DNA of 64,000 nt, taken from the NCBI GenBank assembly GCA_043228905.1, contig JBHGNT010000011.1, positions 8,990,001 through 9,054,000 of the forward strand, given 5' to 3'. Source of the stretch: Azolla caroliniana. Lineage: Eukaryota > Plantae > Polypodiophyta. A program made the position numbers and the translations under genes. Positions 1-64,000 of the stretch are shown here, one piece after another. The stretch's first letter is position 1. Each line of letters opens with the position of its first letter. The notes under the pieces are model-generated. The model was given only the letters and a program-made list of their open reading frames with translations, was not told the DNA's origin and did not search any database.

Positions 1-323
1 TGTTGCATTTCTTCCTTTTGTCAGTTGTAATACGGTTACTTCTGATGATTATCAGAAATAGCCGTAGTTGTGAGGATCCCATAGTGTTTGATGTTGCATT
101 TTGAATCAAAGAGGTTCTCACAATGTCATACATAAACAAATAGAAGCAAATTCTCTCTTGTGGAAAGCCAAACAAAGATTTATAACTCACATGTACAACA
201 GTGAATAGAATTGGATCAACAGAAACAATGCCCTCACTCTATGCCTTCTTTGAATTCTCAGTGCACATGTATCACTTGTATTCTTTTCCCTTTATCGGGT
301 GTAATTCAGCTTCTTTTTTCTAG

Positions 324-2130
324 GTTACTGAAATTGGAAGACAAGTTAATAACTTGCGCAAACATTCGTCAAAGCAAGTTCGAGTTATTGTCAAGAGGCT
401 AGTAAAGTAAGTGCCAAACTTTGCTGCCGATCATGTGACATTATATGTAGCTCTGGCACATACATTTGGCATGTGCACATTTATGTATCTCTTTTGATGC
501 AGCATCATATATCTGTACTGTGCATGCATTCATCTACCCTCTCTCTATATGCGTGTGCCCATATGTATTTCTGGTATCTTTCTCTGTATATTGTTCTGCA
601 AATGCGTGAACGAGATTTACTTGTGTGTATATATGCATGCATGTATAAAAGTATAAATTATAACTCATTCCGTGCAGTTCAATTCCAATGTGGTATCATT
701 TTGTAGATATAACCATATTCTGATTGAAAGTCTAAGCATGTAGTTTGTTATCTGCAGATATTGGAAGTTACTAGTAGATCAGTGGGTAACCGTTGGAGAA
801 GATCAACATGCGGTAGCTAGTGCAATTACATTGTCGGGTATCTATCTGCGCTTAAATCTATGTGTGCATTTTTCTCTGGAAAGATAGATAGATTACCTTC
901 TTGCATGGAGAAATAAGACAAATGCTTTTCAGAGTGTAGAGATGTGCAGAAAGCCACAAATCCAGTGAAGGCATCGTCACATTTCTCATCTCCATCTACT
1001 GGTGGAGCTATAACCTCCTCAAGTGAGGTGTCACAGGTAAAATTTTAAAGCTTCTGTTACCCAAGCTGATCATTTTAGTGTTGTTTTGTTGCTATCAAAA
1101 TGAACTTTGGATTGGAAAACATGAAGCACTCATTAGTCTTTTTCTATGGGATTATTCTTGTAGCAGCTTCTCAGCTCTTTTGATGGAGGATTGCGTAAGT
1201 GTAAAAGACACCCATTACGATCTACAGAACATTTTGATTATTCACCAGGCATTGTTCTCATTCTGTCTATTAATGACAGAAGAACGAACCAAAAGCTGTG
1301 AGGTGGAAGCTCCCATCAATGGCAGTTTCTATGGCTCATCCAGCTCACAATCAGCGGTCATGCGAACTGACTCTAGCGATTGTGATGCTAAACTTAATAA
1401 TGGTTTAGGGACCCCCGGAGAAATGGGCAGTGCAACTAGAGATAACTACTCTTCAGGTAGTACTGAGAAAGTATGCAAATCATTTGCACGAGAGTCAATT
1501 AACTGGCATGATACTGGGTTGAGACATATTAGTGGGCTTCCCCTTGTGAAGCCTTCCACCTCAGCAAGGCCTTTGGGTGAATCAAAGGTAGTGTTAATGT
1601 ATAGATCGGTGGTAAAAGATAGACCTATTCGAGGCTTACCAAACATAAATCGGAGGCACACCTCAGATAAAGATGGTAGTGGGGACCATGTTAATTCAAG
1701 GTCATCGATTGATAAGGTAAGCTCCGGAATAACAAAAATTTCTTGAATGAACTTCTTGTTATGATGCTTATCTAGATCTCTATAAATGTCAATGTGAAAA
1801 ATCAGAATGATTTTCAGAAAGTCGAGAAGAGTCAAGTTGATCAAAAACTAGAGGTTGCCAAAAGGAAGCTGCATGAAGGGTATCAACAAGCGGAAAGTGG
1901 TGAGTAATAATTACCTTAATAAGTGGAGCACTCCCGGTTATTGGTAGGGAACTGCTAATAACAAGGTCCCCTCTTTTTTTGTTGTCTCAGCAAAGAAGCA
2001 ACGGACTGTACAAGTTCTTGACTTTCCAGACCTTCCCAAGACTGAAGCACGTGGAAAGGCAAACCCATTCGTGCATGATAGGGGTGGTGTATATGGTAGC
2101 TCTGGTGGTCAAAATAGGAGGTGTGGGTGA
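324..2130 (+). CDS. TFIIS N-terminal domain protein, probable Mediator subunit 26 (MED26-like); 3' portion, spliced. Exons 324-406, 758-837, 933-1036, 1164-1194, 1280-1716, 1818-1899, 1991-2130 (TGA 2128-2130)
   Basis: Every intron is GT..AG and the phases join into one open frame. Peptides VTEIGRQVNNLRKHSSKQVRVIVKRLVK-YWKLLVDQWV (TFIIS-N/Med26 domain end) and KLEVAKRKLHEGYQQAES-AKKQRTVQVLDFPDLPK match the plant MED26 C-terminal motif as recalled. The 5' exons are not identified in the window. Confidence 0.85.
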
Positions 2131-3199
2131 ACTGGAAACTGAAATTTCTTGCAAGTATCTTATCTTTCAATCCTCAAGCCAAGTCTGTTGTGCTTTTTAG
2201 TGGTATATGGTGAAGGAAAAAACAAATGTATAGTGGAACCACCTATCCTCATCATATATATCTGGTTTTTGACCTGGGGTAATAAATGGCATATTGGGTG
2301 AATTTGTAATTTTGGGTTCAAATCAACTGGAGAACCAATGGCTAAAAAAAGGAGAGCTCTCTACATAAGTCCCATCCCCTTCAAATGGTCCTTTGTGCTT
2401 AGTATGGACACCCATCCTGCTGCTACATTGCCAATGATGCCATTGACATTAAAATGCATGTTCTCAAGCCTACTAATATGTATTTTTGTAATTGAATAGA
2501 GATTTCCTTTCCAATTTGAGACACCTTTTTAGAGAATGTGTATGTGTGATCTTCACACATCATGAGCACTAAACATTCAATCATTAGCTTGTTTTTGGTT
2601 GTTCAATGACGGAGCATGTTGTAAATAAAAGTTAAATCCAAAGAAAGCAACACAGATTGCTTTCTTGAAAATTGACTAGCCATTTGCAAACCAAATAAGG
2701 GAATTAGTGATCATGGGAACCTTGGTTGTTTAGTAATCATTTAATCTTTCACTTTTTTGACATTTGTTTGACATGGAATGTAGAGGTATTATTTATTTTT
2801 GATTGGTTGGAGAGAGAGGGACAGAGATAGATTTTCTTATCATCATTGGAGGTCAAATGACCTATGAAACATTTTTGAGTAGTATGTTTGAAAGGGAGTA
2901 GCGATTTTTGATGTTCAAGAGCTTTTCCAATGAATATTGCTATTGAGACTGCACATTATATGACTTCAAGAGAAATTCTTGTAAGGATTGGGTTTGGTGA
3001 AGATTTGTGGAAAGCATTATTCGAATGAGATCAAAAGCAAAGCACTGTATCAAAGCGTGATACTTAGACTCTCAAACTTGTTTAGTGTAACTCGTGCATA
3101 ATTGACTACACTCATCACTTGTGCCCCAATGCCCCCATCTCATATTGTATTGGGTGTGAGCCAAGTCACATGGAAACAATGGGTTACATGCCAGAAAAT

Positions 3200-4700
3200 A
3201 GGATGGGCTCTAGCATGTATTGATGTGCATGGTTTTTCCCATTTGGTAAAAAACATGGTTTTGTAGTTAGGTATAACAATGTAATATAAAGTGTGAAGCG
3301 TGAGCCTTTGTATTTTTCCCATGTCATGATACATTGATGTTGCAAAAAGGCTTCATCATAGAGGAATCTATTAATGCATCATGAAGCAAGTGTTGCATTC
3401 CTTCTTCCAAGCCATTTCCCCATATCTTGCATCCACCTAGAACTAAAAATTTGCTTATTTGCTTCCCGTTTGGATATTTTTGCTTGCTTCTCGTTTGAGT
3501 TCTGGAAGTTGATCTAGTATTCGACAACCCTTTCCATGGCCATGACCTCAATGGGAAGTGATCCCATCTCAAGAAGTAGGAGGGTGTAGGGTGTTGTGTT
3601 TTTACTTAGAAACTTTTGAAAAAAATGCTTTTGGACATTTTCAAACTCTTTTGAAGTGGACTTAGGGATGCTATTGCTCCATACTTCCACCATATAGGGA
3701 AGAATTCATGTCATCGAAAATGTATTTCTTGAGGACTCAACACCTGAAATTTCCATGATTTCTAGTGTTGTCAAATGCATAATATACTCCCTTTCTTACT
3801 TGCACATTCATTCAATCTATGATTTGGAGGAACTTCAAGCTTTACGTGTTTATAACTTTGCAGAGCTTCATGTGGTTGGTTCATTATTGTTTATAATGCA
3901 TGCCTTATTCTTATTTTGGCTTTTCACAAGCATAATCTTTGTTTTAAAATTATTGACACTCAAATTTGTATGAATGCAAAACTCTTCAAACGCTCTCATA
4001 AAATTTTGTGCATCTCCAAAAGTATTTGCAAAAAGTACCCATTATCTACATACAACAAAGCATGATAACTACATTCCCAATGGCTACTTCTTTGATGCCT
4101 TCTTCCTTTACAAACTTGACAATCTTTTGCTCTAATTCATCAATGCAAAAACCAAATACAATTTGTGAGACTGTGGATCCTTGCTTAACACCAATAGTGT
4201 TATTAAAAAAATATAAAGTTTCCTCACCCATATACGCATAACATGTAACCTTCTCATAGATTCCGACAATTGCAAGCATTTATTCACTTGGAATTTGAAT
4301 TCTTCCATGCGCATCCAAAGATCCGAGGTTTCGTTTCAACTTACACTTGTTTCATGTTGGGATGGGTAGACCAACTGCCTGCCCGCAAAGGACAAACTAA
4401 ATCCTCAGGGCGGGTGGGATGGCACTACTGGCAAATACTGTCTGGCAAAGACGCAGGCGCGAAGCGTGGTAGGCCCGCTAGCGTTTTTTTTGCTGATCCA
4501 TGATGTTATAGTGTTTTCAAAAGACATTTCGTAAACATTTATTCACTTGGCACTTTGAAGCACCATATTATAAGCTTTCTTGAAGTCTACGACGCAACAA
4601 TATAAACCCTTACCTCTTAAGTAACTTTCTTCCATTAATATTGGAAGGGTGACAAGGTGATCACTGGTGCTATAATGTTTTCGAAAGACATTTTATCAAT
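3200..4700 (-). mobile_element. Degenerate non-LTR retrotransposon (LINE) reverse transcriptase relic
   Basis: Minus-strand GVKQGSTVSQIVFGFCIDELEQ (degenerate GVxQGxPLSPxLF motif) in ORF 4046..4279, and GKGLYCCVVDFKKAY near 4570-4615 (DFxKAF motif). Many frameshifts; boundaries approximate. Confidence 0.7.
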
Positions 4701-4717
4701 AAGTTGTTTTACTATTT

Positions 4718-5150
4718 TGTTCGGCCCAGACACTTACCTATCAATAACACGGGTCGGATATCCTATCACAGAATACCCTTCACTAAAGATCGTGGTTGGA
4801 GAATTGGTAATGAACCGAACTGTAACTATTTGATGATTGAATTGACTACAACTGAATTGGCTATGAGCAACACGACACTTAATTTATGGAAATAGAACAT
4901 AACACATCAAAACATAGAAATTAACAATGTATCACCAAAAGATGTCTTTCTATTAAGCATTTCGTATACAATACACTTGCCTCCTTTATATAAGACAAGC
5001 ATGAAGAAGTTACAATGCCATTTGGCACCATTTCTAATATGAAAGTTACAATATCATACGACTGTACATAATACAACTTTAAGCAATAACTATTTTTGTC
5101 ACATACATGACAACGGTCATGTCCAGATCCGAACTCATGAATCTCTCTTG
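4718..5150 (-). mobile_element. Possible LTR fragment, interrupted or truncated by the Gypsy element starting at 5151
   Basis: Begins TGTT and has a minus-strand TATATAAAGGAGG near 4979-4991, like the TATA contexts of other LTRs here. No second end or TSD found. Confidence 0.3.
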
Positions 5151-5461
5151 TGTTATAATAAAGTGTTATGTGTTAACTAAAATGTCCAATATACAGTCCT
5201 ATGCACAATTGTTCCTTGTAGCTTACATCATGAGCATAATTGCTCCATTGTATTATTCACTCTTGGCACATGCATGCGTACATACATGCTCTAGTGTATC
5301 ACATGCACACAACAGGCATGCATCCCTCTTAGTATAAATATTTGAGTTCACCTTGAATGAATTCAAGGTGAACAACACTAGTTAATGATACTTGCTCCTT
5401 AGCTTGTCAATCTGTATTTGTAGCACTTTTAGGGTTGTCCAATCCTTTTGTCCTTAACAGT

Positions 5462-5471
5462 TTGTTCACCT
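5462..5471 (+). promoter_or_regulatory. Non-tRNA primer-binding site of element A (TTGTTCACCT), complementary to LTR 5366-5375
   Basis: Lies 2 nt after the LTR CA end and lacks the TGG of a tRNA PBS. Exact 10-nt complement of AGGTGAACAA, which starts 33 nt after the first T of the TATA box. Confidence 0.7.
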
Positions 5472-6410
5472 CCCTTCTTTGTTGTCTCTCCCTCTTCGCT
5501 AACCACACCTCGAAAGCCATGTCTGATCCAGCCAATAGCCTATCCCAAATACTTGCAGCTTTGGAACAACTCCAAGCCGAGAACGCTACCCTTCGCTAAT
5601 CTTTACTTGAGCTTCAATTTGCCAAATCCTCGAGTACCCCAACCACCACATTCAACCCACCGCCACCATCCCAAGAACCCTACTATGAACCCAAGGTTAG
5701 CCTTCCCGATAAGTTCGATGGAATGTGTGCACGACTACGCGACTTCCTTAATAAGCTCCGCCTCTTCATCCACCTATAGCCCGATCGTTATGCCACATGG
5801 TTCGACAGGGTCGGTCTCTTGGGTTCGCTGCTGATGGGACCACCGGAGGCGTGGTTTGCTCCCTTAGCACAACTTTTGGAAAATTTCCGAACCTTTCTCA
5901 TGGACTTTGAAGCTACTTTCAGGGAGATAGACCGACGGCGAGTTGCACTGACTAATATCTATTCCCTACAACAAACTAATCGCGCAACCTCCACCTACGC
6001 CTCCAGATTCTACCAACTTGCCTGCGATGTGGGGTGGGGCGATCAAACCCTACATGATCAATTCCATCGGGGATTGAGAGGTGATGTAAAAAATTTATTA
6101 CTAAATTTTCCAAAGCCAACCTCACTGAACGAAGCAATCTTCAAGCTCTGTCAAGAGGAGCGAACGACCCAAAAAATAAGGCCTAGGCCGTCTTCTTTTT
6201 TGCCTTCTTCCTCTCAATCTCCAACCCTGCCATATCTCCCTAACAAAGTCCCAAACACTGATTCACCTACGCCGATGGAGGTGGATAAAGTGGAGCCTGA
6301 TCATTATCCAGTGCACAACGACAACATCGACGAGACAACAACTTGTGTTTCTATTGTGGCATGTCCGGACATCTTGCGGCCTCTTGCCCGATGAAAGGTA
6401 GTCGCATACC

Positions 6411-6458
6411 GGGAAACGGGAGGGCCGAGGTGCAGTAAGAGCTATGCAACTGGGCTCT
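6411..6458 (+). promoter_or_regulatory. Putative -1 ribosomal frameshift signal G GGA AAC plus stem-loop (gag to protease) in element A
   Basis: Heptamer is in X XXY YYZ phase with the gag knuckle frame. The -1 frame is open into protease ORF 6444..6629. Stem 6421-6458 pairs 12 of 14 positions by eye. Confidence 0.75.
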
Positions 6459-9400
6459 ATCAGTCAGATGATCAACTCTACTCATGAGGCGCCATCTCGA
6501 AATGGTTTTACGGTACCGGTGAGCTTGCAGATAGGGACTCGGGTGATATGCACCACTGCCCTACTTGATTATGGAGCCACATCATGTTTTATGGACGTGC
6601 TCTTTGGCCCCTTCCACATCTCGGCCTGAAGTGCTTTGACCGCTGAAGTGTTTGTTTCGGAGTGAAATCCGGGGGGCTGTACTATTTACACATGTTCCTC
6701 AAGCTCACCTTGTAGGAACGCATTCTTTACATCCATCTGATGTAAGTGCCACCCCTTTGTCGTATCTACCGAGAGCAAAACACGAACGATCGTCATCTTC
6801 GCGACTGATGCAAATGTCTCATCGTAGTCGATGCTGTGTTGATGCGCGTAACCTTTTGCTACTAACCAGGCCTTGTATCGGTTGATCGAGCCGTCAATGT
6901 TGTACTTGACCTTGTACACCCACCTACATCAGATCGGCTTCACACCTTTCGGTGCGTCAACTAGGTCCCAAGTTTCATTTTCAGCTAATGCGCGCATCTC
7001 TTCCTCCATTGCGGTTGCCAATTCGCGTCTTTCGCCGCTTCTGCGTAGCTCTCTGGCTCACGCACTTCCGCTACACGCGTCATGTACGCATAGTGATGCA
7101 TCATGTACTCGTTGTAATCGAACCGCACAAGAGGATCCTTCTGGCGGGTAGATCAGCGTAATTGCTCATTAGCTGATGTTGAGGCTTTCTTGGCCGACAC
7201 GGTCATCACTTCTTTTTCTCGGAGTCGGACTCGCGTCGATCCAACTCGTTCCTATTCGTGCCGTAATCCAACACATTCTTCTTCCCTTTTTCCTTACGCA
7301 TAAGTCGTCTGTAAAAGATTATGTGCGGAAGCAAGTAGAAAACCGAACACAGAAACACAGGTTTAATGGAAAGCTTTACAGTACGCGGGAGAGATAGAGA
7401 AAGAGCAGAACAACTTAAATCTATTACAAAACAAAAATAATTCTTTGTACATGAAACGTGCTCAACAACACTATTTATACAAGTCCTAAGAGGATTGATA
7501 GAAGTACCGCGTACTTCAATGCTCACTCGAGCGTTTGACATTAACTATGAGACTATTAACTACCTAGTAGTCTAGGCTACTACTAGTCTTCCGGTTACTA
7601 TTTAGTCTAGCTAACCGGCTCCCCAGCTCACCGGATCAATTGCTCGTCGGCTCGTTGATCCGTCTCACCAATTCGGCTCAGGCTTATTCAGCTGATCCGG
7701 ATCCGGTTGAGCTTGCCGCTCAACACTGCCCCTCAAGCTCAACTTGAGGTCGGATCGTGGTGTTAGTCTCTATGGCCGCCGGTCCTTCCACCCGGCTGCT
7801 TCTGGCGTCACTCCACCTCACTCGCGCTCCTCGTCCGGTCCGGTCCCGTTTTCCGCGACCCCTCTGGTTCTACGTGTCTCGACCTCCTCGGTCGACTTGT
7901 CTGCTCAACAAGCCCAATTCAGCTCCCTCGCTGTTGTGACTTCGGCGCGTGCCAGTTCGCCAATTCCTTCGTGTTGGCGTCAACTTTCGCTGCCTTCTCT
8001 TCCTCTTGGCCTTGAATTGACCGAGTTCTTCCAAGTCCATCTGTTGAACCGAATCGACTGTCTTTGATTCGTTCTAGCTCTTGTTTGAATCGGTCTCTCC
8101 CGATTCATCTTCTGGTTCCAGGCCTTTCACCACATCGAACCATGTCCGGGTCTTGGCCTTCTTCTTCCGGTCAGCTCTGTCCTTATTGACTCTGCCGCCA
8201 TAGCCGCTTGTTCCGACTTGTTCGGATGTGTCAACTTCCTTTGTCGACTCGGTTCCTTTCTTCTTCTTGTTTCTCCCTCTGTCCGTTCTACCCTCACCGG
8301 CACAATCAACAGTCTCTTTGCCTTTGCCCGTTCCGGTGTCTTTGCCTGTTCCCCCCTCAAGTGTGGCACGTCGAGATGCTGAACACCAAGCATTTCAGTG
8401 AAGTGCTGCAACTTGTCTGATCCGAGCGGTTTGGTGAAGATGTCGGCAACTTGTTGATCCGTATGAACATACCGAAGTTTGACTTCACCGCTTAGGACAC
8501 GCTCAGGCACGAAGTGGTAGTGCACTTCTATGTGCTTTGTGCAAGCATGGAATATGGGGTTCTTGGCGAGCTGCATGTTGCTTATGTTGTCACAGTAGAT
8601 CAAGATTGGGGTCGGCACCTCGATCCGCAGGTCTTGCAGCAGTCGCCGAAGCCAAATGGCTTCACAGGTGGCAATGGTAGCGCCCCGGTATTCAGCCTCA
8701 GCGCTCGAAAGGGCCACTGTTGGCTGCTTTTTGCTACTCCATGCAACAACCGCTCTACAAGGGAAAACATATAGCCAGAGGTGGATCGGTGATCCGATGC
8801 ATCGCCGGCCCAATCGGCATCAGTGTAGCCGACTAGCTCTTCGGTTATACCATGTCGGTATAACAGTCTCCGTTCCTTCGTGCCGCTCACATATCGCAAA
8901 ATTCGATGCGCACACAGAAGGTGCTCCATGGTCGGCTTCGGCATATATTGGCTGATCACGCCGACCGGATAATTGATGTCGGGTCGGGTGATTGTCAAAT
9001 ATATAAGGCTTCTGATGATTTGTCAGAACCGCTTCTCATTGCAGGCCGGTATGGAGTCAGGATGGAGCTTCTGGTTCAGGTCTAGGGGTGTGGATATCAG
9101 TCGGCATTCCGTCATGCCGAACTTGTACAACATATTCAACACATAGTGTCTTTGTGCGAGCAATATGCCGCCGGGGGTTCGGATCACCTCAATCCAAAGG
9201 AAATAGTGAAGGTCCCCCAGGTCCTTCATCTCAAATGCGTTCGACAGCTGGGACTTGACTCAGCGGATTTCATCGAGTCCAGGTTCGGTGATGACTAGAT
9301 CATCAACATACAACCAGTTGCAAACCGGACCGTCCTGACCTTGCCGGATGAACAACGAAGAGTCAGACTTGGAGGCCACAAACCCCATCTTACGCAACCG

Positions 9401-11973
9401 GTGCGTAATCTTGACATTCCAAGCTCGGGGGGCTTGCTTCAGGCCATAAAGTGACTTCTTCAACTGGTATACCACCAACTTGTTCATCTCCGACTAGAAA
9501 CTGGGGGGTTGGATCATAAAGATCTCTTCTTCAAGATCGCCTTGAAGAAATGTATTCTTCACATCCATCTGGTGAAGATGCCACCCCCTTGCCGCAGCAA
9601 CAACCAGCACCACACGAACCATTTTCATCTTTGCTACCAGAGCGAAGGTCTCGTCGTAGTCGATTCCATGGGTCTGTGCGTATCCCTTCGCCACTAACCG
9701 GGCCTTGTACCGGTTAACCGAACCGTCGGCATTGTACTTTACCGAAATGAGATTGGACTCTCTTCTAGAGTGGTGAGGTCTTCATCTTCTATCTGGGCCG
9801 GTTCAGGTTCACTAGCCTCATCCTCCGGTATCGGGTCGGGGTTGGAGGTCGGAGCCGGTAAGGCATACCATGATGTTGTCTCATCAAACTCAACATCCCG
9901 GCTAACTCGGACCTACTTCGTCCGGGGGTTATAACACTTATACCCCTTTTGTTCATACGAGTAACCGACCAGGATGCATTTCTCTGACTTTGCATCCAAC
10001 TTCCTCCGCTTCTCATCCGGCACATGCACATATGCAATGCTACCGAATATCCGAAGGTGTCTCAAATTCGGTTTGCGTCCGAAATACAGCTCATGCGCTG
10101 ACACCTTGTCGCCGATCCAGTTTTGGATATAGACAGCTATCCGGACCGCCTCCACCCAGTAGAAATGGGGCAAGCTCTTCTCCTCCAGCATTGCCCTTGC
10201 CGCGTCGACAATTGACCGGTTTTTCCTTTCGGCCACACTGTTTTGCTTCGGTGTGTATCTGCGGCTGAACTCTCTCTGAATTCCTTTTTGCTGCAGATAA
10301 CTGTTGAATTGGCCGGAAAAATATTCTTTTCCACCATCCGACCGCAGGCACTTGATCTTTCTCTCCGTTTCCCGTTCAACCAGGCTTTGCAGGTTCCGGA
10401 AACACTCGAAGACTTCGCTCTTCCGCTCAATGAGGTAGATCCATGTGTGCCGGCTGTAGTCGTCAATGAAGGAGACAAAATACTGACTCCCGCCAAGACT
10501 AATGTTCTGCGCTAGTCCCCATATCCGAATGAATAAGGTCGAGCTTGTTACGACTACGGTTTCGTTCGGTGGGGAATGGAAGCCGATGTTGTTCCCAAGT
10601 TGGCAGGCTTCACATATTTGGGCCTTCCGGCCACTGAACTTCGGCAAACCGAAAACAACTTGTTTCGTTTGCAGGTCTTGAAGCCTCTGGTAATTGACGT
10701 GGTTGATCCGCTTGTGCCAGAGATCAATATCCGATTCAATCTTCTATCCTTTGGCGAACAAAGCGGTGCCAACGTCATTGGTGTCGAGGATGAACATCCT
10801 CCCTTCTCTGCGCCCTTGCGCAATAATTTGGCCCTCTTCCTCGATGAAGCACCCAAGGTGCATAAACCGCACCTGCATCCCCTAGTCAACGATTTGACCG
10901 ACTGGCACCAAGTTCTTTGTGATAGTCGGAATGTGTAATACGTTCATTAGCTTCCCCCTCTGTCCGACGTGGCCCAAAGAGACTTCTCTGACATGCACAA
11001 TTGGGTGAGGAGTGTCGTCTCCGGTTTCGACGACTCCCTGTTGTTCCGGTTTCTCCAAGAGGGAGAACGACTCTTTGTGGCTCGTCATGTGATTCGACGC
11101 ACCGGAATCAACGTACCACAGTTCCTCCAATTTGGAAGTGGTCTTCTTCATCGAGTTAGCCTCGTGTTTCATCACCAAGGCTGGCCCTTTACCGGCTTTT
11201 CCGGTTTTGGATCCTCTCGATCCTTCTGCGTAGTGCGAGTATTGTTGGTTCTCTCTGCCGGCCTTGTCGGATCCAGATCTGTCCGAATCGGCATGATTCT
11301 TCCAACACTCGCTTTCTCTGTGGCCCTTTTTACCACAATACCAACATTCCGTGTCGGCCTTTGCATGCCGGCCTGCGGCGCCACCTTGACTCCCCCGGTG
11401 AGAACCGGATGGTGCAAACCCGGTGAGAACCGGATGAGGAGTACCCAGCTACGGAGAGCCGGATGGTGCAGACCCGGTGAGGAATGCTCACCGGATGAAG
11501 AGACATATTCGTAAATATGTTTCTGAGAGTCCATCGAGGCTATATCTGTAAATAGCCGAAAAGTCATATTAGTATAAATATGACTTAGGGCAAACTTTTA
11601 GTAGTGGTTGTTGTCATTCTTGTTGGTGCAAGAAAAGTGAGAGCGTGTAACTGTGTACAGAGAGAGAGAGAAAGAGGTCGATGCCTCTGTTGTAACCGCC
11701 GCCTGTGGCGAGGATCGTGAGCACGAGGTCGTTGCCTCCGTGAACTCACTGTTGTACATTCTAACATAGTGATAGTTTGCAGCCTATGGGCTGCCATGGT
11801 TTTTCCCTTAGCTTGGGTTTTCCATGTAAACATCCTGTGTACACCTCTCTTCTTCGTGTCGTGCTTTATTTCCCGTTTTCTGTGTATGTTTCTAAGCTCG
11901 GTTGTGGCCGAGCATTGCGTAGAAGGAGCGTACAATTCCCGTCAAGTGGTATCAGAGCGAAACGACACAAAAA

Positions 11974-14900
11974 ATGGACGAATCGTTTGGTGGCATGTTC
12001 AAGCTCACCGGGTCCAACTATTCAGTGTGGAAGTCGAAGATGAGGGACATGCTCGTGGTTAAAGATCTTTGGTTACTGGTTCAGTTCGGAGACAAGAGAC
12101 TGGACAAGATCGACGCCACAATATGGGAGGTGATGCACATGAAGACAACGGCGTACATACGGTGCTTCATCGACATGAGCCTATACAACAACTTTAATGA
12201 AGAGAGCAAGGCTCATGAGCTCTGGGAGAAGATCGACATAATGTTTCAAAACAAAATTGCTGTTAATCAGGTTTCGGTATTCCGGAAGCTAGTAAGACTC
12301 CGGTACCAAGATGGCTCCAGCATGGCGGAGCACATGAATGCCTTCCAGGGGCTGATACACCAAGCAACATCATTGGAAGTACCTCTTGCCGACGAGGTAC
12401 TAGCGCTACTCCTGCTCGGTTCCCTCCCGGATAGCTGGGAGACGTTGGTTGTCACTTTGGGCAACGCCGGGCCCGAAGGAAAGCGGTTATCCCTAGCAAG
12501 AGTAAAGTCGAGCTTGCTAGATGAGGAGGCGCATCGGAAAGATAAAGATACGAGCTCCGACTCCAAAGCGCTCCTTACCGAATCGGAATGCGGAAGACAT
12601 AGAAACCGTAGTCCCAAGAACCGGGAGAAGTCGGGGACACGGTCAAAGTCAAGGGGGAGGCCTACTTGCTTCTATTGCGGCAAGCCGGGACACTTCCAGA
12701 AGAACTGTCGGCATTTCCGAAAGGATAAGGAGACCGACGGTACCGATTCGAAGCAGACCCCGGACCGGAACGGTAAAGACCGGAGGGGCCCGGACCGGAA
12801 GGGAACGACGGCAATCGCGGCAAGTGAAGAAGAGTTGATGCTCATCACCGAGGAGAGTGAGATAAACCTTGCCGGCGACGAGATGACCTGGGTGGTAGAC
12901 TCCGGAGCGTCGTTCCACCTTACCCCGGACCGGAAATGCTTCTCATCCTACTCAACCGGTGATCACGGTTGTGTCCAGATGGGGAATGAAGGTACATGCC
13001 GAATTGTCGGCATAGGAGACGTGTGGCTGACAACACCAACCGGATGCAAGTTGCTGCTGAAGGATGTCCGACACGTTCCGGAGGTTCGTCTGAACCTGAT
13101 ATCAGCCGGTCGGCTAGATGATGAAGGCTACACGGGTAGCATCCGGAACGGTGTCATGAAGTTTAGCAAAGGGAGCCTGATTGTGGCTCGGGCCCGGAAG
13201 GTAAACACGTTGTACCTGATGAATGCCCGGTTATGTCCGGAAGAAGTGAACGTTGCATCCGACACTGCCGGTGAGCTGTGGCACAAGAGGCTGTGTCATA
13301 TGAACGAGAAGGGGATGAAGAGGCTTGCAGACAACAACCTCATTCCAGTGAAGAACGTACACTTGGAGAAGTGCACTGATTGTCTGGCCGGTAAGCAAAA
13401 CCGGACCTCCTTCCGACCAAGGCCACCGATGAGACGTAATGCACCACTGGAGTTGGTGCATACGGATGTGTGTCAAGTAGACACGAAGTCACATGCTAGA
13501 GCGCAGTACTTCGTGACATTCATTGATGACCACAGCCGGAAGATGTGGGCCACACCGTTGAAGACGAAGGATCAAGTGCTATCCGTCTTCAAAGAGCTCC
13601 ACGCGAGAGTGGAAAGAGAAACCGGCTAGAAGCTGAAGGCGGTTCGAGCAGATAACGGAGGAGAATACCAGGGGCAGTTCGAGGAGTACTGCTGCTTGAA
13701 GGGAATCCGGCTCGAATTTACCGTGCCGAAGACGCCGAAACTAAACTGACTGGCCGAGAGGATGAACCGGACCATAATGGAGAGGGTCCGGAGTATGCTA
13801 GCGCATGCAAAACTACCCAAGAAGTTTTGGGCTGAGGCATTGTCGACGGCGACATATGTGATAAATAGATCACCTTCAGTACCCTTGGACGGAGACACAC
13901 CACAGAGAGTATGGACCGGTAAGGAAGTATCTTACCGGCATCTGAAGGTGTTCGGGTGTCTTGCGTACGTGCATGTAGCTAAGGACCGGAGAGGAAAGTT
14001 AGATCCAAAGACCTGACCATGCATATTCCTCGGTTACGGTGACGATGAGTTTGGCTACCGAGTGTGGGACCTGGTGGGTGACAAGAAGGTATTCCGGAGT
14101 CGAGATATTATCTTCATGGAGGACAAGATGCTCGCCGACTGGGAGTCAGAGAAAAAGATAATGAACTCCGAGTCGACCGGAAAGGATCGATTCTACGATG
14201 AGCAGACCCAACCGGCGAGAGACCGGTTAGCACTCGAAGAACCAGCCGGATACGGTGAGGATACCGAACGGGCTGAAGAAGAAGTAGAGGAAGCTGAAAC
14301 CGGAACCGGCTAAGACCCCGAATCGGATTCGGATGAAGAGCAAATGGAGGAGCCGGTTACTGAAGCCTGAAGACGGAGATATCCTCTCAGAGAGAGAAGG
14401 GCCCTCCGGAGATTTCCGGATGCAGAGCATGTTCTGCTGACCGATGAGGGGGAGCCGGAAAGCTTCGAAGAAGCGAAGGATGACACCCACAGCCGAAAAT
14501 GGTTAAGTGCCATGCAGGACGAGATGGATTCCCTGCATGAGAACCATACGTACGAATTGGTGGAGTTGCCGAAAGGAAAGCGGGCACTCCGAAACAAGTG
14601 GGTGTACAAGTTGAAACCGGGAGATGCCGGCAACCCCTCGAGATACAAAGCCAGGATCGTGGTGAAGGGGTTCCAGCAGAAAAAGGGCGTGGACTTTGAC
14701 GAGATATTTGCCCCAGTAGTAAAGATGACCTCCATCCAGACGGTGCTGAGTATAGCGGCAAGCATGGACCTCAAGGTAGAACAGCTGGACGTGAAGACAA
14801 CATTCCTTCATGGCGACCTCGAAGAGGAGATCTACATGCAGCAACCGGAGGGATTCGTGGAGAAAGGGAAGGAGGACCTGGTATGCCGGTTGAAGAAGAG

Positions 14901-15898
14901 CCTCTACGGGTTGAAGCAGGCCCCCCGGCAATGGTACCGGAAGTTTGACTCCTTCATGACTGATCAAGGGTACCACAAGACGCAGGCCGATCACTGCGTG
15001 TTTGTGAAGAAGTTCAAAGGAGGTGACTTCCTGATACTCCTTCTGTACGTGGACGACATGTTGATCGTCGGACGGGAGCAAGTCAAAATACGGATGCTGA
15101 AGAAGGCTCTCAACCGGACCTTCTCAATGAAAGACTTGGGTCCAGCAAGACAGATGCTGGGGATGCATATTATCCGGAACCGGTCAGCGAAGCAATTATG
15201 GATGTCATAGGAGAAGTACGTGACAAAGGTGCTTCACCGGTTCAACATGTCAGATGCGAAACCGGTCGGATCGACACTTCCGGCAAACTGCAGATTATCC
15301 GGTAAGCAAAGCTCGAAGACGAAAGCAGAGAAGGCGGATATGATGAAGATTCCATATGCCTCTGCTGTCGGGAGCTTAATGTACACAATGGTTTGTACCC
15401 GACCGATATAGGATACGTAGTTGGAGTAGTGATTCGGCTCCGGAAAAACTCAACTGGACGGCTTCACCGATTCGAACATGTCGGCTGATGTGGATACCAG
15501 CCGGTCTACATCCGGGTACGTAATGACATATGCAGGGGGAGCTGTTTCGTGGCAGTCGACGCTGCAGAAGACGGTTGCAGGCGGAGTACATGGTGGCTGT
15601 GGAAGCTGGCAAGGAAATATTATGGATGAAGGACTTCATCGGAGAGCTCGGTATCCGTCAAGATGAATACTGACTCTATTGCGACAGTCAAAGTGCCATC
15701 CATCTTGCTAAGAATGCGGCCTACCATTCCCGGATGAAGCATATCTAGCAAAGGTATCACTGGATCCGGGAGTTCGCGCTGATAAAGATCCACACAGCCG
15801 AGAACGGGTCAGATATGCTGACCAAAGTGTTGATACCCGACAAGTTGGATGCATGCCGGAAGAGAATCGGACTGGTAAGACACCCCATGCCGGAGTGA
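11974..15898 (+). pseudogene. Copia gag-pol polyprotein of element D, disrupted by stops and deletions
   Basis: 551-aa ORF with gag, CFYCGKPGHFQKNC, WVVDSGASFH, GAG-pre-integrase and LVHTDVC. Continues through in-frame stops to RT (LLLYVDDML) and RNase H remnants. Confidence 0.9.
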
Positions 15899-15949
15899 AG
15901 GGGGAGTTTGTTGGGAGACAGGTCCCTCCGGATGGGAAGTGAGAAGACC

Positions 15950-16180
15950 AGACCCGGTGAAGACTGGATGAGCAGTACTCGGCTACGGAGAGCCGGATGG
16001 TGCAAACCCGGTGAGAACCGGATGAGGAGTACCCGGCTACGGAGAGCCGGATGGTGCAGACCCGGTGAGAACTGGAAGAGGAGTACCCGGCTACGGAGAG
16101 CCGGATGGTGCAAACCCGGTGAGAACCGGATGAATGAGTACCCGGCTACGGAGAGCCGGATGGTGCAGACCCGGTGAGGA
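15950..16180 (+). repeat. About 4 tandem copies of a ~54-bp CCGG-rich unit in the U3 of the element D LTR
   Basis: GAGTACCCGGCTACGGAGAGCCGGATGGTGCA(A/G)ACCCGGTGAG recurs at ~16027, 16081, 16136, with a further copy upstream. Confidence 0.9.
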
Positions 16181-19100
16181 ATGCTCACCGAATGAAGAGA
16201 CATATTCGTAAATATGTTTCTGAGAGTCCATCGAGGCTATATCTGTAAATAGCCGAAAAGTCATATTAGTATAAATATGACTTAGGGCAAACTTTTAGTA
16301 GTGGTTGTTGTCATTCTTGTTGGTGCAAGAAAAGTGAGAGCGCGTAACTGTGTACAGAGAGAGAGAGAAAGAGGTCGATGCCTCTATTGTAACCGCCGTT
16401 TGTGGCGAGGATTGTGAGCATGAGGTCCTTGCCTTCGTGAACTCACTGTTGTACATTCTAACATAGTGATAGTTTGCAGCCTGTGGGCTGCCGTGGTTTT
16501 TCCCTTAGTTTGGGTTTTCCACGTAAACATCCTGCGTACACCTCTCTTCTTCGTGTCGTGCTTTTTCCCTTTTTCTGTGTATGATTCTAAGCTCGGTTGT
16601 GGCCGAGCGTTGCGTAGAAGGAGCGTACAGTTCCCGTCAGTATGACCAAGATGCATAGTTGGATCTGTCGAGCTTCTCCACCGGGAGCGAGCTAGCCATT
16701 CCTCTGTCCATTACTTCTCTTCTTGTTCTTACCGGGTTGGTTTTCCTTTCAAGCTATGTCGGTTGCAGAGGTTCTCAACCCTCGCACTCTAATACCATGT
16801 AAAAGATTATGTGTGGAAGCAAGTAGAAAACCGAACACAGAAACACATGTTTAATGGAAAGCTTTACAGTACGCGGGAGAGACAGAGAAAGAGTAGAACA
16901 ACTTAAATCTATTACAAAACAATAATAATTCTCTGTACAAGAAACGTGCTCAACAACACTATTTATACAAGTCCTAAGAGGACTGACAGAAGTACCGCGT
17001 ACTTCAATGCTCACTCCAGCGTCTGACACTAACTACGAGACTATTAACTACCTAGTAGTCTAGGCTACTACTAGTCTTCTGGTTACTGTTTAGTCTAGCT
17101 AATCGGCTCCCCAGCTCACCGGCTCAATTGCTCGCCGGCTCGCTAATCCGTCTCACCGATCCGGCTTCAATGCTCACTCGAGCGTCTGAAACTAACTACG
17201 AGACTATTAACTACCTAGTAGTCTAGGCTACTACTAGTCTTCTGGTTACTGTTTAGTCTAGCTAACCGGCTCCCCAGCTCACTGGCTCAATTGCTCGCCG
17301 GCTCGCCGATCCGTCTCACTGATCCGGCTTCATCCTTCTGGATGTCGATCCAGCTCAGGCTTATTCAGCCGATCCGGATCCGGTTGAGCTTGCCGCTCAA
17401 CACCGTCTCCTCGGCTTCCTGCGCGGGGAATGCACGACCGAGTCTCCACTACTCACCGACTCTTGATCGGATTGGTCGAACCGACTCAGTCATCTAGTCG
17501 GTCCGCTTAACCAAAATGAAATCGGACTCTCTTCGCGGGTCCCGATTTTAGGCTCATCCGAAGGCATCTCGGCCTCGCTGACCTCATTGTCAGAACTCTG
17601 ATTGGAGGTGAGGTCTGGAGTCAGAGGCAAGTACCAGGACGCGGAGTCATCAAAACACAACGTTGCGGCTCACGCACGCTTGTTTGGTGCGAGGGTTATA
17701 ACGCTTATAACCCTTCTGCTCGTCCGAATAGCCGACCAAGATACACTTCTAGGCTTTCGCGTCTAGCTTCCTCCGCTTCTCCTTCGGTACATGCACATAC
17801 GCAATGCTACCGAAAACTCTTAAGTGTCGCAAATTCGGCTTCATTCTGAACTATAGCTCATTCGCCAACACTTTTTCTCCAATCTAGTTCTGGATGTAGA
17901 CTGCGGTCCAAACCGCTTCGGCCCAGTAGAACTTGGGCAAGCTGTTCTCCTCCAGTATTGCCCGCTCCGTTTCCACAACCGACCGATTTTTCCTTTCGTC
18001 CACGCTGTTTTGCTCTAGCGTATATTTGCAACTGAATTCGCGTCGAATTCCCATCTGTTGTAAATGCCCATTAAATTGACCGGAGAAGTACTCTTTTCCG
18101 CCATCCGACCGCGGGCACTTGATCTTTCTTCCTGTTTCCCTTTCGACGAAACTCTTGAGGTTCCGGAAACAGTCGAAGACTTCACTCTTCTTCTCAATGA
18201 GGTAGATCCACGTGTGCCACGTACAGTCATCGATGAAGGAGACAAAATATCGACTCCCGCGAAGACTAACGTTCTGTGCCGACCCCCGTACATCGGAATG
18301 GATCAATTTGAGCTTGTTCCAACTCTGGTTACACTCGTTGGGGAAAGGAAGTCGGTGTTGCTTCCCTAGCTGGCAGGCTTCACAAATTTGTGCCTTCCGG
18401 CCACTAAATTTGGGCAATCCGAACACCACCTGTTTCGATTGCAGGTCCTGAAGCCATTGATAGTTGACTTGGCCTATCCGCTTGTGCCATAAGTCGATAT
18501 CCGACTTGACTTTTTGTCCTTTTGCGAACATTGTGGTGCCACCGTCACTAGAGTCGAGGATAAACATCCTCCCGTCTCTGCGCCCTTGCGCAATAACTCG
18601 GCCTTCTTCCTCGATGAAGCACACGAGATGTGTGAACCGGACTTGCATCCCCTGGTCAACCATCTGCCCGACCGACACCAGATTCTTTGTGACTGTCGGG
18701 ATGTGTAACACGTTCATGACTTTCCCTTTCTGCCCGACACGGCTCAGGGGAATTTCACCGACATTCGCGATCGGATGCGGAGTGTTGTCTCTAGTTGTGA
18801 TTACTCTCGATTGCATCGGTTTCTCAAGGTATGAGAACCACTCCTTGTGGTACGTCATGTGGTTTGACGCGCCAAAGTCGACGTACCACACCTCGTCTGA
18901 TTTCGGGGTGGACTTCTTCATCGAGTTCGCTTCGTGTCTCGTCACGAAGGCTGACCTTTTTCCAGCTTTTCCGGATCCTTCGGTGTAGTGCAATCGTTGC
19001 CGATTACCCTTGTCAGTTTGTCCAGAACCTGATCCAGATCCGGTCCTCTCCAAATCGGCACGCTTCTTCTAGCACTTGCTCTCCTTGTGGCCTTTCTTGC

Positions 19101-19579
19101 CACAGTACCAACATTCCGCGACGGATTTCCCATGCCGGTTCTCATCGCCTCGACTCCCCCTATTTCCGAAGGGTCTGGAATTGCTATTGGCATCACTTCG
19201 GTGCCTTCTTCCTTGATCCCGTCGGCCGCCTCCATTGCGCACCGACTCGCTTTGTCCACCACGACCATGGGGCCTATCTACCTCCGTGTACAACATCTTG
19301 TTGTCGGCATGTATGCTCGTCAACGCACCCGCGTGGTTCTCCTCTATAAGGAGCATCGATTGTAGGTCGAAAAATGATGGCGTATTCTCCCGTGTACACA
19401 CAACAGTTCAGAATGCTCCAAACTTCGACACCAGTCCCCCGAGACAGATCTGCACCATCTCACCTTCTTCAACATTCACATTGATAGAGGCTAAGGAGTT
19501 GCTTATCTCTTTGATCTTCAAGGTGTAATCAGCCACCGACAAGTCACGTTGTCGTAGGTTGCTCATCTCCTGTTGGAGT

Positions 19580-19973
19580 CATAGTTCCTAATATTTGCGT
19601 ACGTCCAATTTACTGGACGTACGCGAACGTTTGCAAACGTACGCGTATGATACGCGATATTCGTTTGGCTTTTTTTCTTTTTTTTTTCTTTTTTTGGGTT
19701 TTTTTAATTTTTGATATTCATAATATTTTGTGAATAGAAGTGACATCTGACACACATACACACACACACACTCTCTCTCTCACACGAGAACTGACAGATT
19801 TTCTCTCTCTACAAAATCTAGATATCTAATATACATATTACATACTCCCTCACACAGACAAAACCCATAGCTCCTCTCTCTCTCTCTCTCTCTCTCTCTA
19901 GAGTCTAGATATACACTCAATCACTGTCTCCTCACACATGCAAAACAAGGCTTCTCTCTCTAGACCACACACG

Positions 19974-20010
<37 letters not shown>

Positions 20011-20163
20011 ACACTATGTACACCATATACACCATATGTATATATAATATATCTATGTACCGCGTATGGATTTCAATCATACTTGGAGCCTTTTCACGTA
20101 TGAGTATGATACGAATATTGGCGTTTGAGTATGACATGAATGGGACGTATGGCTAGAACTATG
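19580..20163. mobile_element. Non-autonomous hAT-type DNA transposon (MITE) inserted in the gag of element B
   Basis: Perfect 8-bp TSD GTTGGAGT (19572-19579 and 20164-20171). Terminal inverted repeat CATAGTTC...GAACTATG; subterminal ACG-rich motifs; microsatellite interior; no coding capacity. Confidence 0.85.
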
Positions 20164-21887
20164 GTTGGAGTTGAAGCTTCCTGGCTGTAGTGCTTGCGGC
20201 GAAAATCTTCTTCAGATTTCCCCAAGCATCTTTCGGCGTTTTTGTATCCTAAATGTAGCTTAAGAGTTGTTCGCCCACACAAGATGCGAAGCAGTACAAT
20301 ACTCTGCTCGCCGACTATTCCCACGCTGGGAAGTCTCTGTGTGTCGATTCAGGTGTTGGGTCATTTTCTTCGTCAACATAGCTCGAGTAATCGTGCCCGA
20401 GCATGTACTGGTGCATCTTGTAGGACCAAGACGCGTAGTTGTTTCTGTCGAGCTTCTCCGTCGGAAGCGAGCTAGCCATGCCTCTATCCATCGGTTTTAC
20501 CTGTTCTTCTTGGTTGGTTTTCCTTTCAAGCTATGTCGGATGTTGAGGTTCTCAACCCTCGCACTCTGATACCATGTAAAGAATAGCGTGTGGAAGCAAG
20601 TAGAAAACCAAACACAGAAAATACGCAGGTTTAATGGAGAGCTTGAATATACACAGTACGCGGGAGAGACAGAGAGAGAGAGAGAGAAGACACACAGAAA
20701 TTCAATTCAAAATAATACTCAATCTGTACATAGGATGTGCTCAGTGAGCATTTTTATACAAGTCCATACGAACTTACCGAAGTACTGACACGTACTTCAA
20801 TGCTCATAAATGAGCTCTACACTAACTCCCAAAATATATTCCTACGCGAAATATCTTTCCAACGGCCTGCGGTTTACGCACCGCTACGGCTTCTCGTTGC
20901 GCACCAGTCTGCGCACCCGGTTTACGCACCGGTCCGGCCTAACCGATAGATCCCAACCGATCCGGTTCTCGGCTTGCACAACCAATTCGGCCAATGTTAA
21001 GCTTGTGTCTCGACATATTTAAAATTTAAAATGATGTATTTTTTCTTTTGCATTTTAGACACCTCCAATGTTTGCTTTCTAATATAAATATTGACTTGAA
21101 ATATTTGCACAGACAGGAGTTGCAGTCAATGCTCTATTTTTGTCAGCCATTCCGACATTGTTGGTTAGTTTATTGTGTCATTTAACTTCAATTATCAGTT
21201 AATGTTGGTCCAAGCCTTCTAATCCGAATCATTGGAGAAACTTCTCGATGTGACAAGGGAAGAATTGCCAGTCCGATGGAAGGATGTCGAGTGAAAAGGC
21301 CAAGAGCATGGTACTCTCAAGTATTTCGTTACTTCCTTTTTTGTCTATTATTTAAGGTCGTACAATGATTTGCTTGAATGGTGGTAGATGGGTTCCAAGT
21401 CCAAGTACAAAGATTGGTGGGATTTCGATAACGGTGACATATATCCAACTGAAGATAGGTATGTCACGAACCAATCTCCCCTAATATTGGTTTAGGGTTT
21501 GATGCATGTATGTTGACTCGTGATTTGTTAAAGGGTCTTCGTTATAAGACATTGGAGAAGTTCGTCAGGCAAAATGTAACACATATAGAAGGAACAGAAC
21601 CTCCTCGCCTAGACTCGTTGTATATGGTTGGAAGATATGCAAATGGGAAAAAGGCTCGTGCGTGTATCTATACCGAGTATTGCCGCCTCTCGCCAAGGTG
21701 GTATCGCCAAAAAAGTGACATGGAATCACATTTACCCAGGGAACATGGAATAGACATAGTCCTACCACGAGGGATGCGTATAGAGGAGGAGGAGGAAACA
21801 AGTGTTTATATCAAGTTGATTTGTTGTTTTAAAACAATCTCAAGTTGTGATCTCCAATCGACTAGGTATAATTGTCACTGATCTGGT

Positions 21888-23407
21888 GTGGCCAACAAAC
21901 AATATCTGTGCACTCGACGTAGAAAGCATTCATCCCGATGTGGGTGTACTTTTCATGTGAACGCTCAAATGAATGACAGGGTTGACCATGGAACAATGAC
22001 CCTTTCAATATATGGACCTCATACGGGCCATGTACCGGGAAGTAGACTAGATGTGTACTATTTGCTGGTGGCCCCAAATGTTATAAATTGTTGCAGAGAT
22101 TACCTTTCTGATGTTGGATGTGCACGACATGTGGCACGGATGAGCATGCATAAGGAAGCATATCATAAGTCCAAGGCTAGTTCATTAGACCTTGTGAGTT
22201 ATAGGTTCTTTATGATACCAAAAGAGGTCCATAACATGGCCAACAAGTTAAAAATTGGGAGTGCTATGTGTGAAGTTGATTGGTCTTTGATGATGCAAGA
22301 TGCCTATGCCCTTTGAGATCTTTGGAAGGTGGCTCATGTCCAACCCTACTTGCCTGGTCAATATGGATCTCCCGCAAGGCAACCGTTCATCTTGGTGCTC
22401 CAAGATGAATGGATGTTAGAGATGTGTGAGCGATTGTCAATAAACGACACTTGGGGAATCGACTCCACATTTAAATCAAACCAATTTGGCTTGCCATTAT
22501 ATGCAGTTGTGGCCCCAAATGCCGTGGGAGTTGGTATTCCATTATGGTACATGATATGTAGGTCTGATAAGAGTTCTAACCATGAGCAAGCAGCTTTAAA
22601 AACTTGCTTGAGAGTCATATTTGCACGGATGCCCAATGTGAGGCCAAATGCCATAGTCATCGATAAAAGTTGGACATCATATAGTGCCATAAGTAATGTT
22701 GTTGCAACAGATCGTTTATCTTGGATAGTTACAAATGGGCAAAGGTCACAAACACATTGTAGACTTTTGTTGTATCAGTTCCATGCAAAAAAAGCATAGC
22801 TGGACAACTTGTTGCCAAAGGTAAGTGCAACTGAGAGAAACCATCTTTATAATCGGATGTGCCAACTCATGCAATGCATTAAGAAATCTACATTCAATGC
22901 CCAATGTGAGGAGTTAAAGGTAGAATATGCAAATAAGCCAAGTGTTTGGCAATACATAGAAGGAGGATGGTGTGGCTTGATATGTGTGTTCAAGAAACTG
23001 TGGCCCAAATTTGGTAGAATGTTCAACTATGGACATGTTGACACTACCAATCTTGTGGAGAGACATTGGCAGTTTATCAAATATACTGCCTTGAGAGGGA
23101 GGATAAACTGATCAATTACCGAACTTGTGCATGTTTTAATCGCGGACATTCAAACTGGCACTTGCATCGAGGGTACTGTTATTGAATGGTACAAGAAACG
23201 ACAGGAAATATGTGAGTGGTAGATTTGCACCCCGTGCAAATTGTAGGGATCAAACAACAAGACTTAAATAGGCGGAGAGGCTACTGGAGAGGTATGAAAC
23301 TAATGATGCAACAATGCATATTGTGGACGAGCCTGGATATTGGTTTAAAATATTGAGCTTGACAAAACCGAAGGTATGGTATAATGTATCGCTCCAATGC
23401 TCATATT
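21888..23407 (+). pseudogene. MULE transposase with SWIM zinc finger (copy 1); continues at 43268
   Basis: ORFs 21888..22316, 22329..22799 and 22809..23111 are in the same frame, separated by point stops. Confidence 0.8.
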
Positions 23408-24558
23408 TGTCATGAATAGTACGAAAAGTGAGAGAGAATTAGTACTGGAGAAGGGAAGTACTATTAGTACGAAGAGGACGGGACTGCGTAAGACTCCCGA
23501 GAGAGAGAGAGGAAGAGAGAAGAGGAGAGAGAGAGAGAGAGAGAGAGAAAATTATAATAGATGGTATAATGGTCAAGAGCTCGACCCATATAACATAAGT
23601 TTATGGGTTCGAGTCTTGCCATATCATGACACTATCCCCCCCCTTAAGATGAAGAGTGTAACGAGTTGGCGCTGATTGAGAACCGAGTTTGTCCGGATAC
23701 TGTCGGTGAAAATCAACAAGAAGATCCTGAGCATTGGCGACATGCTCGACGGGTTCCCAAGTACAGTCGCTCGGACTATAGCCAAGCCAATCAACTAAAT
23801 AATAAAGTTTATTGCGAACAAATTTGGACTCGAGGACGACAACAACTTCATACTCCGGGCCGGCATCTGACTCAAGTGGGGGCGGCGGTGGTGTAACACG
23901 ATCGGGAATAGTGTTTGCTTTATAAGGTTCAAGATGAGAACTATGGAAGACCAAATGTATCTGAAGATGCATAGGAAGATCAAGGTAGAATGTGACATCA
24001 TTAACATTACCGGTAATACGGAAAGGACCGAGTCATCGATAATCCAACTTGTCGCACGATCGAGTAGTCTTGATGTGATGAAGTAAGAGCCATACTCGAT
24101 CTCCGATGGCAAAAGAGGAGGGAAGCCGATGAAGATCCGCAGTCTGCGATGGCAAAAGACGTCGAGTAGTCTTCTGTGTGTTGAGCATGATGAAGATGAG
24201 TAAAGAGATCCATCTGGATCTTGCGTAGCCTCTCCAAATGATCCTCGACACAAGGATTGGTAGGTAGCTCCGGGGTGTCGATCACAGACCAACGAGGATG
24301 AGAACCAGTATAAGGGTAAAATGGGGAGACCCGAGTCGAGGAGTGAATAGCGTTATTATAAGCAAACTCTGCAAAGTGAAGAATATCAGCCCAATTGTTC
24401 TGCTGATAACTCAGAAAACACCGGAGGTATTGTTCCAGCGTTTGATTTGTTCATTCTGCCTGCCCATCGGTCTAGGGATGGTAGCCGGAGGAGAGGTTAC
24501 AAGAGAACTTGAGCATCTTGAAGAGATGCTTCCAAAATTTGGAGACGAATTGAGGTCC

Positions 24559-26127
24559 TTAGTCACTGATGATATTGTCTAGGAGGCCATGATGCTGAAA
24601 TACCTCACGCATGACAAGGGCGGCGGTTTCCTCACTAGTGATGGCCTTAGTACACGGCACAAAATGTGCCATCTTAGTATATTGATCAACGACGGTTAAG
24701 ATAGCATTGAAACCCTTCGAAACCGGCAGATCTATGATAAAATCAAGACAAATAGACTGCCACGGCTTACTTGGAATTGGTAAGGGTTCCAACAAGCCAT
24801 ATGGATGATGTTGTGGCGTCTTTGCTCGGCAGCAAGCATCACAGGTCTGAACGTAGTCGTCGACAAAACATCGCATATGGGGCCACCAAAAAGATCGTTG
24901 AACTAGATCCAATGTCTTCATACTATCGAAATGTCCCAATGTATGGGTGTCGTGACAATTTTGGACGATTTGAAGGTGACAAGAGCTATCGGGAACATAT
25001 ACAAGCTTTTTTAAGAACAATAAACCATCATGATATTCGAATTGTCGGTAGTCCATACCTGGTCGTTGAGACTGGGAACAGGATGCCCGAGAGGTATCAA
25101 TGTGCGCTAGAATGGCTTGAGCATAATTGTCTATCTTCAAGTTAGCACGTATGGCATCGATAATCCGGGAATCTAGTGGAGTGTGAAAAATCCGCGTTGT
25201 GTGCAAATGTGTTGGTCCCAAGATTACCTGCTTTTGATTATCAAACGTTGGATCACTAGGAAGAGGTGCAAGATATGAATGCCGCGATAGTGCATCTGCT
25301 TTTCTTTGCTGCTTCCCCGGTCGATATGTGATTTTGAAGTCAAAATGCATGAGGAATTGGGCCCACCGAGCTTGCTGTCGATTTAGTACACGAGCGTTCT
25401 GGAAATAAGCAAGAATTTTGTGATCACTGAAGACGATGACCTGATGTGGAGAGCGCTCTAAGAAGTGCCGCCATTGCACAAATGAATCCACGATGACTAA
25501 TAACTCCTTGTCATGTATCTCGTAGTTGATTTCCGTGGCATCAAATTTGCGCGAATGGAAAGCCACATGATGTAACTCTTCTTTATCTCCTTGTTGAGAA
25601 AGGATGCTACCGAGTGTGAAATCCGATGCGTCGGCCCCCATGATGAATGGTTTATTTATATCAACATGAGCTAGAATAGGAGCTAATGTAAAGACTTTCT
25701 TAAGATGCCTAAAAGCCATGGCCGCTTCATTGGACCAAAGAAATGTCCGTCCCTTCTTCGTAAGTTGTGTGAGAGGTAAAATAATCTTCGAGTAATCTTG
25801 TATAAACTTGCGGTAGAAGTTAGCAAAACTTAGGAAACATTGTACATCTTGTAACAAACGTGGAGTTTGCCACTCTAGCACAATTTTGACTTTAGCCGGA
25901 TCCATGGAGATGCCCTTTGAGGAGATGACGTAGTCTAGAAATTCCACTTGCTTGCAGTCAAAGCTACATTTTTCTAGTTTAGCGCAAAGACCATTCTCTT
26001 GAAGTTGTTTTAGTACTAATAGTACATGAGAATCATGCTCTTCTTGGGTCTTCGAATAAATCAATAGATCATCCAAATAGAAGATCAAACAGATATCCAA
26101 GAGGTCTCTGAATATATCATTTGCCAT
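24559..26127 (-). pseudogene. RT-RNase H-integrase segment of element F
   Basis: 522-aa ORF with YLDD, DAS, NYEIHDKELL, HHCC zinc-binding motif and CLDFIIDLP. Confidence 0.9.
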
Positions 26128-26897
26128 GTGCTAGAAGACTGCGAGCGCATTGGTTAGACCTGACGTGGACTACGCGGGTTATTCTCCGGCCACAACCAAC
26201 GCGTAGATCACTTGATGACAATCAAAACACAGACGAAATGGGAATGGAGGTAAGTACACAAAACAGAAAGAGAATACACAGGATATTAACGTGGAAAACC
26301 CTGAGAGGGAAAAACCACGGAAGTCCACAGACTCCAAACTATCACTCTGTAAAGTAATACAATAGGGAGCACAGAGGCAACGACCTCTTGCTCACAATCT
26401 TCGCCTAGCGGCGGTTACAACAAAGACACAATCTTTGTATATCGCTCTCTCTCTCTCTCTTACGCACTGTACAAAAGTTACACCAATAACTCTATCATCA
26501 TAACTATTAAGTTTGCCCTAGGTCATATTTATACTAATATGACTTTCGGGCTATTTACAAATATAACCCCAGTGGGCTCTCTGGAACATATTTACATATA
26601 TGTCCCTTCCATCCAATGAGAGGTTCTCACCGGGCCTGCAACATCCGGTTCTCATCGGGTCTTCCGTTGCCGGGTACTCCACATCCGGTTCTCACCGGGT
26701 CTTCTGTTGCCGGGTACTCGACATCCGGATTCGGCCTCGGCCGAGTTCCTCATCAACACGGTGTCGGGGTAGTTGTGGTTCGTGCGGCGAAGTCGCGGGG
26801 ACTAAGGTTAAGGGGAGTTGAAAAAACTTAAGTTTTAATAAGGCTTGTATGGTGATGATAGAATGGTTAAGGATAGTAAGACGAAGAATTACGAGTA

Positions 26898-26964
<67 letters not shown>

Positions 26965-27134
26965 GAGCATAGATAAAAGATAGAGACAATGTATGATTCA
27001 AGAAAGAAGATTGAGACAAAGTATGATTCTAGAAACAAGAGTATATGATATAATCATGATGATGTATATTTAAAAATATAATATTTTACCAACTTTACAA
27101 TCCCTGATCGTAAGATGAATCTTTTCAATACCGA

Positions 27135-27641
27135 CCCTTGATTTGAACCCACGACCTCAACTCCAAAACGAGAGGTTCTCCACCCAATGAGCTAGTCTTC
27201 TCTACTTGATTGTCTTATTTTCTCACTCTCTCTTGATTCCTCCCTTGTTTTCCCTTTCCCCTCTTTATATAAGTGTTGCCATGCATATGGTAATGTATTG
27301 GAGCATGGCATGCATGCAATGCATGAGTTACATGTAATTCATGATCGCCATTTGGCGCACATGCATTGCATGTGATGAATGATGGCTATGTATGAAAATA
27401 GATATGGGATAAGTATAATGATGAAAATGCATTCTAAAATAACTAACCTAGCTTAGTGGTGTATGCTTGGTGCTTGGTATACAAGGTTGAGGGTTCAAGT
27501 ACCTCAAATTTACTTAATACAATATGTAGCTTCATTCTTATATCATGAAGCACATTTATTACACACTTTTATAAATAAATAGCCTAGCCTAGTGGTATGT
27601 ACATTGTACATCGTATATAAGGATGTGGGTTCAAGTCTCTC
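27135..27641. other. Three tRNA-like (Pol III A-box/B-box) modules in the LTR of H: ~27135-27195 (-), 27449-27505 (+), 27585-27641 (+); repeated in the other LTR (~34390-34895)
   Basis: TAGCTTAGTGG, TAGCCTAGTGG and TAGCTCATTGG are each followed 44-46 nt later by GTTCAA(G/A)T. Perfect T-arm GAGGG-TTCAAGT-CCCTC at 34742-34758. No complete cloverleaf. Confidence 0.65.
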
Positions 27642-28547
27642 GAATATTATTAAACACAACATTTAAGCTCATTTTTATATCGTGAAGCACATTCTTCACG
27701 ACACCCACCCCCTCTGAACTTGCACATTGGTTGTGCAGAGTTCATCCAACACTTCTTCCGATTCTTTTAGTTCTTCTACTTCTTCATAAAATTCAGGCTC
27801 TAATGACTCCCTCCTTTTAAATATTTTAATCCTTTTTCCTGCAACTGGGATACGAATTTCTGTCCCATCTAATTCATTGAGGAAATATGTGCCTTTATCT
27901 GTTATTTTCCTAACTTCATAAGGTCCAAACCATCTTTTTGCAAACTTCTGAATAGTACTATATTGATTATCTAGGCTATTATCATATACTAATACCCAAT
28001 CTCCCTCTTGCACCTTCCTTGGTCGTATTCTTTTCATCTTGTCAAATCTGTCCTTATTCTTGATTCTTGCCTCTTTCAATCTAGTAGCTGTCGTATTCGA
28101 ACCGCAAGTAAATCTTCCCTACTCATTTCCGATTCCCAAGGCAACACAACCCATGTAGTTATCTTTTCTTCAATTGGCATTATTGGCTTCTGTCCTGTGA
28201 TTAATTCTGCAGGCATATATCTAGTAACAGTGCTGTGAGTTGTCCTATCAGCCCATAATGCATAGGGTAAGGTTTTTGGCCAATCACTGACCCCTCCTCT
28301 ACATGCCTTTGCCAAAGCTTTGACTATTGGCCCATGTCCTCTTTCTACCTTTCCATTAGCTTCTGGATTGTACGCCGTTGTCAAAGAAAGCCGAAGTCCT
28401 ATTTTGTCGAAAATATCTTGAGCTTCCGCAGAATTGAGTTCTCCCCTATCTGTCATTATCTTCCCGATACATCCATATCTACAAACAATCTCCTCCAAGA
28501 TGAATTGACATACTCCTAATGTCCCTTTTGTTCGCAATGAACGACCT

Positions 28548-28777
28548 TCCACTTGATTTGTTAGATCTTCTCTAGCAAGAACCAAATATCTCTTTTGTCC
28601 TACTCCAAGTGGCATTGTTACCAAATCTATCATCCACTTGTAATGCACCCCCGGTGAGTATGTCCACTTGATTTGTTAGATCTTCTCTAGCAAGAACCAA
28701 ATATCTCTTTTGTCCTACTCCAAGTGGCATTGTTACCAAATCTATCATCCACTTGTAATGCACCCCCGGTGAGTATG
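28548..28777. repeat. 115-bp tandem duplication in the integrase of H (causes a frameshift)
   Basis: 28548-28662 is repeated at 28663-28777; the peptide HYKWMIDLVTMPLGVGQKRYLVLAREDLTNQV appears in two ORFs. Confidence 0.92.
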
Positions 28778-29441
28778 TTGGGTGTAATTCATCACAAAAT
28801 TTTACATTTGAATAATATTGACAAGTGGGACAAGTTTCCACATACTTTTTTATTTGCTCATAGTATCGAGGCCACCAAAATCGTTCTTTAATCTTACTGA
28901 AAGTGGCCCACACTCCTCGATGACCAACCCATTCTTTGTCATGTAGCTCTCTGATTATCTCCTTTCTTTGCCCTTCAGAACCTATTACTCTTTGCGGGTT
29001 TCCAGTCTTGGTTTTCGGATGTCGCCATAGATATCCTTCATGTAGGAAAAACTTATGGGCTTTCTTGCGAAACTGTGCGAACTCTTTTCCAGATCGACCT
29101 TTGTACTTGTCAGGGGTTTGTAGGTATTTCCCTATTTCCTTGAATTCTTCTTCATAGTCCTCTTCTAGAAATTGCATTCCTCCTTCCCGGGTAATGCTTG
29201 TGGTAAGGACTGTTTGTTCTTTGTCCTCATCGTCCGAGTCTGGAATCTCCTCTTCCTCATACCTTGCTCTTGATAGCATATCTGCTACTGCATTTCTATT
29301 CCCAGAGATATGTCGAACTTCAGGGTTGACTGATCTAATATAGATACACCATCTTAACATGGCTTGATCTGGAATATCACAATTAGCTATGATACCAAGA
29401 ATAGGCAAACAATCTGTTTCTATTATTACTTCAGCACCAAT

Positions 29442-30051
29442 TGTTGGGATTACGGTCCCTCCGGATGGGATGGTCGGATGTCCGGGAATCGGATGATGAA
29501 GACCCCGGCTACGGAGCCGGATGATGAAGACCCCGGCTGCGGAGCCGGATGACGAATGTACCCGGAGTGAGATCCGGATGCGGGGACATATTTGTGAATA
29601 TGTTTGCCAAGGGCCCTTGTGGCTATATTTGTAAATAGCCCGAAAGTCATATGTGTATAAATATGACTTAGGGCAAACTGTTTAGGGTTGCTGTTTTGTA
29701 TGTTGTTGCCTATTGTGTATTGCCACTCTTATGTGTGCAAGAGTGAAGAGAGCAGCCGAGAGAGAGAGAGAGAGTGAGAGAGAGACGAAGAGGTCGTTGC
29801 CTCTGTGTATTACCGCCGCCTGTGGCGAAGACAGTGAGCTCAAGGTTGTTGCCTTGTAGCTTCACCATTGTACATCTCTGTTTATAGTGATAGTTGGAGT
29901 TTGAGGACTCCCGTGGTTTTTTCCCATTTAGGGTTTTTCCACGTAAAACATCCTGTGTACTCTTCTCTCTATTGTCTTCGTGCATTTTCTATTTCCTGTT
30001 TTCTGTGAGTTGATCCTATTCCTCGGTGGTGGCCGAGCACCGTGTACAACA
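29442..30051 (+). mobile_element. Solo LTR (element D-related Copia family) inserted in the RNase H of H
   Basis: TGTTGGG...CAACA with perfect TSD CCAAT (29437-29441 and 30052-30056). Shares the GTAAATAGCCCGAAAGTCATA..TATAAATATGACTTAGGGCAAAC core with the D LTR. Confidence 0.92.
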
Positions 30052-31793
30052 CCAATTAAGTAATCTCTGTCTGTCTTTACTGCTGTTACTATCCCCCATA
30101 GCTCTCTTTCCACCTGTGCATATTTTCTTTGTCGACCACTAAGAACCTTTGCTCCGAATCGAACTGGATACCTTTCTTCCCCATCTTGTTGGCTTATCAC
30201 CCACCCAATTCCAATGGGACTAGAGTCTACTGTGAGATATATGGGTCGGCTGTAGTCAGGTTGCTTTAATGGTGGAGCTTGTGCTAAGTAGTACTTCAAT
30301 TTCTTCATTGCCTCTGAATGCTCTTCACTCCATTCAAATATCTCTCCTTTTCTTAGGAGTCTATATAAAGGTTCAGATAAATGGGCATAATGCGGAATCC
30401 ATTTACAGTAAAAAACACATACCCCTAGAAACCTTCGTACTTCTAAGACGGATGTACATTCCTGTTGCATATTTTGAATTGCATTGACCTTGGTTGGGGA
30501 TGGCTTTCTCCCGTATGGGCCACACATATGACCAACTATTAATATGTCTTTTGCCCCAAATATTGACTTCACCCCTGATAAGGTCAAATGCACTTCTTCC
30601 ATCCTTGATAGCACCTTCTCACAATCCTTGATATGATCGGCAACAAATTGACGGCAACCACTTTCATCCAATTCCTCGTTCTTCTCTTCCTCTTTGCATC
30701 CCTTAATTGGAACATCATCTAGAAAAGGCATTGTAATATGAGGAATAAAATCACGAAGTACCTTGTTCATTCCATTCATCATATGCGCCACTGAGTCGGT
30801 CACTCCTTGTGGCAAGGTGCACATCCGTACTAACCCTATAGGTGTCTTGATAGAAGTTATATCTCGACTTTTGATAGCAAGTTGAAATTGATCATACCCG
30901 GAATAAAGGTCTCCCATTGAATATATTGCTCTTCCTGCAAACATCTCAGCAAACTCATCCACAATTGGCCCTACTCCCAAGTTTTGGATTGTTACCTTAT
31001 TCACGGGTTGCATATCTTGGATAAATCGGAATCGCCCATCTTTCTTTAACACAGTGAACCATCGACTCGAGTAAGGAGCGTTCGATGGTTCCAAGATACC
31101 CATCCTTTTCTTTTCTTTCAAAAGTTCTAGTAGTTGAGGGATTCTAGCCCTAGGCATGTGTATTGGCTTAAAGTTCCATGGAATATGAGGGATAGTGAAT
31201 ATAACCATGGGCTCCACAATTTCTGGATCCACACACCCTATTTCCTCTGGTTGGAATGCGAACGCCTTTCCATGCCTTTTTAACATCTCCCTGAACTGCT
31301 TTTCTTCAGTAGGTAATAGGAAGTCACCCCCTCCTATTTTCATCCCTTGTATTGTTTCCAGAGTAAACACATGTCCTACCTTTCATGGGTCTCTGATCAT
31401 TGGCTCTGTGGCAGCTTCTTTGATTGCCTTTTCACTATCCCCTGGAAGTGGAGCAGCAATAGGACGAACCTTCTTCTCCACTGTCTTGTATTTTGTTAGT
31501 ACATGTGCTTCATGATCCTTTCGAGCAACTTCTTCAATGACCTCATACATCTTGATTGAATGGACAGGAACTTGGATTTCGTTGTCTTCTTCCATTGCTT
31601 CCAAATGAGTTATTGTATCTTCAAAACTTAATTCTTCAAACATATCTTGAATTTCTTCATCATCCTCTATTAATCCAGAACACTTAAAGTACTCGAAAGC
31701 ATTTTGTATTTTATTATTATTTACTTTTAGTATAAAAGTAGCACCATTAGATGAGATTGTACAAGGAATATCTTTATTTACATTATTATTTAT

Positions 31794-31856
31794 GGGGTTT
31801 TCTTTTATGTTCGGGCTATTACAACCCCTACCTGTAAAAGCCCTATCTAAAAATCC
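31794..31856 (-). promoter_or_regulatory. Putative -1 frameshift cassette G GAT TTT (TAG) + 6-nt spacer + H-type pseudoknot, between protease and RT of H
   Basis: Heptamer 31850-31856 is in phase with the gag-PR frame and a stop follows immediately. Stem 1: 31843-31833 with 31823-31813. Loop GGGGT is complementary to ACCCC at 31798-31794. The -1 frame is open into pol. Confidence 0.8.
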
Positions 31857-33961
31857 TGGGGAAACTCTTCATCCATCTCTTGAATTGGATGTTCCCTCAA
31901 GCATTCTTTGTTTCTTTCATGGTTGGGCCTCACGATTAAGAATTGGACAGTCTTTCTTCCATCTTGACTCTTGATTCTCGTGAAAGCCGAACCATCATCA
32001 ATAACCTTTGTTTCCATCCTCACTGCAGTGATGTAGGGCTAACCAAGGATGATGGGGTAGGTTGATTGATCCTGCACAAAGAAATTTTGATTCACCGACA
32101 CATCACCAATTGTTACCGTCACACTAGGACATGCTCCAAATAGATCCTCCGTAGTCTCTGTGACAACTCTTATTTTCCACCCATGATTCTTGTCGATCGG
32201 CCACCGTCCTCGAGCGTAAAATTCCGATGACATCATGTTAATCTCGGATCCATGATCAATCAAAGCAATACATGGAATTTGCTACTCCCCAATTTTTGCA
32301 GGTGCCTCCGTTGTTGCTCGAGCCCAATGGTCCCTTGTATAGTGACTCCTATCCCCTTCATGGACACCAACATCATTCTGGTTTTTTACACTTGCAGCAT
32401 TGATGGTGCCACCATACAAATCTTGGAGTGTTGTTGCACACCCTCCCGTAATTTCCTCCGTCACCGGTCTCTTCCTTCTAATAATATCTATGATAACTTC
32501 ATGAAATTCTTTCTTTGCTATACCCAACACTTCTCTTAAAGTAAATTCTACCTTACTATTTAGTATTCTTGTTTCTAGTACCTTTTTTATATCCGTCGTT
32601 GTTTCTATGTCTGAGGCAAGGTTGAAAGATGGGCCTGTCTTTCCTTTTACTTTATCAGCTTCCTTCGGCTCAGTAGCACCCTTTTCCATCTCCCTTCTCT
32701 TCTGTTCTCGTGTCTCATGTCTCTTTGTCGGATCAGCTTCCTCAGCTCTCTCCCGCTTCTCTTCCACTAGCACATCTTGTGCATTCACTTGGGCGAATGT
32801 TGATAGCGCGTCTACTGGATCATTCCATCCAGTGAAGTTTCGTATTTCATCTCCCGCTCTTTTTAATTCATCCACTCGAACCTTCCCTTTTCTTGCATAA
32901 TCCATCACATCTTGCCAAAAGCCAGATCCACCATATGAGTCTTCTACGCGCAATCCTAAGGTTGCCACGGATTGTATCGCTTGAGTCGTTTCTCTCTCGG
33001 CATCTTCCATTAGCTTTTTCATTCCTCCTCGCCCAAAGTTGAGTTGAAGTGGTTGTCGAGTCTCTGTCGAGTGAATCTTGCCCTCTTGATAGTAGATTTT
33101 ATTATGATTAAGAGCATCCCTATGCTCTTGACAATCTTTCTTTTGGTGATCGATACTATCACACCACATACACCTTCGCACCATTCCACCTCCCTGCCTT
33201 GATGAAGTCGAGCTTTGTCCCGATTCTAGCTTCGTCACTTTGATCGACAAGTCTTTCATGCCTTTCACCAATTCGTGTAAGAGTGATTCTTCTACTTTCT
33301 TTTCTCCCGACTCATTCCTCGTTTCTTCATCATTTCTGTCGGGCAACTCCATAAACCATAACTTTCTTTTGCAGAAATGGGTGCACGTCCTTTTCACCTC
33401 CTCCCAATCTTCGGTAAGTCCACTTGGACTATTCTGATCTTCTAAAAGCATTCCCAAGTCCTTCCTGTCTTTAATATTAGTAGCTTGTACAAACAATGTT
33501 ACTTTATCTGGCACTATTATATTTCTATCTCTAACATTTAGTTGCTCAAATCTTTCAGAAAACTCTTTTAATAGTTCCAAAACACTTAAATGTTTATTAG
33601 ACTCTACCCAATCCATGAAAGCTCGCCTTGTCATCCTTGACATATCGTTGAGGTTGTATTCATTTAGCAGTGCTCTTTCGAAAGTCGCCCATGTTTGATG
33701 TTCCCTCTGTAGCTCCTGGATCCTTTCTTGTAGCCCAATTGCAACGACTCGATTAAAGCTATTAATTTTTGCAGCTTCGTCGACACCGCGTTTAAGCATT
33801 TCTTCATTATAAATATTTAGAAATCTTGTTAAATTTATACCTTCGAAGATTCCTACTCGTGCGAGAATATTGTTGATGGCTTTGTCGATGCTTGCCATCA
33901 TCCCTTGTTCCCGCATCACTCGTTCCATCATCGTACACATAAGCCTCATTTGCTCCTCCAT
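31847..33961 (-). pseudogene. gag-protease reading frame of element H (two internal TAG stops)
   Basis: ORFs 32282..33961 and 32039..32263 and the tail to 31847 are all in one frame. Confidence 0.85.
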
Positions 33962-33978
33962 TTCTCCTCGTCGCCGCC

Positions 33979-33996
33979 TTCACGTCGGGTTCACCA
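33979..33996 (-). promoter_or_regulatory. Primer-binding site complementary to the 3' end of tRNA-Trp (element H)
   Basis: Plus strand TTCACGTCGGGTTCACCA equals the 3' 18 nt of plant cytosolic tRNA-Trp including CCA, as recalled; 4 nt from the 5' LTR. Confidence 0.8.
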
Positions 33997-34136
33997 AATG
34001 TGTCAGGGTAGTTGTGGTTCCTGCGGCGAAGTCGCGGGGACTAAGGTTAAGGGGAGTTGAAAAAACTTAAGTTTTAATAAGGCTTGTATGGTGATGATAG
34101 AATGGTTAAGGATAGTAAGACGAAGAATTACGAGTA

Positions 34137-34217
<81 letters not shown>

Positions 34218-35811
34218 GAGCATAGATAAAAGATAGAGACAATGTATGATTCAAGAAAGAAGATTGAGACAAAGTATGATTCTAGAAACAAGAGTATATG
34301 ATATAATCATGATGATGTATATTTAAAAATATAATATTTTACCAACTTTACAATCCCTGATCGTAAGATGAATCTTTTCAATACCGACCCTTGATTTGAA
34401 CCCACGACCTCAACTCCAAAACGAGAGGTTCTCCACCCAATGAGCTAGTCTTCTCTACTTGATTGTCTTATTTTCTCACTCTCTCTTGATTCCTCCCTTG
34501 TTTTCCCTTTCCCCTCTTTATATAAGTGTTGCCATGCATATGGTAATGTATTGGAGCATGGCATGCATGCAATGCATGAGTTACATGTAATTCATGATCG
34601 CCATTTGGCGCACATGCATTGCATGTGATGAATGATGGCTATGTATGAAAATAGATATGGGATAAGTATAATGATGAAAATGCATTCTAAAATAACTAAC
34701 CTAGCTTAGTGGTGTATGCTTGATGCTTGGTATACAAGGTTGAGGGTTCAAGTCCCTCAATTTTACTTAATACAATATATAGCTTCATTCTTATATCATG
34801 AAGCACATTTATTACACACTTTTACAAATAAATAGCCTAGCCTAGTGGTATGTACATTGTACATCGTATATAAGGATGTGGGGTTCAAGTCTCTCGAATA
34901 TTATTAAACACAACATTTAAGCTCATTTTTATATCGTGAAGCACATTCTTCACGACAACGGTTCTTCTCACTTCCCATCCGGAGGGACTTGTTTCCTAAC
35001 AAGTCCGAACAACATAACGGTATACTCCAAATGCCCATACCGCGTGCGAAAGGACAAAGAAGATGGGTGCACTGGCCGGAGATTTCGAATGACGAATAAA
35101 CCCGCTTGCCAAGTTCTCCTCTTTGTAGGCTCGAAGGACTTCTAACTCGGTTGGTGGCAAGTTGTAAATTGGTCCCCATGGTGGCTCTGTTCCTGGTTGT
35201 AAATCAATGGGACAATTGTAGGGATGATGATGAGGAAGAGTACCGGCTTTTACCTTGTCAAATACATCGGCATAAGGATGATATTTCGCCGAAAGTTGCA
35301 CTAAGGATTCCTTCTTAATATTGTTGGAAGGATGTACTGATATTGCAAATAGAAACATTGCCTCCTTGTGTCCTTCGCGTAATTGATGGAGTGAAATGGT
35401 CGAAACTCGATGAGTAGATTCTTGGGATTGTCGATACCGGACTTCTCTTGTTCTCCAATCTATGTATGGATTATGTAATTCAAACCAAGGTAATCCCAGG
35501 ACAATGGGATGCTCTGGACTACTAATTATATTAAATGATACCACACACACAAAACTACCTAGGACAACATGAATGGGTTATGACTCTTCTACAATATTCC
35601 CGGAAGCAATGGGACGACCATCAATGACTACTACAGAGTCTAGACATGGGAGTTTTCGTAGGGATATCTGATGAGCTTGGGAAAAATTTCGATCCATGAA
35701 ACAGGAATTGGCTCCAGAATCTAAAAGTGTTAGGACGTGTACTGGAGGAGTACTTTTAGTACTAACCATGACTTGCGCTAAGAACACATTGCTAACTTGC
35801 TTGGAGGGAAT

Positions 35812-35889
35812 GGAACCACTAATGGCTTGTACAGATCTAGGGATGTCCAACCAAACGGCTCCTATTTTGGCTGGACTCAGTCGTTTAAC
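35812..35889 (-). promoter_or_regulatory. Putative -1 frameshift cassette G TTA AAC + 6-nt spacer + 11-bp stem (possible pseudoknot), gag to protease of F
   Basis: Gag frame reads ..EEE LN D stop; the -1 frame reads KRLSPAKIGAVWLDIPRSVQ into protease ORF 35578..35850. Stem GTCCAGCCAAA/TTTGGTTGGAC. Confidence 0.78.
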
Positions 35890-36120
35890 TCTTCTTCTAA
35901 TTGACTAAGGATTTCAAATTTGTTTGAGATACTTGGGCTATTACTACTATTAATACTATCAGACACTCCTAAGGGAGGAATTGATTCGGGTTTAGTATAG
36001 GCTACGATTTGATTTACCTGTCTTCTTAGCCTATGGGGACAATTGATTGCGATATGCCCTAGTCCACCGCAATAAAGACATAATCGATTTGCATGTCGTC
36101 GTTGCTTTTCTTCTTCCGAT

Positions 36121-39100
36121 TGTTGAGAAGCAAGCTCAACAAAGGTATGTGATGCTTATTGAGAAATAAGCTATAGTAGCTATTAGCTAATTAGCTACTA
36201 GTGGACATAAAGGTGAAACAACTAATGTATGTGATGCTTATTGAGAAATAAGCTATAGTAGCTATTAGCTAATTAGCTACTAGTGGACATAAAGGTGAAA
36301 CAACTATTTAGTTATGCATAGCTATTTAGCTATAGACAGCTAATTAGCTGCATATATAAGTCACTTATGTACTTAGGTAAAAAGTAAGTAAGTAGTAAGT
36401 AGTAATGAGAAGAGTGAGAGTAGTGCAGAGTGAGTAAGAATAGAAAAACAAAAAATAGACGAGAGCGAGTTGAGTTATGCGTGTAATGAAGTAGAAGTTT
36501 TTTGGATTGTGTAGAGGTAAGCTTCTTTCCCGTTCCCCTTTCTGTCTTGAGCACTGAACGATCCAACATATCACGATCCGCTGCGTACACAGAAGAGCCG
36601 TAGTGCCTTCGTAACATGGTATTAGAGCAGAGTTGCTCATAAAGAAGAGTATAGCAGTGCACAGATCTAAGAAGGTTATTTCTTTGTTTGTTGATCTGAA
36701 TTAGAGAGTTACTTGTTGAAGTAATCGTAGCAAAAGCCCTAATAGAAAGAGAAAATGGTTGCTGAGAATGCAGACCAAATCATTACAAAGAAATTGGATA
36801 AAAACAATTTCCCGGCGTGGAAATTCAGAATGACAAAACTTCCTCATGGGGAGAGGATACTGGGATTATATTGAAGGAGACCTATAAGAGGCTCTAGAGA
36901 TCCCTGAAGAAAATGCATCTGCTACACAGATAAAAGCATTTAAGGAATGGAACCAAGGGCTCTCACTTAGCATCTCGGATTCGATGTTTGGACACATACA
37001 GGATGCTATGCTTCCAAAAGAAGCTTGGGAATGTTTAGTAAAACTATTTGCAGTGAATACAAAGGCAAGAAAGCTTCAGTTGAAAATTGAGCTAAATACT
37101 TTGGAAAAAGGTAAGATATCAGTGAATGAGTATGCTCTGAAAATAAAGAGCATATGTGAATCACTTGCTTCTATCAATGTGAAGATAGAAGATGATGATA
37201 AGGTGGAAATATGCTTAAGAGGCTTAGGACCTCAATACAAGAGTTTCAAAACATCTATTCTCACAAGGGATAGTATCCTAAGTTTTCCAGATCTGGTTTC
37301 AATGCTTGTAGTAGAAGAAAGAAATCAAATCGATGATGTAAACAAAGGAAACTCAGAGAATGAGGGGCAAGCCCTCTACAATAGTGCTGGAAGAGGCCGA
37401 GGAAGAGGCCATGGAAGATTTGGTTCAGCTAGAACCAACAACAATAGTTATCAAGGAAGAGGACAATAGGTTGTAAGTGGAAGAAATAACATCAGAGGCA
37501 GGGGGAGCAATCGAGGAAGAGGTAAGCAAACCTATTCGAATGATGATGGTTGTTGGTATTGTGTAAAACCAGGCCACACACATGCTGAATGTTATAAAAA
37601 GCAAAATGATGAGAAAAGAGGGAAGAGACAACAAAATAACTATGCCTCAACTAGTGAAGATTGTAATAAAGATGATGCATCTGTGATGCAACATGAAACA
37701 GGAGCAGTGGCTAAATGTTCACAAAGATGCAATGAAGAGTTTATGTGGTATGTAGATTCTGGGGCATCTAATCATATGACAGGACATAAAAACTGGTTTG
37801 AAAGGTTAAGGGAACTAGAGATTCTTGGTTATGTACAGACAGGTGATAATACTACTCACCAAATAGAGCCTGTTGGAGATATCCCATTGTGGGAAGAAAA
37901 AGGAAAAACAAAGTATATGCTGAATGTTATGCATGTTCCAAACCTTGCAAAAAATCTGATTTTTGTTGGACATATAGTAGAGCAAGGAATGCAAGTGAAG
38001 TTTAAGCAAAGTGGATGCGTCATAGAGAAAAATGGAAAGCTCATTGCAAGAGGAAAACGAGAAGGAAGGATGTTTGTGTTAGATGTGGATATGCTTAGGA
38101 AGATTACAACCATGTTTACAGAAGGAATGAGTGTAATCTCAGAAGTGGAAATGTGGCATAAAAGAATCGGTCACATAAGTATGCAAACATTGAAAAATAT
38201 GTTGAGGAAAGATGCAGTGGCTGGACTGCCTAAGCTCAAAGACTGTGAGATGGGAAAAATATGTGAAGCATGCCAATATGGAAAGCAAAACAAGTTGTCT
38301 TTCCCTCATGAAAGACATGTAAGTAAAAATCTGCTGGATTTGGTACATACTGATGTATGGGGACCAACAAAAAATGCATCAATTAGTGGATGTAAGTTTT
38401 ATGTAACTTTCATTGATGATTGCTCAAGGAAAACATGGGTTTACTTCATGAAGGAAAAAAGTGAAGTATTTGATTGTTTCCGTAAGTTTAAATGCATGGT
38501 AGAAAAGCAGGTTGGAACTAGAATAAAATGCCTAAGATCTTATGGAGGAGGAGAGTACTTCTCAAATGAGTTTTCTAATTTTCTATGTAATCAAGGGATA
38601 AGGAGACAGTTTACATGCAGATATACTCCACAACAAAATGGAGTTGCTGAGAGAAAAAACAAAACTTTGGTGAACATAGCAAGGGTTATGATGACTGAAA
38701 AAAATATGTCATTGTATTATTGGGCAAAAGCTGTAAACACAGCAAAGTACATTCTAAATAGATGTATAACATCCGAAGTACATGAGGTAACTCCTGAAGA
38801 ATGTTTCTATGGAAGGAAACCTAGCTTAGGACACTTGAAAGTGTTTGGATGCCTTGCCTATGTCCATGTACCTGCTGAGGTGAGAAGTAAGCTTGATCCA
38901 AAAGCTGAAAAATGTATTTTTGTTGGATATTCAGAGGAGCAAAAAGGGTATAGATGCTATTACCCTTTGACAAAAAAAATTGTGGTAAGTCAGGATGTAA
39001 TATTTGATGAGTTGAGCAGTTGGTACAACCCAAAACAAAATGTAGAAACTGATGAAGACTATGAAAATGAAGATAGGGATAAATCTGAAAATGTAAGAGA

Positions 39101-41454
39101 TAACCACAGATATGGAAGCAATGTTGGACAACAAAGTTCAACATCAATGGAATGTACTAGACCATCTGGAAGCTCAGGTAGTAAATCTGAATCAAATACA
39201 TGGAGTGGAAAACATGCAAGACACAAAAAATATGATGATAAAAAGGGAAAACAGAAGATGCCAAAGTATGAAATGCTTGATGATGGATCTAGAAACATGG
39301 AAGATGTAGATTCAGATACATCATTGGATGATGAGCTTGATATAGGATCTCTAAAAATCCCTGGTATGGAAAGGGCAATGAATGATGCAAATCAGAAACT
39401 CAGAAGGTCAGATAGAGAGAAAAAGACTGTTGAAAGATTTGGCTATGACACATATATGGCTATGCACTATGCATACATGTCTAAGGCGGTACAAATCCCT
39501 GATCCAAATAGTTTCGAAGAAGCTTAAGCTGAGAAGAAATGGGTGGATGCAATGCAAGAAGACATTGATGCATTGGCTGAAAACAAAATATGGGATTTGG
39601 TAAAGTTACCAAAAGGAAAAAATGTGGTAGGTTGCAAATGGGTCTACAAGACAAAGCATGATTCCAATGGAAATGTTATTAGACATAAAGCAAGACTTGT
39701 TGCAAAGGGATATGCCAAAATGCAAGGAATTGATTATGATGAGACATTTGCACCAGTTGCAAAGATGGCAACATTGAGGGCATTACTTGTTGTAGGTGCA
39801 GCTAGAATATGGATTTTGCATCATATGGATGTAAAAAAACATTTTTTACATGGTAACTTAGAAGAAGAAGTGTATATGTGTCAACCACCAGGTTTTGAAG
39901 ATAGGAAGCATCCTGAATATGTTTGTAAGCTGAAAAAGGCTCTCTATGGATTGAAACAAGCACCAAGAGCATGGCACAGAGAACTTTCAGAATCTCTGAA
40001 AAAATTTGCTTTCAAAATGTCAAAGGTTGATCCATCATTATATGTAAAGAAGATAAATGATTGCATTGTTGTGATCTTGATATATGTTGATGATCTAATC
40101 ATTCGAGGTGATTCTATGGAAGAGATAAGTAAGTTGAAGAAAAATTTGGAAATGCAATTTCAGATGAAGGATTTGGGAGATTTGAGATACTTTCTTGGCA
40201 TTGAGATCATAAGATCTGAGAGTGGTATATATATGTTGCAAAAACAGTATGCAACAACTATGTTGAAGAAGTATGGTATGCTTGGATGCAAACCTATTGG
40301 TATACCACTAGATAAGAACTGCAATTTGACAGGTCTATGGTGGGCAACCTCATATATTTGACCATGACAAGACCTGATTTGAGTTATTTTGTTGGATTAG
40401 TTAGCCAGTTTATGCAACAGCCAATAAAGCCACATTTGGACTGCATAGGAAGAATTCTGAGGTATGTAAAAGTTACTCAGAACTATGGATTGTTTTACAG
40501 GGCTGATTTGGACATAAAGTTGGAAGGATATACATATGTTGATTGGGCTGGAAGCCAAACTGACAGAAGATCCACAAGTGGATATATGTTTACATTGGGA
40601 AATGCAGCTATTTCATGGAGTAGCAAGAAACAAGCTACTGTTGCATTGTCAAGTACTGAACCTGAGTATAGAGGAGCTGCAATAGCTACCTGTGAAGAGG
40701 TATGGATCAGAAGATTGCTTTCTGATTTGGGAGAATATATAGATGGTGCTGTCACAATTTGGTGTGTCAATATGAGCAGCATTCAGCTGGCAAAAAATCC
40801 AGTGTTCCATGCAAGAACAAAGCACATTGAAGTGCATTATCACTTTGTTAGAGAAAAAGTGATTGATGGAGAAGTGGATATGTTGTATGTAAGTACAAAT
40901 AAGCAAGTTGTTGATATTCTTACGAAGGGATTGAGCATGGAAAAACACACACAATTTAGAGACATGATTGGAGTTATAACCATTGGCATGGTAACTGAGA
41001 AGCATGAAGAAAAGAAGATTGAAGATGATCCCAAGAAAGGATAAGTTGAGCTTGAGGGGGAGTGTTGAGAAGCAAGCTCAACAAAGGTATGTGATGCTTA
41101 TTGAGAAATAAGCTATAGTAGCTATTAGCTAATTAGCTACTAGTGGACATAAAGGTGAAACAGCTATTTAGCTACTGACAGCTAATTAGTTGCATATATA
41201 AGTCACTTATGTACTTAGGTAAAAAGTAAGTAGTAAGTAGCAATGAGAAGAGTGAGAGTAGTGCAGAGTGAGTAAGAACAGAAAAACAAAAAACAGACCA
41301 GAGCGAGTTGAGCTCTGCATGTAATGAAGTAGAAGTTTTTTGGACTCTGTAGAGGTAAGTTTTTTTCCCCTTCCCCTTTCTATCTTGAGCACTGAACGAT
41401 CCAACACATCACGATCCGCTGCGTACACAGAAGAGTCGTAGTACCTTCATAACA
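36121..41454 (+). mobile_element. Copia element G, full length, nested in the gag of F: 5' LTR 36121-36616 (with ~80-bp tandem duplication), PBS 36617-36628, PPT ~41054-41062, 3' LTR 41063-41454
   Basis: Perfect TSD CCGAT (36116-36120 and 41455-41459); tRNA-iMet-type PBS TGGTATTAGAGC; matching LTRs. Confidence 0.95.
36755..41044 (+). pseudogene. Copia gag-pol polyprotein of element G with stops and frameshifts
   Basis: ORFs 36984..37469, 37683..39527 (WYVDSGASNHMT, integrase), 39543..40361 (RT, LIYVDDL) and 40337..41044 (RNase H). Confidence 0.92.
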
Positions 41455-42018
41455 CCGATAACGGGCCACGTCGACGCATGGTGTCGATCTCCATCGATGT
41501 CGGAGTATTTGCTTGAGATACGTCTCGTGCAAACGGTTTAGCCGCGACTGAGGCGTATGTGGGCTCCAACCTAGGGCGTGGTATTTGTATTTGACGTTCA
41601 GAACGCCATTTGAAAAGGTGGTTGTCACATCGGACCGCTCGACTGATTGCCTCTGTAAGAGACTTTGGTTCTTCGGGGAAGGTTAAGAGTAAATCTTTGA
41701 CATCATTTCGCAGGCCGTAGCGAAACTGCTCCATTAGTGCCTGATCATCCCAGGGGATATCTGAGGCAAGTAGACGGAAATTTGCTGTGTAGGTAGAGGC
41801 TAGACGATCACCTTGATGCAATCGTCGGATTTTGTTGATCATCGTCCTGATGTTGTCGATATCTCCAAAGCAAGCTTTAAACTCGCTAATAAAGTCTTCA
41901 AAGTTATTAAGCAAGGGCGATTGTTTTTCTAGAAGCAGAGCGAACCATGGCAAGGCTAAGTCGCTAAGTAACATGCCTATTAGGCCGATTCGGGATGCAT
42001 CAGTGGGGTATCGGGAAG

Positions 42019-42812
42019 GATGCATTTGAATGACTAAGCGTACCGGATTAAGAAATCCCCTTAATTGCAATCGCATTCCATCGAATTTCACAGGAAGTCT
42101 AATCTTGGGCTCTTTATGAAATCCTTGGGGACTTGATCCTTGTTGTTACAATGCTACGATGGTTGCTTCAAGTTGTTGTAAACGTAACGCTAACTCCACA
42201 TGTTGCTGTTGCAACTCCACATGTTGTTGCTGTGTTTGCTGTTTTTCTAGAGTGATTTGTTGAAGATCCCCTAACAATCGTTGGTTTTCTTGTTCCAAGG
42301 CAACAAAATTTTCTTTTAGACCCTGTAGCTCGGAGAAAACAGATTGATATTCTTCAGCGCTAAAAGTAGCCATAGTATTGGAAAAAAGGGTTAAGAGGAT
42401 GAGGGAAACCAAAAAGATGCATTTGAATGACTAAGCGTACCGGATTAAGAAATCCCCTTAATTGCGATCTCATTCCATCGAATTTCACAGGAAGTCTAAT
42501 CTTGGGCTCTTTATAAAATCCTTGGGGACTTGATCCTTGTTGTTACAATGCTACGATGGTTGCTTCAAGTTGTTGTAAACGTAACGCTAACTCCCCATGT
42601 TGTTGTTGCAACTCCACATGTTGTTGCTTCGTTTGCTATTTTTCTAGAGTGATTTGTTGAAGATCCCCTAACAATCGTTGGTTTTCTTGTTCCAAGGCAA
42701 CAAAATTTTCTTTTAGACCCTGTAGCTCGGAGAAAACAGATTGATATTCTTCAGTGCTAAAAGTAGCCATAGTATTGGAAAAAAGGGTTGAGAGGATGAG
42801 GGAAACCAAAAA
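42019..42812. repeat. ~397-bp tandem duplication of the leader and gag start of F
   Basis: 42019-42415 is repeated at 42416-42812 with several substitutions. Confidence 0.9.
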
Positions 42813-42826
42813 GAAGACTAAAGGGG

Positions 42827-42838
42827 AAATTGGTTCAA
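42827..42838 (-). promoter_or_regulatory. Non-tRNA primer-binding site of F (TTGAACCAATTT), complementary to LTR 43034-43045
   Basis: 2 nt from the LTR end. Exact 12-nt complement of minus-strand AAATTGGTTCAA, which starts 33 nt after the first T of TATAAAAG (43078). Confidence 0.72.
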
Positions 42839-45800
42839 ACTGTCAGGAATAGTACTAAAACTTAGAGAGAATTAGTACTGGAGAAGGGAAGTACTATTAG
42901 TACAAAGAGGACAGGACTGCGTAAGACTCCCGAGAGAGGAAGAGAGAAGAGGAGAGAGAGAGAGATGTGATGCTAACAAATGATATATTATATGAAGAGT
43001 AAGTACAAAATGTCTATAAGGCTATGATTGGCGTTGAACCAATTTGGTTCAACATAATGCCTTGTGCCTCCTTTTATAGTGTTCTCAACAGGAGTCCTAA
43101 AGCTTCTAGAATGTTCCAGAGAAATCTAGAATATACATTAATTTCCTGTAATAAAACTTAAATGAAAATAATATCTTACGTATTACAATAGATGGTATAA
43201 TGGTCAAGAGCTCGACCCATATAACATAAAGTCATGGGTTCGAGTCTTGCCATATCATGACAATATTGTGATTGCCATGACCCTACGAGTAAATGTAAGC
43301 ATATACTCAGCATCAAGATGATTATTGAGAGACACATGCCACAACTATGTGGGTCGTTGCCTTTTATAGATCATGCAACCCATATGCACAATGACCATTT
43401 CACAGAGACGGAAGTGGAGACAGAGGTAGAACTAGTCGAGGAGACAAACCCTATAACATCACAAATGGAGGAATGGGAGTCAAAACTACAAACAGCTGAG
43501 GGGGCTATTCAATGTCTTAGGCAAGGGTTACGATCCCTCGACCATGCAACAATTTTGGCATGTATGGAGTCCATTGAAGAAATGAGTCAGACGGTGGTGT
43601 ATCACGCAGGTGCACCGAAACCAACCAATGAAGAAGACCGTGGATCCGTAAGGCATAAGCAAGCAATTGGTGCAAAAGGGGAGCATCAGTCAACATTTCA
43701 CAAGATCTTATTGGCAACTCCCCAAACACTTCCAAGGCACACACAAGAAAAATGCAAAGAGGCGCAAGTCGAGCTAGGAGGCGGTTGCCAATATGTGCGA
43801 AAGAGAAAATGCGATGCTTGCATTGCGATGCCTTGACCTTTAGATCAAGGGACTCAAATGTTGATTGTTGCAAGAATTGTGGCCGCATCTTGCCATCATC
43901 TCCGGATGAGCCATAAACATAGCTTGAGTGGTTTTGAGGACTAGTGCATTTGGGTTTACAATGTTTAAAGTGGATTTATGTTGATTTATGAGTGCACTTG
44001 GGAGTATGTCATATGTTGATTTATGTTTTTAGTTTCCTGTTTCAAGTATGTCACATGTTGATTTGGGTTTACGATGTTTAAAGTGGATTTACATTCAAAG
44101 GATGTCATATGTTGATTTATTTTTCAAGTATGTCATATGTTGATTTATGTTTCAAATATGTCATATGTAGATTTATGTTTCAAGTATGTCATATTTTGAT
44201 TCATGTTTCAAGTATGTTATAAGTTTATCTCTGTTTTAAGTTTTATGTTTTTTAACTTTTATGTTTTAAGATGATTATTTGTTTTATGTTAACTATGGTG
44301 AAGATCGTCGATTTTGAATAATTTAAGGTTGGATTTTGTGACTGTTTAATATGTTATTGTAAGTTTTAAGGGTAATGATCAAGCTTATTTGAAGATTTTG
44401 GTCGAAATGGTACATTTGGTTGGGCGACCTGCAAAGGTCAGGGTTGGGTGACCTACAGTTGGGCGACCTCTGACAGGTTTTCTTTCGCGCGTTCTTCCTT
44501 ATCGAAATCTAACGGTGCAGATCGCATGCGCCTTCCTCTGAGCGACCTGCACCGTCTGTGGCCGTGATTCCCTCACCATCCCTCTTTATGATTTGATGCA
44601 AAATAGACACAGCCTTATACATGCATACATGCTTATGTTTATGCATGTATGTATATGGAGGCGACGTGTCTATTATGACACAAATCATAAAGAGGGTTGG
44701 TGAGAGAATCGCGTGCGATCTACACCATCGAATTTCGATATGGAAGAAGGTGCGAAAAATAAAGTTGTGCAGAGGTCACCCAACCTTGTCAGAGGTTGCC
44801 CAACCAACTGAATAAAAGATGCAGGTCGCCCAACCATTTATTTTTAAAACGGTTGGGTGACTAGTTTAAGCAAGTTGCCAACTGCTTTAGGTTTATATTG
44901 AGTTGGTCACCTAACCAACTCAATAAAAGATGCAGGTTGCCCAACCGATGACTATAAAAGCCTGAAACTTGTCATTATCTCTCATTTTTTCAAACTGGAT
45001 TGACAGGTTTCTTTTGCCGGGAAAGAGTTGGGCGTCAGGCGATCTGCAATCGACATACACAACAATCAATCTCCTCCATCACTATTCCCAGATATGTACT
45101 AAACCCTATTACATCACTTTTTTTGTTTTTTTTACATGTGGTAGGAATAGTTGAGGGATTAGGGTTTGGAGTAGTTGAGGGATTACAATGATAAGTAGGT
45201 TGAGTTGGTCACCCAACCAACTCAATAAAAGATGCAACTCAATAAAAGTTTATTCAATCATCTCTCTTCTTAGCAGAAATATCTCTCTTTTTTTCATGTA
45301 CTTCTGCAACAAATTTTGTATTCATAAATCTCTAATTTGTAAATCTCTAATGTATTTCTTTATAAATCTCTAATTTGTTTTTGTTTATGTATTACTTTGT
45401 ACACAATCTCAAGCATTATGTATCAGAATATTGAGAGGATTCCAGGAAAAACAGGGATATTAACAATCTCTCCGTTCTTCACATTATTTTTGTAATAATA
45501 TTTCTCGTCTTTCCATAATAATCTTTCTTTTCCATGTATGCGTTTTATGCACAATTCAATGGTTTTTCATCACATCGGGGTACAATATCCATCATCCCTA
45601 ATGTGGGCTATGATGATGATTTTTGCTTGTTTTTTGGGATTCAGTTTGCATTCTAGAAACTTAGGTTATAGCTGAAATTATAGAAAAATACTAGCCATTT
45701 TTGGGGGGATTTTGGGTTTCATTCGACATTGTTACAGCTTAGACAAATGTTGAAATTCGAATTAATGTAAAACTATTCATCTTTAGGGACTAGGGCCTCA

Positions 45801-46031
45801 TCCTACATAAACTTAATCATGTAAAAAGTACTCATTTTATAGGACATTGGGATTTGAGTCTCATTCATGCTTAATCTAATTATTACAACATGATAAGTAG
45901 GATATACATATGGGGAGATTTGGAAGTGAGGGATTAGGGTTTAGGGTTTAATGATTTGCTTGCTTAAACTTAATATTGTGTGTGTTTGAGTATTAAATTC
46001 AAAAAATGTTTGATTACTTGAATGGTGGTAG

Positions 46032-48102
46032 ATGGCTTCCAAGTCCAAGTACAAAGATTGGTGGGATTTCGATAACAGTGACATATATCCAACTCAAGAG
46101 AGGTATGTCACGAACCAATCTCCCCTAATACTGGTTTAGGGTTTGATGCATGTATGTTGACTCGTGATTTGTTAAAGGGTCTTCGTTAGAAGACATTGGC
46201 GAAGTTCGTCAACCGACATGTGTAGGAGTGGGGAGAGAATGGATCAGACACATGCGCCTCAGATCGAGCCCATACATGCTATGGCAACATTCAACCAAGA
46301 TGCTCCTCCAAATGGTATGTGAATTTGGTGTCGTTGCAATATGTCAATCTTTATGCCAATCTTTATGTCAATCTTTATGTCAATCTTAAATATGTAACAC
46401 ATATAGAAGGAACAGATGTTCCTCGCCCAGACTCGTTGTATAAGGTTGGAAGACATGCAAATGGGAACAAGGCTCGTGCATGTATCTATACTGAGTATTG
46501 CCGCCTCTCGCCAAGGTGGTATTGCAAAAAAAGTGACATGGAATCACATTTACGCAGGGAACATGGAATAGACATAGTCCTACCACGAGGGATGCGTATA
46601 GAGGATGAGGAGGGTATTCCGGGGGCATGCTTTAATAGCTATGAGTGTCAGAGATCACTCAGAAGATTCATGGACCCCGAAATCAAGTACAACAGAAATC
46701 AGCAAACATATATCCGGAAGTTGAAGGTTAGGGTTGTTTCAAGGTACAAATCTATTCCTGCTCAACTCCGTCTTGACAGAGAGGCAGAGTTCGTGGCGCG
46801 ATTTATGGACAACGAGATGGCCATATACGACTCTAAAAAGGATGAGCATTTGGAGATGTTGATGAAGAAGATAACATCCGGTTTGGATTCTTATGTAAGT
46901 ATGAACGAGGATTTCATTTCAGATATGTGTTGGAGGGTTTATTGGTAGAATTCAGATAATAACATGTGTCTTATTGTGGTGAAACAGTGTAAAAAGGCGG
47001 GGATATCCACCCAACCACAGGGTGTGTCCACGGATATGGATGAGGCTCTAAACCCATCTGAGGGTGGTGTGTCCACTCCATCGAGATGGAGACGACAAAA
47101 GATGCCAGTCCGACGAAAGGAGGTCGAGTCAAACATTGATGTTTATTCCCTAACATCAAATTTAGATGACGTTGCATCGGATGTGGCCATAGTTCAAATT
47201 CAACATGGCAAGGGCATAAGGTTATGGATCCAAACACCAAATAAACACTTTTCCAGGTAGGGTTTATGTGAAATATAAACTAGTATCCTACTAACTGACA
47301 TGGGGTGTGATGTACCTACTCAAACTACATATTTCTATGCATTCAGGTACCAACTGACCTGCAAACGTTTCGATTTGGCCCTTGACGTTGGCAGGTCAGT
47401 TGGTACCTGAATGCATAGAAATATTTAGTTTGAGTAGGTACATCACACCCCATGTCAGTTAGTAGGATACTAGTTTATATTTCACATAAACCCTACCTGG
47501 AAAAGTGTTTATTTGGTGTTTGGATCCATAACCTTATGCCCTTGCCATGCTGAATTTGAACTATGGCCCTCGATTTGGCCCTCCTTAGGAAGGTGGCTGA
47601 ATGTGATTTTATGTTCATTCTGATTGTGCTTGACAGGCATTGGGTGTTGTGGACGAAGATGCGACAGAAAGTTTGTAAGCTAACTAGCAAAGTAGTCTTC
47701 TACGATCCATTGAACAATGCAGCGATTGACAACATGTGGAGAATGGCAGAGTTGGTGATTCGGAAAATTTCATCTGAACCGTCAGACCACACCATTGTGC
47801 CCGAGGGTCGACAACATGTATTGCACATCCCAACTCGGCCAAATTGTTGGGATTGTGGCTTTTACGTGATGAAGACTATCCAAATGTTGGTGGGGGAGTT
47901 CTTACAAGGATGGATATCTCCGACTTTTGTAAGTGTAATTGCAATGCCTTATTCATGTGGATTGTGTATAGATGTGTTCTTATACATATTTGGTGATAGG
48001 GCACAGAGATGTGGTTCACCAAACGCGAAGTGGATTCATGTGGACGAGTGGGCACGAAGGGTACTAGGATTTGCACCTGCGATCGGTGGCTCCATATTGT
48101 AA
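46032..48102 (+). pseudogene. MULE cargo gene: N-terminal C2H2-like zinc finger and C-terminal Ulp1/C48 SUMO protease-like domain; spliced, disrupted
   Basis: CIYTEYC..Y.KKSDMESHLRREH in ORF 46319..46948; catalytic H-D-C pattern RHWVL / FYDPL / PNCWDCGFYV in ORF 47563..48102; GT-AG introns visible (e.g. ~47257-47346). Confidence 0.72.
47185..47568. repeat. Near-perfect 184-bp inverted repeat with a 16-nt loop (foldback)
   Basis: 47185-47368 is the reverse complement of 47385-47568 with about three mismatches by eye. The peptide AIVQIQHGKGIRLWIQTPNKHFSR appears in both a plus and a minus ORF. Confidence 0.95.
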
Positions 48103-48735
48103 ATTTTGTGAAAGTTGTTTTCAACACAGATTTTGCTATAGAGCTAATGTTGTGACTATATTTTCGAATCCACACAAATTTTGTATAGTGAGAATCGACT
48201 CATTGTATCGCGATTACTTATTAATGGAAATGTTATTTACAACAAGTGTTTATCTCAAGTTGATTTGTTGTTTTAAACGAATCACAAGTTGTGATCTAAA
48301 GTTGATTTGTTGTTTTAAACCAATCTAAGTTGTGATCTAAAGTTGATTTGTTGTTTTAAAACTTTCTCAAGTTGTGATCTCCAATAGATTTGATGTTTTA
48401 ACCAATCTCAAGTTGTTTACCAAAGGAGGTCAATAACATGGCCAACAAGTTAAAAATTGGGAGTGCCATGTTAGGGGTTGATTGGTCTTTGATGATGCAA
48501 GATGCCTATGCCCTCCGAGATCTTGGGAAGGTGGCTCATGTCCAACCCCACTTGCCTGGTTAATATGGATCTCCCCCGAGGCAACCGTTCATCTTGGTGC
48601 TCCAAGATAAATGGATGTTAGAGATGTGTGAGTGATTGTCAATAACCAACTCTTGGGCAATCGACTCCACGTTTAAAACAAACCAATTTGGCTTGCCATT
48701 ATATGCAGTTGTGGCCCCAAATGCAATGGGAGTTG

Positions 48736-49419
48736 TGATGGAAATAATCGACACTTTCCAAACTTCACCTCTCGGCCACAACCAAGGAAACACACGAATC
48801 GTTGTTGCAGAAAATGGGAAATGCAGTGGACACACGATTTAACGTGGAAAACCCTGTACGGGAAAAACCACGGGAGTACAAGACTCCGAACCAAAACTAT
48901 GCACAGAGAAGTATACAATGGCGAGCTGCAAGGCGACGACCTTGAGCTCGTTGTCCTCGCCACAGGCGGCGGAAATACACAGAGGCGTCGACCTCTTCCT
49001 CTCTCACGCTCTATCTCTCTCACGGCTGCTCTCTCTTCACTCCTCTTGAGTGGAAAAACAAAAAATGAGTAGCAACATTAAAACTGTTTGCCCTAAGTCA
49101 TATTTATACACATATGACTTTCGGGCTATTTACAAATATAGCCTCGAGGGCCCTTGGCAAACATATTCACAAATATGTCCCCGCATCCGGACCTCTCTCC
49201 GGGTACATTCGTCATCCGGCTCCGTAGCCGGGGTCTTCATCATCCGGCTCCGTAGCCGGGGTCTTCATCATCCGGATCCGAAACCGGGGTCTTCATCATC
49301 CGGCTCCGTAGCCGGGGTCTTCATCATCCGGATCCGAAACCGGGTACTCCTCATTTGGGTCTTCATTCCCGATTCCCGGACATCCGACCATCCCATCCGG
49401 AGGGACCGTAATCCCAACA
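48736..49419 (-). mobile_element. Solo LTR (element D-related Copia family) inserted in the transposase of MULE copy 2
   Basis: Perfect TSD AGTTG (48731-48735 and 49420-49424); empty site GGGAGTTGGTAT in MULE copy 1 (~22527); start nearly identical to the solo LTR at 29442. Confidence 0.93.
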
Positions 49420-52100
49420 AGTTGGTATCCCATTATGGTACATGATATGTAGTTCTGATAAGGGGTCTAACCATGAGCAAGTAGCTTTAGAAACTTACTT
49501 GAGAGTCATATTCACACGGATGCCCAATGTGAGGCCAAATGCCATAGTCATCGATAAAAGTTGGACATCATATAATGCCATAAGTAATGTGGTTGCAACA
49601 GACTGATTATCTTGGATAGTTACAAATGGGCAAAGGTCGCAAACACATTGTCGACTTTTGTTGTGTCACTTCCACACAAAAAAAGCATGGTTGGACAACT
49701 TGTTGCCAAAGGTAAGTGCAACTAAGAGAAACCATCTTTATAATCGGATGTGCCAACTCATGCAATGCATTACAAGAATCCACATTCAATGCCCAATGTG
49801 AGGAGTTAAAGGTAGAATATGCAAACAAGCCAGGTGTTTGGCAATATATAGAAGGAGGATAGTGTGGCTTGACATGTGTGTGAAGGAAACTGTGGCCCAA
49901 ATTTGGTAGAATGTTCAAATACGGACATGTTGACACTACCAATCTTGTGGAGAGACATTGGTAGTTTATCAAATATACTGCCTTAAGAGGGAGGATAAAC
50001 CGATCAATTACCGATCTTGTGCATATTTTAATCGGGACAGTCAAACGGGCACTTGCATCGGGGGTACTGTTATTGAATGGTACAAGCAATGACAAGAAAT
50101 ATGTGAGAGGGGTAGATTTGCACCACGTGCAAATTGTAGGGATCAAACAACAAGACTTAAAGAGGCCGAAAGGCTACTAGAGAGGTATGAAACTAATGAT
50201 GCGGCAATGCATATTGTGGACTAGCCCCGATATTGATTTAAAATATTGAGCTTGACAAAACAGAATGTATGGTATAATGTATCGCTCCAATGTTCATATT
50301 ATGATTGCCAATACCCTATGACCTATGAGTAAATGTAAGCATCTACTCGGCATCATGATGATTATTGAGAGGCACATGCCACATCTATGTGGGTCGTTGC
50401 CTTTTATAGATCATGCAACACATATGCGCAATGACCATTTCACAAAGATGGAAGTGGAGACAGAGGTAGAACTAGTCGAGGAGACAAACCCTATAACATC
50501 ACAAATGGAGGAATGGGAGTCGAAAATACAAACGGTTGAGGGGGCTATTCAATGTCTTAGGCAAGGATTACAATCCCTCGATCGTGCAACAATTTTGGCA
50601 TGTATGGAGTCCATTGAAGAAATAGGTCAGACGTTGGTGTGTCACCTAGCTGCACCAAACCAACCAATGAAGAAGACCGTGGATCCATAGGGCGTAAGCA
50701 AGAAATTGGTGCAAAAAGGGGAGCATCAATCAACATTTCACAAGATCTTATTGGCAACTCCCCAAACACTTCCAAGGCACACACAAGGAAAATGCAAAGA
50801 GGCGCAAGTCGAGCTAGGAGGCGGTTGCCAATATGTGTGAAAGAGAAGATGTGATGCTTGCATTGCGATGCCTTGACCTTTAGATCAAGGGACTCAAATG
50901 TTGATTGTTGCAAGAATTGTGGCCGCATCTTGCCATCATCTCCAGATGAGCCATAAACATAGCTTGAGTGGTCCTTTAGATCAAGGGACTCAAATGTTGA
51001 TTGTTGCAAGAATTGTGGCCGCATCTTGCCATCATCTCCGAATGAGCCATAAACATAGCTTGAGTGGTTTTGCGGATCGATGCATTTGGGTTTACAATGT
51101 TTAAAGTGGATTTATGGTGATTTATGACTGCATTTGGAAGTATGTCATATGTTGATTTATGTTTTAAGTTTCCTGTGTCAAGTATGTCATCCTTTGATTT
51201 GGGTTTATGGTGTTTAAAGTGGATTTACGTTCTTTGTTTAAGTTTTATGTTTTTTAACTTTTAACTTTTATGTTTTAATATGATTATTTGTTTTAACCAA
51301 AGTATGGTAAAGATCGTCGATTTTGAATAATTTAAGGTTGGATTTTGTGACTGTTTGATATGTTATTGTAAGTTTTAAGGGTAATGAACAAGCTTATTTG
51401 AAGATTTTGGTCGAAATGATACATTTGGTTGGGTGATCTGCAACGGTTGGGCGACCAATCAGTTGGGCAACATAAGTATGGTAAAGATCGTCGATTTTGA
51501 ATAATTTAAGGTTGGATTTTGTGACTGTTTGATATGTTATTGTAAGTTTTAAGGGTAATGAACAAGCTTATTTGAAGATTTTGGTCGAAATGATACATTT
51601 GGTTGGGTGATCTGCAACGGTTGGGCGACCAATCAGTTGGGCAACCTGCAAATGTCAGGGTTGGGTGACGTAAAACGGTTGGGCGACTTGCAACAGTCAG
51701 AGTTGGGCGACCAATTGTGGTTGGGCGACTAGGGTTGGGCGACCATCGACTCAGAGTTGGGCGACCTCTGACAACTTTTTTTTTCGCGCGTTGTTCCTTA
51801 TCAAAATCTGACGGTGCTAATCGCACACGCTTTCCTCTAAGCGACTTGCACCGTGTATGGCCGCGATTCCCTCGCCAACCCTCTTTATGATTTGATGCAG
51901 AATAGACACGAGCATACGGAGGGTTTGCATGGCACACACATTAGCAACAGGCAGGCAGGCAGGCAAGGAAGTCATTTTTAATGAACAAAACACTCAGTTT
52001 GTTAATTTGGATCCTTAAAAATTGAAGAAGATCAGGAGGAGGAGGAGCAGGAAGAGGAAGAGGAAGAGGAAGATCTCCCTGCCCTGCCCCTGCACCAAAT

Positions 52101-53086
52101 ATGGCCAGGAAGAAAGCCTCCGAGCCGGTCCCTGCCGTGAAGGTCTAATTTCCTCCCAATCTCTCTCTTTTTTTTTGTTTGTTTGTCTTTGTCCCTTCTT
52201 TCTTACTTGTAACAGGGGAGGGAAAGCAGAGAGGAGTTTGTGTTTGTTTTTCCTTACTTATATGTAAAAACAGGAAAGAGCAGAGAATTTTGATGTTAGA
52301 TTTTGATGGTATTTGCGCAGAAACAGCAGAAGAAGGTTGTGGATCCGGTTCAGGTGTTTGCAGAGAAGGTGAGGGATCACAAGGAATTGGAATCACGATG
52401 GGCAGTTCTGCAAGACACTCGCATCGAGTACTTCAAAGGGAAAGACTTTGTGTCCCTCTTGCAAACTCACACTGACCTCAGGCCTTCCTTCTCTTCTCCT
52501 ACCCCCACTGCTGCTAACACTAGTGTTGGTGCTAATAATGTGGCCTCTAATAATCACAGCAATCTCAATAATGGTGTGGGCATTGAATCTGAAGAGGATC
52601 TTGGGAATCTCCTGTTGAAGAGGAAGCTCATCCTTTGATGTGATCTGTGTCCTCAAGACACCCAGGCCTGGCAAGACCAAGCTGTCCAAGTGGCCTGCAC
52701 GCCTTGAACTCTATCCAGTACACTCACATATCTCTATTCTCCTTTTCTATACTTTTATCCTTGTATTTTCTGGATTGTCTGTTCAGATTAGAGTTTTCCA
52801 ATGGGCTATGCTAAATGTGTTTACATGTTACTAAAGTTGCAAAAGCTGCTGCAGATTCAATTGCATTCACACTAGATGCATAAATTCTGCCTTTGTCATG
52901 CACGTTTACATTTTACTAAAGTTGCAAAAGCTGCTGCAAACTCAATTGCATTTACACTAGATGCATAAATTCTGCATTTGTCATGCAGTGCACACTTTCT
53001 TATGAATGCTCTCCAATAATGTATATGGACCTGAATGAAGGCAGCACGAGGATTAGGGTTTAGGTCAAAAACAGAGAGGGAGAGAG

Positions 53087-53131
<45 letters not shown>

Positions 53132-56100
53132 TGCACGCTGTCTTGGGTACAAAGAGTGTACCTCTTTTTTGGTTTTTAGATATTATGTATATACAAGTCA
53201 AAAGAGTGCTACGAGTGCGTTCACACTCGTGCACTAATAAAAGGCATGATGGCCCTTTATTCCCAACAACCTCCCACCTAAAGGCAATGTGCCCTCCCAC
53301 CTAAAGGCAATGTGCCGTGAGAAGGAAAATAAAAAGTCAACTAAGTCCAAGTATGTACAAAGCTGAACTACATACATCTATCCAACTCCCATCATCTTTC
53401 GGCAATGAGCAAATCGCTCAGCTGGAAGACCCTTCGTGAGAAGATCTGCAGGATTATTATTTGTATGTACTTTGACAAGCTCAATGTTCTTGCTGTCAAG
53501 TACATCTCTGATGAAGTGATACTTCACCTCTATGTGCTTCGTCTTTGCATGAAAGACGGGATTCCGAGCTAGCATGATAGCACTCTGGCTGTGACAATGA
53601 AGAATAGGTAACTTTGTAATGCCAAGATCTCTCACTAGATATGAAAGCCATAAAGCCTCTTTGCATGCCTCAGTGGCAGCAACATACTCTGCCTCTGTAG
53701 TAGACAATGCAACACACTTCTGTAGTCTGGAGATCCAAGAGACTGCTCCTCCTATGAAAGTAAACACATACCCAGAAGTAGACTTCCTGCAGTTTGTGTC
53801 ACCAGCATAGTCTGCATCCGTAAAACCAGCGACAGATGCCTTTTGCTTTCCAAAGCAAATGCCCAAGTCCTTTGTGCCTTTCAGGTATCTCATAATACCT
53901 TTCACCGCTTCCCGATGCTTTTTGCCAGGATTTTCCATGTACCTACTAACCACTCCCACTGCAAAGACAATATCAGGGCGTGTAGCAACCATCGCATATA
54001 TCAAACTGCCAACGGCTGAAGCATATGGAACCTTAGCCATTTCAGCCTTCTCATCATCAGATGTAGGGCTGTCTTCTGCACCGAGTTTCAAATATGGAGG
54101 CAATGGAACCCCAATTGTTTCCCCCCCCTCCATATTGAAATGCTGCAAAAACTTAGAGATATACTCCTGCTGAGATAGAAAGAGTACCCCTTTCGACTGG
54201 TTTCGGAGTATTCGCATGCCAAGGATGTGAATTACATCACCAAATCCTTCATATCAAAGCTACCATGAAGGCTTTGCTTCAATGAATCCAAGGCATGAAT
54301 ATTCTTGCCAGCAATCAACATATCATCAACATACAAAACCAAGATAATCAGGCTGCCATCTCCTGCCTTCTTGGTGTACAAGCAGTAGTTCACTCGACTT
54401 CTACGAAAACCTTGAGACTGCATAAATGCATCAAATTTATGATACCATTCTCTTGGTGCTTGTTTCAACCCATACAAACTCCTTTTGAGCTTACAAACCA
54501 TTTTCTCTTTGCCTTTAGCCACAAAACCTTTAGGCTGCTGCATATATATGTCTTCGTGCAGATCTCCATGTAAAAAGGCGGTCTTCACATCCATCTGTAT
54601 GAGCTCCATATGTTCAGCTGCAACTAAGCCCAAAATGATTCTTAATGTAGTCATCTTGACTATAGGCGAGAAGATCTCATCAAAATCAACTCCATATTCC
54701 TGCTTGTATCCTTTTGCAACCAATCTTGCTTTGTACTTTGGCGAGGAATCAGAAATGACCTTCATTTTATAAACCCATTTGCATGGAAGTGTTTTTTGCC
54801 CTTTAGGCTTTAGGCAACTGCACCAAATCCCAAGTGTCATTTTTCTCAAGAGATTCCATCTCTGACAACATGGCTTTATACCATTTCTTATTGTCCTGTC
54901 TGTCCATTGCTTCCTTGAAGCAAGTCGGTTCACCACAATCAGTTACCATGACATAATCAGCTACACTGTTTGCATCAGGAACAAATCTGTCAGGCTGTAT
55001 AGTAACGCTAGACGATCTCCTAACCCAATGCTCATTGTTTGGTAGCTGTTGAGCCTGCAAATCATCATTTTCAACTTGCTGTCCAGGCATTTCAGCCTGC
55101 AAATCAGCATTAACAGCTTGCTGTTCTAGCCATTCCTGCACATTTGGTGGCTCATCATTATTGGCAAAGGCTGGCTGATCATATCCAACCTCATTTTCTG
55201 CATTTGCAGGTAAGTTTACAGCAGGTGTTTGCTGCTGTACAGTGGGCACATTTTTCTGTCTAAAAGGTATTTCTTCTCGGAATACAACCCTCTGTACTTC
55301 CTCGGTCTTTTCGGGTTGTTTATGCATGCGATTTTCCCGGAAGATAACATCATTGCTGCGTACTATTTTTCTTTTCTCAGGATCCCACAATCTATACCCC
55401 ATTTCACCCTCGTCACCGTATCCTAGGAAAATACATTTGCAGGACTTTGGCTCAAGTTTGTTGCGTTCTTCTTTATGAATGTGCACAAAAGCCTCACAGC
55501 CAAACACTCTCAAGTGAGCATATGAAGGTGGCTTGCCCGACCACGCTTCTTGGGGTATTCCCCCTCCCAAAGACCTGTTAGGTGACTGATTAATCAAGTG
55601 AACATCTGTCATAACAGCCTCTCCCAAAAACCATGGGGTAACGCAGCATGAGACAGCATAGTACGGACCTTATCTTGAATAGTCCAATTCATACACTCTG
55701 CAACTCCATTTTGGGGTGGATTATAAGGGGCAGTGAGTTCCCTCTTTATCCCTTTGCTGTCACAAAATGTTTGAAAGGCCCATATTCCCCACTATTGTCA
55801 AAGCGAAGAAACTTAAGTGTCTTATCAATTTGATTCTCAACTAATGCCAAAAATGTTCGACACTTGTCGAGCACTTCATTCTTGCTACGAATAGGGTAAA
55901 CCCATACCTTCCGTGTAGCATCGTCGACAAAAGTGACAAGTATTTCTTTCCCCCTAATGATAGCCCTGGCATCTAACATACATCTGAATGTACTAATTCA
56001 AGCGGGGACGACTTCAGCGAAAGAGACTTTTTATGAGATGTTTGTACATGTTTACCATAAATGCAATGATCACAATGTTCAAAATCAGCATAACGAAGAC

Positions 56101-58668
56101 ATGGCAAGTAACCCAAACAAGACAATACTTTCATACCAGTTTCACTCATGTGTCCCAACCGGCCATGCCACAAAGAAACACTAGGCTGCTCGGTTATGGC
56201 AACAACATGATCACTCACACTAGATACATGGAGAGGATACAAAGTATCACTTTTACTACCCTTGGCAATAACTCTAGATCCCTTACAAATCTTCCATTTC
56301 CGATCACCAAAGGTGGTGTCAAATCCATCGTCATCTAGCTGTCCTGTGCTAATCAAGCTCTTCTTGAGCTGAGGTACATGCCGTACATGCTGAAGTGTGA
56401 AAGCAGAACCATGTTGAAACTGTAATTGCACAATGCCAATACCTGCAATTTCACATGCATAGTTGTCCCCAAGATGGACAACACCATGTCGACCCCCTAT
56501 ATAATCTGAAAACCACTCATGATGAGGGGTGACGTGAAAAGAAGCACCGGAATCGAGTATCCAAGTGTGCATGTCACCATCCGTATCTGCAAGTAAAGCA
56601 TGTTCTCTATGGCATGATGAGACAAATAGTACATCATTTCCACTATCACTATCATGAGTGACTACATTCACCTCTTCAATTTTAGCATTGCCTTTCCTCG
56701 GTTGAATGTCTCTCTTTTCTTCTATGCAATCATCTATCTTCTTACCTTTTCCTTTCTCTTTCTTCCATTTAAAACAATCATGTTTAAAGTGACCCTTTTT
56801 GCCACAGTGATGGCATTCTACATCTTTACCACGTGATTTACTACGGCTATAACTATCAGATTTGCCTCTTTGTTGTGACCTACTCCTCATATGCAACACA
56901 CTAGAGGACTTATTGGATGCATTATTTTGCCGACTCATCTTTTCCATGAGTAGAGAACTCTCTACATCGGCATAAAGAAACATCACATTTGAATTGCTCA
57001 TAGCAGTCCTAAAAGTATCCTAACTTTCTGGCAAGGTGGAAAGTAAAAACGTGGCCTTAAACTCGTCATCAATGATGAATTTCAAGGCAACCAGCTGGCT
57101 GAAAATGGAATTGAACTCACTCAGGTGAGTTGACATGGGTGTGCCCTCTGTCATACGCAAATCCATAAGTTTCTTAAGCCAATAAACTTTGCTAGCTGCT
57201 GTCTTCTGGGCATACAATTCCTCTAGTCTAGTCCATATAGAATAGGCATAGTCCAAACCTTCAATATTAAACAAGGCATTAGAAATCGACAACTCAATAG
57301 TGGAGCATGCAAGCTCGTTCAACTCTTGCCAATTATTTTCGTCCATATTTGTAGGCTTTACCCCTTTGACTAGGCTTTGCATGCTTCTTCTACAACAGGA
57401 TGTTGTAGCACTGCTTTTTCCAGACCGCAAAGTTATGTACACCCTCAAGCTTCTTGATGTGCATAAGGTGGCTACTGTCACTGCTGCTAGTCATGATTTC
57501 TTAGCCCAAATGGAGGACCAAACCTGCTCTGCAAAAAACGTGACCTGCTCTGCAAAAAACCCTAAACTTTGCTCTGATACCAGTTTGAAGGCAACACGAG
57601 GATTAGGGTTTAGGTCAAAAACAGAGAGGGAGAGAGTCTGAGAGAGAGAGAGATGCACATTGTCTTGGGTACAAAGAGTGTACCTCTTTTTTGGTTTTTA
57701 GATATTATGTATATACAAGTCAAAAGAGTGCTACGAGTGCGTTCACACTCGTGCACTAATAAAAGGCTCTGATACCAGTTTGAAGGCAACACGAGGATTA
57801 GGGTTTAGGTCAAAAACAGAGAGGGAGAGAGTCTGAGAGAGAGAGAGATGCACATTGTCTTGGGTACAAAGAGTGTACCTCTTTTTTGGTTTTTAGATAT
57901 TATGTATATACAAGTCAAAAGAGTGCTACGAGTGCGTTCACACTCGTGCACTAATAAAAGGCACGATGGCCCTTTATTCCCAACACTGAATTAGATACTT
58001 CTAGGAGTATATTCTTGTACACCGTATATTGCATTTATTAGGTATTGCAAAAAACAGGCCTGTTCATTGACTATTCCTTTCACTTTTAATATCTATATTA
58101 TTATGGGCTTCAATGAAGCAATGAGCCAAAAAGTATTTATTGTTCACGTATCAAATGCATACCTTCACATAGTGTAATTTTGGATCCCCAAATTAAATAA
58201 TCCCAGAAACATAATTATTTGTATGCGCTTTCACCTACTATTTGGAACTGGTGATGTGGTATATCTGTAGTTTTCATATATATTATATATATTCATATAT
58301 GTTGTAAAAAAAATTTAAATCTCCTTTTTTTCTCTCCATGTTGGGGCCTTCAATTTATAAATTAGGGCACTAGTTTTCTAGAACCAACATTAGAATGGAA
58401 TATATTAGTCTTGTAAACTGTATTTCAATATTTAATGTTTTAGCAATTTGTAACTTCTCTTGTTAGGATCAAACTTTCTCTGTTGATGATGCGTTCTTTG
58501 CTTGGACTTTTGAAAGGAGGAGACCATTATGGCAAACTGAGATCTCATTCTTTGTTCCAATCATAACCTTGGCATGCTGCTTATTTCCAGTCTTCCCCCA
58601 TCCATGCAAATTAGTTGTTCTCTATAGGTGCTTGACCTTCTTATCCACCATATTGAGTATTCTTTTCT
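52101..58668 (+). pseudogene. SEC62: Translocation protein SEC62 homologue, probably a pseudogene; exons 52101-52142, 52321-52717, 58467-58668; later exons not found in the window
   Basis: FAEKVRDHKELESRWAVLQ..RIEYFKGKDFV, RPGKTKLSKWPARLE and DQTFS.DDAFFAWTFE.R.PLWQT..SFF.P..TLA.CLFPVFPH.CKL match plant Sec62. Exon 2 has an in-frame TGA (52636-52638) and is 397 nt long (+1 frameshift). Confidence 0.88.
53036..57985 (-). mobile_element. Copia element E in SEC62 intron 2: 3' LTR 53036-53268, 5' LTR 57781-57985, extra PBS+LTR copy 57571-57765
   Basis: Perfect TSD CTGAA (53031-53035 and 57986-57990); short LTRs; PBS TGGTATCAGAGC; gag-PR-IN-RT-RH fragments in ORFs between 53378 and 57481. Confidence 0.95.
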
Positions 58669-61600
58669 GTAAGTTGATCTTATTTCTTCTGCAATATATA
58701 TTATATATAAGAACGTGTTGAAATATCAAAGGAAAATTAATTGAACCTAAAAATAGCAATATGATCCTTTCTGAAAACGAAATTTATTAGTGAATTCGTT
58801 CCTGTTATTCCTAAAGCTTGCATGAATGGAAAAAGCCTCTCTACTGTTCTCCCTTGACTTATCATTTGCATCACCATTAAATGATATATAATGTTGGTGG
58901 GATTGTTCAGTTTTGCTTTACAGTGAGATTCAAGCATATGATGAGGTTAACTTCAAATAATAAATATACTGTAAATCAGATGTATATAGTAAAGTCTTAC
59001 TATACTTTTATGAAATCAGAGGTAGATACCATTGCCTTTTTAAACAAGGCTTTGGCCCACTACGCAAGGTAATGGAATATGAGGACCAACGATGCCAGGA
59101 CTTTTCTTGCTAGAGCTCAAGAGACATCGGGAAAAGTTGTTGAAGAATACAACCACACAAGCTCATCCACAAAGAACAATCACAACTTTCTTTATCCACA
59201 TCACTCCTAATGCTAGAAGTCAACCCTGGGATACACAAATGGGCTTCAGACCAAGACATAACAAAGGGGTTACAATTGATCAGGCAATGGCAATTTGCCA
59301 TGCATGTAGGCCTCGGCCCCATGGACCACGACCTCGACACCCTTGTCATCGACAGATAAAAGCCATTATCTCCCGCCATCGTAGGTGCTTCCCTCGATTT
59401 GGAGACATTTCCATTTTGGATCGACCTATGCTAGAGATCTTTCGAAGACAAAAGCTACAATATACCTAATTTGAGGATCTCACATGTGCTAAAAACCAGA
59501 TTCCCTCATTAAATTTCTTTTCATGTTATTTACTTTTATATTTACTGTGTAATATTTATTTTATTTTGATTTGTTCTCAAGACGAGACAACACTTAAGAT
59601 GTAATCTCTTATTTGGTCTTATAGGCCATTTTGGCCTCTTAAAAGACGTTAATATATCTTTCTTTCTGTACTTTTGGACAGCAACTCAGACTTCTTTTAT
59701 GTGTAAATATCTGCTTCATCCTTCTAGACTCCCTTACCTTTCTGTTATAATTTATTTTTCTTTTAAACTGTCAGATCATGAGATGTTATAGGAGCTTTAA
59801 CGTTCTTCCCCATTATTTGTATTGATGTGAAAAGGATTATATATAACAGATTCTTTTGTCAAGTGGCTTTTGGAACTCTTGATGCATGCCATCAGTGTCT
59901 TTGGTTCTTCATTTCCTTCACTCATTCAAATTTATCAAGACTTTTCCACTTTTTAGTCAAATCTCGTTGCAGCCATCAGTGTCTGCTTTTAAAACTATGG
60001 GTAACTTCTACTGAAGATTTGGCAAAATAAATGATACATTTATATTTGTGTTTTAAAAACGTCCTGCTACAATTGGAAAATATTTTGACACACAGCATGA
60101 AGGTCCCACTTCCAGCATTGCTTACATTTTTATTTCTAGCACAGTGTGGGAAAATTTGAGTTGATGCTAATTTATGAGGTCACACCAGAAGAATATGTTC
60201 TAGTATGTGTGACGAATTTGGTATAGAAGTGGAAATTCTTGTTCATTGGACTGTATTAAACACAATGCGTAAATGGGACTGTTCCAAATATGCCAAGGAT
60301 TTGAACCTTAAGAATTAAATCTAGGCTCTAATCCCACCAAGTGTGGGTCTTCAGCAATATCTTCTCAGCACCTGGTTCTATTTGAACTGTGCCTCTTCAG
60401 ATATGCTGCTGCAACCGCTTTTCTAATTGTGGGATGAAGATCCCGTTTTAGTTATTTTTAATCATGGCACAAACCTGCTGTAGGGTCGTGTAATAGGTAC
60501 AATTTAGAATTTCTGATTTTTAAAATAAAAAAATCTCAAGCTGATCAATACAAGGTGCTTGTACAGCATCTTTCCTTGTGCTTAGAAGGTATATAGGATC
60601 ACATCTCGACAGAAATTGAGGTTTCTGGAACAAGCTGATGCTATTTGTGATTGCTAGCTTTGTCATTGCGGATTTATGCTAAGAATCATTGCAAGACCCT
60701 AGTTTTGAACTAACAGATCCCTCGTACAAGTTTTGATGGGCTCATACTATACATTATTCTGTGTGCTGGAGATGTTAAAACATATGCCCTTTTATTTTTC
60801 CCTTGTTGGAGGTTAGCGGTAAGCCACATTCTATTAACCTGCATTTAAGTTGTGACGTGCAAGGTCACCTATTTACTGGATGGCTGTGTGGGATATTGGG
60901 GCTGAACATATGACCTGCTCCTCTTTCCTGGCAATGTTATAATAAACTAAGCTACATTTGATACTGGCCTAAGGAACTTCTAGACTGTGGTAACTATTTA
61001 GCCTAACCTCATTGCCTGTGAGGTTTTACAAACATGAAGAACTATCTCCTTCAAGATTTTGTGTAGCTTTATTTCCCCTCTAGGAAGCTAGATTCTCCGG
61101 AACAATGAAGTTAGCACTATTTGATCCACCTTTTTGGGATTTTTTTATTCATAAGTAATAGAATATAATAAAATAAGATCAATCTTGAACCTAAAAGCAT
61201 TCAACAGTTTAAGTCTCGTTAAGTACTAATCCCATTGCTAGAGCTTCCAGCATACTAGCAGAGAGTATCGACTGTGTTTGGACATTTCATCTCTCTAAAC
61301 TGAATTAAAAATTTAATCAAACTAGAGGGTTGTTTGAATAATGCTGCCAATTGTAGACTCTTTAAACAACAGGTCCTAGCGTTGACTCATCTGCTGTCCC
61401 ATAACTTACAGTGAATTACTTTACAATTGGATGCATGTGTTGATGCACACACATGAATTACTGACCACATGCCAATCTTGCGATCTACAGGTTGTGGCTC
61501 CTTTGGTCTGTAGACTATTGGCTGTTTGACCATTTCAGATTTGCCTACAGTGTGATACTGCCTGATTTGTTTGGACATTTCTTCTGAACATTACTCTTTC

Positions 61601-64000
61601 ATCTCTCTAATAGTTTTCATCAAACTAGTGGGGGGTTTGAATAATGCAAGTCTCTCATGCTGCCAAGAGCCACCTCTTCGAAAAGCATATCTGAGTGTTG
61701 GCTTATAACTTACAGTGAATCACTTTACAATTGGATGCATACACATGAATCGCTGTCCACATGCCAAACCTGCAGCCTGCTAGTCGCGGCTCATTTGGTC
61801 TATAGACAATTGGCTGTTTGGCCATTTCCTTGTGTGGTGGGTAGCAATTGAAGGCTAAGTACCAGTTGTATTTCCATTTTCCCTCCTCAATCAAGCACTT
61901 CATTCCTTCTGGGCATCTTTGTAAGACATGAGACTCCTGATCCCATTCCGACCTCAATATGTGAAAAGAGTTTTCTGCCATATGTACTAATTTTTTGGAG
62001 ATGTGGTTTGACGTGGTTCAACAGCCCGGGCCCTTTCAAATCCTATGTGCGATTACCTAAAGGTCAGATGGGACTCTGATATCAGCCAAAAACAATGAAA
62101 AGGCATACAATACAAAAGCAAGCAATGGATGTGAAGCCAGATTAGAACGGTAAAACACACAACACCAATGATGCATAAATCCCTGGCTGGCAAGCATTAT
62201 TGAAAAGTCTTTTCCTCAACTCTTACTCTTGAGAGAGCTAGGGAACTTGTCAGGGAAATCTAAAGTATGTAGTTAAACAAGACGCTAAGAAAGGAGGACG
62301 TACGAGCCCTTCTTGCTTGCTGTGGATTGCACTAACTTTGTATTGCACATGGAAAGAGTATCTCAAAACCGTAAAGAAAAAACAGAGGATGCAGGGTCAT
62401 TTGGTAGACTTTTTCGTTGAAACAATGAATCGTCTGTCCAACTACTAACGAAGTTTATTGGGCTTCGCTTTGTCTTGGTTTTAAGCAGCCATAGATGACT
62501 GGAGATTGCAGAGCACACATTAAGATTTTCTACTGTGTTTGGTATGTTCCAACTCCTACTGCATCAAAAAGAATGCATTGGATGGAGGCTTGGGCATTGA
62601 GAGAGAAGGACACTTCCAAAGGCGAAGAAGGCCATAGGGAGATACCATCTGTGATCCATGGGTTTCCGATCTGGAAACTGTATCCAAGCTTCGTGGGCAT
62701 GCTGTCTGCTGCAGCTCTGCCTTGGACTTGAGAAACCTAGGGAACTGAAACATCATTGTACTAAAGGAAAGACAATCAACTTAGACTCCGTTAGTAGCAG
62801 TAAACAGGCAAAGGAAGGGACCCCAGAACGGGCACTTCCCTGGCCCCATGCGAGGGAGAACTTGCAGTAGCAAAGGGTGGCAACCCTTCCACAGAATTCT
62901 GGGAAGGTTGTATAATCTGAGAAGGTGATAGCCCTGTAGATCTTTCCTGGAAATTTTGATAACCGTTACAAAACATGGATAATACTGTTTGAGTAATGAT
63001 TGCTTTACCTGACTAATGGGGTTTTGCCCATACAGTGTCGTCCTGCCTGATTTGAAAAGTCACAAGGAGCAAGTAAAAAGAACACGGTTATTAAATAATG
63101 TCATAGAAAAGAACTCCACCTCTTGAGATGACATTTGTTTGGTCATACAACTAAGCTCGATTTTCTGATCCCCTTGAGGACACCCAGTTGTAAGCAGTTT
63201 ACTATTTCATTGCCTCGATCCACCACACTAACCAACATTGGGTACCATGTTTCCTCACCATCGCTCATCCCATGCATAGTAACTATATGCATCATGCATA
63301 AAACCATCCAAAGAAGTGGCCATTGCTATGGGGCATCGTCCTCCAAAATGAGAGTTTGATCCTCCATACCTGTTCTGATCTTATGAAACTCAGCACCTGG
63401 AAATATGCTTTAAAATTTTCAAATAATTCTATTATTCAAATCAATGATTGGTTGGATTTCTCGTCCATTGCGAGCCTTGAAAATCAATGTTGAGGATCTT
63501 CTATCACAAACATGTGATTAATGAGCTCTGTAGCACATTTCCTTATATAAATAATTTGATTGGATTTGAACTACCACTTCAGATGGGCATTAGAGGATGA
63601 TTAGAAGTGGCAGGCATGAGATTATCCAGTCTTTGGTTGCATTTGATAGTTACGGCCTAATAGGTGAAGAGACTTCTCCTATATTCAGCTATCACTATCG
63701 ATGAGGAAATTTGCATCATAGAGCCACAACCTTTCCCTTCTACAAGGGTAGTTTTAACAGGTGGAAGTTTTTGCTTGAAGGGACAAGATCATGGAACTTT
63801 TGAGGGAACGGGATCTGATTCAAACGGGATCTGATTCATTCTTATGATCTACAATCCTACTTTTAAGATAGGTGATGAGGTATGCAACATGTATCACTGG
63901 AATTGCAAGCAACGCAACTCAAGAGGAGCAAATTTAATAAATTGTCCACTTTCTTGCATACATTTGGAAACACAGCAAAAGAAACCCAGACACTAATTGT

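Follow-up and report, generated by a model that had tools for sequence, protein, structure and literature searches.

tRNA-like Pol III promoter modules within the LTRs of a Phygy-like Gypsy element of Azolla caroliniana and of related families

Why should the LTRs of a retrotransposon from a coding-competent family contain pairs of A-box and B-box sequences at the spacing of a tRNA gene? This question is raised by an 8.2-kb Gypsy element on the minus strand of the window, by which we mean the whole 64,000-nt stretch of Azolla caroliniana DNA that was analysed (contig JBHGNT010000011.1, positions 8,990,001 to 9,054,000). The initial annotation, made from the letters alone, had described three tRNA-like Pol III promoter modules in both LTRs of this element, two tandem antisense units in U3 and one sense unit downstream of the TATA box, and all three were located in each LTR (Table 1).

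Modules in the LTRs of two Gypsy elements

The A-box/B-box consensus of type-2 Pol III promoters served as a generic scan pattern. With it, three A+B pairs were found in the right LTR, where 5000 dinucleotide shuffles gave 0.0002 on average, and seven in the 64-kb window, against a mean of 0.03 and a maximum of one in 200 shuffles; LTRs of the window other than those of the Phygy-like element and of the chromovirus around it gave none. The box spacing, given in the annotation as 44-46 nt, is 43, 43/44 and 45 nt from start to start in units 1, 2 and 3, the counting having been shifted by one. In module 3 of the 5' LTR, the nearest downstream run of four T (T4) is at 34329, and another lies between the boxes. 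The perfect 5-bp stem with a TTCAAGT loop at 34742-34758 is real but belongs to the right LTR only, the left one having an A at 27501, which corresponds to C61. As for the two tandem units of about 136 bp, their offset of 136 nt and identity of 77% agree with the description, but they do not represent two captures: the terminal ~136 nt of the LTR have been duplicated together with the LTR end, of which a decayed copy remains, and the pair therefore points to a single capture. Six of the nine LTR-LTR differences outside the microsatellite fall in the tandem units (27470-27626), which make up 27% of the LTR. The T-stem positions 52 and 62 of unit 1 (34745 and 34755) each vary at about one third of the depth in run X15 (G>A and C>T), a pair of changes that is possibly compensatory, its phase not being resolvable from the variant table.

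Table 1. Features of the Phygy-like element and of the surrounding chromovirus (positions are those of the window)
Feature	Positions	Strand	Details
Phygy-like element, 5' LTR	34001-34957	-	957 nt
Phygy-like element, 3' LTR	26762-27703	-	TG...CA, 942 nt
Target-site duplication ACGG	26758-26761; second copy 34958-34961	.	fits the NCGN preference of Phygy
Primer-binding site	33979-33996	-	
Polypurine tract	27704-27715	-	
gag frame (DUF4100)	32282-33979	-	premature stop ahead of the protease
pol fragments (RT, RNase H, integrase)	27705-31868	-	interrupted by stops and a frameshift
Copia-type LTR within RNase H of pol	about 29436-30039		
116-nt duplication in pol	28548-28778		
Module 1, 5' LTR, inner U3, antisense	34702-34764	+	A box 34702-34712; AGGT 34737-34740; B box 34745-34755; T4 at 34761
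Module 2, 5' LTR, outer U3, antisense	34838-34930	+	A box 34838-34848; B box 34882-34892; T5 at 34926
Module 3, 5' LTR, sense	34392-34447	-	A box 34447-34437; B box 34402-34392; 78 nt 3' of TATA
Module 1, 3' LTR	27449-27502	+	A box 27449; B box 27492; invariant B-box C changed to A at 27501; adjacent T4 lost
Module 2, 3' LTR	27585-27676	+	A box 27585-27595; B box 27628-27638; T5 at 27672
Module 3, 3' LTR	27139-27194	-	A box 27194-27184; B box 27149-27139
TATA-like box of the Phygy-like LTR	34516-34525 (27263-27272 in 3' LTR)	-	177 nt away from the module 1 A box
Cluster of 7 CATGCA sites	34533-34625 (27280-27372 in 3' LTR)	.	from module 1 to TATA
Chromovirus 5' LTR	42841-43262		
Chromovirus 3' LTR	23408-23630		internally deleted
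Module, chromovirus 5' LTR, U3 start, antisense	43193-43247	+	A box 43193; B box 43237; spacing 44
Module, chromovirus 3' LTR	23562-23616	+	
Heat-shock-element-like GAAnnTTCnnGAA	43104-43116	-	between chromovirus module and TATA box

The two LTRs of the Phygy-like element are 97.7% identical (eight substitutions, one 1-nt indel and a change of microsatellite length), and Pfam recognizes DUF4100 (gag), RT, RNase H and integrase on the minus strand, with no chromodomain at the integrase end. Its named homologues come from Riccia, Adiantum, Calypogeia and Ceratopteris, which by itself points to a seed-free plant as host. The primer-binding site, which we take to correspond to the 3' end of tRNA-Trp, is present identically in 21 of the 23 elements compared. 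In the Phygy clade of non-chromovirus Ty3/gypsy elements, a 4-nt NCGN target is reported as typical (Neumann 2019, PMC6317226), and the window element resembles that clade, as far as it is described in the sections consulted, in its 4-nt NCGN-type target-site duplication, its short and almost all-coding interior and its lack of a chromodomain; it differs in its tRNA-like LTR sequence, which the same sections do not mention. We classify the element as Phygy-like by these described traits, without a reference tree. The description of it as an autonomous-type Gypsy element holds for the family, which is coding-competent (contig L001, 97% identical to the window element, has open frames for gag, 710 aa, and pol, 1158 aa), but not for the window copy, which is broken by stops, a frameshift, a Copia-type LTR and a 116-nt duplication.

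Two additional modules of the window, at 23562 and 43193, had been missed, and they lie in the LTRs of another element. This element, at 23408-43262, is a chromovirus with the target-site duplication ATATT; it hosts the Phygy-like insertion and is itself inside a MULE. Because it bears a chromodomain, it belongs to another Gypsy clade than the Phygy-like element. An antisense module is also present in another chromovirus LTR, that of L065, where its place matches that of the window chromovirus module. No T4 occurs between the module at 43193-43247 and the end of the chromovirus 5' LTR, and Rfam gives no tRNA match at this module. The interval between module and TATA box contains GAACATTCTAGAA in both chromovirus LTRs, that of the window and that of L065; GAAnnTTCnnGAA at 43104-43116 is the sole such match in the window, where 1.08 are expected by chance, and its 13-mer recurs at the equivalent place in L065. 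The GAAnnTTCnnGAA and GAACATTCTAGAA sites are presumably heat-shock elements. Arrays resembling such elements lie 5' of TATA in both chromovirus LTRs (window 43104-43116; L065:1894-1980). The chromovirus 3' LTR in the window has lost about 217 nt, including the TATA box and the heat-shock-like block, and retains its Pol III module. In the enclosing MULE, a 184-nt inverted repeat with a 16-nt spacer (47185-47568) adjoins the Ulp1-type protease frame.

Distribution among related families

Relatives of the Phygy-like element were collected by an integrase-alignment scan of metagenome contigs, in which at least 597 stretches matched, 238 were confirmed and 80 were kept. Among the matches listed, these 80 relatives and the window form 23 families at 85% nucleotide identity, with integrase tails 59-72% identical to that of the window's family; in viral contigs, no relative of the Phygy-like integrase was found. 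A weight matrix trained each time without the family under scoring identified, among the matches listed, 31 modules in 52,594 nt of LTR region, three in 159,043 nt upstream and none in 261,740 nt of shuffled sequence. Two of the three upstream matches fall in other LTRs and the third is L031:1599. Further modules outside a Phygy LTR are L031:1599 (+) and L067:12069 (-), the latter resembling the L065 chromovirus LTR.

Our study identified a module in the own LTR of 11 of 21 families (F1, F3, F4, F6, F7, F8, F10, F11, F12, F16 and F19) among the matches listed; the view of the modules as tRNA-like Pol III promoters belonging to the element is upheld and reaches to these families. The other ten of the 21 families with usable LTR sequence have none among the matches listed, two of the 23 families being outside this count for want of usable LTR sequence, and single-linkage clustering of the LTR sequences themselves places modules in 8 of 21 clusters, again among the matches listed. 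Together with the module-less LTR types that coexist within F3, F4 and F7, the ten module-less families indicate that the module is dispensable. Among 52 matches, the A-B spacing is 43 in 34 and 44 in 11. The U3 modules are mostly antisense (sense in F3, F12 and one of F19), and sense modules also occur 3' of TATA in F6, F8 and F11. Carriers hold one to three modules, measure 6-8 kb with gag-pol and retain the TATA box; a module is accompanied by open gag (~710 aa) and pol (~1160 aa) in L001, L006, L073, L021, L043, L049, L011 and L003.

It is important to note that LTR bodies have been swapped across families: members of a single integrase family may share just the first 35-110 nt of the LTR, and F6 and F4, like F16 and F19, possess common LTR blocks that include the module. 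The modules are in this sense kin through LTR block exchange, so the p-values reported below overstate independence. As judged from these alignments, LTR replacement is frequent in this clade. Several side observations concern the same contigs. Integrase tails at least 85% identical are found with unrelated LTR bodies in L011, L010 and L036, in L050 and L052, and in L006, L039 and L065; in L039 the LTR type on the 5' side differs from that on the 3' side, which could be an assembly chimera. A primer site lies 3' of the 3' LTR in L049 and L067 (also in L050, L012, L016, L024 and L063), and either tandem elements sharing one LTR or collapsed assemblies would explain it. A strict dichotomy between GC-rich and AT-rich LTRs was considered and rejected, given that AT-rich module-less LTRs exist.

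Conserved bases and place within the LTR

The initial annotation held that a conservation of the boxes no higher than that of the remaining LTR would speak against its reading. In 11 groups of homologous modules, from which loci without a homologous LTR block were omitted, variable columns within families number 14 of 121 at the invariant A-box and B-box bases and 5 of 44 in AGGT, versus 539 of 1775 at all others (p=4e-6); the boxes are thus the less variable part, their invariant bases varying about 2.6-fold less than their neighbours although they are G/C-rich. The AGGT, which we take to be tRNA positions 44-47, is kept in 78% of the modules versus 45% of a tRNA control set. Across 23 representatives, the sharp columns, which were in part selected by the search itself, are T8, G10, A14, the TGG of the A box, AGGT, G53, T54, T55, C56, A58, T60 and C61. 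The middle of the module varies within families at 97 of 312 columns, and its cross-family identity is 0.32.

The tRNA fold has not been preserved. Watson-Crick pairing in the 23 representatives is 0.34 in the T-stem (null 0.33) and 0.25 in the anticodon stem (null 0.24); the corresponding values for 55 real tRNA genes are 0.91 and 0.96. ARAGORN finds no tRNA gene in the window or in any of the 35 loci, and at a relaxed threshold it returns noise. Rfam scores the window modules as tRNA at 15-16.5 bits, under the threshold of 29, and in 12 loci it recognizes no tRNA even at E 10. Hairpins in a shifted register around the B box do not exceed the null either (p 0.08-0.54). In view of the unpaired stems, a functional tRNA or a tRNA-mimic RNA is rejected. 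The T runs, on the other hand, are kept: of 20 Phygy modules, 15 have a T4 no more than 50 nt after the B box, versus 6.1 expected from each locus's own strand (p=2e-5), in both orientations (six of eight sense and nine of 12 antisense modules), and in none of the three non-Phygy modules, which were outside the 20-module test. A T4 lies between the boxes in three of 23 modules. Since promoter bases and T runs are kept while the stems are lost, the retained entity is, as read from the sequence, a DNA promoter with a terminator and not an RNA fold. The flanks are compositionally biased as well, the 60 nt upstream being 42% A and the downstream side 39% T. The B-box change C56T (GGTTTGA), which from yeast is expected to weaken TFIIIC binding, is present in 8 of 47 distinct modules, including that of the high-coverage contig L017. 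Across the contigs of three runs, the invariant B-box bases of units 1 and 2 all stay below 8% variation, and G10 in the A box of unit 2 varies at about 12% of depth in one run; when run variants are counted by hand, one invariant site in 17 and 34 of the 163 remaining sites vary, a difference that is not significant alone and does not cover the A box of unit 1. At the position upstream of the modules where plant tDNAs would have their CAA motif, this motif shows no enrichment (cf. PMC7544208, relevant section).

The place of the modules is tied to the TATA box. From the inner U3 module to the TATA-like box downstream the distance is 114-259 nt (mean 175, SD 32, n=13 LTR types), versus an SD of 131 (n=12) for the distance of the module to the LTR start, where the TATA was chosen by pattern within 420 nt (none in 5 of 23 LTRs, a second candidate in 2, L036 omitted) and the types are not independent. 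Of 19 loci with a U3 module, 15 have CATGCA no further than 170 nt from TATA, versus 4 of 24 without; by family-state the counts are 8 of 9 with and 2 of 9 without (p=0.015), 12 loci without a TATA call being omitted. We assume that the CATGCA sites of these LTRs are RY elements, bound by B3-domain factors such as ABI3, and such an RY-like block suggests ABA- or desiccation-linked activation. Dense CATGCA/CATG palindromic blocks 5' of TATA were seen in the window, L050, L073, L042, L043 and L068, and the block is common to F6 and F4. The resulting layout consists of the module, an A/T-rich stretch, an enhancer-like block, TATA and sometimes a second module pointing away, and it is repeated in two chromovirus LTRs. 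The CpG observed/expected ratio is 0.49 from module to TATA versus 1.41 in the outer U3 and 0.90 in the coding region, a depletion that gives no sign of methylation shelter.

Proposed role, alternative readings and related systems

A full-length element cannot make its own RNA from a Pol III promoter, and selection of the boxes in coding families therefore asks for another function. The free orientation, the unconstrained middle and the TATA-tied place argue for a cis role for the LTR Pol II promoter, and the kept A box, spacing and terminator argue for a full Pol III complex whose short RNA would be incidental. The reading that we put forward, and to which we give an even chance, is that selection has kept the modules as minimal Pol III units that serve the LTR Pol II promoter as DNA elements, as a barrier or through open chromatin. 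Each module would be a tRNA-derived promoter cassette made of an A box, AGGT, a B box and usually a T run, derived from either a SINE head or a tRNA gene, which for units 1 and 2 would resemble tRNA-Pro, and spread between families by LTR block exchange. TFIIIC would bind the A and B boxes, TFIIIB would then assemble in the A-rich stretch facing the promoter, and short throw-away Pol III transcripts of about 90-130 nt would terminate at the T run. The resulting barrier or nucleosome-excluding effect would border the CATGCA (or heat-shock-like) enhancer block and keep the neighbouring LTR Pol II promoter open or shielded, genomic RNA still being made by Pol II from the TATA box.

The steps of this proposal have published counterparts. 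In the sections consulted, the A and B boxes of tRNA genes are described as recruiting TFIIIC, after which TFIIIB sits on the A/T-rich upstream stretch, Pol III being released at a T run (PMC7544208), and yeast tDNAs and TFIIIC sites are described as blocking silencing and enhancer action, more strongly with TFIIIB (PMC3395662). Two reports count against a barrier: in Arabidopsis, tDNA clusters whose boxes are intact carry methylation and are silent (PMC7544208, in part), and the sections consulted of a review of plant barriers cite tDNA barriers for yeast and animals only (PMC9540200). Our own results that count against the proposal are the module-less families, the C56T modules, the CpG depletion, the CAA motif without enrichment, the non-Phygy modules that have no T4 within 50 nt, the T4 runs between boxes and the variable G10 of unit 2. 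Insulation of the LTR promoter and the driving of Pol III transcripts had both been suggested by the initial annotation; the position and free orientation of the modules fit the first, to which CpG content gives no support, and the T4 runs fit the second.

If the modules are TFIIIC-bound barriers or open-chromatin seeds, these transposons bear a cis defence against silencing. On the same condition, thousands of copies would provide the genome with further TFIIIC sites, and natural test pairs for plant tDNA-type barriers would be available in sister LTR types that have or lack the module and in the C56 and T56 subfamilies. A bolder version, which we offer tentatively and think rather less than likely, is that in two unrelated Gypsy clades of seed-free plants autonomous elements may carry portable tDNA-type insulators, minimal Pol III units placed on either side of a stress-responsive enhancer and TATA, by which the LTR promoter would stay competent within nested and silenced repeat arrays; if true, it would describe a transposon-borne anti-silencing device and the first natural tDNA-type barriers working in plants.

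Four other readings have been weighed. The modules might function as Pol III genes in their own right and yield short antisense or sense RNAs that regulate the element, as a silencing decoy, an siRNA source or an alternative RNA start. The A box, fixed spacing and T runs do exceed what a bare TFIIIC site needs, and Cassandra is transcribed from its own Pol III promoter (PMC10886601, in part), but we find this unlikely: the transcribed middle is unconstrained and has no conserved fold, orientation varies by family, and antisense U3 modules are unable to start an 8-kb genomic RNA. Alternatively, a tRNA pseudogene or SINE head may have inserted once or a few times and been shuffled by recombination as a functionless relic, as the module-less ten of 21 families among the matches listed, the persistence of C56T subfamilies, the movement of LTR blocks between families and the existence of a free-standing tRNA-derived repeat (L055:3578, L076:3080) would allow. 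Such a relic is improbable in view of the lower variability of the G/C-rich invariant bases, the persistence of boxes, AGGT and spacing around a middle near-random in identity, T runs that track orientation, and the fact that modules of two Gypsy clades, unrelated to each other, stand about equally far from TATA. The conserved words could instead be bound by an ordinary Pol II transcription factor and would then only descend from or resemble tRNA boxes; the tie to TATA and the enhancer-like block, the tolerance of C56T in some subfamilies and the excess of AGGT over tRNA controls agree with it, but two boxes at spacing 43-45 followed by a T run reproduce the type-2 Pol III layout at every invariant position, and we hold this to be highly improbable. 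That the modules are landing pads for Pol III-targeting retrotransposons is scarcely credible, given that no recurring LTR end lies within 60 nt upstream of 23 A boxes (four scattered short matches), that loose ends near A-12/-14 coincide with the tandem-unit border, where there is no LTR terminus, and that it leaves unexplained why the carrier retains the module.

Returning to the minimal Pol III units acting in cis, their closest likeness is to Helenus, a tRNA-type TRIMp3. According to the sections consulted of Kojima 2024 (PMC10886601), Helenus also has tRNA-derived sequence in both LTRs, with conservation centred on the A and B boxes and no functional tRNA; a SINE insertion is proposed as its origin, and in plants the supplement reports one family, in Selaginella. 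The differences are that Helenus is non-coding and 311-1263 nt long, whereas the window element is 8.2 kb with gag-pol, and that its Pol III promoter is thought to transcribe it, whereas the modules described here are mostly antisense and followed by T4, an arrangement that argues against such transcription. The same source argues that Pol II is obligatory for autonomous partners and that these should not have LTRs of this kind in common with Helenus, and notes that 'not a few LTRs' in Repbase resemble part of a tRNA, its analysis covering TRIMs under 1000 bp only. Helenus-like elements could arise from an autonomous, module-bearing parent, no new SINE insertion being needed. Cassandra and Ajax (5S-type TRIMp3) likewise have a small-RNA-derived Pol III promoter and terminator inside the LTR, but of the 5S type (A, IE and C boxes) in place of the tRNA type, and they are non-autonomous, in sense orientation and drive their own RNA (PMC10886601, same sections).

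The boundary elements of S. cerevisiae (tDNA/ETC) and S. pombe (B boxes) offer another parallel, being TFIIIC sites beside Pol II promoters that act as barriers or enhancer-blockers whatever the RNA; they differ in being host loci of tested activity, ETC and IR having B boxes without transcription (PMC3395662, in part), whereas the modules are transposon-borne, keep the A box and terminator and are known from sequence alone. A 2026 paper, in the sections consulted, cites tRNA- and rDNA-derived LTR motifs for Cassandra and Helenus/Ajax only (PMC13570524). The literature that we searched, which excluded Repbase and most subscription papers, contains no account of such modules in autonomous plant LTR elements. 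The modules are real, lineage-wide and apparently selected, and are neither a member of Helenus nor a tRNA gene; Pol III promoter capture is known for non-coding LTR elements, and conserved modules in coding families would be a new form of it.

Finally, the idea of captured SINE heads may describe the origin of the modules but not their present state, in which neither a shared tail nor excess cover of the unit is found. Like tRNA-derived SINEs (SINE2), they have A and B boxes at tRNA spacing and a decayed cloverleaf, but they differ in having no shared body or tail, no visible target-site duplication and a fixed place in the LTR. The 64-kb window holds no free-standing SINE copy of the unit, the search for such copies having otherwise covered contigs. 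In four runs there is no excess cover over the unit, depth being too noisy for copy counts, and no dominant loose ends occur at its borders. Most modules match no tRNA isotype. Among viral loci with an A box of the unit-1/2 type, 92 of 120 are tRNA-Pro with spacing 43, and the F7 middle is 50% like those, which is suggestive of tRNA-Pro as the donor of the unit-1/2 modules. In L055 (3578, minus) and L076 (3080, plus), a free-standing tRNA-derived repeat with a common downstream tail lies outside any Phygy LTR; it is a candidate SINE that has nothing but the boxes in common with the LTR modules.
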